Assembly: GCA_963725665.1 (NCBI GenBank)
Contig: CAVRZA010000006.1
Coordinates: forward strand, 256,001-320,000
Length of the DNA: 64,000 nucleotides
Direction of reading: 5' to 3'
Origin: an uncultured Actinomycetes bacterium
GTDB lineage: Bacteria; Actinomycetota; Thermoleophilia; UBA2241
In this document: in pieces, positions 1-64,000 of the stretch
Numbering within the stretch: position 1 is the first letter of the stretch
Layout of the letters: each line of letters begins with the position of its first letter
The notes under the pieces: generated by a model
Database searches by the model: none
What the model was told of the DNA's origin: nothing
What the model saw: only the letters and a program-made list of their open reading frames with translations
Translations under genes and position numbers: made by a program

Positions 1-1035
1 CCCGCCGCCTACGTCACCGGTACGGTGGAGACGCCGGTCGACGCAGTCCCACGGGTGTCCCGTGTCATCACGCGCGCCGACCGCATGGGCGCCTGGCGCG
101 TGCGCTGGGGAATCGGCCGCGGCGACTACCGCGTCAAGCCCGGCCTCTACGCCGTGGGAGAGCCAGTGGCGACCTCCCCCGTGCTCGTGACCGCAAACTA
201 CAAGCTGACGTTCGACCAGGTGCGCTCTTCGCTCGACGAGCTCGACGCCTGGCTCGTGGTCGTTGACACCCGCGGAATCAACGTCTGGTGTGCGGCAGGG
301 AAGGGCACGTTCTGCGCCGATGAGGTTGCCCGCGTGGTTCGCGAGACACGCCTGACTGAGATCGTCAGCCACCGGCGCCTGGTTCTGCCGCAGCTCTCGG
401 CGCCCGGAGTGGCAGCCCACCTGGTCAAGGAAGCTTGTGGCTTTCGCGTGTCCTTCGGACCGGTGCGCGCTGCCGACCTGCCCGCGTTCATCACCGCCGG
501 CATGAAGGCCGACGCCGAGATGCGCAGGGTGACCTTCGACGTGCGCGAGCGCGCCGTGCTCACGCCCGTCGAGCTTGCCGTCGCCTGGGATCGCCGCATG
601 TTGCTGGCCTACGGCGGCATTCTGGCGGCCTCGGCGATCGGTCGCGACGGGGTCTCGCTGCGTCGCTCCCTGCGCAGCGGGGCGCCAGTGATCGGCGCCG
701 CATGGCTCGCCCTGCTGGCCGGCGGCGCCGTGACGCCGCTGGCGCTGCCTTGGTTGCCCGGCCGCGCCTTCTCGCTGAAGGGCGCCGTGGCCGGAGGACT
801 GCTGGCAGCTGCTGCCACAGCGACGTTCCGAAAGCGTCTCTCTCCCGCCGCCAAGCTCGCTCTTCTTGCGGGCGTCCCGGCGGTCTCCTCGTATGCCGCC
901 ATGAACTTCACCGGCACCTCGCCGATTACCTCGCCCTCCGGCGTGGAGCTTGAGATGCGCAAGGCGCTACCTTTACAGGGCGCGGCATCCGTGGTGGCGA
1001 TCGGCGCTTGGCTGGCCAGCAGAATGGGAAGGTGA
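1..1035 (+). CDS. hgcA: Mercury methylation corrinoid protein HgcA (5' end runs off the window)
   Basis: Diagnostic cap-helix motif GINVWCAAGKG, TANYKLTFD and LPQLSAPGV motifs, C-terminal hydrophobic helices; frame is open back to base 1; followed by an hgcB-type ferredoxin. Confidence 0.95.
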   Translation, partial: PAAYVTGTVETPVDAVPRVSRVITRADRMGAWRVRWGIGRGDYRVKPGLYAVGEPVATSPVLVTANYKLTFDQVRSSLDELDAWLVVVDTRGINVWCAAGKGTFCADEVARVVRETRLTEIVSHRRLVLPQLSAPGVAAHLVKEACGFRVSFGPVRAADLPAFITAGMKADAEMRRVTFDVRERAVLTPVELAVAWDRRMLLAYGGILAASAIGRDGVSLRRSLRSGAPVIGAAWLALLAGGAVTPLALPWLPGRAFSLKGAVAGGLLAAAATATFRKRLSPAAKLALLAGVPAVSSYAAMNFTGTSPITSPSGVELEMRKALPLQGAASVVAIGAWLASRMGR

Positions 1036-1040
1036 GGGCG

Positions 1041-1317
1041 ATGTCCGAGTTGCGCTACATCGACGACGCCGTGACTTTGCAGCTCGACCCCACCCGCTGC
1101 AACGGCTGCGGGCTGTGCGTCGCCGTCTGCCCGCGAGGCGTCTTTGCCATCGCCGATGGCCGCGCCACGCTCGTGGACCGCGGCGCCTGCATCGAGTGCG
1201 GCGCCTGCGCCCTCAACTGCGCTGCCCGGGGCCATCGGTGTCGAGCCCGGCGTCGGCTGCGCGCAGGCGATCATCAACGGGTGGCTGACCGGTCGCGAGC
1301 CAAGCTGCGACTGTTAG
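1041..1317 (+). CDS. hgcB: HgcB 2[4Fe-4S] ferredoxin, with an apparent +1 frameshift at ~1227
   Basis: CNGCGLCVAVCP and CIECGACALNC motifs. Removing one C at ~1227 gives GAIGVEPGVGCAQAIINGWLTGREPSCDC-TAG, the HgcB-type C-terminus (GVGC plus terminal cysteines). Confidence 0.9.
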
Positions 1318-1794
1318 ACGCCACGCTCGCAGTCCTCGCCGCTGCCGTATTGCTTGACTCTGATGACTCGTCCCGTCTCTCTCAGTCCGTGCCCTGAGGC
1401 TACGGGAGATCGGACTGTTGCCGTGTCGGTCTCCGCGCGTGCGTGGGGTGAGCGGATTCGGGGTGGGCCATGAACGAAGAGTCGAAGTGCACGGACCTCG
1501 GGTGTGGTTTCAGCCCCGAGATCCGCGACGACGGCCGATGAGAGCAGCGCAGGTTCCGACACCTCTTTCGGAGCAAGATTCGGCGGGCGGCCGCGCTGAC
1601 CGCGGAGAGGCTCAGGTCGGGCGCGACCCAGTGGACTGTGGCTGGGAGCTGTAGAGGACGCCGTGGGCTTCCTCGATAGGGATTCGAGGACTGGACGCCG
1701 CTTCGATAGGGTCGCGCGTCTGGTCGAAGGGTTCGAGACACCCTTCGGTCTCGGCGATGACTCGTGCTCGCCTGGGCGGCGACCGTGTCTGCGC

Positions 1795-2310
1795 TCAGAC
1801 GATCTCGACCTCGACGGAAGTCACCGGAGATTCGCGCACGGTGCACGCCACGGGTGAATGAGCGTCGCCCCATGTGGCGAGTGCGCGCAAGTCGTCGGGT
1901 GCCACGTTGTCTGCCCCGATCCTGACTCGTATGCGCATCGTGGTGAATGCCGCCGAGACGCCCTCATCTAGACCGAGCAGGCCGCGTTGATCTTGCTCGC
2001 TCTCGACGGTGGTCTCAAGCGTCGTCAGGTGGACGCCAATCCGTGCCGCGCGCATGGCGATGACGGTGGCTGTGCAAGAAGCGATTGCTCCACGGAGCAA
2101 CCACCCCGGGGCCGGCGCGCTTGCCGCACCGCCCAGCGCCGCCGGCATGTCGGTGAAGGCGATCTCACCCGTCGGGCCGGTCACTTCGAATCGAAGCTCC
2201 TCCACTAGGCGTGCTGTTGCGGGAGTGCCCTTCGTGTGCGCCTTCTCCGGGTCGGCGACGAATACGTCGCTGACCTTCTGCAGCGCATCGCTGATGCTTG
2301 TGGTGCTCAT
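1795..2310 (-). CDS. OsmC/Ohr family protein
   Basis: DMPAALGG..AP.PG.LL.GAIASC and HSPVACT motifs typical of OsmC-like proteins; RBS aggag upstream. Confidence 0.75.
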   Translation of the reverse strand: MSTTSISDALQKVSDVFVADPEKAHTKGTPATARLVEELRFEVTGPTGEIAFTDMPAALGGAASAPAPGWLLRGAIASCTATVIAMRAARIGVHLTTLETTVESEQDQRGLLGLDEGVSAAFTTMRIRVRIGADNVAPDDLRALATWGDAHSPVACTVRESPVTSVEVEIV

Positions 2311-2437
2311 GTCATCTCCTTGAGGTGGGCGAACCCCGGACTCGCCGGCCGATGTTCGGTTCTCGTCTCTCTCTTGTGCTGGCCGACGGGCACTTTACGC
2401 AAACCGTAAGGAGGAAACCTCGGCGCTGTCATCCGAC

Positions 2438-2788
2438 TCAGAAGACGAGCACCTTCTCCGCCGAGCGCGTGCGCTGGGCAAGCTCGTCCATCGAGCTGCG
2501 CCGCGCCCCGCTCATGGTCTCATCTTCGCCCATGCCGCGAGCGTCCATGCACGTGCCGCAAAGCAGCACCTCGCCCTTGCGCGCCAGGGGCTTGAGCATG
2601 CGCTCGAGGTTGTAGTACCCATCCGGCGTCTGCTGGCCCGTCTTCGCGCACACCACCGCATCGCCCATGAGAAAGACGGTGATCTCGGCCTCGGGCTCCG
2701 GCCTCTGCAGGTTCATCGCCAGGCGCAGAGCGCTGTAGCTGCGCTCCGTGCCGTACGCCGCGTCGTTAAGGACGAAAAGGTAGTTCAC
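2438..2788 (-). CDS. DsrE/YchN family sulfur-relay-like protein
   Basis: AAYGTERSYSALRLA, VFLMGDAV.CAK.GQ.TPDGYYN and CGTCMDARG match the YchN/DsrE family. Confidence 0.85.
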   Translation of the reverse strand: MNYLFVLNDAAYGTERSYSALRLAMNLQRPEPEAEITVFLMGDAVVCAKTGQQTPDGYYNLERMLKPLARKGEVLLCGTCMDARGMGEDETMSGARRSSMDELAQRTRSAEKVLVF

Positions 2789-2799
2789 GCGCCCTCCTT

Positions 2800-3327
2800 T
2801 CAACCGCCTTGGGAGGCTTCCACGCGGGTCACGAGCGGCATCGGGTTGCGGATGCAGTAGACGCCCGGGCAGCGCTCGTCGGCGCGCGACTTGAGGTTGT
2901 CGAGGACCTCCGGCGAGGCGTCCGCGACCGCCTCAAGCGTCCAGGTGATCTGCTCGACGGGCGGGCGTTCGCTGATACCCAAGGCGCGCGACATGTCGAC
3001 CACGGTCGTGATCCGACCGTGCAGGGCCTTCAGCTCGACGCCCTCACGGGCGGCCTCGATGGCGAAGGTCATGGCGTAGCAGGCCAGGCCTCCCCAGAGG
3101 CAGTAGGCGAGCGGGTTCGGCGCTGCGCCGCTGCCTCCTAAGGCGGCAGGAAAGTCGCAGAGGAACTCGACCTCCCCCTTGGGATAGGGAATCGTGCCGC
3201 GGAACTGTGGTCCGCCCGTACCGGCGTTCCACTCTCCCCTGAGGTCGACTGGCTGCAGTACGGCGCTCGGGTCCTGACGGCCCTTGTCCGCCGTCTGCTC
3301 GAGGGCCTCGACATCGACGTTGTGCAT
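2800..3327 (-). CDS. OsmC-like protein
   Basis: DFPAALGGSGAAPNPLAYCL.GGLAC and RCP motifs; RBS gaaggagg. Confidence 0.75.
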   Translation of the reverse strand: MHNVDVEALEQTADKGRQDPSAVLQPVDLRGEWNAGTGGPQFRGTIPYPKGEVEFLCDFPAALGGSGAAPNPLAYCLWGGLACYAMTFAIEAAREGVELKALHGRITTVVDMSRALGISERPPVEQITWTLEAVADASPEVLDNLKSRADERCPGVYCIRNPMPLVTRVEASQGG

Positions 3328-3528
3328 GGTTCCTCCTTCGGCGAAGAGCACCAATCATGTCTCGGGGCAACTGGCGAGACAACTGTTGATCAGACCGGCG
3401 TGGGCGCGCGGTCGAGCGCCTAACACCAGCCCCGACACTAGTGACGCGAAGAGAACCGGAGGGGAGCACAGGTCTCGCGGGCGACGCGGTGGTCGCCGCT
3501 AGGCGGCGGGCAGTGGCACTTGGTCGCC

Positions 3529-4185
3529 CTAGTGGTCATCCGAGCAGTCGTCGCACCGGCGCCCGGTCCTCGCCGCCTCCAGGGCCTCGTTGGCCTCGCC
3601 CCTGATCCACCAGATCATCGCCAGGCCGGCGAGTGGGTCGGCCCACCACCAGCCGAAAGCACGGTTCAGCAGCAGGCCGAAGAGCAGAACGGCCGCCATG
3701 TAGATGCAGACCAGGGAGCAGGCCGCATCGCCGCGCAGGGCCGGACTGTCCAGGCGCCCGGCAAGGCCGAGCCTCCAGCGCCAGAGCACCGGCATGACGA
3801 TCAGCGCCGCCATCGCGAGGACGATACCCACGGTCGACGCCTCCGGCTCGCTGCGGGTGAGAAGGCTCCACGCGGAGGAGACGACGATGTAGCCGATGAG
3901 GCCATACAGGCCCCAGCCGACCAGCCGGGAGGCCTGCCTCTCGCGCCCGTCGAGCTCCTCGTCGGTCGCCCGGTCTGTGTGGAGGAGCAGCTGCCGCAGG
4001 ACGATTAGAGACGTGAAGATCTCGATGCCGCTATCGACGCCGAACGTGGTCAGGGCCACCGAGCGGGCGGCGATGCCGGCGACAAGGGCGACGACGAGCT
4101 CGATGACCATCCAGCCGGCGGTGAGGGTCTGGGCCAAACGGGCCTGGCGGATCAGCTCGATCTTCGGCTGGGCGATGGTACTCAC
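3529..4185 (-). CDS. Cation-efflux (CDF) transmembrane-domain protein
   Basis: Six hydrophobic segments with FGVDSGIE, ALRGDA and WWWADP motifs typical of short CDF-like transporters. Confidence 0.75.
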   Translation of the reverse strand: MSTIAQPKIELIRQARLAQTLTAGWMVIELVVALVAGIAARSVALTTFGVDSGIEIFTSLIVLRQLLLHTDRATDEELDGRERQASRLVGWGLYGLIGYIVVSSAWSLLTRSEPEASTVGIVLAMAALIVMPVLWRWRLGLAGRLDSPALRGDAACSLVCIYMAAVLLFGLLLNRAFGWWWADPLAGLAMIWWIRGEANEALEAARTGRRCDDCSDDH

Positions 4186-4377
4186 GCCGTGGACGATACC
4201 CGCTTGGCAACGTATCCAGCGCGACAGACTGGCGACCTCGTCGTGCGCTCACGAGGAGGACAGGCGATGCGACGGCGCGGAAGGTGATCGCTGAGACCAC
4301 CGGTGCGCGGATTCGACGTCGAGGCCGGCGCCCGTTCCCGCCCCGGGCGAAACCCAATGCTGCCTGCCCGGGCGCGC

Positions 4378-4899
4378 CTAGTGGAGCGTCTTCAGGTAGG
4401 CGAGCAGGTCGGCCCATTGAGGACCGGTGAGCTGCCATTGCGGCATGGGCGACTCCAGGCGGCTGCCCTGCGGGTCGAGGCCCTGCGTGACGGCCGTGCG
4501 CAGCGTGGCATCCGTGTACGTGGGGCCGCGCGTGCCGTCCGGCTGCAGCATGCCCTGCGGGTCGGTCAGGTTGCTGTAGGTGATGTTCGGCGCAGTGAAC
4601 GCCAGCGTGGTGCGTCCGTGACCGTCGGAGCCATGGCAGGTCGCGCAGCCGGCGCGCATCATGCCGCCGCTCGCTCCGCTGCCGCCCATCCCACCGCCGT
4701 TCATCATGCCACCGCCGCCGCTGCTCGCTCGCGGTATTGGCTGTCCGTCAAGGACGCCCGTTTGGTAGATGGTCTTACCCGCGGCCAGCGGGGTCGTCGA
4801 GGTCCCCGGGGACAGGGCGACTACGAGGAAGATGACCGCCGCCACGACAGCTACAACAAGCGCGCTCGCGGCAATCCACAGGTCCCTCGGTCGATGCAT
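4378..4899 (-). CDS. Membrane-anchored c-type cytochrome
   Basis: N-terminal TM helix, Gly/Met-rich linker, CATCH heme motif, distal MP (SPMPQW). Confidence 0.8.
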   Translation of the reverse strand: MHRPRDLWIAASALVVAVVAAVIFLVVALSPGTSTTPLAAGKTIYQTGVLDGQPIPRASSGGGGMMNGGGMGGSGASGGMMRAGCATCHGSDGHGRTTLAFTAPNITYSNLTDPQGMLQPDGTRGPTYTDATLRTAVTQGLDPQGSRLESPMPQWQLTGPQWADLLAYLKTLH

Positions 4900-4937
4900 G
4901 CTCCCCCCAATGGCCTCGAGCGCAGCGCAGTCCGCAG

Positions 4938-5189
4938 CTAGAGGTCCTGCAGCTTCTGCTGGTACTCCTCACGGTCGATCTCGCCGGCGGCATAGCGCCG
5001 CTTGAGGATATCGCGCGGCGACTCCGAAGTCCCTCCTGCCATGCTCGCGCTGCTCGTTCCTGAAGCCGCACGCACGAAGTAGATGACCGCTACCACCACG
5101 GCAACGACGATCACCACCATGAGGACGAAGAGCAGCCACGCTTCCCAGGAAGTGCCTCCGTGCCACGGGCTGTGCCAATTGTCCATCAT
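4938..5189 (-). CDS. SHOCT-domain membrane protein
   Basis: Single TM helix followed by ILKRRYAAGEIDREEY SHOCT motif. Confidence 0.8.
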   Translation of the reverse strand: MMDNWHSPWHGGTSWEAWLLFVLMVVIVVAVVVAVIYFVRAASGTSSASMAGGTSESPRDILKRRYAAGEIDREEYQQKLQDL

Positions 5190-5592
5190 CGCAATGGACT
5201 CCCTTCGCCGGCGCCGGTCGATCTCGTGGTCTCCACAACGAGGTGCGGATGCGACTTCCTTACCGTCTTCTCATGCCACCCGGAGGATATTCCCACACTC
5301 TTGGCCTAGTGCTGGCCCCGCCCCTCCGGGGCGATGGCGACATCGTTGAGCGTGGGAGCCGACGATCGCGTACCACTCTGTGCTCTGCCGTCACCACCAA
5401 GTCTCGTCGGCAGAAGGCGGCAAGAGGCCGATATCGGGCCAGGCGTCTCGGGCGACGTCGGAAGAGTCCGTCACCGTCCGCTCGTCGCTCAGGCAGCGTC
5501 ACAGGTTATGGAGTTCTGTCGAGCAAGAGAATCATTCGCACGTGCAGCTGCTTCAAGGCAAACGCCGACGTGGTGCCGACGGGTGAGTGCTG

Positions 5593-6864
5593 GAATGCCA
5601 TGAAGAGGGGCCTCATGGTGGCAAGCTCCGCGTGTCAGCGACGGAGCGACCAAGGAGGCCCCAGCGATGTTGTACGCCGGATTGGACCTGTCAAGGAAGC
5701 GCTTGGACGTTTGCCTGCTCGACGAGCGCGGTGAGAAGCTGGCGGTCACAGCGGCGCCACCCGACGGCGACGGCCTGCGCGGCCTGGCGGCGCGTCTCGC
5801 CGTGCACGGCGACGCCGGTGCGCGCCGCCATCGAGTCGATGAACGGCGCCCGCTTCATCCACGACACCCTCGAGCTCTGCGGCTGGCAGGTCACGGTCGC
5901 CGACGCCCAGAGGGTCAAGGGCCTCGCGCCCCTGGCCTGCAAGACCGACCGCATCGACGCCTGGGTGCTGGCCGAGCTGAGCCGCCTCGATCTGGTGCCG
6001 GCCATCTGGCTGCCCTCCCCGGAGGTGCGCGCCGAGCGCGAGCGGGCCCGCTTTCGCCTCCACCTCGTGCGTCACTGCGGGGCCTTAAAGAACCGCATCC
6101 ACGCCACGCTGTTTGCCTTCGGCTGCCCCTGTCCAGTCGCCGACCTCTTCGGCGAGTCGGGACGCCGGCTGCTGGCGCGCCTTGAGCTGCCCGAGTCCTG
6201 GGCTGCGACCACCCAGGCCAGCCTGCGCCTCATCGAGGAGCTCGACGAGGAGATCGCTGACTGCGAGGCCGAGCTGCGCACCCTGGGCGCCGACCACCCC
6301 TACGTGCCCCTGCTCATGACGGCCCCCGGGATCGCCTGGGTGCTGGCCTACACGATCGCCGCCGAGATCGGCGAGATCGAGCGCTTCGCTTCCCCCAAGA
6401 AGCTCTGCGGCTACAGCGGCCTCTGCCCGCGCGTCTACCAGTCGGGCGGCAAGGACTACCGCGGGCCGCTGGCCAAGAACGGTCCCGCCTACCTGCGCTG
6501 GGCCTTGATCGAGGCCACCGTGCACGCCTGCCGCCATCCCGCCTACGCCGCCCACTACGCGCACACCAAGCGGCGCCTCGGCCGCCAGCGCGGCGCCAAG
6601 GTCGCCCACGTCGAGATCGCCCGCAAGCTGGCCGAGGCGATCTGGTACATGCTCACCCGCAGCCAACCGTTTGCCCCGGCAGGCCCCGCAAGACCTCTGG
6701 TCGCCTAGACGACCCCTGTTGGAGATGGGCCACCGCGGCAAGCTCCCACCCGACCTGATCCTCCCGCCACGAGGAGGCGATAGAGAGATGAGCACCACTC
6801 GCCGGCGTATCCGCGCGCCGACCGAGAGCACGCAGTGGGTTGCGTGACGGCCCCTCTTCATAGA
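5593..6864 (+). mobile_element. IS110-family element, IS1111 type (ends approximate)
   Basis: Perfect 13-bp subterminal inverted repeats ATGAAGAGGGGCC (5600-5612) and GGCCCCTCTTCAT (6849-6861); about 140 nt non-coding region after the transposase. Confidence 0.8.
5667..6708 (+). CDS. IS110-family DEDD recombinase/transposase, frameshift at ~5810
   Basis: MLYAGLDLS start in one frame; AIES, KTDRIDA and YSGLCPRVYQSG motifs in the next frame. Confidence 0.9.
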
Positions 6865-7080
6865 GAGGTCTTGTTGTCGTGCCCCCAAGAGGGAAGTGGC
6901 GGATTTGCGCGCGGTCTACACGCAACGCCGACGCGATGCCGACTCACGGCCGCGCCAATCTGCCGACCTCGTTCCATGAGCATCGCGCCAGCAGGGCGGC
7001 GGAGTACCGAGGGGTCAGCCGGATCGGTTTGGCCGTCGCGCTGCAGCCCGTACGAAGCCTTCAAACGGCGTCCCGCACCC

Positions 7081-9537
7081 TCAGTCGACACACTCCGCGA
7101 CTCTGAGTCGACCGGCGATCAGGCGGCGACACTCCTCGCCCGGCTGCGGCCGGCCAAGGAGGTAGCCCTGCGCGGCGTCGCAGCCGAGCTCGCGCAAGAA
7201 GGCCAGCTGCTCCGCTGTCTCGACCCCCTCGGCCACCGCACCTAGCCCGAGGCTCTCGCTCAGACCGACGACGCCGGAGACGATCGCCCCCGCCCCCTCG
7301 TCGTCGCAAAGGCGCGCCACGAAGGAGCGGTCGATCTTGACACGGTCGATAGGCAGTCGGTGGAGACGGCTCAAAGAGGAGTAGCCCGTGCCGAAGTCAT
7401 CCAGGGCGACGGTCACGCCCATGTCGTGCAGCTCGCCCAGCAGTCTGGCAGCAAGCTGTTCGTCGGCCATGATGGCCGTCTCAGTGAGCTCCAGCTCGAG
7501 CTGTTGTGGGGCAAGGCCGCTCGCCTCTAGGGCCGCCGTGATCGAGCGCACAAGGCCGGGTCGCTGCAAGCGCCGGGCCGAGACGTTGACGGCCAGGCGC
7601 AGTGGGCGGGCCGCGAGATCCCGCCAGAGCGAAGCTTCGTGACAGGCCATCTGCAGCACCCAGTCGTCCAGCGAGGCAAGCAGGCCGATCTCTTCCGCGA
7701 CGGGGATGAACTCGCCCGCCGCGAGCAGGCCACGCGCGGGGTGCTGCCAGCGTAGGAGGGCCTCCAGGGCCACGATCTCGCCGCTGCCGAGCTCCACCAC
7801 GGGTTGGTAGTGGAGGGTGAACTCGCCCCGCTCCAGGGCGGCGCGCAGCTCATGCTCCAGTGTCAGCCGTTCGCCTGCCCGGGGGTTCATGGCAGCGTCA
7901 TAGAAGCGGCAGCTGTCGCCGCCAACCGCCTTCGCCCGGCGCATCGCCGTGTCGGCGTTCTCTAGCAGCGTCTGGGCATCGCCAGCGTCGGCCGGGTAGA
8001 AGGCGACGCCGGCACTGACCGTAGTAAAGAAGGCATGCCCCTCGACTTCCCAGGGCTCGCGGAAGGCGGCGAGGATCTTCTCCGCGACCAGGGGCACGTC
8101 CTTGGACCTACGCAGCCCGGGCATGAGGACAGCGAACTCGTCGCCGCCGGAGCGTGCCACTGTGTCGCCGGTGCGCACCGTCTCGCTCAGGCGAGCCGCA
8201 ACACGCTGCAGGAGAGCATCGGCGGCGGCCTGACCGATGGTGTCGTTGACGTCCTTGAAGCGGTCCAGGTCGACCACGATGAGCGCCACCCTGTAGCCAT
8301 CCCGCTCCGCTACGTCGATCGCCTGCCGCGCGCGGTCGCGCAGCAGGCCTCGGTTGGGCAGGCCCGTGAGCGCATCGTGGAAGGCCAGCCGCTCGATCAG
8401 GTCCTCGGCTCGCTTGCGGTCGCTAAGATCGGTGACCACAGCGATTGCGCCACTCACCTCGCGCCTCGAGCCCAGAAGCGGGGAGGCGGTGAGATTGATC
8501 CAGCGCTCCTCATCTCCGGCGCCGCGATAGGGGCCTTCGTAGGAGCCCACACCGCCGGCCAGCGCCTCGCCTATCGCCGCCGTGGCGCGCTGATCGAGCG
8601 CGCGTCGCTGGTCGAGACCGAGAAGCTCTTCCCGCGACAAGCAGGCGAGGGACGCGAAGCTCTCGTTGCAGTCACTGATGCCCAGATTCCGGTCGAAGAG
8701 GACGATGCCCAGCGGAGAGCGCTCAAAGAGTGTGCGCCGATGATGTTCGGAGGCCTTGAGCGCGGCCTTGACGTGCCTGCGCTCGGCCTCGGCCTTGCGG
8801 CGTGCGGCGATGTCGCTCTCCAGGTCGGCGGCTGTTCTCTGCAGCGCCCTCACCGTCCACTCAAGAGTGCTCGCCACCAGCCAGGCGACGATAGCGATGC
8901 CGAAGTAGGCGAGGGCAACCTGGAGCTCGAGCAGCCGCTCGCCGCCGTGGAATGCGTTCAGGGCTGCAAAAGAGGCCGCCGAGACGCCCGCCATGGGGAA
9001 GGTCGCCCAGGGCCGCAGAACGAAGGCCGCCACGACCACGGGCTCGACGAAGAGGATCTCGATGCGCTGCGGAGCGGTGTAGAGAAAGAAGACGTCCAGC
9101 CCGAACGACAGCAGGGCCAGGTGAGCCACCGCCGCCAGGGTGACGCGGCCACGACGGTTGATCAGCCAGATGGTGACGATGGCCGCGCAGAAGGCGAGGT
9201 CGGTGAGCAGGTCATAGACGGCGTTGGCGGCGCCGGCGATGAGCCATCCCCAGGTGTCGAAGACTGCGAAGCCGAGCCCCATGGGCAGCAGAGCGACGAG
9301 CAGGACGGCGAGGATCTGGCCGCGGCGACGTTGGTCTGCGTTGTCGGTCGAGACGCGTACGATCTCGGCGGCGATCAGCCTCAGGGTACGCCTCGAGACC
9401 GCCTGCCAGGGCAAAGCATCGCCGGCCAGGGCTCCGGCTCTCAATGCGTCGTTAGTCACGCACGCTCTCCCGCCATGGGGCAACTCGTCGCCCGGCGCGA
9501 GCCCTAGCGACATGCGGCCGCGCCAAGTGCAAGTCAA
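7081..9537 (-). CDS. Membrane-bound PAS-GGDEF-EAL diguanylate cyclase/phosphodiesterase (start uncertain)
   Basis: About 6 TM helices, PAS domain, HDALTGLPNR, intact GGDEF, EAL (LEALLRW), DDFGTGYSSL. Confidence 0.92.
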   Translation of the reverse strand: MTCTWRGRMSLGLAPGDELPHGGRACVTNDALRAGALAGDALPWQAVSRRTLRLIAAEIVRVSTDNADQRRRGQILAVLLVALLPMGLGFAVFDTWGWLIAGAANAVYDLLTDLAFCAAIVTIWLINRRGRVTLAAVAHLALLSFGLDVFFLYTAPQRIEILFVEPVVVAAFVLRPWATFPMAGVSAASFAALNAFHGGERLLELQVALAYFGIAIVAWLVASTLEWTVRALQRTAADLESDIAARRKAEAERRHVKAALKASEHHRRTLFERSPLGIVLFDRNLGISDCNESFASLACLSREELLGLDQRRALDQRATAAIGEALAGGVGSYEGPYRGAGDEERWINLTASPLLGSRREVSGAIAVVTDLSDRKRAEDLIERLAFHDALTGLPNRGLLRDRARQAIDVAERDGYRVALIVVDLDRFKDVNDTIGQAAADALLQRVAARLSETVRTGDTVARSGGDEFAVLMPGLRRSKDVPLVAEKILAAFREPWEVEGHAFFTTVSAGVAFYPADAGDAQTLLENADTAMRRAKAVGGDSCRFYDAAMNPRAGERLTLEHELRAALERGEFTLHYQPVVELGSGEIVALEALLRWQHPARGLLAAGEFIPVAEEIGLLASLDDWVLQMACHEASLWRDLAARPLRLAVNVSARRLQRPGLVRSITAALEASGLAPQQLELELTETAIMADEQLAARLLGELHDMGVTVALDDFGTGYSSLSRLHRLPIDRVKIDRSFVARLCDDEGAGAIVSGVVGLSESLGLGAVAEGVETAEQLAFLRELGCDAAQGYLLGRPQPGEECRRLIAGRLRVAECVD

Positions 9538-9624
9538 CCCTGTCTCGGTCTCTCACATCCTCCTCCTGGTGGCTCAATCGGCTGCACGCTCGCCGGGGGG
9601 GAGGGAACGTTCGTCCAGTTGTGC

Positions 9625-9742
9625 CCCCTCTCGATCGCGCGACGCAGGTCCGACTCCAGGGAGAGACGCTCGATGGCCGCGGTATGCCTGCTCGACTCGA
9701 ACACCTTGAGGCGGCCCTTGCTGTTGGGCTTGGCCACGCAGC
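9625..9742 (-). pseudogene. Remnant of a GGDEF-EAL linker
   Basis: Translates to AKPNSKGRLKVFESSRHTAAIERLSLESDLRRAIERG, the typical GGDEF-to-EAL junction, with no flanking domains. Confidence 0.55.
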
Positions 9743-9816
9743 GACGAGAATCCGTGGCGGCCCGGGCCGGCTGCGTGATAGCCTTTGCGGGCCTAGGAGC
9801 AGGTAAGGGGGGCTCT

Positions 9817-11034
9817 TTGCGGGCCGTTGCCGAATTCATGGAGATCGTCGCTGCAGCCAACGCTATGCCCGAGGTGAGGGTCATTCAGGGCGCCTCGACC
9901 GAGCCTGTGGTTACCGTCGATGGTCGCGAGGTGCTGCTCTTCTGTTCGAGCAACTACCTTGGCCTTGCCACCCACGCCGAGATCAAGCAGGCGGTCATCG
10001 ATGCGGTGGAGGAGTACGGCCTCGGAGCCAACGGCTCGCGCCTGGTCTCGGGGACCACTGACCTCCATCTCGCCCTCGAGGAAGCCACGGCAGACTACAA
10101 AGGGACGGAGGCGGCGATCGCCTTCTCCACCGGCTTCATGGCCAACACGGGTACCATCCCCGCCTTAGCCTACGTCCCCTACTTCGCCCGCATGGCGGGC
10201 TTGCCCCTGCACTCGGCGACCTCCGAGATGGCTATCCTGAGCGACGTCCTGAACCACGCCAGCGTCGTCGAAGGCTGCCGCGCGGCGCGGGCCAAGCACG
10301 TGCACTACGCCCACTGCGACCTAGACGACCTCACTGACAAGCTGCGCCACAACTGGGGCGCTCGCCTGCTCATCGTCACTGACGGCGTCTTTTCGATGGA
10401 CGGCGACATCGCCCCCCTGCCGGGCATCCTCAGCCTGGCGGAGGAGTACGGCGCCACGCTGCTGCTAGACGATGCCCACGCCACCGGTGTGCTCGGCTCA
10501 AACGGTCGCGGCACGCTGGAGCACTTCGGCCTTGAGAGCAGCGCCAACGTGCTGCAGATGGGCACCTACTCGAAATCGTTCGGCGCCCTGGGGGGGTTCG
10601 TCGGGGCCGACCGACAAACCGTGGACTACCTTCGGGTGGCGGCGGGCACCTACATGTTCTCGGGTGCGTTGCCGCCTTGCCTCGCTGCCGGCATCATCAA
10701 GTCGATGGAGGTCGCGCAGCGCGAGCCGCAGCGCCGCGTCAGGCTGTGGCGCAACCGCGACTACCTCGCCGGCAGCCTCGAGAATCTCGGCTTCGACACC
10801 CTAGGCAGCGAGACGCCCATAGTGCCCCTCTTCATCGGCGATGACGAGGCGGCGACGGCCATCTCCTGTGAGCTCTTCGAGCGCGGCATCTTCGCGCCCT
10901 CTGTCCGCTGGCCCGCCGTCGCGCGCGGCCAGAGCAGGGTGCGCATCACGCTGATGGCAAGCCACGAGCGCGGCCACCTCGACCGGCTGATTGAAGCGCT
11001 GGCCGACCTCGGTGCGAAGTACGGCGTGCTGTAG
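9817..11034 (+). CDS. PLP-dependent alpha-oxoamine synthase (BioF/Kbl/SPT family)
   Basis: SSNYLGL, GSRL.SG, NHAS, DGVFSMDGD, DDAH and TYSKSFG (PLP lysine) motifs. Confidence 0.88.
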   Translation: MRAVAEFMEIVAAANAMPEVRVIQGASTEPVVTVDGREVLLFCSSNYLGLATHAEIKQAVIDAVEEYGLGANGSRLVSGTTDLHLALEEATADYKGTEAAIAFSTGFMANTGTIPALAYVPYFARMAGLPLHSATSEMAILSDVLNHASVVEGCRAARAKHVHYAHCDLDDLTDKLRHNWGARLLIVTDGVFSMDGDIAPLPGILSLAEEYGATLLLDDAHATGVLGSNGRGTLEHFGLESSANVLQMGTYSKSFGALGGFVGADRQTVDYLRVAAGTYMFSGALPPCLAAGIIKSMEVAQREPQRRVRLWRNRDYLAGSLENLGFDTLGSETPIVPLFIGDDEAATAISCELFERGIFAPSVRWPAVARGQSRVRITLMASHERGHLDRLIEALADLGAKYGVL

Positions 11035-11623
11035 TTCGCACGACGCGTTGTCGCCGCTAGGCCGTCTCTGCAAGACGGGCGTAATCAAGCCTCTCACTTA
11101 CTGGCTGCCGCCGGGCCTTCGGCAGATGCCCTGCAGTTATCTGCGGCGTCGGCCCGGCTCGCCCTTCCGCCGATGCTCCTCTCGGCGCCGGCCTGCAAAG
11201 TCATGCCTAGAGAAGTCGCTGCCGATACTTCGCAGTGTGATGCTGGGCGAACTCAGCTTGCCGAGCGCGGTGGCGAGGGGCAGCACTCGAACGGTCGCGG
11301 CCTTGAATAACTGAGCCGGCCGAGCCTGAGGCCCGGTCTGGTCGCGCCCACTCTGACGCCGCTCGCCCGGCCACAGAGAGATAGCCCATGCCGGTCGGTC
11401 CGCCGCGTCGCCAAGGTGCCTGGGTCCGAGTCTCGCATCGGACGCCGAGTCAGCGGTTCCAGGCAGATCTCTGGCTCAGCCGACGCACCGCCGACGCTGC
11501 ACGTCCGGCGCGACGGCTGCACCTTACTGCTGCTTCTCGGTCGGCGCCGGCGCGTTGCCGACGCCAGGCCGAGATCGACGCCGGATTCCGCAGCGACGCC
11601 GAGGCGGGCAATGAAGAGCATCG

Positions 11624-12628
11624 TCAGCCAGCGCCCCCGACCGCGCCGCCTCCCTCTCCGCCGAAGAGTGGCGCACAGACCGCGGCGATGTGCGCGATGT
11701 GGCGGTGATCGGTGCCGCAGCACCCGCCGAACACGTTCAGCTGCGGCAGCCGCCACTTTAGCCGCGCGTACTCGCGGCCCAGTTCCTCGGGATCGCCCGC
11801 GTCGGGCTCAGCCAGTGCGTCGAGCTCAGCGTGGCTCAGACGCGAAGCGTTCGCCCGCAGCCCCCGGACCCTCTCCACCCACGATCCGCCGTCGGTCAGC
11901 ACGGCCTCGAAATGGCTGGGGTGCGCGCAGTTGACCATGTAGTAGCTTGGGTACGCCGAGGTGGCCTCGTCGACCTGCTCGACCGCCCCCTTCAGCGACT
12001 GGCCGGTCGCGAGCCTGCCGTCGGTCTCGACGGTGAACGAGATCGCGACTGGCATCCCCGCTCCCTCGGCCGCCGAGACGATACCCACCGCCTCCTCGGC
12101 ATTGTCGATGGTCAGGGCGCCGATCATGTCGGCGGCGGCGCCCGCAAAGGTCTCGATCTGCTCCCGGTGATAGGCCTCGGCCTCTCTCTCGGACATCGCC
12201 GAGGCCGGGTCGTAGCCGCCGCCGCGAGGACCCAGGCACCCGCTGATCACCACCTCGGTCCTCCGGTCCTCGCGCTCATCCCGGACCTGTTCGTACTCCT
12301 CCCGCACCTCCTCGAGGAGCCGGACCGCCTTCAGGTTCACGCCCCTCAGCGTCTCGCGCGTGAAGCCGAGCCTCGCCCCCCAGTCCGCGCTGGCTCGCCA
12401 CGTCGCGCTCTCGAGGACCAGCCCGGCGCGGGAGCGCCGTGCGATCTCGCCGTACGTGCTGAAGTACCTGCGCAGCGCCGCCTCGCCCTCCGGCGTCGAG
12501 AGCAGCGGGAAGACGGCGAACTCCGGTAAGTCCAGCCCTTCGTGGGCAATCATACTGGTCTCGATGCCACCGTCCGTCAGGAACAGGCGTCCGCCCAACT
12601 GCGGCAGCGCGTACCGGTACCTCGCCAT
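11624..12628 (-). CDS. Homocysteine S-methyltransferase family protein
   Basis: LTDGGIET, VNCAHP and GGCCGT zinc-binding motifs. Confidence 0.88.
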   Translation of the reverse strand: MARYRYALPQLGGRLFLTDGGIETSMIAHEGLDLPEFAVFPLLSTPEGEAALRRYFSTYGEIARRSRAGLVLESATWRASADWGARLGFTRETLRGVNLKAVRLLEEVREEYEQVRDEREDRRTEVVISGCLGPRGGGYDPASAMSEREAEAYHREQIETFAGAAADMIGALTIDNAEEAVGIVSAAEGAGMPVAISFTVETDGRLATGQSLKGAVEQVDEATSAYPSYYMVNCAHPSHFEAVLTDGGSWVERVRGLRANASRLSHAELDALAEPDAGDPEELGREYARLKWRLPQLNVFGGCCGTDHRHIAHIAAVCAPLFGGEGGGAVGGAG

Positions 12629-12761
12629 GAGACCCCTCCCGCTCGCCACTACGCCCTCCCTGCTTCGGGATCCGGCTCGTTTGGACGCTCCGGAACAGGC
12701 TGCTGCGCGTGCAGCGCCAGCTCCTCTCCGAGATCGGTCGTGATCCGCTCAGAGTCCGTCC

Positions 12762-13493
12762 TCAGAAGACTTGCGTCAGCGTCTCATCGACGCCGGCGAT
12801 GAGCTGCCGCACTGCCTTGCGAGCCGGTCTGCGCTTGTTGTCGCGCATGCAGAGATCGCCCACCTCGGCGAGATGCTCGATGCGGCGCCACCGTGGCCGG
12901 GGATAGACACCAGCCTTCATGAGGGCCCGATTGAGCTTGCCTACGCCCGGCGTCTTCTTCTTGACGGTGACGTTGTGGTGGCGCGCCACTGCCAGCAGGT
13001 GGCGTTCCAGGGCGAGGTGCGCGAGCGTACCTGCCGCCCGGCGCTGGCCTCTTCTGAGAAGCGCCCGCGCGGCGGCCAGGTCGGTGTCTAAGAACCCGCC
13101 CTGTGGCTCGAGCAGCGGCAGGGCTGAGGCGAGGATAGCGAGCTGGATACCGAGCAGGTGGAGAAAGGTCTGCGTCATGCCGGGGTCAAACAGCAGCGCA
13201 AGGCCGCCTCCTTGCTCGGCCGGCGTTGGCGCGCTGCTCGGGCCGCTCAGGATGTCCGAGATGGTGGTCGGCCGTCCTTCGCCACCACGCCTGGAGCGGT
13301 AGTAGGCGGCGAACTCGCGGCGGCGCTCGGGTACGACCTGACGCACCGCGCGCAGCGCCTGCGTATACCAGCCCTGGTAGCTGTCGTTGACGACGCGCGG
13401 GTCGAGATTCTCAGCCACGATACGCTGGGACAGCTCTCTGCCCATCGCCATGAGCTTGCCTACCTCATCGCGCAGCAAGCCTCTCACCTCCAT
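12762..13493 (-). CDS. Hypothetical protein with C-terminal HEPN/DUF4145-like domain (start uncertain)
   Basis: RAAG.LA...LERHL...HN...KK.P....LN..L...GV....WR.I.HL pattern recalled from HEPN-like proteins; family assignment from memory only. Confidence 0.5.
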   Translation of the reverse strand: MEVRGLLRDEVGKLMAMGRELSQRIVAENLDPRVVNDSYQGWYTQALRAVRQVVPERRREFAAYYRSRRGGEGRPTTISDILSGPSSAPTPAEQGGGLALLFDPGMTQTFLHLLGIQLAILASALPLLEPQGGFLDTDLAAARALLRRGQRRAAGTLAHLALERHLLAVARHHNVTVKKKTPGVGKLNRALMKAGVYPRPRWRRIEHLAEVGDLCMRDNKRRPARKAVRQLIAGVDETLTQVF

Positions 13494-13786
13494 CAGGATG
13501 CTCTCCGCTCGCAGCCAGTGTACAGGCGGCGAGGTCGGCTGGCCTTCACGGCCCAGAGTACCGCTTCGGGATTGCTGGAGGTCAGCCAGTCTTCCACGGC
13601 CAGCATCGACGCTGCACTGAGCCAGCTCCGCCGACGCTGCGCCGACCGACACTGCGCCGACCGGACGCACCACACAGGTTCGTCTCTCGCCTGAATCCCG
13701 TGCTTCCGGTGCGCCGTCCGGCGTTGCCTGACGAGCGCCCCCAGAGCGACGCTGGTTCACACCAGACACGCGTCAAGGGGAAGCGC

Positions 13787-15020
13787 ATGCAGGGCCACAT
13801 CCGCCGCCGAGGACCACACAGCTACGAGTACATCGTCGATGTGGGCACCGCAGCGGCGCAGCGCTGCCAGAGCTGCGGCAAGCGGTTCTGGGTCGAGCGT
13901 AAGCCCAAGGAGAGCTGTCCCTCCTGCGGCGGCAGGCTCATTGAGACCGAGGAGCGCCGCCGCGAGACCAAGGCCGGCTTTGCCACGCGCAAGGAGTGCC
14001 AGGCGGCCATGGCCAAGGTGCTGGTGGCGGTCGAGGAGAGAAGCTACGTCGTGCCCACCAAGGTCACCGTGCGCGAGTTCCTGCAGAAGGAGTGGCTGCC
14101 GGCCATCCGCTCCACGATCAGGCCGACGACCTACCGCTCCTACGTGCAGCACGTCGAGTGTCACATCGTGCCCCACATCGGCAGCGTGAAGCTGGAGAAG
14201 CTCAGCGGAGCGACGATCAACGCCCTCTACGCCAAGCTCGCCCAGAGCGGCAAGACGAACGGCACGAAGCGGCCTCTCGGCGCTCTCCATCCGCCACGTG
14301 CACGCCGTCCTGCACCGGGCACTCAAGGACGCCGTCAGATGGGGTCGGCTCTCGCGCAACCCCATCGAGGCCGCCGACCCACCCAGAGTGAATGGCTCTG
14401 GTCACGAGATGAGGACCTGGAGCGCCGAGCAGCTGGCGGCCTTCCTTGCGGCAACCAAAGACGATCGCCTGCACGCCCTCTGGCACCTGCTCGCCCTGAC
14501 CGGCCTGAGAAGGGGCGAGGCCCTGGCGCTCACCTGGGACGACGTCGACCTCGAGGCAGGATCGCTCTCGGTCAGACGGGCGCTGATCCCCAACGGCAGA
14601 GAGGTGGTCGTCTGCGAGCCCAAGACGGCTCGCGGACGCAGAGTGGTCGCCTTGGACCCGCAGACGATCGAGGTGCTCAAGGGCCAGGCCGCCCGTCAGC
14701 TCGTGGAGCAGGCGAAGGCCAAGAGCTGGACCGACACGGGCTTGATCTTCACGCGCGAGGACGGCGAGGCGCTGCACCCCGAGGTCGTCAGTCGCTTCTT
14801 CCGTCAGGCGGTCAAGAGAGCCGCACTGCCGACGATCCGCCTGCACGACCTGCGCCACACCCACGCCACCCTCGCCCTGCGCGCCGGCATCCATCCAAAG
14901 GTGGTCTCCGAGCGCCTCGGGCACGCCACCGTCTCCATCACCCTCGACACCTACTCGCACGCCATCCCGGCGATGCAGGAAGAGGCCGCGACGAGGATCG
15001 CCGAGCTCGTGTTCGGCTAG
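13787..15020 (+). CDS. Tyrosine site-specific integrase with N-terminal arm-binding domain, frameshift at ~14268
   Basis: TGLRRGE (R), PKT (K), LHDLRHTHAT (HxxR) and LGH...TLDTYSH (H, Y) catalytic set; N-terminal part in a different frame. Confidence 0.92.
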
Positions 15021-15062
15021 CGCCTCGTCAAGACCGGCCCGTTGGGCATCGCGTGACACGCC

Positions 15063-15104
15063 CTCGCGCAGCAGCGATCAGGGGTTCGAATCCCCTGCGG
15101 TCCA
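15063..15104 (+). other. tRNA-Ala(CGC) 3'-half fragment, putative att scar
   Basis: Anticodon loop CT-CGC-GC sits at exact spacing from T-arm AGGGG-TTCGAAT-CCCCT; acceptor 3' strand GCGGTCC-A has U70; the 5' half and anticodon stem are absent; 43 bp after the integrase stop. Confidence 0.6.
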
Positions 15105-15317
15105 ACCGAGCCGGCGTCATCTGCGCCGCGGGGTATTGCGATCGGCGAAAGAGCGAACACCCGCGAGAGGCCACGTTCTGGGGAGGCAGATTCTCATTGC
15201 CGCGGCCGAGCGGCTGACGCTTCGCGGTCAACACCTTCTCGACCGGCACATGCAGTCGCTGGCTGGTGCTTGTGAGGTGCGGACGAAACGAGTCCGTTGC
15301 AGACGATTGCCGGTGAT

Positions 15318-15770
15318 CTATGGACCGATTTCGATACCCACTCCGCAGTTCTCGATTCGGTTGTCCGAGAACTGACTGTGTCCAATCCACAGCGAAGTGC
15401 TGTCCCCGTGGATGTCGAAACCGAGAGGCCGCAGATCAAGCCAGGAGACGACGGCTGAATCCTCACCAACTTCTCTTGCCGTCAGCACTTTTGTTTGAGC
15501 GGCGAAGATCTCCAAGGTGCCCTCTGATGTCTTGCTCACATGAACGTCAGAAAGCTGAGATTCGTTGTCTACAACGACGGAAAGCCACTGCTTTGGGTCA
15601 CCGCTAACTGGTGCTGAGAGCCACACACGCGGTCCATTACCCTTGCCAACAAGCAGGGGAGCATGACCTGCCACTTCAACAGCAACCGGGGTGTTCACGA
15701 AGTGGTTGCCGCAGAACTGCAATTCTCTGTAGGGCACGTGATCGACGGGAGAGTTCTCAGTCCTGTTCAT
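15318..15770 (-). CDS. Hypothetical beta-rich protein
   Basis: Clean 150-aa ORF in a visibly lower-GC patch, overlapping the upstream gene by 14 nt. Confidence 0.6.
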   Translation of the reverse strand: MNRTENSPVDHVPYRELQFCGNHFVNTPVAVEVAGHAPLLVGKGNGPRVWLSAPVSGDPKQWLSVVVDNESQLSDVHVSKTSEGTLEIFAAQTKVLTAREVGEDSAVVSWLDLRPLGFDIHGDSTSLWIGHSQFSDNRIENCGVGIEIGP

Positions 15771-16200
15771 CGACCCGTCTCACGATCAGATGCTCCGGTG
15801 GATGGCTCTCAAAGTGCGCCTTCATCTTCTTCAGCAATGCCCGTTTCTCGTTGGGCACCAAGCGAGAGATGATAAAGAGAATGCACGCGACGGCGACTCC
15901 GAGGCCCAGCGCCCAGTACTCCCAGTTCTGCACCGTCACCGTCGTGTGACTCCACCAGCCGGACATGAGTTTCGCAGCTATTGAGAAGCCCCAACCCAGG
16001 GACAACAGCAGGCATGCGAGGGCTGCGTCTTTGAACCACGATCCTTGCGCGGTTAGCCGAACGTAGTCTGCTTCGCACAGCGCGAACGTGCACTGGAGTG
16101 AGCGGACAATCGGCTCGACGCCAACGTCCGCGACGAGCCCATAGGTCCGCGTGATGGTCTGGCCTTCAACTCTAACACCGTCTGTCGGCACCAAGTCCAC
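15757..16200 (-). CDS. Hypothetical 2-TM membrane protein
   Basis: 147-aa ORF with two hydrophobic helices, lower-GC patch. Confidence 0.6.
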   Translation of the reverse strand: MDLVPTDGVRVEGQTITRTYGLVADVGVEPIVRSLQCTFALCEADYVRLTAQGSWFKDAALACLLLSLGWGFSIAAKLMSGWWSHTTVTVQNWEYWALGLGVAVACILFIISRLVPNEKRALLKKMKAHFESHPPEHLIVRRVDEQD

Positions 16201-16377
16201 CTGACTCCATGGTGGGCGTCTGGCACTGATAGTTCAGCCAGCGCAACCGGACAGAGGAGCGTCGTCCACCTTGACTTTTAGCCTACTCCAAGTCCTGCCT
16301 TTGCGCAGCGGCACCTGGCAGATGCGCCAAAGCTTGGCCGTCCCACGGGGCACCGCCCCTGCCGCCTCACTCGTCGC

Positions 16378-16960
16378 TCAGCCGGTCCCGAGGCCGAGCC
16401 TCTCGGCCATGGACCGGCCCAGGGCCCGCGCCTCGGCCATGAGCTGCGCGTCGGCGGCGGCGTCGCCCGGGCTTGTCCGCGCAGCCGCCCAGGCTTACGA
16501 CGGGCAGCTCCTCCGGGTTCGACAGGGCCACGAAGCGGCGCATGGCGGCCAGGGTGTCGTCGAGACCGGTCTCCGCGGCGACGGCGATCAGGCCGACGAC
16601 CTTCGGAGTCAGCCACTGGTCGTGGTAGTAGCGGGTCGCGTTGCGGTCGATGAACGTCTTCATCTGGCCCGAGACGTTCTCGTAGTAGACCGGCGAGGCC
16701 AGGATGAGGCCGTCGGCCGCGTACACCTGCTCGAGGACGCCGGCCATGTCGTCGTCGTGCGGGCACGCCGCCCGCTCGCCGCAGTTCTCGTGCCCGTCGC
16801 AGGCGTCGATGCGCAGTGCGGCGAGCGTGATTCGCGTGCAGCGGCAGCCGCAGCGCTCAAGCTCCTTAAGGGCGGCGTCGACGAGGGCGACGGTGTTGCC
16901 CTGGCGATGCGGACTGCCGATGACGGCGACGACGTGGGGCTGAGAGTCGGTAGCGCACAT
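16378..16960 (-). CDS. Flavodoxin-like/NADPH-dependent FMN reductase (iron-sulfur flavoprotein-like), frameshift at ~16467
   Basis: VIGSPHRQGNT, CDGHENC....CPHDDDM, LASPVY and KTFIDR motifs. Confidence 0.8.
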
Positions 16961-17139
16961 GTGGGGACCTCCACGTGATCGCCGGATGGGGTGAGCACGA
17001 GAGGCGAACGACCGAGACGAGGCCGCGCACCCGGCGTGCTGCTCGAGGCTACAGGGGGGCAGCACGCGAGGCAAGCGCGGGCCACCGCGCGGACGGTCGC
17101 GCCTCACCAAGAGCATCCCGGAGCTCGTCTTTGCCGAAG

Positions 17140-17400
17140 TGTGGGGTCCCAGTACCCGTGTTACAGATCAATCACTCTGCTGCAGCAACGCTTACGAGAC
17201 CTCCCTTTGGAGCGCTTTCGTATGTGCGTGGCCTGCCCTTGGCGATGGCGAAGGCGCCTTGGATCTTGTCGGGGTCGTGGCGGGCGGCGTGCGTGCGCAG
17301 GATCCTGCCGGCCAGCGAGATCTGCACCGTCTCGCCCACGAGGCGGACCTCGACGCGGGCGGCGCGATGGCGCCGCCCCACGGGGTAACCTCCACCAGAC
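17140..17400 (-). mobile_element. IS481-family remnant (transposase C-terminus plus right end)
   Basis: VGRRHRAARVEVRLVGETVQISLAGRILRTHAARHDP..GAFA..GRPR followed by the TGT...ACA-type end TGTAACACGGGTACTGGGACCCCACA (17165-17140). Confidence 0.55.
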
Positions 17401-17440
17401 ACTGATGCTGAACTGCGAGCAGGTTCGAGCTGCACCGACT

Positions 17441-18128
17441 GGCCGGCGCGGCCGAGGGTACGCACCTTGGGGTTCACGCCCCCGCGACAAGCGACCCACG
17501 CGTCGAAGCCGGTGGGCTCGGCGCAGAGGCCGGCATCGGCCTTCACGCCCCTCGCGGCGCACGCGTAGGCGCCGGCGCCGCTCGACTCCTCGTCCGTGTC
17601 GGTGCAGAAGACGACGTCGCCGGCCAGACGCACGTCGAGCCGGCGCATGGTCTCGAGCGCGAACAGCATGCCGCCCATGCCGCCCTTCATGTCGCAGCTT
17701 CCGCGGCCGTAGAGCAGGCCGTCGCGCACCTCTGGACGATGCGGGTGGCTCGTCCAGAGACCGACCGGTTCGGCGGAGACGGCGTCGATGTGGCCATTGA
17801 GCAACAGGGAGCGGCCGCCGCCCGCGCCGCGCAGGCGCGCGGCGAGCTGCGGCCGCCCCTCGAAGTCGAGATCGTCCGGCACGAAGCGGCTGCCGGAACC
17901 TGTGGGCTCCGGCTCCCAGACGTCGGTCTCGGCCTCGATCGTCTCGAGGCGCTCCCGCAGATACTCCTGCAGCTCGGCCTCCTGCCGCGGCGGGTCGCCT
18001 ACGTTGCGCGCCGTCGTGTCGAACGTGACCAGGTCCGAGACGAGGGCGACGAGCTCGTCCTTGCCGCCACGCACGGCGTCGACCACGCGCTCCTCGAGGA
18101 CCGAACGCAGCGCGCCGGGGTCGGTCAT
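17441..18128 (-). pseudogene. Truncated ArgE/DapE (M20) deacylase
   Basis: LLNGHIDAV, YGRGSCDMKGG, DEES and AEPT motifs; homology stops at GRAG where the IS481 remnant begins. Confidence 0.8.
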
Positions 18129-18193
18129 CGCGTCCTCCTTCAGAAGGGTGTGACCGGGACCGGGCCTCGGCCCGGCCCCGGTCACAGGATGCG

Positions 18194-19783
18194 TCACTCA
18201 GGCGGCAGCTCGCCGAACGTGACACTCAGGTCGATGCCCTGCTTGGCACCGCGCCAGCGCCAGACGTAGTACCAGATCATGCCGGCCGCCCACGCCGCCG
18301 CGAAGACGAAGAGGTTCTTGCCCGTGACGTCGCGCGACGTCGGGTCGATGAACGAGAAGTAGAGGAACGTGATGATGAACATCAGGTACAGGACCCCGCC
18401 GATGGTGACCAGCGGGATGCCGGCGATCCTCCACGAGTGGTAAGGCGAGGCCTCCCAGATGCCGCGCACTTTCTTGCGGTACGGGAAGAACACCGCCGAG
18501 ATGCCGGTCACGAGGAACACCGAGATGAACTGCATGCCGCCGCCGATAAGGCCGCTCAGGCTGCTGGTGAGCCAGAGCACGTACACGGCCACGCCGACTG
18601 CGAAGATGACCATCGCCACGGTCAGGTTCTTGATCGGCGAGGCGTGCGTCGGACTCACGTCGGTGAACCACTTCGGCCCCATGCGGTCGAGACCCCAGGC
18701 AAGCCACGCGCGCCCGATGATGAGGATGGCGATCGTGATCTCGAGCCAGATGACGGCGATGAAGGCGAGGAGGATCGACCAGGCCACGATGCCGCTCTGC
18801 GCCGCTCGCGATCCACGACAGGGTCAGGACATCGGGCGAGTAGGGCGCCGTGTAGCCCGGGACTCCGGCCCCGAAGCTGGCCTGCGCGCTCGCGCTGAGG
18901 AAGTTGAAGTCGACCATCCGGTAGAGCCCGGTGGCCAGCAGCAGGCCGAGCACGATCGGCACCCAGACGGCGAGTACGTTGCCGGTGAGCAGCGTCTTGT
19001 CGGGCCGCTTGACCTCGCCGCTCAGGTAGGCGATGGCGTAGTTGTAGACGAATAGCGCGTAGACGCCACTGAAGGCCCCGATCGTGTCGTGCCAGTTCCA
19101 CGTGGTCGGCAGTCGCCGGCCGCCTTGATGAAGGCGTTATAGTCGAGCGACTTGTACTGGGTGGCGATGGCGTTCCAGTGCGCGATGAAGTCGCCCTTGC
19201 TCGTCATCCAAATAGCGGCGATGAGCACGATGCAGCCGCCGATGGCGGGGATCAGCATGATCTTCTGGATGATCGCGTAGCTCCTCATGCTGAAGGCGAC
19301 CGAGAGGTAGCCGATGACGGTGATCATCACGCCGAGGATGAACAGCCCCTGCTTCGATGCGACCCAGTCGGTGAACCCCGCCCAGCCCATGTACTGTCCG
19401 AAGAGCTGAAGAGCAGGGACGCCCAACCAGGTGGCGATGAACCAGTTCCAGTAGAAGATGGCGAGGATGTTGGTAAAGACGGCCCCGAGCGCGACCGCCG
19501 GGTGCAGGATGCGTGAGTTGTAGACGTACTCACCGCCGGCACGCGGCATCGACCCGCTTAGGATGCCCCAGACGAGCGGTGCGCCGAGACCGGCCGTGAG
19601 CGCACCGATGATGATGGCGATGGTGAGGTTGCCGCCGGGGAACAGCGACAGGGCGATGCCCACCATCAGCCAGAGCGTGGCGATCGGCTGGCAGGTCATG
19701 AGCCCGGCGCCGAACGCATCCCACATGTCCAGGCCACGCACGAGGCCACTCGCTTTTCGTGCGAAGGCAAGTTCTTCAGGCAT
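18194..19783 (-). CDS. APC-family amino acid/amine permease, two frameshifts (~19110, ~18800)
   Basis: FARKASGLVR start, MPRAGGEYVYNSR, many TM helices spread over three frames, ends FGELPPE. Confidence 0.8.
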
Positions 19784-19885
19784 TAAGTCCTCCTGACCGC
19801 TTGGAAACTGGACTGCTTTGGGCCCCGCCCGCAGCAGCCCCTGCCTCAAACCGTGCGTGCTCGCGGACTCATGCCATAGCACCCC

Positions 19886-20876
19886 CTAGATGATTGATTC
19901 CACGCCGTCAGGCACAGTAGCAGACCAAAGAACGGCTGGGACGGCCGAGACGATGGTTGAGCGTGACACACGCGGCCAGGCAGCAGAAGCGCTGCAGAAG
20001 ACGCTCGCGCAGGCCCGCCATCGTGCGCGCCCCGTGACGCTCCAGGGTGAGCAGGTCCTTGGCCGTCCAGAAGATCGACTCGATGCGCTGGCGGATGGGT
20101 GCCAGGTGAGGCCCCCGGCGCTGTTCGTCCTGGCGGGCGGGACGCACGATGAGCACGCCCAGCTCGGCCACGGCGCCGGCGAAGTCGCCTCCGGCGTAGC
20201 CCTTGTCGCAGAGAAGGACCTCACCGCCCGCCAACCCGCACCTCTCCAGCAGCCCCAGGCCGACCTCGCGCTCGTCACGGCCCGGCGCGGCCAGCTCGAG
20301 GGCCCTGGGGGTGCCGTCGGGGGCGAAGATGGCGTGCAGGCGCAGGCCCCAGAACCAGCGCGAGTGCGCGGCACACCAGCCGTAGCCGGCCACCTCGGCG
20401 AGGGCGGAGCGTCTGACGGTCTCGCGGCTGCGCGCGCACTCCACGGGGGTGGAGTCCATGAGCAGAAGGTCGTCCCTCGCACCCGGGCTCTGGGCGGCGA
20501 AGTGCGCCATCAGCCACTCGATCGCATCGGCCAGGCGGCGGCGGCGTTTGAAGTAGGCGGGCTGGGAGGGCAGGCGGGGAAAGAGGTGGTCAAGGCGCTT
20601 GCGGGCCACGGCCAGGAAGCGGCGGTCGGAGCAGATGCCCATGATGGCCTGGGCCACGCAGAGGGTGACGACCTCAGCGTCGGAGACGCGCCGGCGGGCG
20701 TTGCCCTTCGCCTCTGGCAGAAGATCGTCGGCTGTGCAATAAACGACCGTGCAGAGAGTGTCGAGGTTGGCGTCCATCGTGGCCTCCGGGTCGACGGTGT
20801 CTTAGGCACCGTCGGCTTCGACCTCTCTGCGTTTCTTTCCTTGCGCAGGCTCAAATTCGTGGAATCAGTCATCTAG
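19886..20876 (-). mobile_element. IS982-family insertion sequence
   Basis: Terminal inverted repeats CTAGATGATTGATTCCACG (19886-19904) and CGTGGAATCAGTCATCTAG (20858-20876), 18/19 match; lies between a PotD-like gene and the APC permease. Confidence 0.85.
19908..20777 (-). CDS. IS982-family DDE transposase
   Basis: SDAEVVTL, MDSTP, GYGWCAAHSRWFWG, DKGY and RQRIES motifs. Confidence 0.88.
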   Translation of the reverse strand: MDANLDTLCTVVYCTADDLLPEAKGNARRRVSDAEVVTLCVAQAIMGICSDRRFLAVARKRLDHLFPRLPSQPAYFKRRRRLADAIEWLMAHFAAQSPGARDDLLLMDSTPVECARSRETVRRSALAEVAGYGWCAAHSRWFWGLRLHAIFAPDGTPRALELAAPGRDEREVGLGLLERCGLAGGEVLLCDKGYAGGDFAGAVAELGVLIVRPARQDEQRRGPHLAPIRQRIESIFWTAKDLLTLERHGARTMAGLRERLLQRFCCLAACVTLNHRLGRPSRSLVCYCA

Positions 20877-20973
20877 TGCGTCGCCCCCTGCCCCTGTCGC
20901 GGCACACAGACCGACTGCGTGCTTTCCTTGCTTCCCTGCATCACGTGCCGACAGGGAGCTTCTGGACACCACT

Positions 20974-22176
20974 TCACGCGCTCTTGATCTTCTGCCAGGC
21001 CTCGGCCCACTTCTCCGTGAAGGCACCGAGGTCGGTCTCCTGCTGGCCCCGCTTCAGCTCCTCCTCGTTGGGTTCGAAGGAAAGCACGATCTTGTCGACC
21101 CACGCCTTCGCCTGCGGGATCGGCGTGTGGTACCAGGTGTAGTTGATGGTCTCCGCCGCGACCTTGGGGTCCATCAAGAAGTTCATGAGCAGGTGCGCGG
21201 CGTACGGGCTCGGCGCCCCCACGGGGATGCAGTAGCAGTCCTGGTAGATGTTGTAACCCTCGAGGGGCAGCACGTACTGCAGCCGCTTGGCGCCCAGGGT
21301 GGGCAGCGCCATGAGCAGCCAGCCGTCCCAGCCCTGCACCAGGGGCACGCCGGAGATGATGGCGCGCTTCATGTTGATCGAATCGTAGGCACGCACGAGC
21401 GGCTTCTGCTCGATGCACTTCTGGGTCGCCTGATCGAGCTCCGCCTGGTTGGTGCAGTTCTCCTTGCAGCCGAGCATGATGAGGGCCGACATCAGGAGCT
21501 CGCGCTGGTCGTTTAGCATGTTGATCCGGCCTTTGTAGTTCGGGTTCCAGAGGTCGGCCCACTTGGTGATGGGCTCCTTGATCATGTCGATGCGCACGCC
21601 GATGCCGGTGGTCCCCCAGTCGTAGGGGATGCTGTACTTCTTGCCGCCGTTCTCGTCCGGGTTGTCGTAGAGCGGCTTCTGGAAGCGCTCGGCCAAAGTG
21701 CGGAAGTTGGGCAGGTACGCCATATGCAGCGGCTGGATGAGGCCCGTCTTCATGAGGACGTGCACCATGTAGTCGGAGGGCACGATGAGGTCGTAGCCGC
21801 GGGCGCCCGCCTTGAGCTTGGAGAGCAGCGCCTCGTTGTCGTCGAAGTACGTCTGCTTGACCTTGATGCCGTACTTCTTCTCGAACCGCGAGATGACGTT
21901 GGGCGCCGTGTAGTCGGCCCAGTTGTAGAGGTGCAGCGTGCTCGGCAGCGTGGTGTCGAGCGGTGTGGGCGAGGCCGATGTGGTCGTCGGGACCTTGCCG
22001 CCGCAGGCCGCCAACACGGCGCCAGCGGCGGAGAGCGATAGGCCCAGAGCGGTCGCGCGGACAAGAAACTGCCGGCGGCTGATGCGCTCCTCTGCGAGGT
22101 CGGCAACGAGCGCCTCGAGACGCCGGTCCCTCAGTGACGTGGATGGTTCGGCGGAATCGCCGGAGAAGCCGTTCAT
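20974..22176 (-). CDS. PotD/PotF-like polyamine ABC substrate-binding lipoprotein (Tat signal)
   Basis: SRRQFL signal, LAAC lipobox, YNWADY, FDDNE, GYDLIVPSDYM and PYDWGTTGI motifs. Confidence 0.88.
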   Translation of the reverse strand: MNGFSGDSAEPSTSLRDRRLEALVADLAEERISRRQFLVRATALGLSLSAAGAVLAACGGKVPTTTSASPTPLDTTLPSTLHLYNWADYTAPNVISRFEKKYGIKVKQTYFDDNEALLSKLKAGARGYDLIVPSDYMVHVLMKTGLIQPLHMAYLPNFRTLAERFQKPLYDNPDENGGKKYSIPYDWGTTGIGVRIDMIKEPITKWADLWNPNYKGRINMLNDQRELLMSALIMLGCKENCTNQAELDQATQKCIEQKPLVRAYDSINMKRAIISGVPLVQGWDGWLLMALPTLGAKRLQYVLPLEGYNIYQDCYCIPVGAPSPYAAHLLMNFLMDPKVAAETINYTWYHTPIPQAKAWVDKIVLSFEPNEEELKRGQQETDLGAFTEKWAEAWQKIKSA

Positions 22177-22764
22177 GGCTCTTGCCCCTCTGTGTAACGT
22201 CGCGTGCCAGAGGGCCCAAGAGGCCGTCTGGCCTCACAAGGATTATACTCCTGACCCGCTTCGACAACCATCCATTGGCCCCTAGGGCTACTGTCTGCGA
22301 GGGCCCTCAGGCAGCCGGCCGGCTAGTCGCCTGACGTTCTCCTTGCCGCGATCACTCTGGAGGCCATCGACCGCGAGATCGGCAGGCTGGAGGCGCAACT
22401 CGGCCAGCGGGAGCAGTGAGCAGAGACGGCCGGCGGCGCGCTCGGCAGTCTGTCGGCAGTAGCCACGACGGGCAGGACAAGGGGAGCAGCTGGAGGTTCC
22501 GCCGTGATGTGCCAGCCAGACGGCCCTCTCCCGCAGGCTTCGCCTCCGCTAGCAATGCCCCTTGAAGGACAGAGCAGCGATAGACTGCGAGCCCTGATCC
22601 CGCAGATGTTCGCGTGTCCTGTCGGCGGCCTAATACCGTGGCAAGTAGTGGGCTTCATCAGGTCAGTCGGCTGTCAGCATCGATCTCCCTTCTCCCTCCT
22701 CCCTGATGTGCAGGTGGCTCATCGGGGAACACTCCTTAGTGCCACCGACGAAGGAGGTGAGGTC

Positions 22765-23055
22765 ATGATGGCAGTGAGTCCACAGGACCTTGTCGGGCGT
22801 GAGGTTTTCGCACGCGATGGCGACAAGATGGGGACCATCAAGGAGCTGGTCTACGAGGGGGACTACGTCGTCGTTCGGCGGCTGCTGTCCAGGCTCGTCG
22901 TGCCGGTCAGGGCGATCGAAAGCTCGGGCGACCGGCTGCTGATACCACACACCTCGTCGTACCTTGACATGGCTCCGAAGGTCGACACCAAGCACCCCCT
23001 GTCTGCGGAGGACAGGAGCCTGCTCGAGGACTTCTACATGCCGCACGCGGCGTAG
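22765..23055 (+). CDS. PRC-barrel domain protein
   Basis: LVGREVF.RDGDKMGTI pattern, strong RBS AAGGAGGT. Confidence 0.7.
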   Translation: MMAVSPQDLVGREVFARDGDKMGTIKELVYEGDYVVVRRLLSRLVVPVRAIESSGDRLLIPHTSSYLDMAPKVDTKHPLSAEDRSLLEDFYMPHAA

Positions 23056-23061
23056 CAGTTG

Positions 23062-23090
23062 CGCCCCCGTCGCCCGGCGGGGGCGTCTTT
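23062..23090 (+). terminator. Putative intrinsic terminator
   Basis: CGCCCCCG...CGGGGGCG stem followed by TCTTT. Confidence 0.5.
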
Positions 23091-23369
23091 ACAGGGGCCA
23101 CGGGCTATCCGGACGGTTCAGGCGTTCCGAGCGGAAGTGGAACATCGTGGGTCTTATGGTGTTCATCGCCGAGAACGGTAGTCAGACACTCAGATGGAAC
23201 GGGGCTGGAAGAGGTTCGGGGGCGCTCTTCGGGGGTCAGTGGATTTGCCGGGGGACCTGGGGCCTGCATGTGCTCGATCCTCGCCTCGCTTCGCCCGCCG
23301 GGAGTCTTCGAAGCAGACTGCGATCCGCCGCCTCCGTTCGCAACCAGGGAATCGTCAGGGGGTCACGCC

Positions 23370-24542
23370 GTGAATGAGAACGAGATCGCCAGACTCGTGC
23401 AAGAGTCCGCCCGTGGCAGCTGCACCCGCGGCCAATTCATCCGCGGTGCTGTGGCTGCCGGGCTTTCCGTGCCGGCGGCTGCCGCCCTCTTGGCGGCCTG
23501 TGGCAGCGCTGGCACGAGCGGGACGACGTCGCAGCCCACGGCGATGGACACCACAAAGCCCGCCAAACTCTTCCTCTACAACTGGGCCGATTATCTCGCG
23601 CCCTCCGTGCAGAAGGGCTTCGAGCGCACGTACGGCATCAAGGTGGTGCAGACCTACTTCGACGACAACGAGGCCATGCTTACGAAGCTCAAGGCCGGAG
23701 CCACGGGGTACGACGTCATCGTGCCCACCGGCTACATGTCCACCATCCTCGCCAAGACCGGCTTGATCCAGCCCTTGAACGCCGACCTGCTGCCCAACCG
23801 CGAGTACATTCCGCCCAAGTACGAGAACCCGGCCTACGACCCGGTGACGAACGGCAAGTTCTACACCGTGCCCTACATGTGGGGCACCACCGGCATCTGC
23901 TTGCGCACGGACAAGATAAAGGACGAGCTCACACGCTGGGCAGATCTCTGGAACCCCAAGTACAAGAACATGATCGCGATGATGAACGACGAGAGAGAGG
24001 ACCTGGGGGCTGCCCTGAAGCTCCTGGGCTACTCCCTCAACACGACCGATCCCGGCGAGATCAGACAGGCGGCCGACAAGCTCATCGAGCAGAAGCCGCT
24101 CGTGCGCAAGTACGTCGTCACGTCGGTGTGGCGGGAGATCGCCGCGGGAACGCCGATCTGTCACTCGTGGAACGGGGAGGTAGCCCTGGCCGTGAACGGA
24201 CTAGGCAAGGGCAGCGAGAAGCTCGTCAAGTTCGTGCTCCCGCAGGAGGGCTTCACGGTCTGGACGGACACCCTGGCCATACCGGTAGGAGCGCCGAGCC
24301 CCTACGGAGCGCATCTGTTCATGAACTACGTGATGGATCCCAAGGTGGCCGAGAAGAACGCCCTCTTCACCGGCTATCTTCCTGGCAATGTGCCGGCGAT
24401 GGCTGGGGTGCAGGAGAAGAACCCGGTGGCCGCGATGATAACTCCGACCGACCAGGAGCTTGAGCGTGGCGAGTTCCTCCTCGACCCCGGCGTCGCGACG
24501 CAGTACTACTCGTCAGAGTGGCAACGGGTGAAGTCAGCCTAG
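23370..24542 (+). CDS. PotD/PotF-like polyamine ABC substrate-binding lipoprotein
   Basis: TRGQFI signal, LAAC lipobox, YNWADY, GYDVIVPTGYM and PYMWGTTGI motifs. Confidence 0.88.
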   Translation: MNENEIARLVQESARGSCTRGQFIRGAVAAGLSVPAAAALLAACGSAGTSGTTSQPTAMDTTKPAKLFLYNWADYLAPSVQKGFERTYGIKVVQTYFDDNEAMLTKLKAGATGYDVIVPTGYMSTILAKTGLIQPLNADLLPNREYIPPKYENPAYDPVTNGKFYTVPYMWGTTGICLRTDKIKDELTRWADLWNPKYKNMIAMMNDEREDLGAALKLLGYSLNTTDPGEIRQAADKLIEQKPLVRKYVVTSVWREIAAGTPICHSWNGEVALAVNGLGKGSEKLVKFVLPQEGFTVWTDTLAIPVGAPSPYGAHLFMNYVMDPKVAEKNALFTGYLPGNVPAMAGVQEKNPVAAMITPTDQELERGEFLLDPGVATQYYSSEWQRVKSA

Positions 24543-24907
24543 CCCTTTCGCACTACTGCAGCGTCATGAAGCCCGCCGCCTCGGCAGCGCTCAGCATCCG
24601 CCGGACAGAGGCCCGAGTCACCGCAGTGGCAGCGGGCCCCAGCCCCTCTTGTGGCGGTGAGGAGGGACCCCTCGTGCCTGATCGGGGGGTCACGGCCGCA
24701 GGAGGCCATCCTCTCGCCACGCGTGCAAGCCCAAAGGAGTACGCGCGCCTGCCGAGTTGTGCCGCCAGGACGTCTCGAGGTCAGGGCCTGTGGCTAGAGG
24801 AGCACACCGCCAGTTCTCAGGACGCAGCCGCCACTGCAGCCACTGCAGCCGACTTTCGTCCGGCCATGAAAATCCACCTGGGAGGCCCGCGTTGTGTCCA
24901 GCGGTAG

Positions 24908-26475
24908 CGGTGGTTGTAGGCTGCCATGACCGGGCCAGGGGCTTCCGGGAGAACGCAGGACGGGCAGGCCGCGCAATGCCGTGGGCTACAAGCCCGATCT
25001 TGTCTGTGGCCGCCCCTGCGACTGCACCCGGGTGTGCTTATGAGCACGAATCCGTCGGTGTCGATTCGCCCGCCTGCGCTCCGCGGTCAAGCGAGCCAGA
25101 AAGGAGTGCCCATGCGAGCGATCGGCATCGACGTCCACCGCGACTTCTGCGAGCTGGCGATCTCGGAGGACGGACGCCTGCGCTCGGCCGGGCGCGTCGC
25201 CTCGACCCCGGCCGAGCTTGCGCTGCTGGCCGCCAGTCTGCAAGCCGACGACGTGGTGGCCCTGGAGACGACCGGCAACGCACTGGCCATCGCGCGCATC
25301 CTCGAGGGACACGTGGCGCGCGTGGTGGTGGCCAGCGCCAAGGAGCTGCACGCGATCTCAGACGCCAAGGCCAAGACCGACCGCAGAGACGCGCGCACCC
25401 TGGCCAGGCTGCTGGCGGCCGGCATGCTGGAGGGTACCTGGCTGCCCGACGAGGCCACACGCGCCCTGCGCCGTCGGCTGCAGCGTCGGGAGCAGCTCGT
25501 GCGCCAGCGCAGCCGTCTCAAGAACGAGATCCACGCCACCCTGTATCGCAACCTCTCGGGTGCCGGTCCGGCCAGCGATCTCTTCGGGACGGCGGGGCGG
25601 CGCTGGCTGGCCGGCCTTGCGCTGCCCGCCGACGAGCGCGAGACGGTCGACGGCTGCCTGCGCGTGCTCGACTTCCTCGGTGACGAGGTCGACCACCTGG
25701 AGCAGGCCGTCGCTTGCCAGGCGCTGGCCTCGCCCGAGATCCGCCGCCTCGTGACGATCCCCGGCGTCAACCTGATCACCGCCGCCACCCTGATGGCCGT
25801 GATCGGCGACGTGGGGCGCTTTGCCTCGGCGCGTAAGCTGGTCGGTTACCTGGGCCTCGATCCGCGCGTGCGCCAGTCGGGCTCCGCTGCGGCGCGCATG
25901 GGACGGATCTCCAAGGAGGGCGCCGCCAGCGCGCGCCGCGTGCTCTGCGAGGCCGCCCAGGCGGCCATGCGCACCCCGGGGCCGCTGCGCGCCTTCGGGC
26001 AGCGCGTAGGAGCCCGGCGCGGCCACCAGGTGGCCGTCGTGGCCGTCGCCCGCAAGCTGGCCAGCCTCGCCTGGCGGCTGCTTGACAAGCGGCCAGGACT
26101 ACGCCTTTGCCAGCCCCTCGCGGGTGGCCTTGAAGCTGCGCCGCATCGAGCTGCGCGCCGGTGCGCCGCGCCAGCGCGGACGCCGCTCGAACGCGACACT
26201 GAACGCCCGGCGGGAACGCGAACGAGAGCTCGCCTTGGCCGCCGAGCGCGCCTACCAGCGCCTGGTCTCAGACTGGCAGGCCGGCGCCAAGAAGGACAAG
26301 GGCGCGGGCGCCGCAGCGGGGCGCGCATCCTAGGAAGGCCCGCGCAGGACCGAGCAGCGCGGCAGACTCACAAGCCCCGACGTCTGCGCTTGAGCTCGCG
26401 GTCACCCGCACCCAAGAGATTACGTTCGCACAGGGAGGTCGGGCTGTCGAGAAGGACTTGACTTTCATCCGTCGG
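24908..26475 (+). mobile_element. IS110-family element (ends approximate)
   Basis: About 200 nt left non-coding region; TTGACT near the right end (26458) and TAGGCT near the left end (24917), consistent with a circle-junction promoter. Confidence 0.65.
25112..26333 (+). CDS. IS110-family recombinase/transposase, frameshift at ~26087
   Basis: IGIDVH, ALET, KTDRRDA, YLGLDPRVRQSG and VARKL motifs. Confidence 0.9.
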
Positions 26476-26547
26476 CAATATGTCGGCAAAGGGACAGACT
26501 GGCCAAAACAGGCGCAGACCGAGAGTGGCTATGTGCAGGGAAAAGCT

Positions 26548-26596
26548 TGGAGGCGGCGACCGGAGTCGAACCGGTGATGGAGGTTTTGCAGACCTC
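26548..26596 (-). other. tRNA-Cys(GCA) 3'-half fragment
   Basis: GAGGT-CTGCAAA-ACCTC anticodon arm, ACCGG-TTCGACT-CCGGT T-arm, CGCCGCC-T-CCA end; no D-arm or GGCGGCG 5' strand upstream. Confidence 0.8.
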
Positions 26597-26631
26597 CCGC
26601 CCCTTCCGTGCCTACGAGAGGACCATGCCTT

Positions 26632-27345
26632 CTACGAAAGGACCTTGCGGCTCTCCAGGTGCAGATCGACCTTGCGCTTGATGCGCTGCAGCGCGTTGTC
26701 GACGGTCTTGCAGTCGCAGTCGAGCTCGCGCGCGATCTTCTCGTAGGAGAGGCCGCGCAGGTAGAGCCTGAGCACGCGGCTCTCGAGGTTGGAGAGCAGA
26801 CGCGTCAGGCAGTGTTTGAGGCTCTCGACCTCTTCCGAGGAGATCACCTGGTTCACGGGGTCGTGGACGGTGGGACCGGGCAGGATGTCGGCGAGAGAGC
26901 ACTCGCCCTCGTCGCCGGCATCGCCCGGCGTATGGCTGAAGGACAGGTACCCATTGAGGGGAACGTGCTTCTGCCGCGTCGCCGTCTTGATCGCGGTGAT
27001 TATCTGGCGCGTTATGCAGAGCTCGGCGAAACTGCGAAAGGACGCCTGCCTGTCTTCACGGTAGTCACGCACGGCCTTGTAGAGACCGAGCATCCCCTCC
27101 TGGACCAGGTCCTCGGCGTCGCCGCCGGCGAGAAAGTACGAGCTGGCCTTCAGACGCACGAACTGGTGGTAACGCAACATCAGGGCGTCGAGCGCCGGCG
27201 TGTTGCCGCGACGATACGCGTTGACCAACGCAAGGTCTGAACTCTCGTGGAAGGGTTGAGGGTTCTGGAGGTGGGTCGAGGCCCTGCCGGGCTCCGCTTG
27301 GCGCGCCGGCTTCGTACCCCTCACCTCTTGGCTTTTTCGCTGCAT
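26632..27345 (-). CDS. sigH: RNA polymerase sigma factor SigH (Spo0H-like)
   Basis: DLVQEGMLGLYKAVRDY, SFRSFAELCITRQIITAIKTATRQKH.PLN and DNALQRIKRK motifs; conserved gene order. Confidence 0.9.
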   Translation of the reverse strand: MQRKSQEVRGTKPARQAEPGRASTHLQNPQPFHESSDLALVNAYRRGNTPALDALMLRYHQFVRLKASSYFLAGGDAEDLVQEGMLGLYKAVRDYREDRQASFRSFAELCITRQIITAIKTATRQKHVPLNGYLSFSHTPGDAGDEGECSLADILPGPTVHDPVNQVISSEEVESLKHCLTRLLSNLESRVLRLYLRGLSYEKIARELDCDCKTVDNALQRIKRKVDLHLESRKVLS

Positions 27346-27353
27346 ACGAGGAA

Positions 27354-27866
27354 CTACTGCCCCTGGGTCCTCATCCTTTCGAGCCTGCGCCAAGTCTCAA
27401 GGTCAACTTTATCCTCAAGGCTCCCCGGCATTCTAGTCGAATCGTCGGACTTTGCAAGGTCTTTTGAGAGGAAGTCGATGTCGAGGCCGAGCTCGCGCGG
27501 CGTCATGCGCCGTACCCCGGCCCGAGCCGCCGTTCGCTGCACCTCCTGGTCTGCCGACACCACGACCACCGAGACGTCGGGCGGCTGCTCGGCGATACGC
27601 CGTGCTATGAGCGTGTCGGCCGAGAACTTGCCCCCGGCGAAGCACACCTCGACACGCGTGCCCGTCAGCGGCTCGCAGGCCGGCCTCGGCTTGCCGTGCG
27701 CATCCCACACGAGGACCACGTCGGCCTCGCGCAGAGCCGCGAAGCTCGCGAGCTGATCGGCCAGCCAGTCCCGACGACGGGCCAGCTCGCTGGCGGACAT
27801 CTCCGCGAACAGGGCGTGCAGCACGTTGTAGCCGTCGACGACGTAGAGCAGACGGGACGCGTTCAC
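27354..27866 (-). CDS. NYN-domain (YacP/Rae1-like) ribonuclease
   Basis: VVDGYNV, VWD, SAD..I and VVSAD motifs; lies between rlmB and sigH. Confidence 0.85.
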   Translation of the reverse strand: MNASRLLYVVDGYNVLHALFAEMSASELARRRDWLADQLASFAALREADVVLVWDAHGKPRPACEPLTGTRVEVCFAGGKFSADTLIARRIAEQPPDVSVVVVSADQEVQRTAARAGVRRMTPRELGLDIDFLSKDLAKSDDSTRMPGSLEDKVDLETWRRLERMRTQGQ

Positions 27867-28639
27867 CGACGATCCTCCGAGCTGCTGCCGCCGTCGGGCC
27901 GCGACGCGCCCGTCGCGGCCCGACGGCGGCGCGCACCGGTCTCCTCGTGGCGGCGCCGGAGCTCGAAGAGCACGACCGCCGCCGCCACGCTCACGTTGAG
28001 GCTCTCGACCGGTCCCTCGATGGGGATCGCCGCGACGCCGTCGCACGTGCGCGCCACCAGCGGACGCAGGCCGCGACCCTCCGAGCCGAAGACGAGCGCC
28101 ACCTTGCCCCCGAGATCGAGCTCGAGGTACGAGGTCGCCGCGTCGCCGGCGGCGCCGTAGACCCAAAACCCGGCTTTCTTGAGCTGCCCGAGGAAGCCGG
28201 CGACGTTGGTGACGTGAGCGATGGGCAGGTGCTCGGTCGCGCCGGCCGCCGCCTTCACGGCGGCCGGCGTGACCGAGGCCGAGCGGTGCCGGGGCAGCGC
28301 GAGACCGTCGGCGCCTGCCGCAAGGGCGCTGCGAGCGACGGCCCCCAGGTTGCGCGGGTCGCTGACCTCGTCGAGGACGACGACGAGTGACCCGCCAAGG
28401 AGCCGCTCGGGCGGCGCGTACGGGTAGTCCCCGACCAGCATGGCGAGTCCTTGATGCTCACGCGAGCCGGTGAGCCGTTCGAGCTCGCGGGGCTCGGTCG
28501 CCTGCAGCTCGAGGCCCTGGGGCAACAGGCCTGCGACGACGCGCCGGGCGGCAGGCGTCACGGCGAGCTTGTGCGGCCGGCGCAGGGCGCCGGGCATCAG
28601 AGCGAGCCGCACCGCCTGCCGCCCGTAGATCCATTCCAT
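27863..28639 (-). CDS. rlmB: 23S rRNA Gm2251 methyltransferase RlmB (TrmH family)
   Basis: IYGRQAV, HQG, DPRNLGAVARS, GSEGRG and ESLNVSVA motifs. Confidence 0.9.
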   Translation of the reverse strand: MEWIYGRQAVRLALMPGALRRPHKLAVTPAARRVVAGLLPQGLELQATEPRELERLTGSREHQGLAMLVGDYPYAPPERLLGGSLVVVLDEVSDPRNLGAVARSALAAGADGLALPRHRSASVTPAAVKAAAGATEHLPIAHVTNVAGFLGQLKKAGFWVYGAAGDAATSYLELDLGGKVALVFGSEGRGLRPLVARTCDGVAAIPIEGPVESLNVSVAAAVVLFELRRRHEETGARRRRAATGASRPDGGSSSEDRR

Positions 28640-28747
28640 GGTCGGGTTGTCCCCCTCGCGAGGGTGACGTAACGAAAGACGCAACCACCTTCGCCGCGGC
28701 CGCCGGCGAACCCTGCGGGGTCGCGATGCGGGGGGCGCGGGACGCGC

Positions 28748-30316
28748 TTACTGACGCGGCACGACCTGCGTCCCCTGAGGCGTGTCGCGCACCTCGAAGC
28801 CGGCCGCCTGGATCTCGTCGCGCAGGGCGTCGGCCCGGCTCCAGTTCTTCATCGCCCGCTCGTGGTCGCGCAGCGCGGCAGCGTAGGTCGCGTCTCCTCG
28901 CACGAGCGCGCCGGTGTAGAGCAGTTCGATCTCGTCCCAGGCGCCCTCGGCGGCGAGATCCTGCGCCTGCGGCGCGACTGTTTCGCCGCCGTTTGGCCCA
29001 GTCAGCGTGGCGGAGCCAGCCGCCTCCGCGGTGCGGGTCGTGTGGGTTCCGCCGCCCGTGACGTCGTCGGGCAGGCCGATGAGCAGCACGCCGAGCCGCT
29101 CCTCTAGGAGCGTGCGGGCCTCGCTGAGCGCCACGACGTCGAGCGGCTCGAGACCCTCGTCGACGGCGGTCAGGTGGCGGTACGCTCCGGCGACGAGAGC
29201 GAAGAGGGAGCCGATGGCGCCCGCGGTGTTGAGGTCGTCGTCCATGTACTCGTCGAACTCCGCCCGCGCGCGCGCCAACGTCTCGCGGAGGTGCGCGACC
29301 TCGCCCCTCCGACGCGCCTTGTTGGCCGTCGCCAGTCTGAAGGTGACGTCGCGCAGGGCCCCGACGAGACGCTCGTACGACGCCTTTGCTTCGTCGAGCT
29401 TCTCCACGGAGAACTCCAGTGGGCTGCGGTAGTGCGTCGTTAGGAAGTACGTCATGACGACCGCGGCGGAGTAGCGGTCGAGGCTCTCGCGCAGCAGCGT
29501 GATGTTGCCCACCGACTTGGCCATCTTCTCTCCCTCGGTGCGCAGCATCCCGTTGTGCATCCAGACGCGCGCGAACGGCAGACCGGCCGCCTCGGACTGG
29601 GCGATCTCGTTCTCGTGGTGGGGGAAGATGAGGTCGCGGCCACCGCCGTGGATGTCGAAGCCGGCCCCGAGGTAGCGCAGCCCCATCGCCGAGCACTCGA
29701 TGTGCCAGCCGGGACGGCCCTCTCCCCAGGGGCTTGCCCACGAGGGCTCGCCCGGCTTGGCCGCCTTCCAGACGGCGAAGTCGAGAGGGTCCTCCTTGCC
29801 CGGCTCGACACCGACGCGGGCACCCTCTTCCAGCTCCTCGATGCGCTGTCTCGAGAGCTTGCCGTACTGCGGGAAGCTGCGCACGCGGAAGTACACGCTT
29901 CCCTGTGCCTCGTAGGCGTGGCCGCCGGCGATCAGCTGGCAGCAAAGGTCGATGATCTCGGGGATGGTCTCGGTGGCCCGCGGCTCGATGTCGGGCCGCG
30001 GCAGGCCGAGCCGGTCGGTGTCGTCGAGGTACGCCTGCGTGAACTCGACCGCCACCTCAGACGCGGGGCGTCCCTCGGCGTTGGCCTTGGTGATGATCTT
30101 GTCGTCGACGTCGGTGATGTTCTCGACCAGCGTCACCTCGTAGCCGCGCTGGCGCAGCCAGCTGCGCAGCACGGCGAAGACCACATAGGGGCGCGCGTTG
30201 CCCACGTGAACGAGGTTGTAGACGGTGGGTCCGCAGGCGTAGATGCCGACCTTGCCGGGGTCGCGAGGGACGAAGTCCTCTTTGCGCTGCGTGAGCGAGT
30301 TGAACAACCGGATCAC
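28748..30316 (-). CDS. cysS: Cysteine--tRNA ligase
   Basis: [37 protein letters not shown] and KMAKS motifs. Confidence 0.97.
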
Positions 30317-31836
30317 GTCTCTCCTCCCTCTGGCGCGCCCGGTATCCGGGGAGATGGTGGGCTGGTGGCAGGGTCGTCGGTCGCCGCAGAATCAACAGGC
30401 CGGGAATCCACCCCCTCCGCGCCGGCCGCCACGAGCGCACGGTCGAGACGGCGCAGTGCCTCGGCCCGGTCGAGCGCGGCGAGGACGAAGGGAAGCTCGG
30501 GGCCGTGCTCGCGTCCGGTCAGGGCGATGCGCAGTGGCCGCAAGAGTCCACGCGCGTTGAGCCCCAGCTCGGGACCGAGGGCCCGGTAGTCGGCGAGGAG
30601 GCTGCGCGCGGCGGCGGGCGACACCCAGTCGCCCGCCGCCGCGCGCAGCCCCGCGAAACGGCCCAGCGCCGTCGCCGCCGCCGCGACCTCGCCGAGCAGC
30701 TCAGGCGGCGGCGGCGGCGCGTCGAGCACCTCCGCAGCCAGGCGCGCGGCATCCCCGTAGCGGACCAGCGACGGCTTGAACGCCTCGGCCAGGGCGCGAG
30801 CCGCAGGCTCGGCTACGCCGGCCAGCAGCCTAGCGGCGAAAAGGCGCTCGTGCTCGGCCTCGTCGAGGGCCAGGACGTGTTCGTGATCGAGCCAGTCGAG
30901 CTTGCCGGCGTCGAAGATCGCGGGGCTCCCCGACAGCGCGGCAAGGTCGAACTCGGCGATCAGCTCCCCCATGCCGAGGACCTCGCGCTCACCGTGTGAC
31001 CAGGAGAGCAGGGCGAGGTAGTTGGTCACGGCTTGCGGCAGGTATCCGAGCTCGCGGAACTCGCCCACCGCCGTCGCCCCGTGGCGCTTGGAGAGCTTCG
31101 CGCCGTCGGGGCCCAGGATGAGCGAGTGATGCGCGTAGCGCGGCTGCGGAGCATCGAGGGCACGCAGCAACAGGACCTGACGCGCGGTGTTCGTCAAGTG
31201 GTCCTCGCCACGGATGACGTGACTTACGCGCATCTCGGCGTCGTCGACGGCGGCGGCGAAGTTGTAGCCGGCGCGTCCATCGGAGCGCAGGATGATGAAA
31301 TCGCCGATGACGTCGCTGGTGAAGGCGACGCGGCCGCGGATGAGGTCTTCGACGACGATCTCGCCCTCGGGGACGGCGAAGCGCAGCGCCGCCGGCTCGC
31401 CGGCGGCGAGCCGGCGCCCGACCTCCCCGCCCGACAGCTCGTGGCAGCGCCGGTCGTACTTCGGCATGAGGCCGGCGGCCAGTCGCTCCTCGCGCAGCGA
31501 GTCGAGGCGCTCCTGGGAGCAGAAGCAGCGGTAGGCGATGCCTCGCTCGAGCAAGTCGAGCGCGGCGGCCTGGTAGAGCCCTTGACGTTCGCTCTGGCGG
31601 TAGGGCCCTGTCGGGCCGCCGCGCGCGGGCCCCTCGTCCCACTGCAGACCCAGCCAGGCCAGGTCCTCGAGGATGCCGGCCTCGTAACGGGCTTCAGAGC
31701 GCGCCACATCGGTGTCTTCGACGCGCACGATGAAGCTCCCGCCGTGACGACGGGCGAAGAGGAAGTTGTAGAGCGCCGTGCGCGCCGAGCCGATGTGCAG
31801 AGAACCCGTCGGGCTCGGCGCGAAGCGCACTCTCAC
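30313..31836 (-). CDS. gltX: Glutamate--tRNA ligase
   Basis: RFAPSPTG.LHIG, EDTD, RGEDH and KLSKR motifs. Confidence 0.95.
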   Translation of the reverse strand: MRVRFAPSPTGSLHIGSARTALYNFLFARRHGGSFIVRVEDTDVARSEARYEAGILEDLAWLGLQWDEGPARGGPTGPYRQSERQGLYQAAALDLLERGIAYRCFCSQERLDSLREERLAAGLMPKYDRRCHELSGGEVGRRLAAGEPAALRFAVPEGEIVVEDLIRGRVAFTSDVIGDFIILRSDGRAGYNFAAAVDDAEMRVSHVIRGEDHLTNTARQVLLLRALDAPQPRYAHHSLILGPDGAKLSKRHGATAVGEFRELGYLPQAVTNYLALLSWSHGEREVLGMGELIAEFDLAALSGSPAIFDAGKLDWLDHEHVLALDEAEHERLFAARLLAGVAEPAARALAEAFKPSLVRYGDAARLAAEVLDAPPPPPELLGEVAAAATALGRFAGLRAAAGDWVSPAAARSLLADYRALGPELGLNARGLLRPLRIALTGREHGPELPFVLAALDRAEALRRLDRALVAAGAEGVDSRPVDSAATDDPATSPPSPRIPGAPEGGET

Positions 31837-31991
31837 GCTTGAGTCGAGGTTTATCGTTCGTCCTTTGTCGGCGCGCCCCAGCCGCTGACCCGGCCGGAGT
31901 CTATCGGCGCCTCCCCGGCACGGCAACCAGCCCCGTGCCTGATAGACTCGCGGCCCGACCGCGATGGCGAGCCTCGAGGAGGGCAGGCCTG

Positions 31992-33467
31992 ATGCGCGAC
32001 CAGAGCAAGACCCCCTACGTCGATGCCTTGCTGCGCTACCGCGAGCGCGGATATACCCCCTTTCACACCCCGGGACACAAGCGGGGGAAGGGCGCCCCGG
32101 CCAAGCTGCGCGAGGCGCTCGGCGCCGAGGTCCTCGCCGTCGACGTGGCGATGGCCGGCGGGGTCGAGGACACGCGCGAGTCGACGAACCTCGTGCACCA
32201 GGCCGAAGAGCTCGCCGCCGAGGCCTGGGGAGCAGAGCGCGCCTGGTTCCTGATCAACGGCTCGACAAGCGGGCTGCACGCGCTCATCCTCACCCTCGCC
32301 GGGCCGGACGAGGCCATCATCCTGCCGCGCAACTCGCACAAGGCGGTCATCGCCGCCCTCGTCTTCTCGGGAGCGATGCCCCACTACATCGAGCCCACCA
32401 TGGACGACGAGTGGCACATACCGCGTGTCATGCGTCCCGAGGCCGTCGCGCGGGCGGTCAAGGAGCGGCCCGACGCCAAGGCGGTGCTCACGATCTCGCC
32501 CAACTACTACGGCATCGGCGCCGACTTGCCGGCGATCAGCGCCGCCGCTCATGGTGCCGGCATGGCCTTCGTCGTCGATCAGGCCTGGGGGCCCCACCTG
32601 CGCTTTTGCAGCCATCTCCCCGAGGACGCCATGAGCGCCGGCGCCGACGGAGCGGTGGTCAGCGTGCACAAGCTGATCAGCGGCGTGACGCAATCCTCGC
32701 TCCTCCTGGCGCGCAGCGGGCGGCTCAGCCTAGCCCGCCTGGCCAGCGTCGTGAAGATGACCCAGAGCACGAGCCCCCAGGTCCTCATGCTCGTCTCCAT
32801 CGACGCCGCGCGCCAGCAGATGGCGACGCAGGGCGAGCGTCTGTGGCACAGCGCGATCGAGCTCGCCGACTGGGTGCGCGGCGAGATACGCGCCATCCCC
32901 GGGCTGCGCGTGCTGGGCCGCGAGATCCTCGAGAAAGAAGGGGCGTGGTCGTTCGATCCCACGAGGGTGACCGTGAGCGCCACGGACATCGGCGTGTCGG
33001 GCTACCAGCTCGAGACCGTCCTGCGCGAGGACTACCGCGTCGCGGTCGAGATGGCCGATCCGCTGAACGTGGTCCTCAACGTGACCTACGGCGATTCGCG
33101 CGCTGATGTGCGCCTGCTCGTCGGCGCACTGCGCGACCTCGCCATGCGCTACGTACAGAAGCCGACCGACGCCGAGGCGCTGCGACAGGCTCAGGCGCTG
33201 CGCTTGCCCGCCTTCACGCGGCAGGCCCTCACGCCGCGCGAGGCGTTCTTCGCCCCCAGCGTCGCCCTGCCCGTGACGGAATGCGCCGGCCGCATCTCGG
33301 CCGAGATGGTGACCCCCTACCCGCCGGGGATCCCCGTGCTGGGCCCGGGCGAGGAGATCTCGCAGGAGATCGTGGACTATCTGTCGCTGGGCGCACGCAT
33401 GGGGTTGCACGTGCACGGACCCGAGGACCCGAGCCTGCGCACGCTGCGCGTCGTCGACGGATCCTGA
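31992..33467 (+). CDS. Orn/Lys/Arg decarboxylase (PLP, group III)
   Basis: FHTPGHK, NGSTSG, RNSHK, SVHK (PLP lysine) and PYPPGIP motifs. Confidence 0.9.
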   Translation: MRDQSKTPYVDALLRYRERGYTPFHTPGHKRGKGAPAKLREALGAEVLAVDVAMAGGVEDTRESTNLVHQAEELAAEAWGAERAWFLINGSTSGLHALILTLAGPDEAIILPRNSHKAVIAALVFSGAMPHYIEPTMDDEWHIPRVMRPEAVARAVKERPDAKAVLTISPNYYGIGADLPAISAAAHGAGMAFVVDQAWGPHLRFCSHLPEDAMSAGADGAVVSVHKLISGVTQSSLLLARSGRLSLARLASVVKMTQSTSPQVLMLVSIDAARQQMATQGERLWHSAIELADWVRGEIRAIPGLRVLGREILEKEGAWSFDPTRVTVSATDIGVSGYQLETVLREDYRVAVEMADPLNVVLNVTYGDSRADVRLLVGALRDLAMRYVQKPTDAEALRQAQALRLPAFTRQALTPREAFFAPSVALPVTECAGRISAEMVTPYPPGIPVLGPGEEISQEIVDYLSLGARMGLHVHGPEDPSLRTLRVVDGS

Positions 33468-33534
33468 CGGGTGCGGCGCCGGCCGCCCGGCGCGAGCGGC
33501 CGCTCGCGCCGGGCGGCCGGCGCCGCACCCGTCA
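33465..33534. repeat. Perfect 70-bp spacerless palindrome between convergent genes
   Basis: TGACGGGTGCGGCGCCGGCCGCCCGGCGCGAGCGG followed immediately by its exact reverse complement; includes both TGA stop codons. Confidence 0.9.
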
Positions 33535-34068
33535 TCCTTCGATCTTGACCTTGATACCCAACTGTGTGGCGGTGAACAGCGGATCCAGGCCGATCCCCTC
33601 CGCGGTCAGCAGGTCGGCGCCACCCTGCTCGCGATCGACCACGCAGAGGAGACCCTTCACCTCGAGACCGGCCTCGCCGAGACTGCGGATGGCATTCGCG
33701 GCTTGACCGCCCGACGTGACCACATCCTCCACCGCGACGACGCTCTGCCCGCGCTCGAAGCGTCCTTCGAGCAGACGCCTGGTACCGTAGCCCTTCTCCT
33801 CTTTGCGCACGATCACGAAGCGCTTGCCGCACTCGAGCGACATGGCGGCGACCAGCGACACCGCGCCCAACTCAGGCCCGGCGAGCAGGTCGAACGGCTC
33901 GTAGGCCGGCAGCTTGGCGACCAGCGCCCGCGCGATGTCGCGCAAGAGGTCAGGTGCGGTCTCGAAGAGGTACTTGTCGAGGTAGAACTTGCTGCGGCGG
34001 CCGGAGCTCAAGATGAAGTCACCCTCGAGGTAGCTCTCGTCGAGCAGACGTTGCGCCAAGTCGGTCAC
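33532..34068 (-). CDS. pyrE: Orotate phosphoribosyltransferase
   Basis: GDFILSSG..S.FYLD, RKEEKGYG, VEDVVTSG and VDREQGG motifs. Confidence 0.93.
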   Translation of the reverse strand: MTDLAQRLLDESYLEGDFILSSGRRSKFYLDKYLFETAPDLLRDIARALVAKLPAYEPFDLLAGPELGAVSLVAAMSLECGKRFVIVRKEEKGYGTRRLLEGRFERGQSVVAVEDVVTSGGQAANAIRSLGEAGLEVKGLLCVVDREQGGADLLTAEGIGLDPLFTATQLGIKVKIEG

Positions 34069-34253
34069 TGCAGGCTCCTTGAGCGTCGTGTCGAAAGCAG
34101 CGGACTGCCGGGGAGGCAGTGCACAGGTCCCCTCACGCCGCCGGCGGCGCGCCCGCCCTTGCTCCTTGCGTCACCCGATGGGCTCGCGCCTACAGCCTAC
34201 CACGGGCAGGATGCCGCCGGAGCGGACGAAAGGTCGTGCGATCGGCGGCGCCT

Positions 34254-35594
34254 TCAGGCGCCGCCGATCGCCAGGCCCTCCATGACGACCGAGGGCGTGA
34301 GGATGCTCCCGCTCGGGATCCAGCGGGCGTCGTCCCCAAGCGCCACGATCCCCCTGAGCATCCCCAGCAGGTCACCGGCGAGCGTCACCTCGCGCACGCC
34401 GCCGGCCAGCCGGCCGTCCTCGATCAGCCGGCCGTTGATGCCCACCGAGAACTCCCCCGAGATGGGGTTCGCTCCCGAGTGCACACCGACGGCGTTGGTG
34501 ACGAGCACGCCGCGTTCGATGCCGGCCACGATGTCCGCGACCGGCGTCGTCGGGCCGGCGACGACCAGGTTGGTGGGGCGCACGGCGGGTAGCGAGGCGT
34601 AGGATCCCCGCACGCCGTTGCCGGTCGAGGGACGGCCGGCCTTGTTGCCCGTGTAGGTGTCGTAGAGGAATCCTTGGAGCACGCCGTTCTCGATCAGCGG
34701 CGTGCGCTGGCTCGGCGTGCCCTCGCCGTCGAACGGGGCGCTGGCGAGACCGTCGGGGCGGAGCGCGTCGTCGACGAGGCCGAAGGCCTCGCCCGCGACG
34801 CGCTCCCCCTCCAGGGAGGCGAACAGCGACCTTCCCTTCTGCACGGCCTCGGCGGTCAGCGCGGAGCTGAGCACGCCCAGGAACGACGCGGCCACGAACG
34901 GGTCGAGCACCACGGTCGCTTTCATCGAAGGGCACTTGCGCGCGCCGAGCAGGTCGACGGCACGCTGCGCCGCTTCACGACCGCACCCTTGCGCATCGAG
35001 CTGGGCCAGGTCGCGGCCGACCGAGAAGGAGAGGCCGGTTTCGACCTGCCCGTCCTGCTCCGCGAGGACGTAGGCGAACACATAGGCGTCGTTTTCGCGG
35101 TAGCTCCCGTGCACGCCGCTCGAGCTGGCGAGAAATATCTCGGCCTCGCCGTCGGCGTAGACGGTGTCCTCGACGAGCTTCACGCGCGGGTCGAAGTCGA
35201 GGGCCGCCTTCTCGACGCGCAGCGCAAGGTCGATCTTCTCGTCCTCGCTGCGCCCCTCGAGCCGTGGGTCGTGCACCGAGACGGCGGGCGGCGCCTCTTG
35301 GGGCTCGGGCAGGCGTGCGAAAGGGTCGCTGTCAGTGACGGAGGCGTTGCCGACGGCACGCTCGACCAGCTCCTCCAGGGCGCGCGGCGACGTGTCCGAA
35401 GAGTAAGCGTGCCCGACCTTCCCCTCCTGGAAGACGCGCAGGCCGACGCCCTTGCGGCTCGCCGCCGTGAGCTCCTCCACCTCCTGCTTGAACACCTTGA
35501 TGCGGCGCGTCGTGGCGCGTTCGGCGAACGCCTCGGCGCCCTGCGCGCCACGTCGCGCCGCCTTGCGCAGGACCTCATCGACGACGTCGAACAT
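34254..35594 (-). CDS. pmbA: TldE/PmbA family protein
   Basis: PFDGEG, STGNG.R and SGEFS motifs, no HExxGH; translationally coupled to tldD. Confidence 0.88.
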   Translation of the reverse strand: MFDVVDEVLRKAARRGAQGAEAFAERATTRRIKVFKQEVEELTAASRKGVGLRVFQEGKVGHAYSSDTSPRALEELVERAVGNASVTDSDPFARLPEPQEAPPAVSVHDPRLEGRSEDEKIDLALRVEKAALDFDPRVKLVEDTVYADGEAEIFLASSSGVHGSYRENDAYVFAYVLAEQDGQVETGLSFSVGRDLAQLDAQGCGREAAQRAVDLLGARKCPSMKATVVLDPFVAASFLGVLSSALTAEAVQKGRSLFASLEGERVAGEAFGLVDDALRPDGLASAPFDGEGTPSQRTPLIENGVLQGFLYDTYTGNKAGRPSTGNGVRGSYASLPAVRPTNLVVAGPTTPVADIVAGIERGVLVTNAVGVHSGANPISGEFSVGINGRLIEDGRLAGGVREVTLAGDLLGMLRGIVALGDDARWIPSGSILTPSVVMEGLAIGGA

Positions 35595-37000
35595 CAGCCC
35601 GTGCCCCCCACCGTCATGCGCTTGATCCGCAGCGTGGGCTGCCCCGTGCCTACGGGCACCGACTGGCCGTCCTTGCCGCACATGCCCGATTTCACCAAGA
35701 AGTCGTCGCCGGCGATCATGTCGATGTTCTGCAGCACCTCGATGCCGTTGCCGACAAGGGTCGCGCCCCGCAGCGGCTTCGTCACGACGCCGTTCTCGAT
35801 CAGGTACCCCTCGGCCACGCCGAAGACGAAGTTGCCGCTTGCCGGCTCGACCTGGCCGCCGGCGAGGCTCTTCGCGTAGAAGCCGCGCTCGGTCTCGGCG
35901 ATGATCTCCTGCTCGCTGGAGGAGCCCTCGGCGATGAAGGTCGTCGTCATGCGCGGGATGGGGACGTGGCGGAACGACTGGCGACGGCCGTTGCCCGTCG
36001 AGGCTGCTCCGGCTTGGCGCGCGCGCAGCCTGTCGTAGAGATACTGGCGCAGGCGGCCCTCCTCGATAAGGAGCGTCCTCTGCGTCGGCACCCCTTCGTC
36101 GTCGAAAGCGCCCGAGCCCCACTCGTTGGTGATGCTGCCGTCGTCGTAGGCGCTCACGATCGGGGCGGCGACGACGTCGCCGAGGCGGCCGGAATAGATG
36201 CTCGCCCCTTTGGCTATAGCGTCGGCCTCGAGGCCGTGCCCGCAGGCCTCGTGGAAGAGCGTGCCACCGAAGCCGTTCGCCATGACGACCGGCATCGGGC
36301 CGGCAGGCGACGGCTCGGCGGCGAGCATGACCAGCGCCTTCTCGGCGGCCCGCCGGCCGATCTCCTGCGCGATGCGCTCGTCGACGAGCTCGAAGCCCAT
36401 GCTCTTGCCGAGGCTCTCGTACCCGGTCTGGATGATACCGTCACGGCGAGCCACGACGGTGGCGACGAGGCGCAGCCGCGTGCGGTCGTCGCGCACCAGC
36501 TCGCCCTCCGAGTTCGCTATGAGAATGACCTGGCGACCTTCACTGTACCCGACGATGACCTGGGTCACCTCGTCGCCCTGGGCGCGCGCGCCTTCGTCAC
36601 CAGCGCGCAGCAGCTCGCTCTTGGTCTTGATGGTGACGGTCTCGGGGGGCACCTTCAGAGGGTGCCGGCCGGTGTCGCGCCGCACGTCGCCGAGCGGCGC
36701 GATACCGGCCGTCACCCCGCCTCCGTCACGCATGGCGGCGGCGACGGAGTCGGCGGCGGCCAGCAGGTTCTGCTCGTTCACCTCGTCGGTATGCGCGTAG
36801 TAGGTACGCTCGCCGCTGTTGAGACGCACGGCGGCGCCGAACTCGTGACCCCCCGAGGCGTCCTCGACCTTGCCGTCCTCGAGCCGCAGGCCCAGGCTTG
36901 TGCGGTCCTCGACGAACACCTCGGCGAAGTCGCCGCCCCGTCTCAGCGCCCGCGCGACGGTCGCCCGCAGGAGTCCTATGTCTACCTCATCGACGCCCAT
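35594..37000 (-). CDS. tldD: TldD metalloprotease
   Basis: FHEACGHGLE, FDDEG, TGNGRRQS...PIPRMT and CGKDGQSVPV motifs. Confidence 0.92.
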   Translation of the reverse strand: MGVDEVDIGLLRATVARALRRGGDFAEVFVEDRTSLGLRLEDGKVEDASGGHEFGAAVRLNSGERTYYAHTDEVNEQNLLAAADSVAAAMRDGGGVTAGIAPLGDVRRDTGRHPLKVPPETVTIKTKSELLRAGDEGARAQGDEVTQVIVGYSEGRQVILIANSEGELVRDDRTRLRLVATVVARRDGIIQTGYESLGKSMGFELVDERIAQEIGRRAAEKALVMLAAEPSPAGPMPVVMANGFGGTLFHEACGHGLEADAIAKGASIYSGRLGDVVAAPIVSAYDDGSITNEWGSGAFDDEGVPTQRTLLIEEGRLRQYLYDRLRARQAGAASTGNGRRQSFRHVPIPRMTTTFIAEGSSSEQEIIAETERGFYAKSLAGGQVEPASGNFVFGVAEGYLIENGVVTKPLRGATLVGNGIEVLQNIDMIAGDDFLVKSGMCGKDGQSVPVGTGQPTLRIKRMTVGGTG

Positions 37001-37163
37001 GCTCACCGTCCAGCTAGTCCGCCGGGCGCGCCCCCACGCCGGCCACACAGACGGGAGCAAAGGTCGTCGGCGGAGGCGCAGGGCAGCCCGCAGGCAACTG
37101 TATCACCTGCCTCGGGGGGTCTCGGGTCGCCCGCCGTTGGCCGTGATCGGCGGCCGCAGAAGG

Positions 37164-37859
37164 TCAGCCGACGGTGAAGCTCAGACGACAGGCGGATGCG
37201 CCGCGGCTGATCGAGGCATCGTCGACGACGTGCACGTCACGCACCCGGCCGACGACCGCGTCGACCAGGCCCTCGAAGAAGGCGTGATGCATCGGGCACA
37301 CCAAGTCGGGACGCAGCGCCGCGATCTCCTTGAAGACGCAGTTGCGCACCCGCACGTCGAGCTCGTCGCCATCCCAGCGGACCTCGGGCAGAAGACCCTG
37401 CTGCTCGGCCACCCTGCGCACGAGGTCGGCTGAGCTCTTCTTGCCGGAGCCTTTCGGCTTGCCCTGCTCCGCGACATAACGGCGACCTTCGGCGCGTCCG
37501 GCGTCGCGGCAGATGCCCAGCACGTCGTCGTCCGAGCCTCGCTGCGCGAGCGCCGTCAGCGCGAGGCTGGAGAGGAGGTCGTACCGCCGCGGAGGCACGT
37601 CGAAGGACGAGACCTGGCCACTCAGCCTGTAGAGGCGAGCCGGCCGGCCGCCGCCCTTCGTCTTGCGCAGACCCGTCGCCAGCAATCCGGCCTGTTCGAG
37701 CTTGCCCAAGTGCATGCGCGCCACGTTGGGATGCAGGCCGAACTGCTGCGCCACCTCGGCGACTGTGACGACGTCGTGCGGCTGCTCCGCGATCGAGCGG
37801 TAGATCCTATAGCGGGTCTCGTCGGCGAGAACGACCGACAACTGATGCTCGCGCTCCAC
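37164..37859 (-). CDS. ArsR-like HTH regulator with Cys-containing C-terminal sensor domain
   Basis: Winged HTH (HPNVARMHL..L...GL, GGRP..LY) plus NCVF, VCPMH and a terminal Cys. Confidence 0.75.
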   Translation of the reverse strand: MEREHQLSVVLADETRYRIYRSIAEQPHDVVTVAEVAQQFGLHPNVARMHLGKLEQAGLLATGLRKTKGGGRPARLYRLSGQVSSFDVPPRRYDLLSSLALTALAQRGSDDDVLGICRDAGRAEGRRYVAEQGKPKGSGKKSSADLVRRVAEQQGLLPEVRWDGDELDVRVRNCVFKEIAALRPDLVCPMHHAFFEGLVDAVVGRVRDVHVVDDASISRGASACRLSFTVG

Positions 37860-38061
37860 AGTACCTCCCTGCGACGATCATAGAACAGGGGCTGGCGCGG
37901 TGTAAACATCGTTCTCCTAGTGCGAAAACACTAAAGGCCCTGATAGACTGCGTGATCGGCGCGGCGGCTCCGAGCCGTCACGCGAGACCGAGAGTGCTGA
38001 TGATCGACACATCCACTCGCCCCGCTCACCGGCCGCAGGCCGCGACCGGTAGCGAACCACG

Positions 38062-38910
38062 ATGACGGTCCTCCAGGCGATCATCCTGGGCATCGTGCAG
38101 GGCGTCACGGAGTTCGTGCCCATCTCGAGCTCCGGCCATCTGATCGTCGTCCCCTGGGCCTTCGGGTGGACGTTCTTCCTCGACCACCCCGACCTCAACA
38201 AGACCTTCGACGTGGCCCTCCACCTGGGCACCTTCATCGCCGTACTCGCCTTCTTCTGGCGCGACGTACTGCGCCTTCTGGCCGCCTTCTTCCGCAGCCT
38301 CGCCAGGCGTCGCGCAGAGACGGCCGAGGAGAGGCTCGCCTGGCTTCTCCTCCTCAGCACCATCCCGGCGGGCCTCGTCGGCGTGGCCTTCGAGGGGTTC
38401 ATCGAGGAACGGCTGGGCAAGCCGCTGCTCATCGCCTTCCTCATCATCGGCTTCGGAGTCGTCATGTGGCTGGTCGACATGCGCGCCGCGCAGACTCGTC
38501 ACCTCGACGGGTTGCGCTGGCTCGATGCGCTGCTGATCGGCGTCGCTCAGGCCGTCGCCCTGGCCCCCGGTGTCTCGCGGTCGGGCATCACCATGATCAC
38601 CGCCCGTGCCCTGTCGGTCGACCGCGAGTCCTCGGCGCGTTACTCGTTCCTCATGTCGATCCCCGTGATCGGCGGCGCCGCCCTCTACAAGGCGCTCGAG
38701 GTGGCGCGCGACGGCCTGCCAGCCGGTACGGCGCAGCCCTTCTTCTGGGGCATGGTGAGCGCCGCCATCTCGGGCTTCGCCGCCGTGTGGTTCATGCTCG
38801 CCTACCTGCGCAGCCACGACTTCCGGCCCTTCGCCGTCTACCGCTTCGTCGTCGGTGCGGCGATCATCGTCGTTGTCATAGCTGGGCTGCGACACGCCGG
38901 CGGCATCTAG
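38062..38910 (+). CDS. uppP: Undecaprenyl-diphosphate phosphatase
   Basis: QGVTEFVPISSSGH and PGVSRSG motifs. Confidence 0.95.
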   Translation: MTVLQAIILGIVQGVTEFVPISSSGHLIVVPWAFGWTFFLDHPDLNKTFDVALHLGTFIAVLAFFWRDVLRLLAAFFRSLARRRAETAEERLAWLLLLSTIPAGLVGVAFEGFIEERLGKPLLIAFLIIGFGVVMWLVDMRAAQTRHLDGLRWLDALLIGVAQAVALAPGVSRSGITMITARALSVDRESSARYSFLMSIPVIGGAALYKALEVARDGLPAGTAQPFFWGMVSAAISGFAAVWFMLAYLRSHDFRPFAVYRFVVGAAIIVVVIAGLRHAGGI

Positions 38911-39134
38911 CCGCACGGGGATCCCGCCCGCGACAGTGACACCGCCACGGCCGCCGTCGCGTGCGCGAGCGTGACGGCCGACCGCACCGGAGCCTGCCGC
39001 TGAGAGTCCACCTCCGACCGTCTCACCGGCGCTGCTATTACCCCCCGTAAGGCGACGTAACAAGACCGCTCACCTTCAGGCGAAGCGGGCTTATACTGAC
39101 GGCCTGCGAGCACGCCCGAGGGAAGCTGGTCTTC

Positions 39135-40199
39135 ATGCGCACGCTCAAGCTGGGAGATCGCGGCAAAGAGGTCGCCGACGTGCAGACCCGCCTGCACGGG
39201 CTCGGCTTCGAGCTCGGGGGCGAGGGAGCCGACGGCTATCTCGGGCCCAAGACGGTGGCCGCTCTGAAGGCCTTCCAGCAGCAGCGGCTGCTCCTGGTCG
39301 ACGGCGTGCTGGGAGCGAACACCTGGAGAGAGCTCGTCGAAGCGGGCTACGGCTTGGGCGAACGGCTGCTGTACCTGCGCGTGCCCAACTTCCGCGGCGA
39401 TGACGTGCTGGCGTTGCAGGTCAAGCTCAACCTGCTCGGCTTCAACGCCGGTCCCGAGCGCGGTATCTTCGACGACGAGGTCGAGCACGCGGTCATCGAG
39501 TTCCAGCGCAACGCCGGGCTGCCGCCCGACGGTTCCGTTGGTGAGAACACGTTGCGCACCCTGGACGTGCTGCGCAAGGGCGAGAGGGGCCGTGAGGGCA
39601 AGAAGATCCCCGACCGCGATGAGGGCTACGTCCCCCGGGGCGTCTTGGCCGGCAAGCTCGTGGTGCTCGATGCGGGACACGGCGGGCGGGACGAGGGGGC
39701 GGTCTCGCCCTCAGGGCTCAGGGAGAAGGACATCACACTCGCGCTCGCCCTGAGACTGACAGAGCTCCTGCGGGCCGAGGGCTGCCGGGTAGTGCTGACT
39801 CGCACCACGGACGAGTGGGTGCCGATGTACGACCGCCCCGAGAAGGCCGACGCGGTTGGAGCGGAGTACTTCATCTCCCTGCACGCGAACGCGAACGTCG
39901 CTCCCGAGGCGGCCGGCGCCGCCTGTTACTTCTTCCAGCGCAACCACTACTATTCGGAGAAGGGTGAGCGCCTGGCCGACTACCTGGGCGACCGTCTCTC
40001 GGAGGCCGGCGTGCGCTTCCTGGGCAGCTTCGGACGCAACTACGCCATGCTGCGCGAGCCGCAGGCGATCGCGGTGCTCGTAGAGCCGCTCTTCCTCACC
40101 AACCGCGAGGAGGAGGCGGCCGCTAAGCGCCCAGACGGCATCGAGCGCCTGGCGGTCGCGCTCCTGGCCGGCCTCGAGGGCTACGTAGGCCGCGCCTGA
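39135..40199 (+). CDS. N-acetylmuramoyl-L-alanine amidase with two peptidoglycan-binding domains (CwlM-like architecture)
   Basis: Two PG_binding_1 repeats, then LDAGHGG..E, SLHAN and VEP catalytic motifs. Confidence 0.88.
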   Translation: MRTLKLGDRGKEVADVQTRLHGLGFELGGEGADGYLGPKTVAALKAFQQQRLLLVDGVLGANTWRELVEAGYGLGERLLYLRVPNFRGDDVLALQVKLNLLGFNAGPERGIFDDEVEHAVIEFQRNAGLPPDGSVGENTLRTLDVLRKGERGREGKKIPDRDEGYVPRGVLAGKLVVLDAGHGGRDEGAVSPSGLREKDITLALALRLTELLRAEGCRVVLTRTTDEWVPMYDRPEKADAVGAEYFISLHANANVAPEAAGAACYFFQRNHYYSEKGERLADYLGDRLSEAGVRFLGSFGRNYAMLREPQAIAVLVEPLFLTNREEEAAAKRPDGIERLAVALLAGLEGYVGRA

Positions 40200-40211
40200 G
40201 CCTCCGTCGCT

Positions 40212-41084
40212 GTGAACGACCAGACCGAAGAGCAGGGACGCGGCGTCGGCTTCACCGTCACGCAGGCGCAGCGGCTGCGCGAGCTGGGGGCCGGCGAAGC
40301 GCAGCTTTCGCTGCGCTTCGCCGGCCCGCCCGACCGCGACGCCGCCTTCAAAGCGCTCGAGAACGAGCTCACGCGGGCGGGGCGCCGGCGGCTCGCCGCG
40401 CTGCGCGAGGCGGGGCGCCGGCGCCCCGCCCTGTCGGAGCTCGCAGAGACGCTCGCCGCGCGCGTGCGCGAACTCGGCTTCGTGCAGGTGGTCACACCGG
40501 CGATCATCACGCGCGACGCCCTGCGGCGCATGGGCATCGGCGCCGGGCATCCTCTCGCCGAGCAGGTCTTCTGGCTCGAGGGCGAGCGCTGCTTGAGGCC
40601 CATGCTGGCGCCCAACCTCTACACACTCTGGCGCCGCCTCGCGCGCGTGTGGCCGCTGCCGTTCGGGATCTTTGAGATCGGCTCTTGCTTCCGCATGGAC
40701 ACGAAGGGCAGCACGCATCTGAACGAGTTCACGATGATGAACCTGGCCGAGCTAGGCACGCCGCTCGCGCGCCGTCAGGAGCGCATCCGCGAGCTGGCCC
40801 ACGCCGTGATGCAGGCGGCGGCCGTCGGCGACTACGACCTCGTCGAGAAGGAGTCGGAGGTCTACGGCGACACCCTCGACGTGCTCGCCGGGTCGGCCCG
40901 GCTCGAGGTCTGCTCGGCGGCGATGGGGCCGCACCCACTCGACGAGGCGTGGGGCATCGTCGATCCCTGGGTCGGACTCGGCTTCGGTCTCGAGCGCTTG
41001 CTCCTCGCGCGCGAGGACGAGACCACGATCGAGCGCGTAGGGCGCAGCCTGAGCTACCTCGACGGCGTGCGCCTCAACCTGTAG
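40212..41084 (+). CDS. pylSc: Pyrrolysine--tRNA ligase catalytic subunit PylSc
   Basis: TQAQRLREL start, GFVQVVTP, CLRPMLAPNLY, HLNEFTMMNL.E, VYGDT, PWVGLGFGLERL and RSLSYLDGVRLN closely match bacterial PylSc. Confidence 0.96.
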   Translation: MNDQTEEQGRGVGFTVTQAQRLRELGAGEAQLSLRFAGPPDRDAAFKALENELTRAGRRRLAALREAGRRRPALSELAETLAARVRELGFVQVVTPAIITRDALRRMGIGAGHPLAEQVFWLEGERCLRPMLAPNLYTLWRRLARVWPLPFGIFEIGSCFRMDTKGSTHLNEFTMMNLAELGTPLARRQERIRELAHAVMQAAAVGDYDLVEKESEVYGDTLDVLAGSARLEVCSAAMGPHPLDEAWGIVDPWVGLGFGLERLLLAREDETTIERVGRSLSYLDGVRLNL

Positions 41085-41085
41085 C

Positions 41086-41124
41086 GCGAGCGGGCGGCCC
41101 GCCTGCGGCGGGCCGCCCGCTCGC
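41086..41124. terminator. Bidirectional hairpin between pylSc and the corrinoid gene
   Basis: Perfect 18-bp stem GCGAGCGGGCGGCCCGCC with TGC loop. Confidence 0.7.
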
Positions 41125-41143
41125 CTGTCTCGACGAAGCTTCC

Positions 41144-41788
41144 CTACGCGCCGACGAGCTCCGTAATCTTCTTGACGCCGTCGTTGGCGTCCTCGGCGTA
41201 GGCGTCGGCGCCGATCTGGTCCGCCCACCGCTGCGTTGCCGGGGCTCCACCGACGACGACCTTGTACTTGTCGCGCAAGCCGCGCTCGAGCAGGACCTTG
41301 ATGAGCTTCTTCTGTTCCTCCATGGTGGTGGTGAGAAGCGCGCTCATGCCGATCACGTTTGCGCCGGTCTCCTCGGCCTTGCCGATGAAGGTGTCGATCG
41401 ATGCGTCGCGACCGACGTCGAAGACCTCGTAGCCGTGCGCCTTGAGGTAGGCGATGACGATCGCCTTGCCGATGTCGTGCACGTCGCCCTGCACGGTGCC
41501 GATCACGACCCTGCCCTTGGCCGCACCCGAAGCGCTCCCGAGAGCCTCGTTGCAGATGCGTGTGGCCGCGTCCATGGCCTGGGCGGAGAGCATGAGCTCG
41601 GGAAGGAACATCTCGCCGCTCTCGAACATCTCGCCGACCTCGCTGATGCCGGCGATGAAGCCGTCGTTCATGACCTCGGCGGGCGCCATACCGGCGGCGA
41701 TGGCGTCCTTCGCCACCTGAGCCGCCTTGTCGGCATCGGCGTTGACGATCGCATCGATCGCCTCGCGGACCATCTCGTCCTTCGTCAT
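41144..41788 (-). CDS. Methyltransferase cognate corrinoid protein (MtmC/MttC/MtbC-like)
   Basis: Cap domain (FESGEMFLPEL), GTVQGDVHDIGK B12-binding motif, SALLTTT and VGGAP. Confidence 0.92.
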   Translation of the reverse strand: MTKDEMVREAIDAIVNADADKAAQVAKDAIAAGMAPAEVMNDGFIAGISEVGEMFESGEMFLPELMLSAQAMDAATRICNEALGSASGAAKGRVVIGTVQGDVHDIGKAIVIAYLKAHGYEVFDVGRDASIDTFIGKAEETGANVIGMSALLTTTMEEQKKLIKVLLERGLRDKYKVVVGGAPATQRWADQIGADAYAEDANDGVKKITELVGA

Positions 41789-41995
41789 CCTTCGACTCCT
41801 TCTCGACGTCGACCTCGGTCCCCCTACCGCAGGGCCGGCCGGACGCGCCTGTGACGCGTCGCCGGCGACGATCCTCCCACCGGACGACCAGGCAGGATCT
41901 GCTGCTGGAAGATCCCGCCTAGTATACCGAACGGCTCGCCCCAAGAACGACAGCGGTCGGAGCCCGACTCGAGCCTGTGGTAGAGTCTCCGAGCC

Positions 41996-42874
41996 ATGCG
42001 CTACGTCGGCTCCGTCATCCGCCCCCCCAGCGAAGCATCAAGCCTCATCGTGCAGGTCACCTACGGTTGCTCCAACGCGACCTGCGACTTCTGCGCCACC
42101 TACCTCGACAAGCCCTTCGGCATCCGGCCCTTCGCCGAGATCGCCGCAGACGTCCGCGGTCTGACACCTGGGGTCAAGGAGAGGACGCGGCGCGTCTTCC
42201 TCGCCGACGGCGATGCCGTCGCGCTCTCGCCGCGCCGCCTGCACGAGATCCTCGAGCTGCTGCATGCCGAGCTGCCGCGGCTCGAGCGCGTAAGCTCCTA
42301 CGCCAACGCCCGGAACCTCCTGCGCAAGAGCGTCGGGGAGCTGCGCTCACTGCGCGAGGCTGGGCTGCAGCTCGTCTACCTGGGTCTGGAGTCGGGAGAC
42401 GACGAGACCCTGCGGGCGATCCACAAGGGCGTGACTGTGGCCGAACAGATAGAGGGCTGTCGCAGAGCGACGGAGGCGGGCATAGGGTTATCCATCACCG
42501 CCATCCTCGGGCTCGCCGGCGCCGAGCGCTCACTGATCCACGCACGCGCCACCGGCGAGGCGCTCTCGGCCATCGACCCCGAGTTCATCGGCGTGCTCAC
42601 CCTCATGGTCGTGCGCGGCACGGGCATGGCCTCCCGAGTCGCAAGCGGCGAGTTCGCCGCCCCCGACGTGCTCGGCATGCTGCGCGAGCTACGCGAGATC
42701 GTCGCGTCCACCGAGGTCAGCGACTGCCTCTTCCGCTCGAACCACGCCTCGAACTACCTGCCCGTCGGTGGCCGGCTCCCCGACGACAAGCGGGCCATGC
42801 TCGCCGCCCTCGACGCCGCCCTGGCGACCCCCGAAGCGGCCGCCCTGCGACCCGAGGCTTGGCGGCTGCTCTAG
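41996..42874 (+). CDS. Radical SAM protein (RPPSE family, Cx4Cx2C)
   Basis: IRPPSEA.SLI.QVTYGCSNATCDFC, FLADGDA, GLESG and RSNHASNY motifs; not PylB-like. Confidence 0.85.
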   Translation: MRYVGSVIRPPSEASSLIVQVTYGCSNATCDFCATYLDKPFGIRPFAEIAADVRGLTPGVKERTRRVFLADGDAVALSPRRLHEILELLHAELPRLERVSSYANARNLLRKSVGELRSLREAGLQLVYLGLESGDDETLRAIHKGVTVAEQIEGCRRATEAGIGLSITAILGLAGAERSLIHARATGEALSAIDPEFIGVLTLMVVRGTGMASRVASGEFAAPDVLGMLRELREIVASTEVSDCLFRSNHASNYLPVGGRLPDDKRAMLAALDAALATPEAAALRPEAWRLL

Positions 42875-42889
42875 CAGTCTCCGCGAACG

Positions 42890-43234
42890 CTAGGCGCTGG
42901 AGTCGTCGCGGTCGAGCAGGTGTGAGCCGTACCCGCGGTTGAAGCGGGTGGCGGCGTACTTGCGCTGCTTCCACTCGGGGATGCTGCACTGGGGGCAGGC
43001 GGCGAAGAACCACTTGTTGCGCAGCCAGCGTGCGGCACGGCTGTTCTTAGAGTCGTGGATGACCATGCGCTTGTTGCAGTGCGTCGTGACGTGAGCGTAG
43101 GAGCCGTGCACCTCGAACTCGCGCACGCCGTGCAGTACCCCACGGCGCGAGGGCCAGAGCTTCATCTTCGCGACGAGCCTGAACAGGGGGACTTGCTTTC
43201 GGTAGTAGACGCGCTTGTCGGGGTCTGTGGGCAT
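42890..43234 (-). CDS. pylSn: Pyrrolysine--tRNA ligase tRNA-binding subunit PylSn
   Basis: YYRK, KLWPSR.G.LHG, THC, SRAARWLRNK, CPQC.IPEWK and YGSHL match bacterial PylSn. Confidence 0.95.
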   Translation of the reverse strand: MPTDPDKRVYYRKQVPLFRLVAKMKLWPSRRGVLHGVREFEVHGSYAHVTTHCNKRMVIHDSKNSRAARWLRNKWFFAACPQCSIPEWKQRKYAATRFNRGYGSHLLDRDDSSA

Positions 43235-43433
43235 CGCCTGTCGTCCGCCGGCTGGTAGTGCGTGATCACGCTTGATTCTAGCAGGCGGCACGAGCGGAAG
43301 GCAGGGACCGGTTCGGCGGTCAAACGGCTGCGAGATCGGATCCGGCCATCACCTCACATCGCGGCGATCGCCGGCCGAAGAGGAGCTACCCGGGACCCCG
43401 CGAACTGGTGAGCGGGCGGATTGGAGGTCGACG

Positions 43434-44339
43434 ATGAAGAGAGTCCACTGGTTGATCGTGACCGCGGCGATGATCATGGCGGTCGGGCTGGTCGCCGGCT
43501 GCGGCGGCTCATCGCCAGGCGCCACGCCGAGCGGCGCCGAGACGACGAGCGCCCCGGCGACGAGCGAGCCGCCGCAGACGACCAGCCCGACCACGACCGC
43601 CACGCAATCCCCCTCCCCCTCGTCCACTAGGACGCTGACGGTGGCGCTCTACTTCCTGCGCGGCGAGTATGTGGGAGTGGCGCACCGCACGATCCCGCAC
43701 ACGCTGGCCACCGGCAGCGCGGCGATGAAGCTGCTCGTCGCGGGACCGAACGCCGCCGAGAAGTCGGCCGGCCTGGGAACGACGATCCCCGCCGGGACCG
43801 AGTTCCTGGGACTCGTCGTCAAGAACGGCATCGCCACCGTCGATCTGTCGAGCACCTTCGCCAGCGGCGGCGGCAGCTTGTCGATGTTCACGCGGCTGGC
43901 TGAGGTCGTCTACACGCTCACCCAGTTCCCGTCTGTGAAGGGAGTCAACTTCAAGCTCGACGGCGAGAAGGTGACCGTCTTCAGCGCCGAGGGGATCGCC
44001 CTCGACCACCCGCAGACGCGCGCCGACTACGAGGAGCAGACCCCGGCGATCCTCGTCGAGAACCCGGCCGTCGGTGACACGGTCTCGAGTCCCATGCGCC
44101 TCAGCGGGACGGCCAACGTGTTCGAGGCGGTCTTCCAGATGAAGCTCGTCGACGCCAACGGCAAGATCCTCGCCAAGGGCATGGTCCAGGCGACCTCGGG
44201 GACCGGCACCAGGGGCACCTTCTCGACGCCCGTGCTCTTCGCCCCCACCACGCCGACTGGCAAGCTGATCGTCTACGAGGTCTCGATGAAGGACGGTTCG
44301 GCCATGAACGTGGTGAGGATCCCGCTGGCGTTCAAGTAA
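43434..44339 (+). CDS. GerMN plus Gmad2 (Ig-like) domain lipoprotein
   Basis: Lipobox VAGC, Thr/Ser/Pro linker, VVYTLTQFPSV (GerMN) and GTANVFEA (Gmad2). Confidence 0.85.
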   Translation: MKRVHWLIVTAAMIMAVGLVAGCGGSSPGATPSGAETTSAPATSEPPQTTSPTTTATQSPSPSSTRTLTVALYFLRGEYVGVAHRTIPHTLATGSAAMKLLVAGPNAAEKSAGLGTTIPAGTEFLGLVVKNGIATVDLSSTFASGGGSLSMFTRLAEVVYTLTQFPSVKGVNFKLDGEKVTVFSAEGIALDHPQTRADYEEQTPAILVENPAVGDTVSSPMRLSGTANVFEAVFQMKLVDANGKILAKGMVQATSGTGTRGTFSTPVLFAPTTPTGKLIVYEVSMKDGSAMNVVRIPLAFK

Positions 44340-44363
44340 GACGAGGAACGCCCGCGGCAACGC

Positions 44364-44400
44364 GCGAGGGCCCCGGGAGCGACGCTCCCGGGGCCTTCGC
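44364..44400. terminator. Bidirectional hairpin
   Basis: GCGAGGGCCCCGGGAGC / GCTCCCGGGGCCTTCGC stem between convergent genes. Confidence 0.6.
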
Positions 44401-44430
44401 TCACCCGCCCTGGACCCGGCGCTCGCCCCC

Positions 44431-45625
44431 TCAGGCGCTCTTCACCTTCGTCCAGCACTGCGTGTAGTAGTCCATGAACGCACCGACGTCGTTCACGACC
44501 TCGCCGTACGAGAGCTGAGCCCCGGTCGGGTAGGCCTTGATCAGGATCTTGCTCTTCACGTGCTCGTAGGCCTTGGGCACGGGTGAGAGATACCACACGT
44601 AGTCAACCAGGTCGGCAGCATTCTTCGGCTCGAAAAGGAAGTTCATCAACAGGTGGGCGCCGTAGGGGCTGTTCGCCCCCTTCGGGATGCAGAGGTTGTC
44701 GATCCAGATGGTGTAGCGGGGCTTCGGCATGACGAAGGCCAGCTTGTCGAAGCCGATCTGGTCCTGCACGATGAGCGTGTCGGCGTTGAAGGCGTGCACC
44801 AGCGCGACGCCCTGTGTCATGTAGCGCTTCATGCTGTTGGTGTCGTAGGCGTTCACCAGGGGCTTCTGCTTGATCAGCTTCTTGGTCGCCGCATCGAGCT
44901 GCGCCGTGTCGGTCGAGTTCAATGAGTAGCCGAGGACAGCCAGCCCGGCACCCATCGTCTCGCGCATCTCGTTGTCCATGTTGATCTGGCCCTTCCAGGC
45001 CGGGTCCCACATGATCGTCCAGTCGGTCACAGGCTGCTTCACCTTGTCGAGGCGCACGCCGATGCCGGTCGTGCCCCACTGGTAGGGCACGCTGTACTTG
45101 AGGCCGCCGTTTTCCGTCTTGTTGTCGTACACCGGGTCCTGCAGCTTGGCTTCCACGTTCGAGAAGTTGGGGATGTAGCTCATGTTCAAGGGCTCAAGGA
45201 GGCCTGTCTTGATCATGATGTGAACCATGTAGTCAGACGGGCAGATGAGGTCGTAGCCCACCGCACCCGCCTTGAGCTTGGAGAGCAGCGCCTCGTTGTC
45301 GTCGAAGTAGGTCTCGACCAGCGTGATGCCCGTCTCCTTCTTGAAGTTCTTCACGGTCGCGGGAGCCAGATAGTCGGACCAGTTGAAGAAGTTGAGCTTG
45401 GTCGGCACCGTGGTGTCCATCGCCGACGGCGACGTGGGCGTGCTCGACGTCGACGAGGACCCGCAGGCGGAGAGCACTGCAGCCACCCCCGTGACCGAAA
45501 GGCCCATGACCAGGGCTCGCTCGATGAACGTATGCCTGGCTGATGCGCCCGTGCTTGACCTCGTCGATCAGCCCCGTGAGGTCCTTCCCACTGCAGACGT
45601 TCGCGGGCTCGGTCGAATCAGCCAT
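44431..45625 (-). CDS. PotD/PotF-like substrate-binding lipoprotein, frameshift at ~45540 in the signal region
   Basis: FNWSDY, FDDNE, GYDLICPSDYM and PYQWGTTGI motifs; removing one C restores HGRISRHTFIERAL...LSAC. Confidence 0.85.
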
Positions 45626-45893
45626 ATCCCCCACTCCCCCTCACAGGTCCCTTCGCCAGGCTCGCTCGCCGCCCCGAACATACTACACAACAGAGACCGG
45701 CGCGGGGGCACCCGCGGACGAGGTGTGACAGCGCGCAGGCAGGTGCCCGCCCTGCTTGTCGCTTCGGGCACTAGGCGGAGTTGCGACCGACCCACTTCTC
45801 GCAGTTGGCGCGGCAGATCGTCACGAGAACGGCCTCATTCTTGGCGTTGGAGCACGAATACCGTACTCTCGTCTACGTCAGGAAGGAGGACGG

Positions 45894-46358
45894 ATGGCTC
45901 GCGCGCCGCTCGACGACACCGACCGACGCATCATCATGCATCTTCAAGAGGATGGCAGACGGCCCTATACGACCATCGCCGCCGATCTGGGCCTTTCTGA
46001 GGCCAGCATCCGCCAGCGTGTTGCCCGGCTGGTGCAGCGCAAGGTGATCCAGATCGTGGCCGCCAGCAACCCCCTGGATCTCGGCCTGCAGAAAGCCGAG
46101 CTGGGAATAGCGGTGATCGACGCCTCACCCACACGGCTCGCGGAGGAGATCGCAGCCTTCCCTGAGGTCGACTTCGTCGCCATCTGCGCCGGCTCGTTCG
46201 ACCTTATCGTCGGGGTCATCTTCCGCGACCGTGAGGAGCTGTTCGAGGTCCTGGTCAACAAGGTACGCGGCCTGTCCGGCGTCGCGCGCGTCGACGTCTT
46301 CCTCCATCTCAGAGTCGTGAAGGACACCTACGAATGGCCACCTGCCGCCGTGTCCTGA
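45894..46358 (+). CDS. Lrp/AsnC family transcriptional regulator
   Basis: LDDTDRRII..LQEDGRRPY..IA..LGLSE HTH and AGSFDL ligand domain. Confidence 0.92.
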   Translation: MARAPLDDTDRRIIMHLQEDGRRPYTTIAADLGLSEASIRQRVARLVQRKVIQIVAASNPLDLGLQKAELGIAVIDASPTRLAEEIAAFPEVDFVAICAGSFDLIVGVIFRDREELFEVLVNKVRGLSGVARVDVFLHLRVVKDTYEWPPAAVS

Positions 46359-46653
46359 TGCGAGGACGGCGGCAGAAGCGTTAGACCACTGGTCATTCAA
46401 GACCCATCCTTATCGTCGCCCTATCCTGGCGAGCGACACGAATAGTGATGTCTTGCCTGGCCACCATACACGAATATCGTGTCGTTCTGCTGTTGACACT
46501 CCCGCTGCTTCGGAACAGAGTTCAGGCCGAGGGGCGGATGTCATTTGCGCTCCCGCGAGAAGCGCGACCGTGGCACACCGAACCGCGTCCGTAAGCGGTG
46601 AGGACAGCAGACTGGCGAGCTTCGCGAGTGCCTGGATCATGGAGGAGGGTGGG

Positions 46654-48435
46654 GTGCACTTCTACACAGGCAACGTGCTCAGGATCGATCTCAGCGCAGG
46701 CATCAGCAGGGTGGAGCCGCTCAAGATGGAGTACGCGCGGCTCTATATCGGCGGCAAGGGCCTCCTGCTCCGCTACATGTGGGACGAGGTCGAGCCGGGG
46801 CTCGACCCCTGGTCGCCCGAGAACCCTCTCTACCTTGTGACCGGCCCCTTCGCCGGGACGAACGTGACCACGTCGTCACGACTCGTAGTGGGCTGTAAGA
46901 GTCCGAAGACCGGCCTCTTCAACGACAGCTACGTCGGCGGCTCCTTTGCCCCTGAGATGAAGTTTGCCGGCTACGACATGATCGTCGTCACGGGAAAGGC
47001 ACCAGAACCCATCCTCGTCACCGTTCGCGACGACGTGGTGGAGTTTCAGACGGCAGGACAGTACTGGGGCATGAAGACATCCGAGATCGAGGAAGCGGTG
47101 CGGCGCGACTTCGACGCGGACGCGAAGGTGCTGTCGATCGGACCGGCGGGCGAGAACCTGATCACCTATTCGTGCATCTCGACCGACCAGTACCACAAGG
47201 CTGGCCGGGCCGGGCCGGGCGCAGTGATGGGGGCCAAGAACCTGAAGGCGATCGCGATCCGAGGCACGGGCAGGGTCACCGTGGGCAACGCGCGTGCCTT
47301 CCTGGAAGACATCCGGCGCATCCACAAGGAGTACATCCTCACCGACGACAACTTGTGGGCCCACGAGGAAGGCACCCCGATCCTCGTCGACATCATCAAT
47401 GGCGGCGGCGCTCTCCCCACCCGCCACTACTCGACGGGATCGTTCGAGGGCGCTACGAAGCTCAACTCTGAGTCGTTCCAGAAGATCCGCGTCAAAAAGC
47501 GCGCCTGCTACCAGTGCGCCATCGCGTGTCGCAACTTTCACGCCGTGCCGGGCGCGCGTGGTGAGGGCCCCGAGTACGAGACCATCGCGCTAGGCGGTGC
47601 GAACTGCGGCATCGATGACATCGGGGCCCTGATGAAGTTCAACGCCGACTGCGACGAGTACGGGCTCGACACGATCTCGACCGGGGCGTGCATCGCCTTG
47701 GCCATGGAGATGACCGAGAAGGGCATCCACGACTTCAGCCTGCGCTTCGGCGAGGTCGACGGCTATGTGAAGGCGGTGCCCCTAATAGCGAAGCGCACGG
47801 GTATCGGTGTCGACCTCTCCCTCGGCGAACGGGCCCTCGCGACGAAGTACGGCCATCCGGAGCTGGCGATGGAGGTCAAGGACCTGGAGTTGCCGGGCTA
47901 CGATCCGCGAGGCGCCTTCGGCATGAGCGTGACATACGCCACCTCCGACCGGGGCGGCTGTCACATGCGATCTTTCCCGGTGGGCCAGGAGATCGTCGCC
48001 GGCACGCTGCCCGCCGACACACTCGAGGGGAAGGCAGACTGGATCATCCGCTCCGGCACCGGGGGACAGGACTTCTTCGCCCTCAAGTTCAGCGGCATCT
48101 GGTGTGACTTCTGGGCCATCGACGTCAATCAGATCTCGCAACTCATGAAGCACGTCTGGGAGCGCGAGGTGAGCGAGGACGAGCTCATGCGCACCGGCGA
48201 GCGCATCTGGAACCTGGGCCGTCTCTTCAACCTGCGCGAAGGGGTGGACGACGACGACCTGCCGGAGCGCATCTTGAGTGAGCCTCACCCCTCGGGCGCG
48301 GCCGCCGGACGCGTGATCGGACGCGAGGCATTCGCAGCTGCCCTGCAGGAGTACTACAGCCTGCGCGGGTGGGACGAGAAGGGCGTGCCGGGCGAGGCCA
48401 AGCTGGCCGCGCTCGGCGTCGACGTCCGCCTCTAG
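46654..48435 (+). CDS. Aldehyde:ferredoxin oxidoreductase family (W/Mo-pterin)
   Basis: IGGKG, KSPKTG, SIGPAGEN, GR.G.GAVMGAKNLKA, CYQCAIAC, GPEYET, GLDTIS and RGGCH motifs. Confidence 0.95.
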   Translation: MHFYTGNVLRIDLSAGISRVEPLKMEYARLYIGGKGLLLRYMWDEVEPGLDPWSPENPLYLVTGPFAGTNVTTSSRLVVGCKSPKTGLFNDSYVGGSFAPEMKFAGYDMIVVTGKAPEPILVTVRDDVVEFQTAGQYWGMKTSEIEEAVRRDFDADAKVLSIGPAGENLITYSCISTDQYHKAGRAGPGAVMGAKNLKAIAIRGTGRVTVGNARAFLEDIRRIHKEYILTDDNLWAHEEGTPILVDIINGGGALPTRHYSTGSFEGATKLNSESFQKIRVKKRACYQCAIACRNFHAVPGARGEGPEYETIALGGANCGIDDIGALMKFNADCDEYGLDTISTGACIALAMEMTEKGIHDFSLRFGEVDGYVKAVPLIAKRTGIGVDLSLGERALATKYGHPELAMEVKDLELPGYDPRGAFGMSVTYATSDRGGCHMRSFPVGQEIVAGTLPADTLEGKADWIIRSGTGGQDFFALKFSGIWCDFWAIDVNQISQLMKHVWEREVSEDELMRTGERIWNLGRLFNLREGVDDDDLPERILSEPHPSGAAAGRVIGREAFAAALQEYYSLRGWDEKGVPGEAKLAALGVDVRL

Positions 48436-48464
48436 GCCCGGCTCGCGAGGGAAAGGGAGAACCA

Positions 48465-48914
48465 ATGCCGCATGTGTTGATCTCGAAGAAGAAGTGCACC
48501 GGCTGCCACATGTGCGAGCTCGCCTGCTCGGCCTGGCACGAGGGTGTCTATCAGCCGTCGCTGGCCCGCCTCAACGTGATCGTCAATCCGACGACGGGCG
48601 TGATCAAGGGCCAGACCTGCGTGCAGACGGCCTGTCATAAGTGCCAGGACGTCTGCCCGCACGAGGCCATCTTCACCAGGGGCGGCGTGCTCTACGTCGA
48701 CGAGGCCAAGTGCAACGCCTGCGCCGACATCGCCGAGGGGCCGCAGTGCGTGCCCGTCTGTCCCTGGGACGTGATGCATATCCACCCGCAGAGCAACAAG
48801 GCCTTCAAGTGCGACCTCTGCGACGGCGATCCGCAGTGCGTCGCCTTCTGCCAGAACCCACACGTGCTGGCCGTCACGCAGAAGGCCGACAAGGCCGACG
48901 CGGCAGCCGTCTGA
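48465..48914 (+). CDS. 4Fe-4S dicluster electron-transfer subunit
   Basis: CTGCHMCELAC, CxxxxCxxCxxxCP, CNAC...C...CP and CDLCDGDPQCVAFC motifs. Confidence 0.9.
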   Translation: MPHVLISKKKCTGCHMCELACSAWHEGVYQPSLARLNVIVNPTTGVIKGQTCVQTACHKCQDVCPHEAIFTRGGVLYVDEAKCNACADIAEGPQCVPVCPWDVMHIHPQSNKAFKCDLCDGDPQCVAFCQNPHVLAVTQKADKADAAAV

Positions 48915-48973
48915 CGGTCGACCGCAGACGCAGATCCAGGAGCACGAAGGAAGAGACCCCCGAAAGGACGACC

Positions 48974-50209
48974 ATGAAGGTACTCGTAGTTGGAGCGGGA
49001 GCCCAAGGCCACGTAGTCACGTGGAACCTGGCGCGGTGTCCGGAGATCAGCGAGATCGTGCTCGGCGACATCGACGAGGCGCGCGCCCGGGCGGTCGCCG
49101 ATCAGGTCGGCGGCGGCAAGACGAGGGCAGTCGCACTCGACGCGTCGAGCGTCGAGGCGGTGAAGAAGGCCGCCGCGGGTGCCAAGCTCGTTATGAACGC
49201 GACCATCCCCGAGTTCAACATGGCGATCCTAGAAGCCTGTCTGGCAGTCGGTGTCGACTACCAGGACATGGCGACCGGTACCCTCGTCGATAAGACCATC
49301 GACGAGGCGACCCTCATGCAGATGGAGCTCGACGAGGACTTCAGGAGGGCCGGCCTTACGATGTTGACGTGCACGGGCATGGACCCCGGTGTCTCGAGCA
49401 CCTTCGCCGGCAACTGCTATGAGGACCTCGACGTCTGCACCGACATCCACATCAGGGACTACGCCGTGCTCGAGAGCCCCGTGGCGCTGCAGATGTGGTC
49501 GGTGTGGACCTACTACACCGACTGCGCCACGCCGCCCCTCACGTTTCAGGACGGCAACTACGTGCGGGCAGAGCCGTTCGGGCTGCGCGAGTTCTACCAG
49601 TTCCCCGAGCCGTTCGGGCGTGGTTGCGTCGTCGCCCACGACCACGAGGAACTGTCGACGATACCGCGCTTCCTGCCCAAGCACTTCGGCGACAAGGGGC
49701 TGAGGAACGTCACCTTCAAGCTCGGTTTCGACGAGGCCGCACTCAATGCCGACGAGGCGTTCGTGGCCAGCGGGATGGCCAGCAAAGAGCCCGTCGTGGT
49801 CAACGGTGTCGAGGTGAGGCCGATCGATGTCTATTGCGCCACGCTGAAGCCCAATCCCTCTCCTGAAGAGATGAGGCGGCTCGTCGAGGCTGGCGAGATC
49901 AAGGACTACGGAATCATCCTGGTCGACGCCTGGGGCCAAAAGGACGGCAAGCCGGCAAAGTGGAACTACAGCGTCTTCACGCCGACCATCCAGTGGATCA
50001 CCGAGCGCATCCCCGGCGCGACGTCGGTGTCGTACGGCACATCGACACCCGCGGCCGTCTACTCGGAGTTCCTCGTGAAGGACATGATCACGCAGAAGGG
50101 ATGCGTCGTGCCGGAGGTCCTGGAGCGGCCGGTACGCGACGCCTTCATCAAGGAGCTGGGCGACCGCGGCTTGCGCGTGACGCGCAGCTTCGAGACGGAG
50201 ATCAACTAA
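48974..50209 (+). CDS. Saccharopine dehydrogenase-like oxidoreductase (carboxynorspermidine synthase/lysine dehydrogenase family)
   Basis: VLVVGAGAQG Rossmann fold, GMDPG, HEE and G...PE motifs. Confidence 0.82.
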   Translation: MKVLVVGAGAQGHVVTWNLARCPEISEIVLGDIDEARARAVADQVGGGKTRAVALDASSVEAVKKAAAGAKLVMNATIPEFNMAILEACLAVGVDYQDMATGTLVDKTIDEATLMQMELDEDFRRAGLTMLTCTGMDPGVSSTFAGNCYEDLDVCTDIHIRDYAVLESPVALQMWSVWTYYTDCATPPLTFQDGNYVRAEPFGLREFYQFPEPFGRGCVVAHDHEELSTIPRFLPKHFGDKGLRNVTFKLGFDEAALNADEAFVASGMASKEPVVVNGVEVRPIDVYCATLKPNPSPEEMRRLVEAGEIKDYGIILVDAWGQKDGKPAKWNYSVFTPTIQWITERIPGATSVSYGTSTPAAVYSEFLVKDMITQKGCVVPEVLERPVRDAFIKELGDRGLRVTRSFETEIN

Positions 50210-50336
50210 CCCCGCCCACGTGGGCCGAGGCGCTTCGTCGCCGGCTACGAGTCCAAGAAGAAGAAGCGAGGCGGGGACGGCCCATATGGGCCGCCCCCGC
50301 TCACGTCGTCACCCGTGGATGCTTGGGGTCACAACC

Positions 50337-51930
50337 CTACTGCACGTCGACGAAGATCGGGTTCGAGTAGAACCACAGGTCGGCCCACGCCTTGGCGGCG
50401 GTGTTCGTGCCCATCCTCATGTCGAGGCGCGGGTTGCCGGCGGCGGTGGTCTGGTTCTTGACGTCCAGGCCGAGGTTCGTGCCACGCAGACGGAAGTACA
50501 TGTCGCTGGTCACATTGTCGGCGGTCGTGGTGATGACGTTGAAGCCCTCGCCGTCGACGGTCCAGTCGGCGGACGTGAAGCGTTGCACCACGTGCGTCGA
50601 CGGGTTGGTCTTGTTGCTCTTGAACTCGGGGCTCGACGGGTCGATCAGGCCCGTCACGTTGCCGGCGATGAGGTCGACGTGATCGACGACCGGCACAGTC
50701 ACCGTGGTAGTTGGTCGCCGGGCTCTTGAAACGGATGGTGATCGTCACGGTCGAACCCGAGCTGACGGCGAGCGTGCCGCCCATCTCGGCCGGCTCACTC
50801 CCCGACGCGGCGGTGAAGTCGAGCTCGTTGATGAGTCCACCCATGGCCGAGAAGGACTTGCCGGCGCGCAGGCCATCGACGATGCCCTGCTGGGTGAACT
50901 CGGCCACCCAGGTGTGGTCCTGGTTGTACTCGCCGGGCCAGAACTCCTCTTCGGGGTTGTGGAAGTCGGAGTCGGCGAAGATCCAGAAGTGGCGGCCTTC
51001 GCCGAGCAGCGCATCCCACACGCCGCCGATCTTGGCTGTGTAGAGGTCCGCCCCGCCGTAGGTGCGCGCCGTGTTGGTGACCGCCCAGCTCACCTTCTTC
51101 ATCTCGGCAGGGCTGTCCTCGTCGAGCGCGCGCCCGTTCTTGTCGAAGAACGAGTCGTAGCCGCCGCGGAACGGCTCCTTCTGGGAGCCGGGGACGCCGG
51201 CCATGCCGAAGCAGACCGTGGGCGCCGCGTTGTTGAAGGTGCGGATCGCTGCGACCGGCCAGCGCAGGTCACGCGAGGGGTGGCTGATGACGCTGTAGGC
51301 GCTGTCGGGGTAGGTGTCTTTGAGAAAGGTCGCACCCGCGACGTACCCCGTCGGGCCTTGGTTCTGCTTGGTCACGCCGAGTACCGCGCGTGAGATGTCG
51401 GGCTCTGGAAGTCGAACTTGTAGATGAAGTCGCTGAGCGAGATCGGCATGTCCTCGATGATCGCCGTCTTGGCCTCAGCGTCCTCCTCACCCTTCGTCAC
51501 GGGGACGCCCCACTCGACGCCCTCGATGATGATCTTGCCGGGGTAGCTCGGCCTGAGCTGCTCAAGGAGCGGCCACTCCAGATCCTTGAGGCTCAGCCAG
51601 ACGTCCATCGACACCTTCACGGGATCCCAATCGACGTTCATGCCCGCGCAGGCGCTTGCCCAGCGGATCGAACGTGGACGGCGCGCCGTGGTCTGCCGTC
51701 CCGATCCAGTCGAGGCCGAACTGCGAGAGGGCGTGCTCCAAAACGGCGGCCTCGGTCTCTTCGCCATCGCTCAGCCAGGTGTGGTTGTGCATGTCGCCGG
51801 CTACCCACTGCCCCGGAAGGGGGGCGGCGCCGGCGGTCCCGCCTTTGACAAGAACGGCGCCGGCCACGACGGCCAGGCCGACGGCAACGATCACCGCCAC
51901 GGCAACGACGGTCTTTCGTGACGAGAACAT
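50337..51930 (-). CDS. Secreted PHP-like metallo-hydrolase, three apparent frameshifts
   Basis: Signal peptide, GDMHNHTWLSDG, ADH, EW, SHP, DSDFH, FWPGEY and WFYSNPIFV spread over four ORFs. Confidence 0.65.
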
Positions 51931-52088
51931 GGTGCCCCTTTCTCGCGGGATGCATGACGGATGAGAAGCCCCTCATTGGGGATGTGCAGTCCCCGAGCTT
52001 CACCGATCGGTAGCGCGGAACCCCTCACCTCCTCCCCCACGAGACGACGCGCGTACCCCGCTCAGGCTTCGCTGCCATCTCGAGTGCC

Positions 52089-52193
52089 GATTGTAGACTG
52101 TCAACTGGGTGTCTGTCGAGGGTCCGACCGAGGACTCGGGCACGGAGACGTTGCCCACTCGCAGCGCTCCTGATAGATTGTCGACTGTCGACT
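52089..52193. promoter_or_regulatory. Two operator-like boxes in a divergent promoter region
   Basis: GATTGTAGACTGTCAACT (52089-52106) and GATTGTCGACTGTCGACT (52176-52193), 16/18 identical. Confidence 0.55.
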
Positions 52194-52262
52194 TAGCGAG
52201 GCCCAGGCGGCGCACGATCGGCGGCGCCGCGGCCGGACCAACGGCTACGAGGAGTCCTCCCC

Positions 52263-53699
52263 ATGACGACTGATGCTGCTCCCCAACCCCGCACTCTCAC
52301 CCCGCGTGTCCGGACCAAGCTGCCCGGTCCCAGGAGCCGAGAGCTGCTGGCCGTGAAGGACAGGGTCTTCTGCGGCCCCTTGCGCGAGGGCGTCGACGTC
52401 CCTTTCGTCATGGCGCGCAAGTCTGACTGGATCATCGAGGACGTCGACGGCAACACGTACGCGGACCACGTCTCGGCTTGGGGCTCCACTCCGCTTGGGG
52501 CCAAGCCTGAGGTCGTCCTCACTGCCACGGCAGAAGCCATGCAGCGCTACGGTATGGAGATCACCGACTACGTGATGAGCGAGCCGCCGCTGGCGCTCGC
52601 CGAACGCCTGCTCGACATCGCGCCGCCCGGGATCGCGCGCGTCGGGCCGAGCATCAGCGGTACGGAGGCCGTCGAGGCCGGCGTGAAGCTCGCCCGCGAA
52701 GCGACAGGCCGCCCCATGATTCTCGGCTTCCACGGTCAGTATCACGGAGAGTCGACCTATCTGACGGCGGCCGCCAGCACCGACCTCTCCGAGGTGAGCA
52801 GCAACAACGCGCAATACGTATCGGGCTTCGTGTTCACTCCGTACCCCAACCGGTTCCGCGCTCCCTTCCATCGTGGGCCCGGACCCTATGACGACACGAT
52901 GTACGTGGATTTCATCGAGGAATGGCTCCTCGTCCACCAGGTTGACCCTGAGCAGATCGCCGGCGTCCTCATCGAGCCAGTGCTCGGCGAGGGAGGCATC
53001 CTCATCCCCTCTCAGGCATTCTGGGACCGGCTGACGGGCCTCTGTCGACGCTTCGGATGGAAGCTGGTCCTCGACGAGGTGCAGACCTGTCTGGGGCGCT
53101 GTGGGACCATGTTCGCCGCCGAGATCTGGGGCCTCGAGCCTGACGTCGTCCTCATGGGCAAGGCCATCGCCGGCGGAGGTCAGCCGATCGCCGCCGTGCT
53201 GGGCACCGAAGAGGTCATGAGCGAGACCGACGTGCAGCCGGGTGGCACCTTCGCGTGGACGCCGGCAGCCTGCGCCGGGGCCTTGGCGAGCATCGACGCG
53301 ATCGTTCGCGATCAGGCCTTGGAGAACGCCCAACGGCTCGAGCAGATCGCTCGCGAGACGCTCGAGCCGCTCGTCGAGCGGTTCGAGCAGGTGGGCGACG
53401 TGCGCGCCATCGGCGCGTGGGTCGGCGTGGAGTTCGTGACAGACAAGGAGAGCATCAGGCCCGCGCCGGCCTTCCACAGCGCCGTGCACCAGGCCCTGGT
53501 GCGACGCGGCGTCCTCGGCATCACCCAGTGGGGCAAATGGGTCTACCGGATGCAGCCGGCGATCAACATGCCGGCGGAGCTCTTCCGCTGGTCGTGTCTG
53601 CAGGTGGCCGATGCCGTCGACGAAGTGTCGAAGGCCCCCCCGCGGGAACCGGGACTGCTCGACCGCTACGTCGGCGGCGAGCGGCGGCGCACCGGCTAG
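52263..53699 (+). CDS. Class III aminotransferase (GABA/putrescine transaminase-like)
   Basis: DVDGN.Y.D, SGTEAVE, YHG, EPVLGEGG, DEVQT and GKAIAGG motifs. Confidence 0.9.
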   Translation: MTTDAAPQPRTLTPRVRTKLPGPRSRELLAVKDRVFCGPLREGVDVPFVMARKSDWIIEDVDGNTYADHVSAWGSTPLGAKPEVVLTATAEAMQRYGMEITDYVMSEPPLALAERLLDIAPPGIARVGPSISGTEAVEAGVKLAREATGRPMILGFHGQYHGESTYLTAAASTDLSEVSSNNAQYVSGFVFTPYPNRFRAPFHRGPGPYDDTMYVDFIEEWLLVHQVDPEQIAGVLIEPVLGEGGILIPSQAFWDRLTGLCRRFGWKLVLDEVQTCLGRCGTMFAAEIWGLEPDVVLMGKAIAGGGQPIAAVLGTEEVMSETDVQPGGTFAWTPAACAGALASIDAIVRDQALENAQRLEQIARETLEPLVERFEQVGDVRAIGAWVGVEFVTDKESIRPAPAFHSAVHQALVRRGVLGITQWGKWVYRMQPAINMPAELFRWSCLQVADAVDEVSKAPPREPGLLDRYVGGERRRTG

Positions 53700-53791
53700 G
53701 CCACCCCGCGATGCGCCTCGCCGGACGCCTCGCGGGCGGCTCACGGCGAAGGCCAGACCCCGCCCATGATAGCCCGGGATCAAAATGGACC

Positions 53792-53830
53792 GAGCCGCGG
53801 CGGGGCGCCTGCGGCGCCCCGCCGCGGCTC
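53792..53830. terminator. Bidirectional hairpin
   Basis: Perfect 18-bp stem GAGCCGCGGCGGGGCGCC with TGC loop. Confidence 0.6.
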
Positions 53831-53859
53831 TCGTCACTCACCGTAAGCGGTGCTGCCTG

Positions 53860-55935
53860 CTAGTGCATCGCCCCGATCTGCTCCGGCAGGAGTTCGAGGA
53901 CCGCGGCCATCGCGTTGAGCCGCACGTCGAGCTCGCTCGCCTGCCGATCGCGCTCTTCTTGCAGGTCGTCGATCGCCTGGCTCAGATCGCCGGCCTCGAT
54001 CGCCCGGTACTCGGGCAGCACGTCGATCGGCTGCGGCAGGTGTCCCTGCCCGGCCCAGTTGATCGCCCAGTAGTCGGGGTCGTGGCGGTTCAGCTCGTGG
54101 TAGTACACCACGGGGCTGAAGGTGAGCCCGTACCAGGTGAAGCCGATGCCGGCCAGCGTCTCGAGCGCCGCTGCGGTGTCGGGCGACGGCGCCTGCAACG
54201 CCGCCAGCGCGCTGTTCACGGCCTGCAGGTCCCAGAGTACCTGCTGGTGCGGATAGACAGTGTTGTCGCCCCAGTCGAGGGCGGTGAAGTTGCGGTTGAT
54301 CGCCTTGGCCACCTTCATCAGCAGGCGGCTCGCGTCGGCTCGCGCCCCAGGTGAGATGCTCGCCGCCCGGGCGTCGTACGCGGCCGCTGCATCCTTGAAC
54401 GCCTGCACGGCGCCGGCCAGGCGTGTCGCGGCGGCCGACGATGCGCCCGCCGCTTCCAGCTCGGCGGGGTTGACGGTGCTCTCGATCTGCACGGCGCGCG
54501 CCGTCAAGTTGTACGGCAGCAGCCGCCTGTCGAGCGCGACGCCCACCTTCTGCAGCATCTTCACGCAGGAGGCGAAGTACCGCCAATCGACCTTGGTGAC
54601 ACTGTCGTTGGGCGTGTGGTAGTTCCACGGGTACCACGAGTCGGCAGACGCCCAGAGCGACACAGCGGGGATACCGGCGGCGTTGAAGGGCCAATGGTCG
54701 CTGCCGCAGTCGACGTTGTCGAAGACGTCGGTGGGCCCGTCCGGGCCGACCAAGCTGGGGTTGTTCTCGATGATCTTCTGCATGAGCGGCAGGACTTCGG
54801 AGCTGACGCCGAAGTACATCTGCCCGTCGGGGCTGCCGGCGCCTTCCACGTTGAGCACGCCGGCGACCTTGCCCGGCCAGCTCGCATGGACTTTCGTCGC
54901 CGAGTACCAGGCCCCGTAGCACCAGTCGTACCAGGTGTCTACCTGGCCTCCCTCCTCGCCCGTGGTCGAGAGGAAGACGATCGTGCGCCGCGGCACGTAG
55001 CCCGCCATCTTCATCGCCCTGGCGATGACGAGCTGCGCGACGTCGGCTGTCGTGTTGTCGACGGCGCCCTGGAAGAAGGCGTCGTGGTGAGCGACGAAGA
55101 GGATCTTCTCGCCGTTCTTCACACGGCCGGGGATGACACCAATGACGTTGTAGCCGGTGCCGCCCTCGGTCCCCAACGTGAGCGTGGCGTTCAGCTTCAC
55201 GGTGGCAGTCGTCGGCCCCGCGGCGATCTTCGCCTTCAGCCAGTCGCCCTTAGCGCGCCCGATGTAGACGAGCGGCGCCCAAGAGGGATCGTGCTCGCCG
55301 TCATTGCTGCCAAGGGTGTTCGGGTCCTCGAAGAACGCCGTGTTGTCGATTGACGTCGTGAAGATCAGCGCCTTGGCGCCGCGGATCGTCGCCTCGTGCG
55401 AGGGACAGTTGCTCCAGCAGTCCTGGCTGCCGGGTGAGTGGTCGTCGGTGAAATCCATGAGCACGATCTTGCCCGAGACGTCGCCCAGGGCGTCGAACTC
55501 CGCCGCCGTGCCGCGCCCCGCGTAGACGACCTCGCCGGTGATGCCGCCCTTCGGCGTACCGGCGATGCAGGTGAACGAGGAGGCCTGCATGAGGCGGGTG
55601 CCGACCTTGACGCTGGCGCCCCGAAACTCCCAGGCATCCATGGTGATGGGCTCCAGGTGCACGTTCCTGAGCCCGGCGAGCTGCATCTGTGAGGCCAGAT
55701 AGAGCGAGCACTGGAAATCGGCCCTGCTGCCGCCGGTACGAAAGCCGAGCGGGCTGTCGCCCAGACTGCAGATATAGCGCTCTACCCGCTGTGGGAAGCC
55801 TCGCTGCAACAGGATGTCGACCGCACGGTCGAGGCTCGGCCTCGACGATGCCAGGGTCGGCGGCGGCGCTGCGAGGAGTGTCGTGAAGATCAGTAGGAAC
55901 ACCGTGATCGGCAGGGTTGTGCGGGATCGGCCCAT
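53860..55935 (-). CDS. Secreted M28 peptidase with PA domain
   Basis: Signal peptide, PA domain (VYAGRGT, GKIVL), AHHD, GAVDN, GEE, SDH and YHT motifs. Confidence 0.82.
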   Translation of the reverse strand: MGRSRTTLPITVFLLIFTTLLAAPPPTLASSRPSLDRAVDILLQRGFPQRVERYICSLGDSPLGFRTGGSRADFQCSLYLASQMQLAGLRNVHLEPITMDAWEFRGASVKVGTRLMQASSFTCIAGTPKGGITGEVVYAGRGTAAEFDALGDVSGKIVLMDFTDDHSPGSQDCWSNCPSHEATIRGAKALIFTTSIDNTAFFEDPNTLGSNDGEHDPSWAPLVYIGRAKGDWLKAKIAAGPTTATVKLNATLTLGTEGGTGYNVIGVIPGRVKNGEKILFVAHHDAFFQGAVDNTTADVAQLVIARAMKMAGYVPRRTIVFLSTTGEEGGQVDTWYDWCYGAWYSATKVHASWPGKVAGVLNVEGAGSPDGQMYFGVSSEVLPLMQKIIENNPSLVGPDGPTDVFDNVDCGSDHWPFNAAGIPAVSLWASADSWYPWNYHTPNDSVTKVDWRYFASCVKMLQKVGVALDRRLLPYNLTARAVQIESTVNPAELEAAGASSAAATRLAGAVQAFKDAAAAYDARAASISPGARADASRLLMKVAKAINRNFTALDWGDNTVYPHQQVLWDLQAVNSALAALQAPSPDTAAALETLAGIGFTWYGLTFSPVVYYHELNRHDPDYWAINWAGQGHLPQPIDVLPEYRAIEAGDLSQAIDDLQEERDRQASELDVRLNAMAAVLELLPEQIGAMH

Positions 55936-55956
55936 GGCTACCTCCCGAGTAGGGTT

Positions 55957-56010
55957 GGTCGGGCGGGGCCGTCGCGAGCGGCGCGCCGCTCGCGACGGCC
56001 CCGCCCGACC
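55957..56010. repeat. Perfect 54-bp spacerless palindrome
   Basis: GGTCGGGCGGGGCCGTCGCGAGCGGCG followed by its exact reverse complement. Confidence 0.85.
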
Positions 56011-56043
56011 GTCACCCTATCTCCGCGCCACGTCGTCGTCAAC

Positions 56044-56061
56044 GATAGACTGTCGACAATC
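56044..56061 (-). promoter_or_regulatory. Operator-like box
   Basis: Minus strand reads GATTGTCGACAGTCTATC, similar to the 52089/52176 boxes; upstream of the M28 gene. Confidence 0.5.
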
Positions 56062-56131
56062 GTTTTGAGCAGCTCGGCGCCACAGGATCATCAGCCGGGA
56101 CAGGCCCGCCGACCCCTCTCGAGGTCCCACC

Positions 56132-57175
56132 CTAGGCCATAGGCCGCGTCATGACGGCGGCGAGCGCGGCAGCCGCTTCCTCGACGGCGTCATCATCGAT
56201 GTGCAGATGGGTGACGAACCTAATGCCGTACGGGTTCGGGTCGCCGAGCACGCCGCGTTCGGCAAGTCGCTCGGTGATCTCTTCGGCGGAACGGCCAGAC
56301 GGTGTGGTGTCGGCCAACACCATGTTCGTCTGCACCCGCTCCGGCTCCACCGCCAGGCCATCGATGCGAGCCAGCAGCGTAGCGAGACGGCGCGCGCGCC
56401 GGTGGTCGTCGGCAAGCCGGTCGATGTTGTGTTCGAGAGCGAAAAGCCCGGCTGCGGCAACGATGCCCGCCTGGCGCATCGCCCCGCCGAACTGCGCTCG
56501 ATACCGCAGCGCGCGCCGCAGGACTGTCGAGTCGCCGACGAGTAGCGAACCGACCGGCGCCCCCAGCCCTTTCGAGAGGCAGAAGCTCACCGTGTCGCAG
56601 AGAGCGGCGATCTCCGCTACCGGCGTCCCGGTGGCGACCGACGCGTTGAAGATGCGCGCGCCGTCGAGGTGGAGCCTCATCCCGTGACTGTCGCAGAAGG
56701 CGCGCACTTGGCGCATCCTTTCCAGCGGGTAGACCAACCCCCCGCACGCGTTGTGGGTGTTCTCCAGCACCACGGCGCGCGTAACGGCGTCGGTCTCGTC
56801 CTCGTCGGTCTGCACCCAGGGCTCCATCTCCACCGGATCGAGCGTGCCGTCAGGCGAGTCGAAGCAGTGAGCCTGGAGGCCGCAGAGGGCGGCCGAGGCT
56901 CCCATGGAGTACAGCTCTATGTACGAGCGGGCGTGCAGGAAGATGACCTCGCTGGGGTTCGTCAGAGCGCGAAGGCCCACGTGGTTTGCCATCGTGCCGG
57001 TAGGAAAGAAGACGGCGGCCTCCTTGCCGAACAGGTCCGCGGAGTACTCCTGCAGCCGGTTGACGGTCGGGTCCTCACCCGACTCGTCGTCGCCGACCTC
57101 AGCTTCGAACATGGCCCTCCGCATCTCTTGGCTGGGCAGGGTCTTGGTGTCGCTTCGCAGATCGATGGGGCGCAT
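56132..57175 (-). CDS. ltaE: Low-specificity L-threonine aldolase family
   Basis: DLRSDT, GDD..GEDPT, TGTMAN, LENTHN, HLDGARIFNA and LSKGLGAP motifs. Confidence 0.88.
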   Translation of the reverse strand: MRPIDLRSDTKTLPSQEMRRAMFEAEVGDDESGEDPTVNRLQEYSADLFGKEAAVFFPTGTMANHVGLRALTNPSEVIFLHARSYIELYSMGASAALCGLQAHCFDSPDGTLDPVEMEPWVQTDEDETDAVTRAVVLENTHNACGGLVYPLERMRQVRAFCDSHGMRLHLDGARIFNASVATGTPVAEIAALCDTVSFCLSKGLGAPVGSLLVGDSTVLRRALRYRAQFGGAMRQAGIVAAAGLFALEHNIDRLADDHRRARRLATLLARIDGLAVEPERVQTNMVLADTTPSGRSAEEITERLAERGVLGDPNPYGIRFVTHLHIDDDAVEEAAAALAAVMTRPMA

Positions 57176-57293
57176 CCTTCGCTCCTCGGTCGAGACCGGC
57201 TCGGGGGCCGAATCACCTCACATCCGGCGCCTCCTGAATGCTCTCGGGTATGATGTCGTCAGTCAACAGTCAACTGGCATGAGGAGTCGGTCG

Positions 57294-58055
57294 ATGGCAA
57301 GGTTCACGGACAAGGTGGCGCTGATCACGGGCGGCACGCGGGGCATTGGGTATGCGACCGCCGCACTCTTCGCCCGAGAGGGCGCGGGAGTAGTCATCTG
57401 CGGCCGTGATGAAAGGCGCCTGACAACGGCCACGGCGGAGCTCGAGACACAGGGCGGGCCTGTAGCCGGCGTCCGTTGCGACGTCGGTTCCGAGCAGGAC
57501 GTCGAGCGACTCTTCTCGGAAGTCCTGGACCTCTTTGGAGGCCTCGACGTTTGCGTCTGCAACGCCGGAATCGAGACGGACGAAGAGTTCACGATCTTCG
57601 ACCTGCCGCCGGCGGTCTTCGACGAGAACATGCGGACCAACGTGCGCGGCGTCTACCTGACATCCCAGGGCGCGGCGAGGACGATGAAGGGCACCGGAGG
57701 CGCCATCGTCATCGTCGGTTCGTCGAGCGGCATCATCGCCGATGTCACCGCCCCCTCTCCCACGTACGATGCGACCAAGGCCGCCGTGCACATGTTCGCG
57801 AAGGCCCTCGCCCTCGAGCTGGCGCCGTACGGCATCAGGGTGAACGCGGTCGCCCCAGGCTGGATCGAGACCGACATGACGGCCGTCGAGGCGGACGACC
57901 CCGAAGTGGTCGCAAGCTGGCTCGAGCGCATCCCGCTCCGCCGTCTAGGGCAGCCCGATGAGGTCGCCGAGGTCATCGCCTTCCTGGCGAGCGAGCGGGC
58001 TTCGTACATGACGGGCTCGGTTGTCACCGTCGACGGCGGCGAGACCGTCATCTGA
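57294..58055 (+). CDS. SDR oxidoreductase
   Basis: TGGTRGIG, NAG, YDATK (YxxxK) and PG.I.T motifs. Confidence 0.9.
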   Translation: MARFTDKVALITGGTRGIGYATAALFAREGAGVVICGRDERRLTTATAELETQGGPVAGVRCDVGSEQDVERLFSEVLDLFGGLDVCVCNAGIETDEEFTIFDLPPAVFDENMRTNVRGVYLTSQGAARTMKGTGGAIVIVGSSSGIIADVTAPSPTYDATKAAVHMFAKALALELAPYGIRVNAVAPGWIETDMTAVEADDPEVVASWLERIPLRRLGQPDEVAEVIAFLASERASYMTGSVVTVDGGETVI

Positions 58056-58057
58056 AG

Positions 58058-58112
58058 GACCGGACCCTCGTCGCGGGTGGCTCCTGAGCCACCCGCCGCC
58101 GAGGGTCCGGTC
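58058..58112. terminator. Long hairpin between convergent genes
   Basis: GACCGGACCCTCG..GCGGGTGGCTC / GAGCCACCCGC..CGAGGGTCCGGTC. Confidence 0.55.
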
Positions 58113-58145
58113 TACAGCATGACCCACGTCGGGGACTCTGTCGTT

Positions 58146-59279
58146 CTAGCCCTTCTTGAACGCCTGCCAGACACGCAGCCACTCGTCGTAGTTGTCGGGG
58201 ATCACGAGCGGGATCGCCTGCTGCAACTGCTCGGGCTTGTCGAGGCCGATGCTCTTGACGAGCTTCGGCGAGAGCAAGGCGGGTGCGTCGGTGTTGAACA
58301 CCCAGTACGTGTAGTTCTTCGCGTACCAAGCTTCCGGCGGCGCCGAGTTGTAGTAGTTGATCAGACCGTACGCGTTGTCGAGGTTGGCGCTCTCGGAGCT
58401 GACACCGAAACCGCAGATCCAGGCGAGGGCTCCCTCCTCCGGAATGACGTACTTGGCCGGCAGACCCTCGCGGGCGAGGGTGACACCGTAGTCGTGCCAG
58501 GCGAACCCCGCCACGATCTCGCCCGTCTTGTAAAGGTTGACGAAGTTGGCGTCGCCGCTGAAGAAGGTGCGGAGCTGGCTCTTGTGGGCGATGAGGTAGT
58601 CCTGCACCTTCTGCAGGTCGGCGTCGGTCAGGTGGAACGGGTCCTTGTATCCGAGGGCGAGAGCGGCGATGGGGATGCCCGTCGCCGGCGTGTCCTCGAT
58701 CGTTATCTTGCCTTTGAGCGCGGGGTCCTCGAACAGAGCCTTCCACGAGGTCACGCCGCCCGGGATCACCTCAGGGTTGTAGAGCACACCCCCCGTCCCG
58801 CCCGTCGTCGGCACCATGTAGACCTTGCCGTCGATGACCACCCCGCCGAGCTCGCGAACACTCGGTATCACCTTGCCCCATTCGGCGATGCGGCTCGTGT
58901 CGATGGGTTGCAGCAGGCCAAGCCTCACCATGCGCGGCGTCTCCTCGACGCAGACGTGCAGCACGTCGGCCTTGAAGCCGGCGCGCAGCTTGGCAACAGC
59001 CTCGTCGTTGGTGCTGAAGGCGGCCTTGCGCACCGTCAGGTCGGGGTTGGCCTTCTGGAAGGGCCCGAGGATCTGGGGGATGAGCGCGTCTTCGTAGGCG
59101 AACACACCGACGGTACCTCCGAGGGGACCCGTCGGAGCGGCAGAGGGTGAGGTCGATGGCGAAGGCGTCGAGGTCGTGCCGCCGCAGCTCGTCAGAGCGA
59201 GGGCGGCGAGGAGACCCACACAGAAGGCAAGAGGAAGTGGCAACACACGCGCTGGCGTGACTCGCTTCGAGACGTCCAT
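58146..59279 (-). CDS. PotD/PotF-family ABC substrate-binding lipoprotein (divergent)
   Basis: LTSC lipobox, NDEAVAKLRAG, LLQPID.S.I, YVIPEEGALAW. Confidence 0.8.
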   Translation of the reverse strand: MDVSKRVTPARVLPLPLAFCVGLLAALALTSCGGTTSTPSPSTSPSAAPTGPLGGTVGVFAYEDALIPQILGPFQKANPDLTVRKAAFSTNDEAVAKLRAGFKADVLHVCVEETPRMVRLGLLQPIDTSRIAEWGKVIPSVRELGGVVIDGKVYMVPTTGGTGGVLYNPEVIPGGVTSWKALFEDPALKGKITIEDTPATGIPIAALALGYKDPFHLTDADLQKVQDYLIAHKSQLRTFFSGDANFVNLYKTGEIVAGFAWHDYGVTLAREGLPAKYVIPEEGALAWICGFGVSSESANLDNAYGLINYYNSAPPEAWYAKNYTYWVFNTDAPALLSPKLVKSIGLDKPEQLQQAIPLVIPDNYDEWLRVWQAFKKG

Positions 59280-59327
59280 GGGCTGGCCTCCTCGTAGGGC
59301 TGCGTTTGCTGGGTACTCAGGGACCGG

Positions 59328-60134
59328 TCAACCGCCTCCTCCCCGTCGCCGTGACAGGTAATCGTCGACCATGCGCACGAGCCGGGCGCGGCCGAAGCTC
59401 GCGTAGTGCCCCGGGTGCACCGCCCGCACTGGCAGGTCGCGAAGGCGCTCCATGGTCGTCACGTAGGCCTCCGCGTCCGACCCGGGGAGATCGTCGAGGA
59501 GCGGACCCTGGTAGACGGCATCCCCCGAGAACAGTCTGCCCGTCTGCTCCTCCCAGAGGCCGATGCTCCCCGGCGAGTGACCGGGGAAGTGAAGGACGAC
59601 GAACCAGCGGTCACCGAGGTCGATCGCGTCTCCTTCGTCCAGGAGTCGCGTCGGCGGAGCCGGCGTGATCTTGTACGACGCCGGCTCGAACGACACCGTG
59701 GGGAGAGCGCTCAAGAGTACCTCCGGAAGCCTGTAGCCGGCCTCCTCCATGCCGCGCAGGAACTCCTCGCCGAAGGCCGACCTGACCAGCGCAGCGTCGT
59801 CACTCGCCAGCGCGAGCTCGGATGCTTCCGCCCGGTGGACCAGCCGGTCCTCGAACTCGTGCGCGCCGCCCATGTGGTCGGAGTGGGTGTGGGTGGCGAC
59901 AGCGATCACCGGTCTGCCGCGCCCGCCGGCGAGGTCTTCGATCGTGGGCCGCAGCGGCGCGATGCCGTTGCCGGTATCGACCAGGAGATCGGCGTCACGC
60001 CCGCGCACGTGCCAGATGTTGGCGCGCAGGAACTCGTCGACGTGCGGTTCGGTGATGAGCGTGACGCCGTCGCCGACCGCTACCGCGGAGAACCAGGTGC
60101 CGGCGACAGGAAGCCGATGCGGCGGCCGGCTCAC
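59328..60134 (-). CDS. Metallo-beta-lactamase-fold hydrolase
   Basis: THTHSDH, PGHSPG, SGD and PGH motifs. Confidence 0.88.
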   Translation of the reverse strand: MSRPPHRLPVAGTWFSAVAVGDGVTLITEPHVDEFLRANIWHVRGRDADLLVDTGNGIAPLRPTIEDLAGGRGRPVIAVATHTHSDHMGGAHEFEDRLVHRAEASELALASDDAALVRSAFGEEFLRGMEEAGYRLPEVLLSALPTVSFEPASYKITPAPPTRLLDEGDAIDLGDRWFVVLHFPGHSPGSIGLWEEQTGRLFSGDAVYQGPLLDDLPGSDAEAYVTTMERLRDLPVRAVHPGHYASFGRARLVRMVDDYLSRRRGGGG

Positions 60135-60176
60135 GAGCGCTGCGACCCATCGGCGCGGACGGAGCCCATCAACGTA

Positions 60177-60977
60177 CTACGGCTCCGGAACCGGCGGGTT
60201 GTCGGCCGGGTCGAACCACTCGCCGGTGAGCTCGCCGCCGTCGACAAGGATCGTCTCGCCGTTGATGTAGGACGCCTCATCCGAGGCCAGGAAGAGCACC
60301 ACGCTCGCCTGTTCCTCGGGGCGGGCGGGCCGACGAAGGGGCACCCGGCTGCAGTACTCGACGAATTCGCGGTGGTACTCCTCGCTCGTGAGCTCCTCCT
60401 CCGCCTCGGGCGTCCAGGTCTGTCCCGGCGCGACGCAGTTCGCGCGCACGCCTAGATGGCCTAGCTCGTGGGCGAAGCAGCGAGTCATCATCACGAGGGC
60501 CGCCTTGGACGAGTTGTAGTTGGCGGCCGGAGACTCGACGCGGAACGCGTTGGCGGAGGCGATGTTGATGATGATGCCGCCGCCGCTCTCGGCCATGTGA
60601 CGCGCCGCTACCTGGCTCGCGTAGAAGGGCCCGTCGAGGTTCACCGCGTAGGTGTCGCGCCAAGTCTGCTCGGTGATCTCCAACACCGGCCCGTAGGGCA
60701 TGATGGCGGCGTTGTTGACGAGAGCGTGCACGCGGCCCATGGCGGCGACCGCGTCGCGGACCATCTGCCGGGCCTGCTCGGGGACGCCGACATCGACGAC
60801 CGCCACCCGGACTCTCTCCGGGGCGGAGGACGAGGTGCGCATACGGTCTAGTCGCTCGCCCCGGCGAGCGACTGCATACACCTGCGCGCCCTCGTCGACG
60901 AAGGCGTGAGCGATGGCCCAGCCGATGCCGCTCGAAGCCCCGGTAACGATGACGTTCTTGTCTTCGAATCGCCGCAT
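60177..60977 (-). CDS. SDR oxidoreductase
   Basis: TGASSGIG, NNA, YNSSK and DGG motifs. Confidence 0.9.
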   Translation of the reverse strand: MRRFEDKNVIVTGASSGIGWAIAHAFVDEGAQVYAVARRGERLDRMRTSSSAPERVRVAVVDVGVPEQARQMVRDAVAAMGRVHALVNNAAIMPYGPVLEITEQTWRDTYAVNLDGPFYASQVAARHMAESGGGIIINIASANAFRVESPAANYNSSKAALVMMTRCFAHELGHLGVRANCVAPGQTWTPEAEEELTSEEYHREFVEYCSRVPLRRPARPEEQASVVLFLASDEASYINGETILVDGGELTGEWFDPADNPPVPEP

Positions 60978-61053
60978 GCTCAGCCTCCTTACCGTCGCCA
61001 GCGACCAGTCTCGTCGCGCTACGTCGTCCGACTCGTGCGTCGCCGCCGCGTTC

Positions 61054-61897
61054 TCAGCCCACCTCAGGATAGTGAAGCGGCAGACCTGCGACGCCGACGT
61101 CGCCGACGAGCAGGTGCACTTCGCCGACGTTGGCAACCACCATGCAGCCGCAGGTCGGGCCCGGCGAACGCCATATTCGTGGGGGCGTTCAGAGCGATGC
61201 CCTGGGGATCGTCGGCGAGGATCTCAGCCCGTCCGTCCGGCGACACGCGATAGATGCGGTCGGGTCGGTAGCAGGCGACGTAGAGGTTGCCCTCGTCGTC
61301 GAGCGCAAGACCGTCGGGGACGGTGCCCGGCAGCTCCACGACGAGCTCTGGCCGGCCGGCCGAGCCGTCCGGAAGGATAGGGATGCGCGACACGCCCGGC
61401 AGGTACGACTCAGCCACGAGGAGCGCCCGGCCATCGGCGCTCAGGCAGCAGCCGTTGGGGTAGCGCGGCAGGTCGCGCGACCACACCACCGTCTCGCCGC
61501 CGGGAGCGACGCGCAGAATGCAGCCGTTGTCTTCCTGCGTCTCGCCGGAATCGGTCACGTACAGGTTGCCGCCGGCATCGAAGGCCGCGTAGTTGGGCTC
61601 GATCATCGCCTGTCCCGGCGCGCCCGCGGAGTACGCCTCCACCGTTCCCGTCCGAGGGTCGACGCGCACGACCTCGCAACGCCCGCAGTCGCAGGCGTAC
61701 ACGCGCCCCAAGCCGTCGAGCGTCACACCCAGGAGCTCGCCGCCGGTGTCGCCCACCTGCTCGACCTCTCCATCGAGTGCGACAGCGTAGATCTGGCCCG
61801 CCTCACCGCCCGCGTAGAGGCACCCGGCGACCGGGCTCCAGGCAACACCCTCGGGGTGGTCGAGGTCCTCGGCGAGGAGGGTGAACGGCTGCGGCAT
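61054..61897 (-). CDS. SMP-30/gluconolactonase family protein, frameshift at ~61148
   Basis: HPEG, PNY, PNG, PDGLALD.EGNLYVA and PTNMAF.G motifs. Confidence 0.82.
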
Positions 61898-61938
61898 AGC
61901 GCTCGCCTGCCTTTCTCGGTCGGGTTTGCGCGAGGCCG

Positions 61939-62395
61939 TCAGGCCTCGCCGCGCAGCCGCTTCATGGCCTTCTTGACCGCGTCGCTGTCGACCGCCATCT
62001 CGACGAGGCCGACCTGCTCCTCGTAGACGGCCGGGTCGACCTGTGCGCGAACGTCGTTCTCGAAGATGTGCACGACTGGGAGTCCCAACTGGACTCCTGC
62101 CAATGGACCCACGTAGGCGGGATCGCCCTCGGTCACTGTCTCGGTCACCATCTCGATCCCGTCGAGTCGGCCGCTCCGAGCACGACGACGAGATCGTCGC
62201 CGCCGTGCCGCTCGACCGTGCTCTTGATGCGGCCCTGGTTCTCGGGGTCCATCGCGCCGGCCGCCGTTCAGACGAAGCACTCCGTCTCGATCATCACGAC
62301 GTCGGCACCGGCCGTGCGCAAGCAGTCGGCGATCGCCTCGCCCGAGACGCTGTCCCGTTCGCCCAGGGCGATCACCTTCTTGCCTTGAGTTCCAT
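61939..62395 (-). CDS. grdA: Glycine/sarcosine/betaine reductase selenoprotein A, in-frame UGA = Sec at 62270-62268; two single-base indels
   Basis: Reconstructed KKVIALGERD...ETECFV-UGA-TAAGAMDPENQGRIK...VVLG...ETVTEGDPAYVGPLAGVQLGLPV.H...YEEQVG..EM, matching GrdA with CxxU. Confidence 0.9.
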
Positions 62396-62720
62396 CTAGT
62401 CACCTCCCTCCACGAGCTCGGTGACGGCTGCGCTCGATCTCGACGGCAGTCGGACTGCCGGTCAGGCGCTTCACTTCCTCACCGTCACGATAGAGCACAA
62501 AAGTCGGCAGGCCGAAGACCTTCAGGTCGCGGCAGATCTGCCGGTTCTCGTTCGCGTTGACCTTGACGAGCCTGATACGGCCCGCGAGCCGTTCCTCGAG
62601 CTGCTCGACGGCCGGCATGAGCGCCAGACACGGCGCACAGCGCGGGCCCCAGAAGTCCACCAGCACGACGCCGTCGGCGACGAGCCCCCGGTAGGTGTCG
62701 ACGGTTGCCTCGGTTGCCAT
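62396..62720 (-). CDS. trxA: Thioredoxin (grd-associated), probable indel near the 3' end
   Basis: VDFWGPRCAPC active site and GLPTF; coupled to grdC and grdA. Confidence 0.88.
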
Positions 62721-64000
62721 TCACACCTCCACGATCACGGATACAGCGTCCCACATCTGCGTCATGCGGCCCAGGAACAGGCTCCCCTTAGCCATCAGCA
62801 TCGTCGAGCGGAGCTCCCCGTTCTCAAATCGCACCAAGGCGTGCGGAAGCCACGGCACGGCCGAGGCGATGTGTCCCTGCGTGGGTGAAAACCCGGGAAG
62901 GCCACGACGTCGGCAGAACTCGTCGATCTCGACTCCGCTCAAGCTGCCCGTCCATCACCGCAAGCGCGCCGAGCAGGCGGTAGTTGCGCAGGGGCACGTC
63001 GTACCCTCCGGCCGGCTCGGTGATCTCGGGATTGTGCAGCTCGGTCGAGTAGACGTCGATCGCGTCGACACGCTTGCCCAGCCGTTCTAGCGGCCGCAGC
63101 ACGACCTCGCGCAGGAGCGACTGCTGGGAGGAGTCGCACCCCGTGCGATGCTGACCCACGGAGTCGAGCCGGACGACGGGGGCACCCGCTTCGGCGGCGC
63201 CGACGAGGACGGCCATCCCCGCCAGCTCGTCTTCGAGCACGGGGACACCGTGGTCTTCGCTGCCCTTGAACTTCATGCCGAGCTTGGCCAGCGACCCACC
63301 GGCCACGACCACGACACGATCGTAGACGCCCGATTCCACGAGTGCCCCGGCCATGACGATGGCGTGCACGGGACTCGTGCAAAAGGCCTTCACATCGCTG
63401 CCGTTGGCGTTCACGAGACCGCACGTCTCGGCGATGGCCTTGGCCATCGCACCCCCGCCCCGGTTGTAGCGATCGCCCACGGCTTCCTCTCCAGCCCCGA
63501 TGGCGTACTGGATCGAAGCGGGATCGATATCGTTGGCGGAGAGGAGGAAGCGCAGGGCGTGCACACCGCCGGCTTTGCAGGCGAGGTTCTCCAACAGCAC
63601 ATGGGCGCTCAGCGCCTGGTCCTCCTCGTGGCCTCGTGCGAAGGCGCCCACGACACGCCCGTCGGCGTACAGGGGCAGATCGCCATTGGCCTCGTCCGGC
63701 TCCTCGCCCAGGCGAACGAGCTCGAAGAGATCGACCGCCGCCATGAGCTCGTAGAATCGCCGCTCGTCCATGATCTCGCCGAACGGTCCCCCCGCGCTGC
63801 TCCCGTCGTCGTGCCGCCACCAGGGGCGCGCCGTGTCCCAGAGCGCCTCGGGGCGACAATTGCCGATGAAGACTTGATTCGGGGGGTAGGCGACCGCCTC
63901 GGGGAAGCTGCGCAAAAGGCTGCTTACCTTCGCAAAGCGCTCCGCTTCGCGGGCCGGCTTCGACCCGTAACGCACCAAATCGGGGACGTGCTGAAGCACG
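62721..64000 (-). CDS. grdC: Glycine/sarcosine/betaine reductase component C beta subunit (5' end off window; frameshift at ~62935)
   Basis: YPPNQVFIGN, LLENLACKA, EEAVGD.YNRGGG.MAKAI.E, GGS.AKLGM, ELHNPEIT, GFSPTQGHI and KGSLFLGRMT motifs. Confidence 0.88.

Follow-up and report, generated by a model that had tools for sequence, protein, structure and literature searches.

The locus at positions 40212 to 43234 of the window, the 64-kb stretch of DNA analysed here (C6:256001-320000), very probably forms the aminoacylation part of a bacterial pyrrolysine system that is both complete and canonical, in a layout typical of one Thermoleophilia-type family. As described in the initial annotation, it holds four genes in the order pylSc> <corrinoid rSAM> <pylSn (arrowheads mark strands), and the profiles for PylSc, PylSn and the corrinoid protein match above their cut-offs. 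The first gene, pylSc (40212..41084, plus strand; TIGR02367), encodes the catalytic (large) subunit of a split pyrrolysyl-tRNA synthetase (PylRS) of 290 amino acids. It is followed by the gene for an MtbC-like (methylamine-type) corrinoid protein of 214 amino acids when read from the ATG at 41788 (41144..41788, minus strand; TIGR02370, PF02310, PF02607), the open frame of which extends to a TTG at 41944 (41144-41944). A stand-alone radical SAM protein (rSAM) of 292 amino acids with a Cx4Cx2C cluster motif is encoded at 41996..42874 on the plus strand (PF04055 only). The last gene, pylSn, encodes the small, tRNA-binding PylRS subunit of 114 amino acids when read from the ATG at 43234 (42890..43234, minus strand; TIGR03912), with an open frame extending to a GTG at 43291 (42890-43291).

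PylSc, encoded by a single gene in the genome, scores 314.4 bits on TIGR02367 (curated cut-off 178.15). Its best solved relative is the Desulfitobacterium hafniense PylSc (3DSQ/2ZNI, E 5e-100), with residues 14-290 aligned. The substrate pocket, said earlier to look intact, is indeed preserved in the alignment to 3DSQ: the NLY, NEFTMxNL, VYGD and PWVGLGFGLERLL stretches are conserved, and the class II core and pocket stretches kept read APNLYT, NEFTMxNL, VYGDT and DPWVGLGFGLERLL. The assignment of substrate contacts among these residues follows the literature. Motif 2 does read FRMD, as had been pointed out (CFRMDT versus CYRKES in D. hafniense PylSc), with the motif-2 arginine kept. R161 and D163 are invariant among 18 clade sequences, and in the 49 related loci of the same type (amidase gene directly upstream of pylSc) where motif 2 is readable it is FRRD in 47, FRKD in one and FRAD in one; FRKD also occurs in 5/21 non-actinobacterial loci. 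Judging from these alignments, FRMD is a local variant of the clade-wide F-R-x-D, with Met in place of the Arg found in 47/49 relatives of its own family, and is no indication of altered chemistry. PylSn reaches 119.2 bits on TIGR03912, above the cut-off of 51.15, and resembles the N-terminal domain of PylRS from Methanosarcina mazei (5UD5, E 1.1e-10, residues 31-113).

The locus is embedded in core genes, as first noted. Upstream lie uppP/bacA for undecaprenyl-diphosphatase (38062..38910, plus strand; PF02673, 275.6 bits), which most amidase-type relatives have in the same place, and a gene for an N-acetylmuramoyl-L-alanine amidase with two PG_binding_1 repeats (39135..40199, plus strand; PF01520, 140 bits; PF01471). 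Because only 12 bp separate the amidase stop codon from the pylSc start, the two genes are likely co-transcribed. A GerM/Gmad2 lipoprotein gene (gerM; 43272..44339, plus strand; PF10646, PF10648) adjoins the other side. The earlier statement that the 64 kb lack pylBCD, a methylamine methyltransferase gene and a CUA-anticodon tRNA also stands: ARAGORN found no tRNA in the window, and none of the genome's profile matches for PylB, PylC, PylD or for MttB, MtbB and MtmB falls inside C6:256001-320000. No Rfam family reaches its gathering score in the whole window and nothing appears at E <= 1 over 40900-43600; no riboswitch or RNA family was detected between the divergent genes. Scans over 38900-44500, uninformative in a genome of 68% G+C, gave no promoter-like sites and two terminator-like sites versus 1.4 expected. 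A search of sequencing runs over 39135-44339 matched no RNA run, only DNA runs with a small share.

The initial annotation proposed a Pyl-decoding system with its biosynthetic genes moved or lost, and suggested a genome search for pylT, pylBCD and the methyltransferases. That search found the full set elsewhere, which removes the idea of an incomplete system: the genes have moved, but none is lost. The tRNA and biosynthetic genes form a contiguous run on this contig, at a distance of 44.4 kb from pylSn and 23.7 kb from the end of the window (positions 87702-91001 in window numbering), consisting of pylT (C6:343702-343774, minus strand, 73 nt), pylD (C6:343844-344635; TIGR03911, 211.6 bits, cut-off 150.05), pylC (C6:344775-345908; TIGR03909, 338.7 bits, cut-off 248.3) and pylB (C6:345979-347001; TIGR03910, 448.3 bits, cut-off 348.2). 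In the tRNA-Pyl(CUA), the only one called by ARAGORN, the anticodon stem is 6 bp long and the D arm small, in keeping with the unusual shape of tRNA-Pyl. All parts of the system are intact and present in single copy. Fifteen methylamine methyltransferase genes (six mttB, eight mtbB, one mtmB) carry one in-frame TAG each, corresponding to 6/31 MTTB, 8/9 Dimeth_Pyl and 1/6 MtmB matches in the genome, where a TAG was counted if in frame inside the profile match.

From what is known of these families, PylSn would bind tRNA-Pyl, and PylSc would activate pyrrolysine with ATP and load it onto tRNA-Pyl(CUA), the amino acid itself being built by PylB, PylC and PylD from two lysines. The charged tRNA would then decode the lone in-frame UAG in mttB, mtbB and mtmB, and MttB, MtbB and MtmB would transfer methyl groups from tri-, di- and monomethylamine to corrinoid proteins, probably including the one whose gene stands between pylSc and pylSn. 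From the gene content we infer that the system is active and that pyrrolysine is inserted in this host.

The compact arrangement uppP, amidase, pylSc> <corrinoid rSAM> <pylSn gerM> <pylT-pylDCB is the normal layout in the host's family of Thermoleophilia-titled metagenome-assembled genomes (MAGs). The amidase gene directly precedes pylSc in 59/80 related loci, and PylSc was detected in 51/55 sampled genomes of the family. Among the 31 of these 59 loci with at least 9 kb downstream, the corrinoid gene (minus strand) is found in 28, the rSAM gene (plus) in 27 and pylSn (minus) in 29, with all three in 26; gerM (plus) follows in 22, tRNA-Pyl (minus) in 24 and pylC (minus) in 25. In most relatives gerM is the last gene before pylT-pylDCB, tRNA-Pyl on the minus strand mostly coming next. 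In the remaining six of the 31, pylC is not within reach, as in the present genome, which we read as the same split. Compact loci of this family (for example L036, L038, L043, L046, L053, L066), from MAGs titled Thermoleophilia or Actinomycetota, share genes, order and strands with the window from uppP to gerM, with identities of 59-67% for PylSc, 69-76% for rSAM and 67-80% for PylSn; their tRNA-Pyl lies 93-3200 bp beyond pylSn, versus 44.4 kb here.

The host is an uncultured bacterium of soil or peat. Its actinobacterial identity with anaerobic traits, proposed at the outset, is supported by the titles of related records together with synteny, on which the taxonomy is based: nearly all 59 loci of the same gene order are titled Thermoleophilia, Actinomycetota or Actinomycetes, and the host genome encodes CODH/ACS, aldehyde:ferredoxin oxidoreductases and GrdB. 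The taxonomic novelty claimed for it is small, however, since PylRS in Actinobacteria and expressed Pyl-containing mttB and mtbB in Actinobacteriota MAGs have been published before (PMC9630628, PMC10805028). No description of the present gene order was found in the literature searched.

The corrinoid protein exceeds the TIGR02370 cut-off by a narrow margin (223 versus 215.3 bits) and falls under that of the MtbC equivalog NF041607 (224.6 versus 350 bits). Its D-x-H-x-x-G B12-binding motif (D102, H104, G107) is invariant in 20 orthologues. The genes of its closest paralogues, which are 58-59% identical, come after mtbB and mtmB on contig C3; the gene itself has no adjacent methyltransferase gene in this genome. 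The protein presumably serves methylamine methyl transfer.

The rSAM is not PylB, as had been recognised: it is absent from the four PylB (TIGR03910) matches of the genome, and PylB is absent among its own 15 NCBIfam matches at E <= 0.01. It matches PF04055 only, reaches no NCBIfam cut-off and, with 292 residues, has no fused N-terminal cobalamin-binding domain of the kind that defines class B. Matches to HpnJ, PhpK, MJ_0865 and others cover core halves only and are far under cut-off; across the rSAM family, weak matches to HpnJ (52/53), TIGR04014 (42/53) and, in many members, other B12-binding rSAM families always involve the core half. The AlphaFold2 model (pLDDT 97) has generic best PDB matches (MgmA, Elp3, AprD4, PylB and MiaB, TM 0.5-0.64). 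The nearest solved structure is MgmA, the B12-binding rSAM methyl-coenzyme M reductase glutamine C-methyltransferase (9CCB), which matches in core fold (Foldseek E 7.8e-11, query-normalised TM 0.63) but with 16% identity and with a B12-binding domain that the rSAM does not have. Since Elp3, AprD4, PylB and MiaB score nearly as well as MgmA, no function can be transferred; a protein atlas search returned only “Radical SAM protein” clusters. A role as a PylB-like or PylD-replacing enzyme was rejected for this genome because pylB and pylD are both present.

A functional module of the corrinoid protein and the divergent rSAM, with a role in pyrrolysine or methylamine metabolism, is quite unlikely. 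The genes diverge from a common intergenic region of 207 bp, both are kept in the 26 compact relatives mentioned above, and conservation is higher for the rSAM than for PylSc (69-76% versus 58-67% identity); in another type of pyl locus with a different organisation (f4, described below) the rSAM gene (67-71% identical) also lies near pyl genes, 2.4-23 kb from pylSc in 6/7 genomes with both. Against this, 31/46 f4 genomes without PylSc have rSAM orthologues, and in five of these, whose copies are 66-68% identical, no PylSc exceeds the cut-off (0/5). In 14/14 PylSc-less f4 loci there is no corrinoid or pyl gene within 6 kb of the rSAM gene, which follows rpoA-rplQ-truA in 3/8 annotated ones. 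Six genomes of the host's family have PylSc without rSAM, corrinoid and rSAM genes occur one without the other in L037 (corrinoid only) and L041 (rSAM only), and Bacillota loci have corrinoid genes beside pyl genes without such an rSAM. A specific version, with the rSAM core borrowing the MtbC-like corrinoid protein to make a two-component cobalamin-dependent rSAM enzyme that serves the pyrrolysine or methylamine system, is likewise quite unlikely; it draws on the weak core-half matches to B12-binding rSAM families and on MgmA as best PDB match of a protein without a B12 domain. Such an enzyme, if real, might modify tRNA-Pyl, a methyltransferase or a cofactor. An uninformative complex prediction for the two proteins, run without controls, scored 0.00. 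The rSAM would be a resident neighbour, neither PylB-like nor pyrrolysine-specific in function. Its gene lies within 2.7 kb of pylSc in 30/36 genomes with both on one contig, and near pyl genes in the f4 type as well; this linkage exceeds what a mere passenger needs and counts against the resident-neighbour reading.

In this genome some 43 kb of catabolic genes, running to C6:343701, separate gerM from pylT-pylDCB. The first 19.6 kb, which lie in the window (44431..64000) and were annotated by Pfam scans, encode solute-binding proteins, an AsnC regulator, an aldehyde:ferredoxin oxidoreductase, a saccharopine dehydrogenase, an aminotransferase, an M28 peptidase, an SDR protein and a thioredoxin. 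No integrase or transposase was detected among 33 ORFs scanned. The proposal that it is an element integrated at pylT was not established, since a partial copy of the pylT 3' half lies 1.2 kb from pylT and not at the gerM edge. That the pylS genes went out of use after this interruption, leaving a decaying relic, is very unlikely. They do stand apart from pylT-pylDCB, and the partial pylT copy points to a past rearrangement, but all seven genes have intact frames and family scores over cut-off, the 15 TAG-containing methyltransferase genes are retained, and the split recurs in 6/31 relatives.

Extremely unlikely is the suggestion, prompted by the genes missing from the window and by a motif 2 unlike that of D. 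hafniense, that pylS genes without a biosynthetic pathway use scavenged pyrrolysine or serve a PylRS for a different lysine derivative: intact pylB, pylC, pylD and tRNA-Pyl(CUA) genes 44 kb away on the same contig, fifteen genes with in-frame TAG, the conserved pocket and an F-R-x-D that is clade-wide and echoed by FRKD outside the Actinobacteria speak against it. A false lead is thereby removed, the locus being neither a pyrrolysine scavenger nor a naturally retargeted PylRS.

The complete system favoured here shares with the D. hafniense type (3DSQ, 2ZNI/2ZNJ) separate genes for PylSn and PylSc, along with pylT, pylB, pylC, pylD and a nearby corrinoid gene, and differs from it in organisation. 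The order pylT-pylSc-pylBCD-pylSn is seen in Desulfosporosinus and Sporomusa loci, and in Bacillota-type loci all genes share a strand, pylT immediately preceding pylSc in 15/21. Here, by contrast, pylSc and pylSn point towards each other with two genes in between, pylSc stands behind a cell-wall amidase gene, and pylT follows pylD on the strand opposite to pylSc; motif 2 is F-R-x-D in this clade and Y-R-K-E in 14/21 Bacillota-type loci. This distinct order, with pylSc behind cell-wall genes and pylT behind pylD in departure from the textbook Bacillota order, is common to dozens of Thermoleophilia-type genomes from soil, peat and digesters. Methanosarcina PylRS (5UD5, 2Q7E and others) has the same domain content, with PylSc matching its catalytic domain at E 1e-51, in a single archaeal polypeptide versus two genes here.

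The f4 operons (G010, G100, G168, G178, G193, G248, G253) belong to the same class and also have a split PylS. They read pylT-pylSn-pylSc-pylB-pylC(-pylD) on one strand in 7/7 loci; among the four annotated, three have a URO-D (MT2-type) gene at their flank and two a TAG-split mttB. Their PylSc is only 48-52% identical to that of the window and forms a separate clan in a quick, unrooted tree, where the window clan adjoins Dehalococcoidales rows and not f4. Two unlike pyl architectures in one class, with PylSc about 50% identical, bear on how this trait spread among bacteria.

In a crude set of 2279 ORFs, 38% of the stop codons are TAG, and a genome-wide reassignment of TAG to pyrrolysine is therefore ruled out. 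With 15 Pyl genes and yet this share of stops, the genome raises the matter of how UAG read-through is controlled, which could be tested if the organisms or their PylRS/tRNA pairs are studied; the high-GC PylRS/tRNA-Pyl pairs of this clade might also find practical use in genetic-code expansion. Given the TAG share, unregulated UAG suppression would affect many genes.

Profile searches agree with the initial annotation on the four genes at positions 40212-43291, their order and their strands. The pylSc gene (40212-41084, + strand) encodes 290 amino acid residues and matches TIGR02367 (PylS_Cterm) with 314.4 bits against a cut-off of 178.15. It is followed by a corrinoid protein gene (41144-41944, - strand, probable ATG start at 41788), which scores 223 bits with TIGR02370 (cut-off 215.3) and has both B12-binding Pfam domains, and by a radical SAM gene (rSAM; 41996-42874, + strand, 292 residues), which matches the general Radical_SAM domain alone and reaches none of the NCBIfam cut-offs. 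The last gene, pylSn (42890-43291, - strand, probable ATG start at 43234), scores 119.2 bits with TIGR03912 (PylS_Nterm; cut-off 51.15). The absence of pylT, pylBCD and methylamine methyltransferase genes from the window was likewise borne out: ARAGORN detected no tRNA genes in the 64 kb, no Rfam family reached its gathering score there, and none of the genome's matches to pylB/C/D or to MttB, MtbB and MtmB lies within C6:256001-320000 (C6 is the contig containing the window).

Pyrrolysine (Pyl) is made from two lysines by PylB, PylC and PylD. PylSn holds tRNA-Pyl and PylSc charges it, and the charged tRNA reads UAG in methylamine methyltransferase genes, whose products methylate corrinoid proteins. 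All components of this system are present and intact in the genome (3.73 Mb, 12 contigs, 68% G+C, rated 97.5% complete), inherited with the family, and the window locus is part of a real, complete, canonical split-PylRS system in a family-normal layout. A whole-genome ARAGORN search gave one tRNA-Pyl(CUA) gene, pylT, at C6:343702-343774 (- strand), 23.7 kb past the window end and 44.4 kb from pylSn; its product has a 6-bp anticodon stem and a reduced D arm, typical traits of tRNA-Pyl. Directly upstream, on the same strand, are pylD (C6:343844-344635, 211.6 bits), pylC (C6:344775-345908, 338.7 bits) and pylB (C6:345979-347001, 448.3 bits), each over its curated cut-off and free of internal stops. 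Every pyl gene is single-copy. Exactly one in-frame TAG was found in 6 of 31 MTTB-family matches, and one TAG in 8 of 9 Dimeth_Pyl matches and in 1 of 6 MtmB matches. The pathway has thus not been lost, contrary to one of the options first raised, and because a normal pylT/pylBCD/mttB set, TAG-containing methyltransferase genes included, exists in the genome, the suggestions of a Pyl scavenger and of a PylRS charging another lysine derivative are both left without support.

The D-x-H-x-x-G motif of the corrinoid protein is invariant in 20 orthologues. The genes for this protein's nearest paralogues, 58-59% identical, come directly after an mtbB gene and the mtmB gene on contig C3. We read it as a putative methylamine-type methyl carrier, its score lying below the MtbC equivalog cut-off. 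Corrinoid genes also occur beside pyl genes in Bacillota-type loci and in those of f4, a second family of the same class.

More than 1800 relatives of PylSc were found in the protein collection, the nearest 79% and most 60-67% identical. A scan of species-representative genomes identified 585 loci with a PylSc relative, and proteins and tRNA-Pyl from our genome were mapped onto the best 80 of these. In 59 of the best 80 loci (including L042, where the amidase and pylSc matches overlap), pylSc directly follows an N-acetylmuramoyl-L-alanine amidase gene; nearly all of these 59 bear the titles Thermoleophilia, Actinomycetota or Actinomycetes. Downstream genes were counted in the 31 amidase-type loci having at least 9 kb beyond pylSc: the corrinoid gene (-) is present in 28, rSAM (+) in 27, pylSn (-) in 29 and all three in 26, followed by gerM (+) in 22, tRNA-Pyl (-) in 24, pylD (-) in 24, pylC (-) in 25 and pylB (-) in 22. 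The distance between pylSn and pylT in amidase-type relatives is 93-3200 bp. These counts and distances give the following family layout: uppP, amidase and pylSc (+), corrinoid (-), rSAM (+), pylSn (-), gerM (+) and pylT-pylD-pylC-pylB (-), within 8-10 kb. In six of the 31 loci (L045, L063, L065, L068, L075 and L080) pylC is out of reach, so these are split as in our genome. The description of the system as dispersed holds for pylT-pylDCB, 44.4 kb away, but the gene order itself is the lineage norm. Unlike the amidase-type loci, the other 21 (Bacillota-type and others, among them Desulfosporosinus, Sporomusa and Dehalococcoidales) have the textbook one-strand order, and in 15 of these pylT closely precedes pylSc. 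Two loci titled "Deltaproteobacteria bacterium" (L056) and "candidate division Zixibacteria" (L110) have the full Thermoleophilia-type order and a PylSc nested in that clan; these titles are probably binning or labelling errors.

Motif 2 of PylSc was correctly read as FRMD in place of YRKE (CFRMDT versus CYRKES in the PylSc of Desulfitobacterium hafniense), and the remaining pocket stretches are conserved, but F-R-x-D is lineage-wide. It reads FRRD in 47, FRKD in one and FRAD in one of 49 amidase-type loci (ten more gave no match to the search pattern and were dropped), as opposed to YRKE in 14, FRKD in five and FRKE in two of the 21 other loci. R161 and D163 are invariant in the PylSc of 18 clade members, and the variable position is Met in the window protein and Leu in its nearest relative. 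The catalytic Arg is thus retained, Glu-to-Asp and Tyr-to-Phe are lineage traits, and just the Met is local. The window motif is within the norm, because motif 2 of class II synthetases is f-R-x-E/D.

Although the genome has every Pyl component and 15 methyltransferase genes with a TAG inside, it does not avoid TAG as a stop: among 2279 long ORFs of high GC3, collected crudely, stops are TAG in 38%, TGA in 56% and TAA in 6%. Control of UAG read-through therefore matters. Because the gap between the amidase gene and pylSc is 12 bp, with similarly short gaps in relatives, the two genes are probably co-transcribed. From such co-transcription, pylSc would be made constitutively, and any read-through control would need to operate through pylT-pylBCD or the supply of substrate. 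Genome-wide reassignment of TAG to Pyl is excluded by the share of TAG among these stops.

The embedded rSAM is one of a large family of proteins that stand alone and are about 290 residues long (491 clusters at E <= 1e-30 in a 50%-identity library) with a conserved head, RPPSEA...GCSxNxCxFC (Cx4Cx2C). Family members give weak matches to B12-binding rSAM families, located on the core halves of the latter (HpnJ, 52 of 53 members; PhpK, 43 of 53; MJ_0865, 42 of 53). Its AlphaFold2 model, although confident (pLDDT 97), gave generic best matches among solved structures: MgmA, Elp3, AprD4, PylB and MiaB, at TM 0.5-0.64. The gene is tightly linked to pylS: among 53 sampled genomes having both, rSAM and pylSc share a contig in 36 and lie at most 2.7 kb apart in 30 of these. 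This count used the 60 best rSAM rows; the 27 lower rows include none from a PylSc-bearing genome except a second copy in genome G253. Despite the linkage, rSAM is not Pyl-specific. It is present in 38 of 55 f4 genomes, 31 of them without PylSc; none of five genomes carrying 66-68%-identical copies has PylSc over the cut-off, and no corrinoid or pyl genes lie within 6 kb of rSAM in 14 of 14 loci from PylSc-lacking genomes. It follows rpoA-rplQ-truA in three of eight annotated loci of such genomes, and in others stands beside molybdopterin oxidoreductases or unrelated genes. Conversely, six genomes of the window's own family have PylSc and lack rSAM. We conclude that rSAM is not PylB-like and that Pyl decoding does not depend on it; it may have a looser functional connection with methylamine or corrinoid metabolism. 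In four loci of f4 genomes that lack PylSc (L114, L118, L120 and L125), the orthologue follows rpsD-rpoA-rplQ-truA or is close to rplM, and it often adjoins an AhtL-like molybdopterin oxidoreductase gene; in this class the interval between truA and rplM may be a hot spot for insertion.

Pyl use in Actinobacteria is already in print, and some PylSc relatives from Actinobacteria/Thermoleophilia MAGs already carry the NCBI name pyrrolysine--tRNA(Pyl) ligase large subunit. PylRS genes were reported in two Actinobacteria among 81 bacterial genomes (PMC9630628). In a thawing-permafrost mire, Actinobacteriota MAGs expressed Pyl-encoding mttB and mtbB, and the genus RBG-16-64-13 was named among the most active methylotrophs (PMC10805028). 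Four of our related loci belong to MAGs whose titles contain palsa_, bog_ or fen_. A literature search mostly outside subscription journals found no published description of the amidase-type gene order or the embedded rSAM.

PylSc was sought at E <= 1e-30 in 300 evenly sampled genomes of the class. The window's family has it in 51 of 55 genomes and f4 in 9 of 55, and the 190 genomes of the other ten families gave none. All seven f4 loci fetched have a compact one-strand operon, pylT-pylSn-pylSc-pylB-pylC(-pylD), with corrinoid genes in six of seven (tblastn); of four annotated loci, three have a URO-D (MT2-type) gene at the flank and two have a TAG-split mttB there. The f4 PylSc is only 48-52% identical to that of the window. 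In a maximum-likelihood tree of 88 sequences, built quickly, unrooted and without outgroup, PylSc of the window's type forms one clan and f4 PylSc a separate clan (SH-aLRT 100 each), the former adjoining three rows (two titled Dehalococcoidales, one bacterium; support 95) and not f4. These relationships suggest separate acquisition of the two locus types, which give one class two unlike pyl architectures.

Five f4 genomes were searched for PylD over the TIGR03911 cut-off. One (G178) has it; it is absent genome-wide from G100, G168, G193 and G253 (loci L132, L136, L134 and L135), where pylT, pylSn, pylSc, pylB and pylC are present (G100 and G168 are rated 100% and 99% complete). In Pyl-positive f4 loci, rSAM is followed by a 360-residue protein, placed among DUF8230 proteins by protein-atlas features only; its nearest atlas clusters have DUF8230 domains and some enolase-superfamily domains. 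The two are fused in G253, directly after pylC, at the expected place of pylD. The window's genome has a DUF8230-like protein gene beside a 35%-identical rSAM paralogue, adjoining CODH/ACS genes, at C2:415369-417473. In three f4 genomes the pairing, reversed in order or fused, borders the pyl island.

In the window's genome, gerM and pylT stand about 43 kb apart, and the intervening genes are ordinary catabolic ones: solute-binding proteins, ABC transporter parts, aldehyde:ferredoxin oxidoreductase, saccharopine dehydrogenase, aminotransferase, GrdB and a glycine-reductase component, amine oxidase, Orn/DAP decarboxylase, LarA and ornithine cyclodeaminase. A scan of 33 ORFs here gave neither transposase nor integrase domains. 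The GrdB-like gene and a glycine-reductase component B gene lie just past the window end. Near each edge of the block is an aldehyde:ferredoxin oxidoreductase gene (window 46453-48435, and 8615-10408 of L129, the C6 stretch around pylT, just beyond pylB), in both cases near a polyamine-type solute-binding protein gene. A partial copy of the 3' half of pylT (33 nt, 97% identity, similarity stretching to about 45 nt) lies 1.2 kb 3' of the intact gene, outside the window, at L129:2469-2501 (C6:342469-342501), with no convincing ORF between the two; it resembles a scar left by an element once integrated at tRNA-Pyl.
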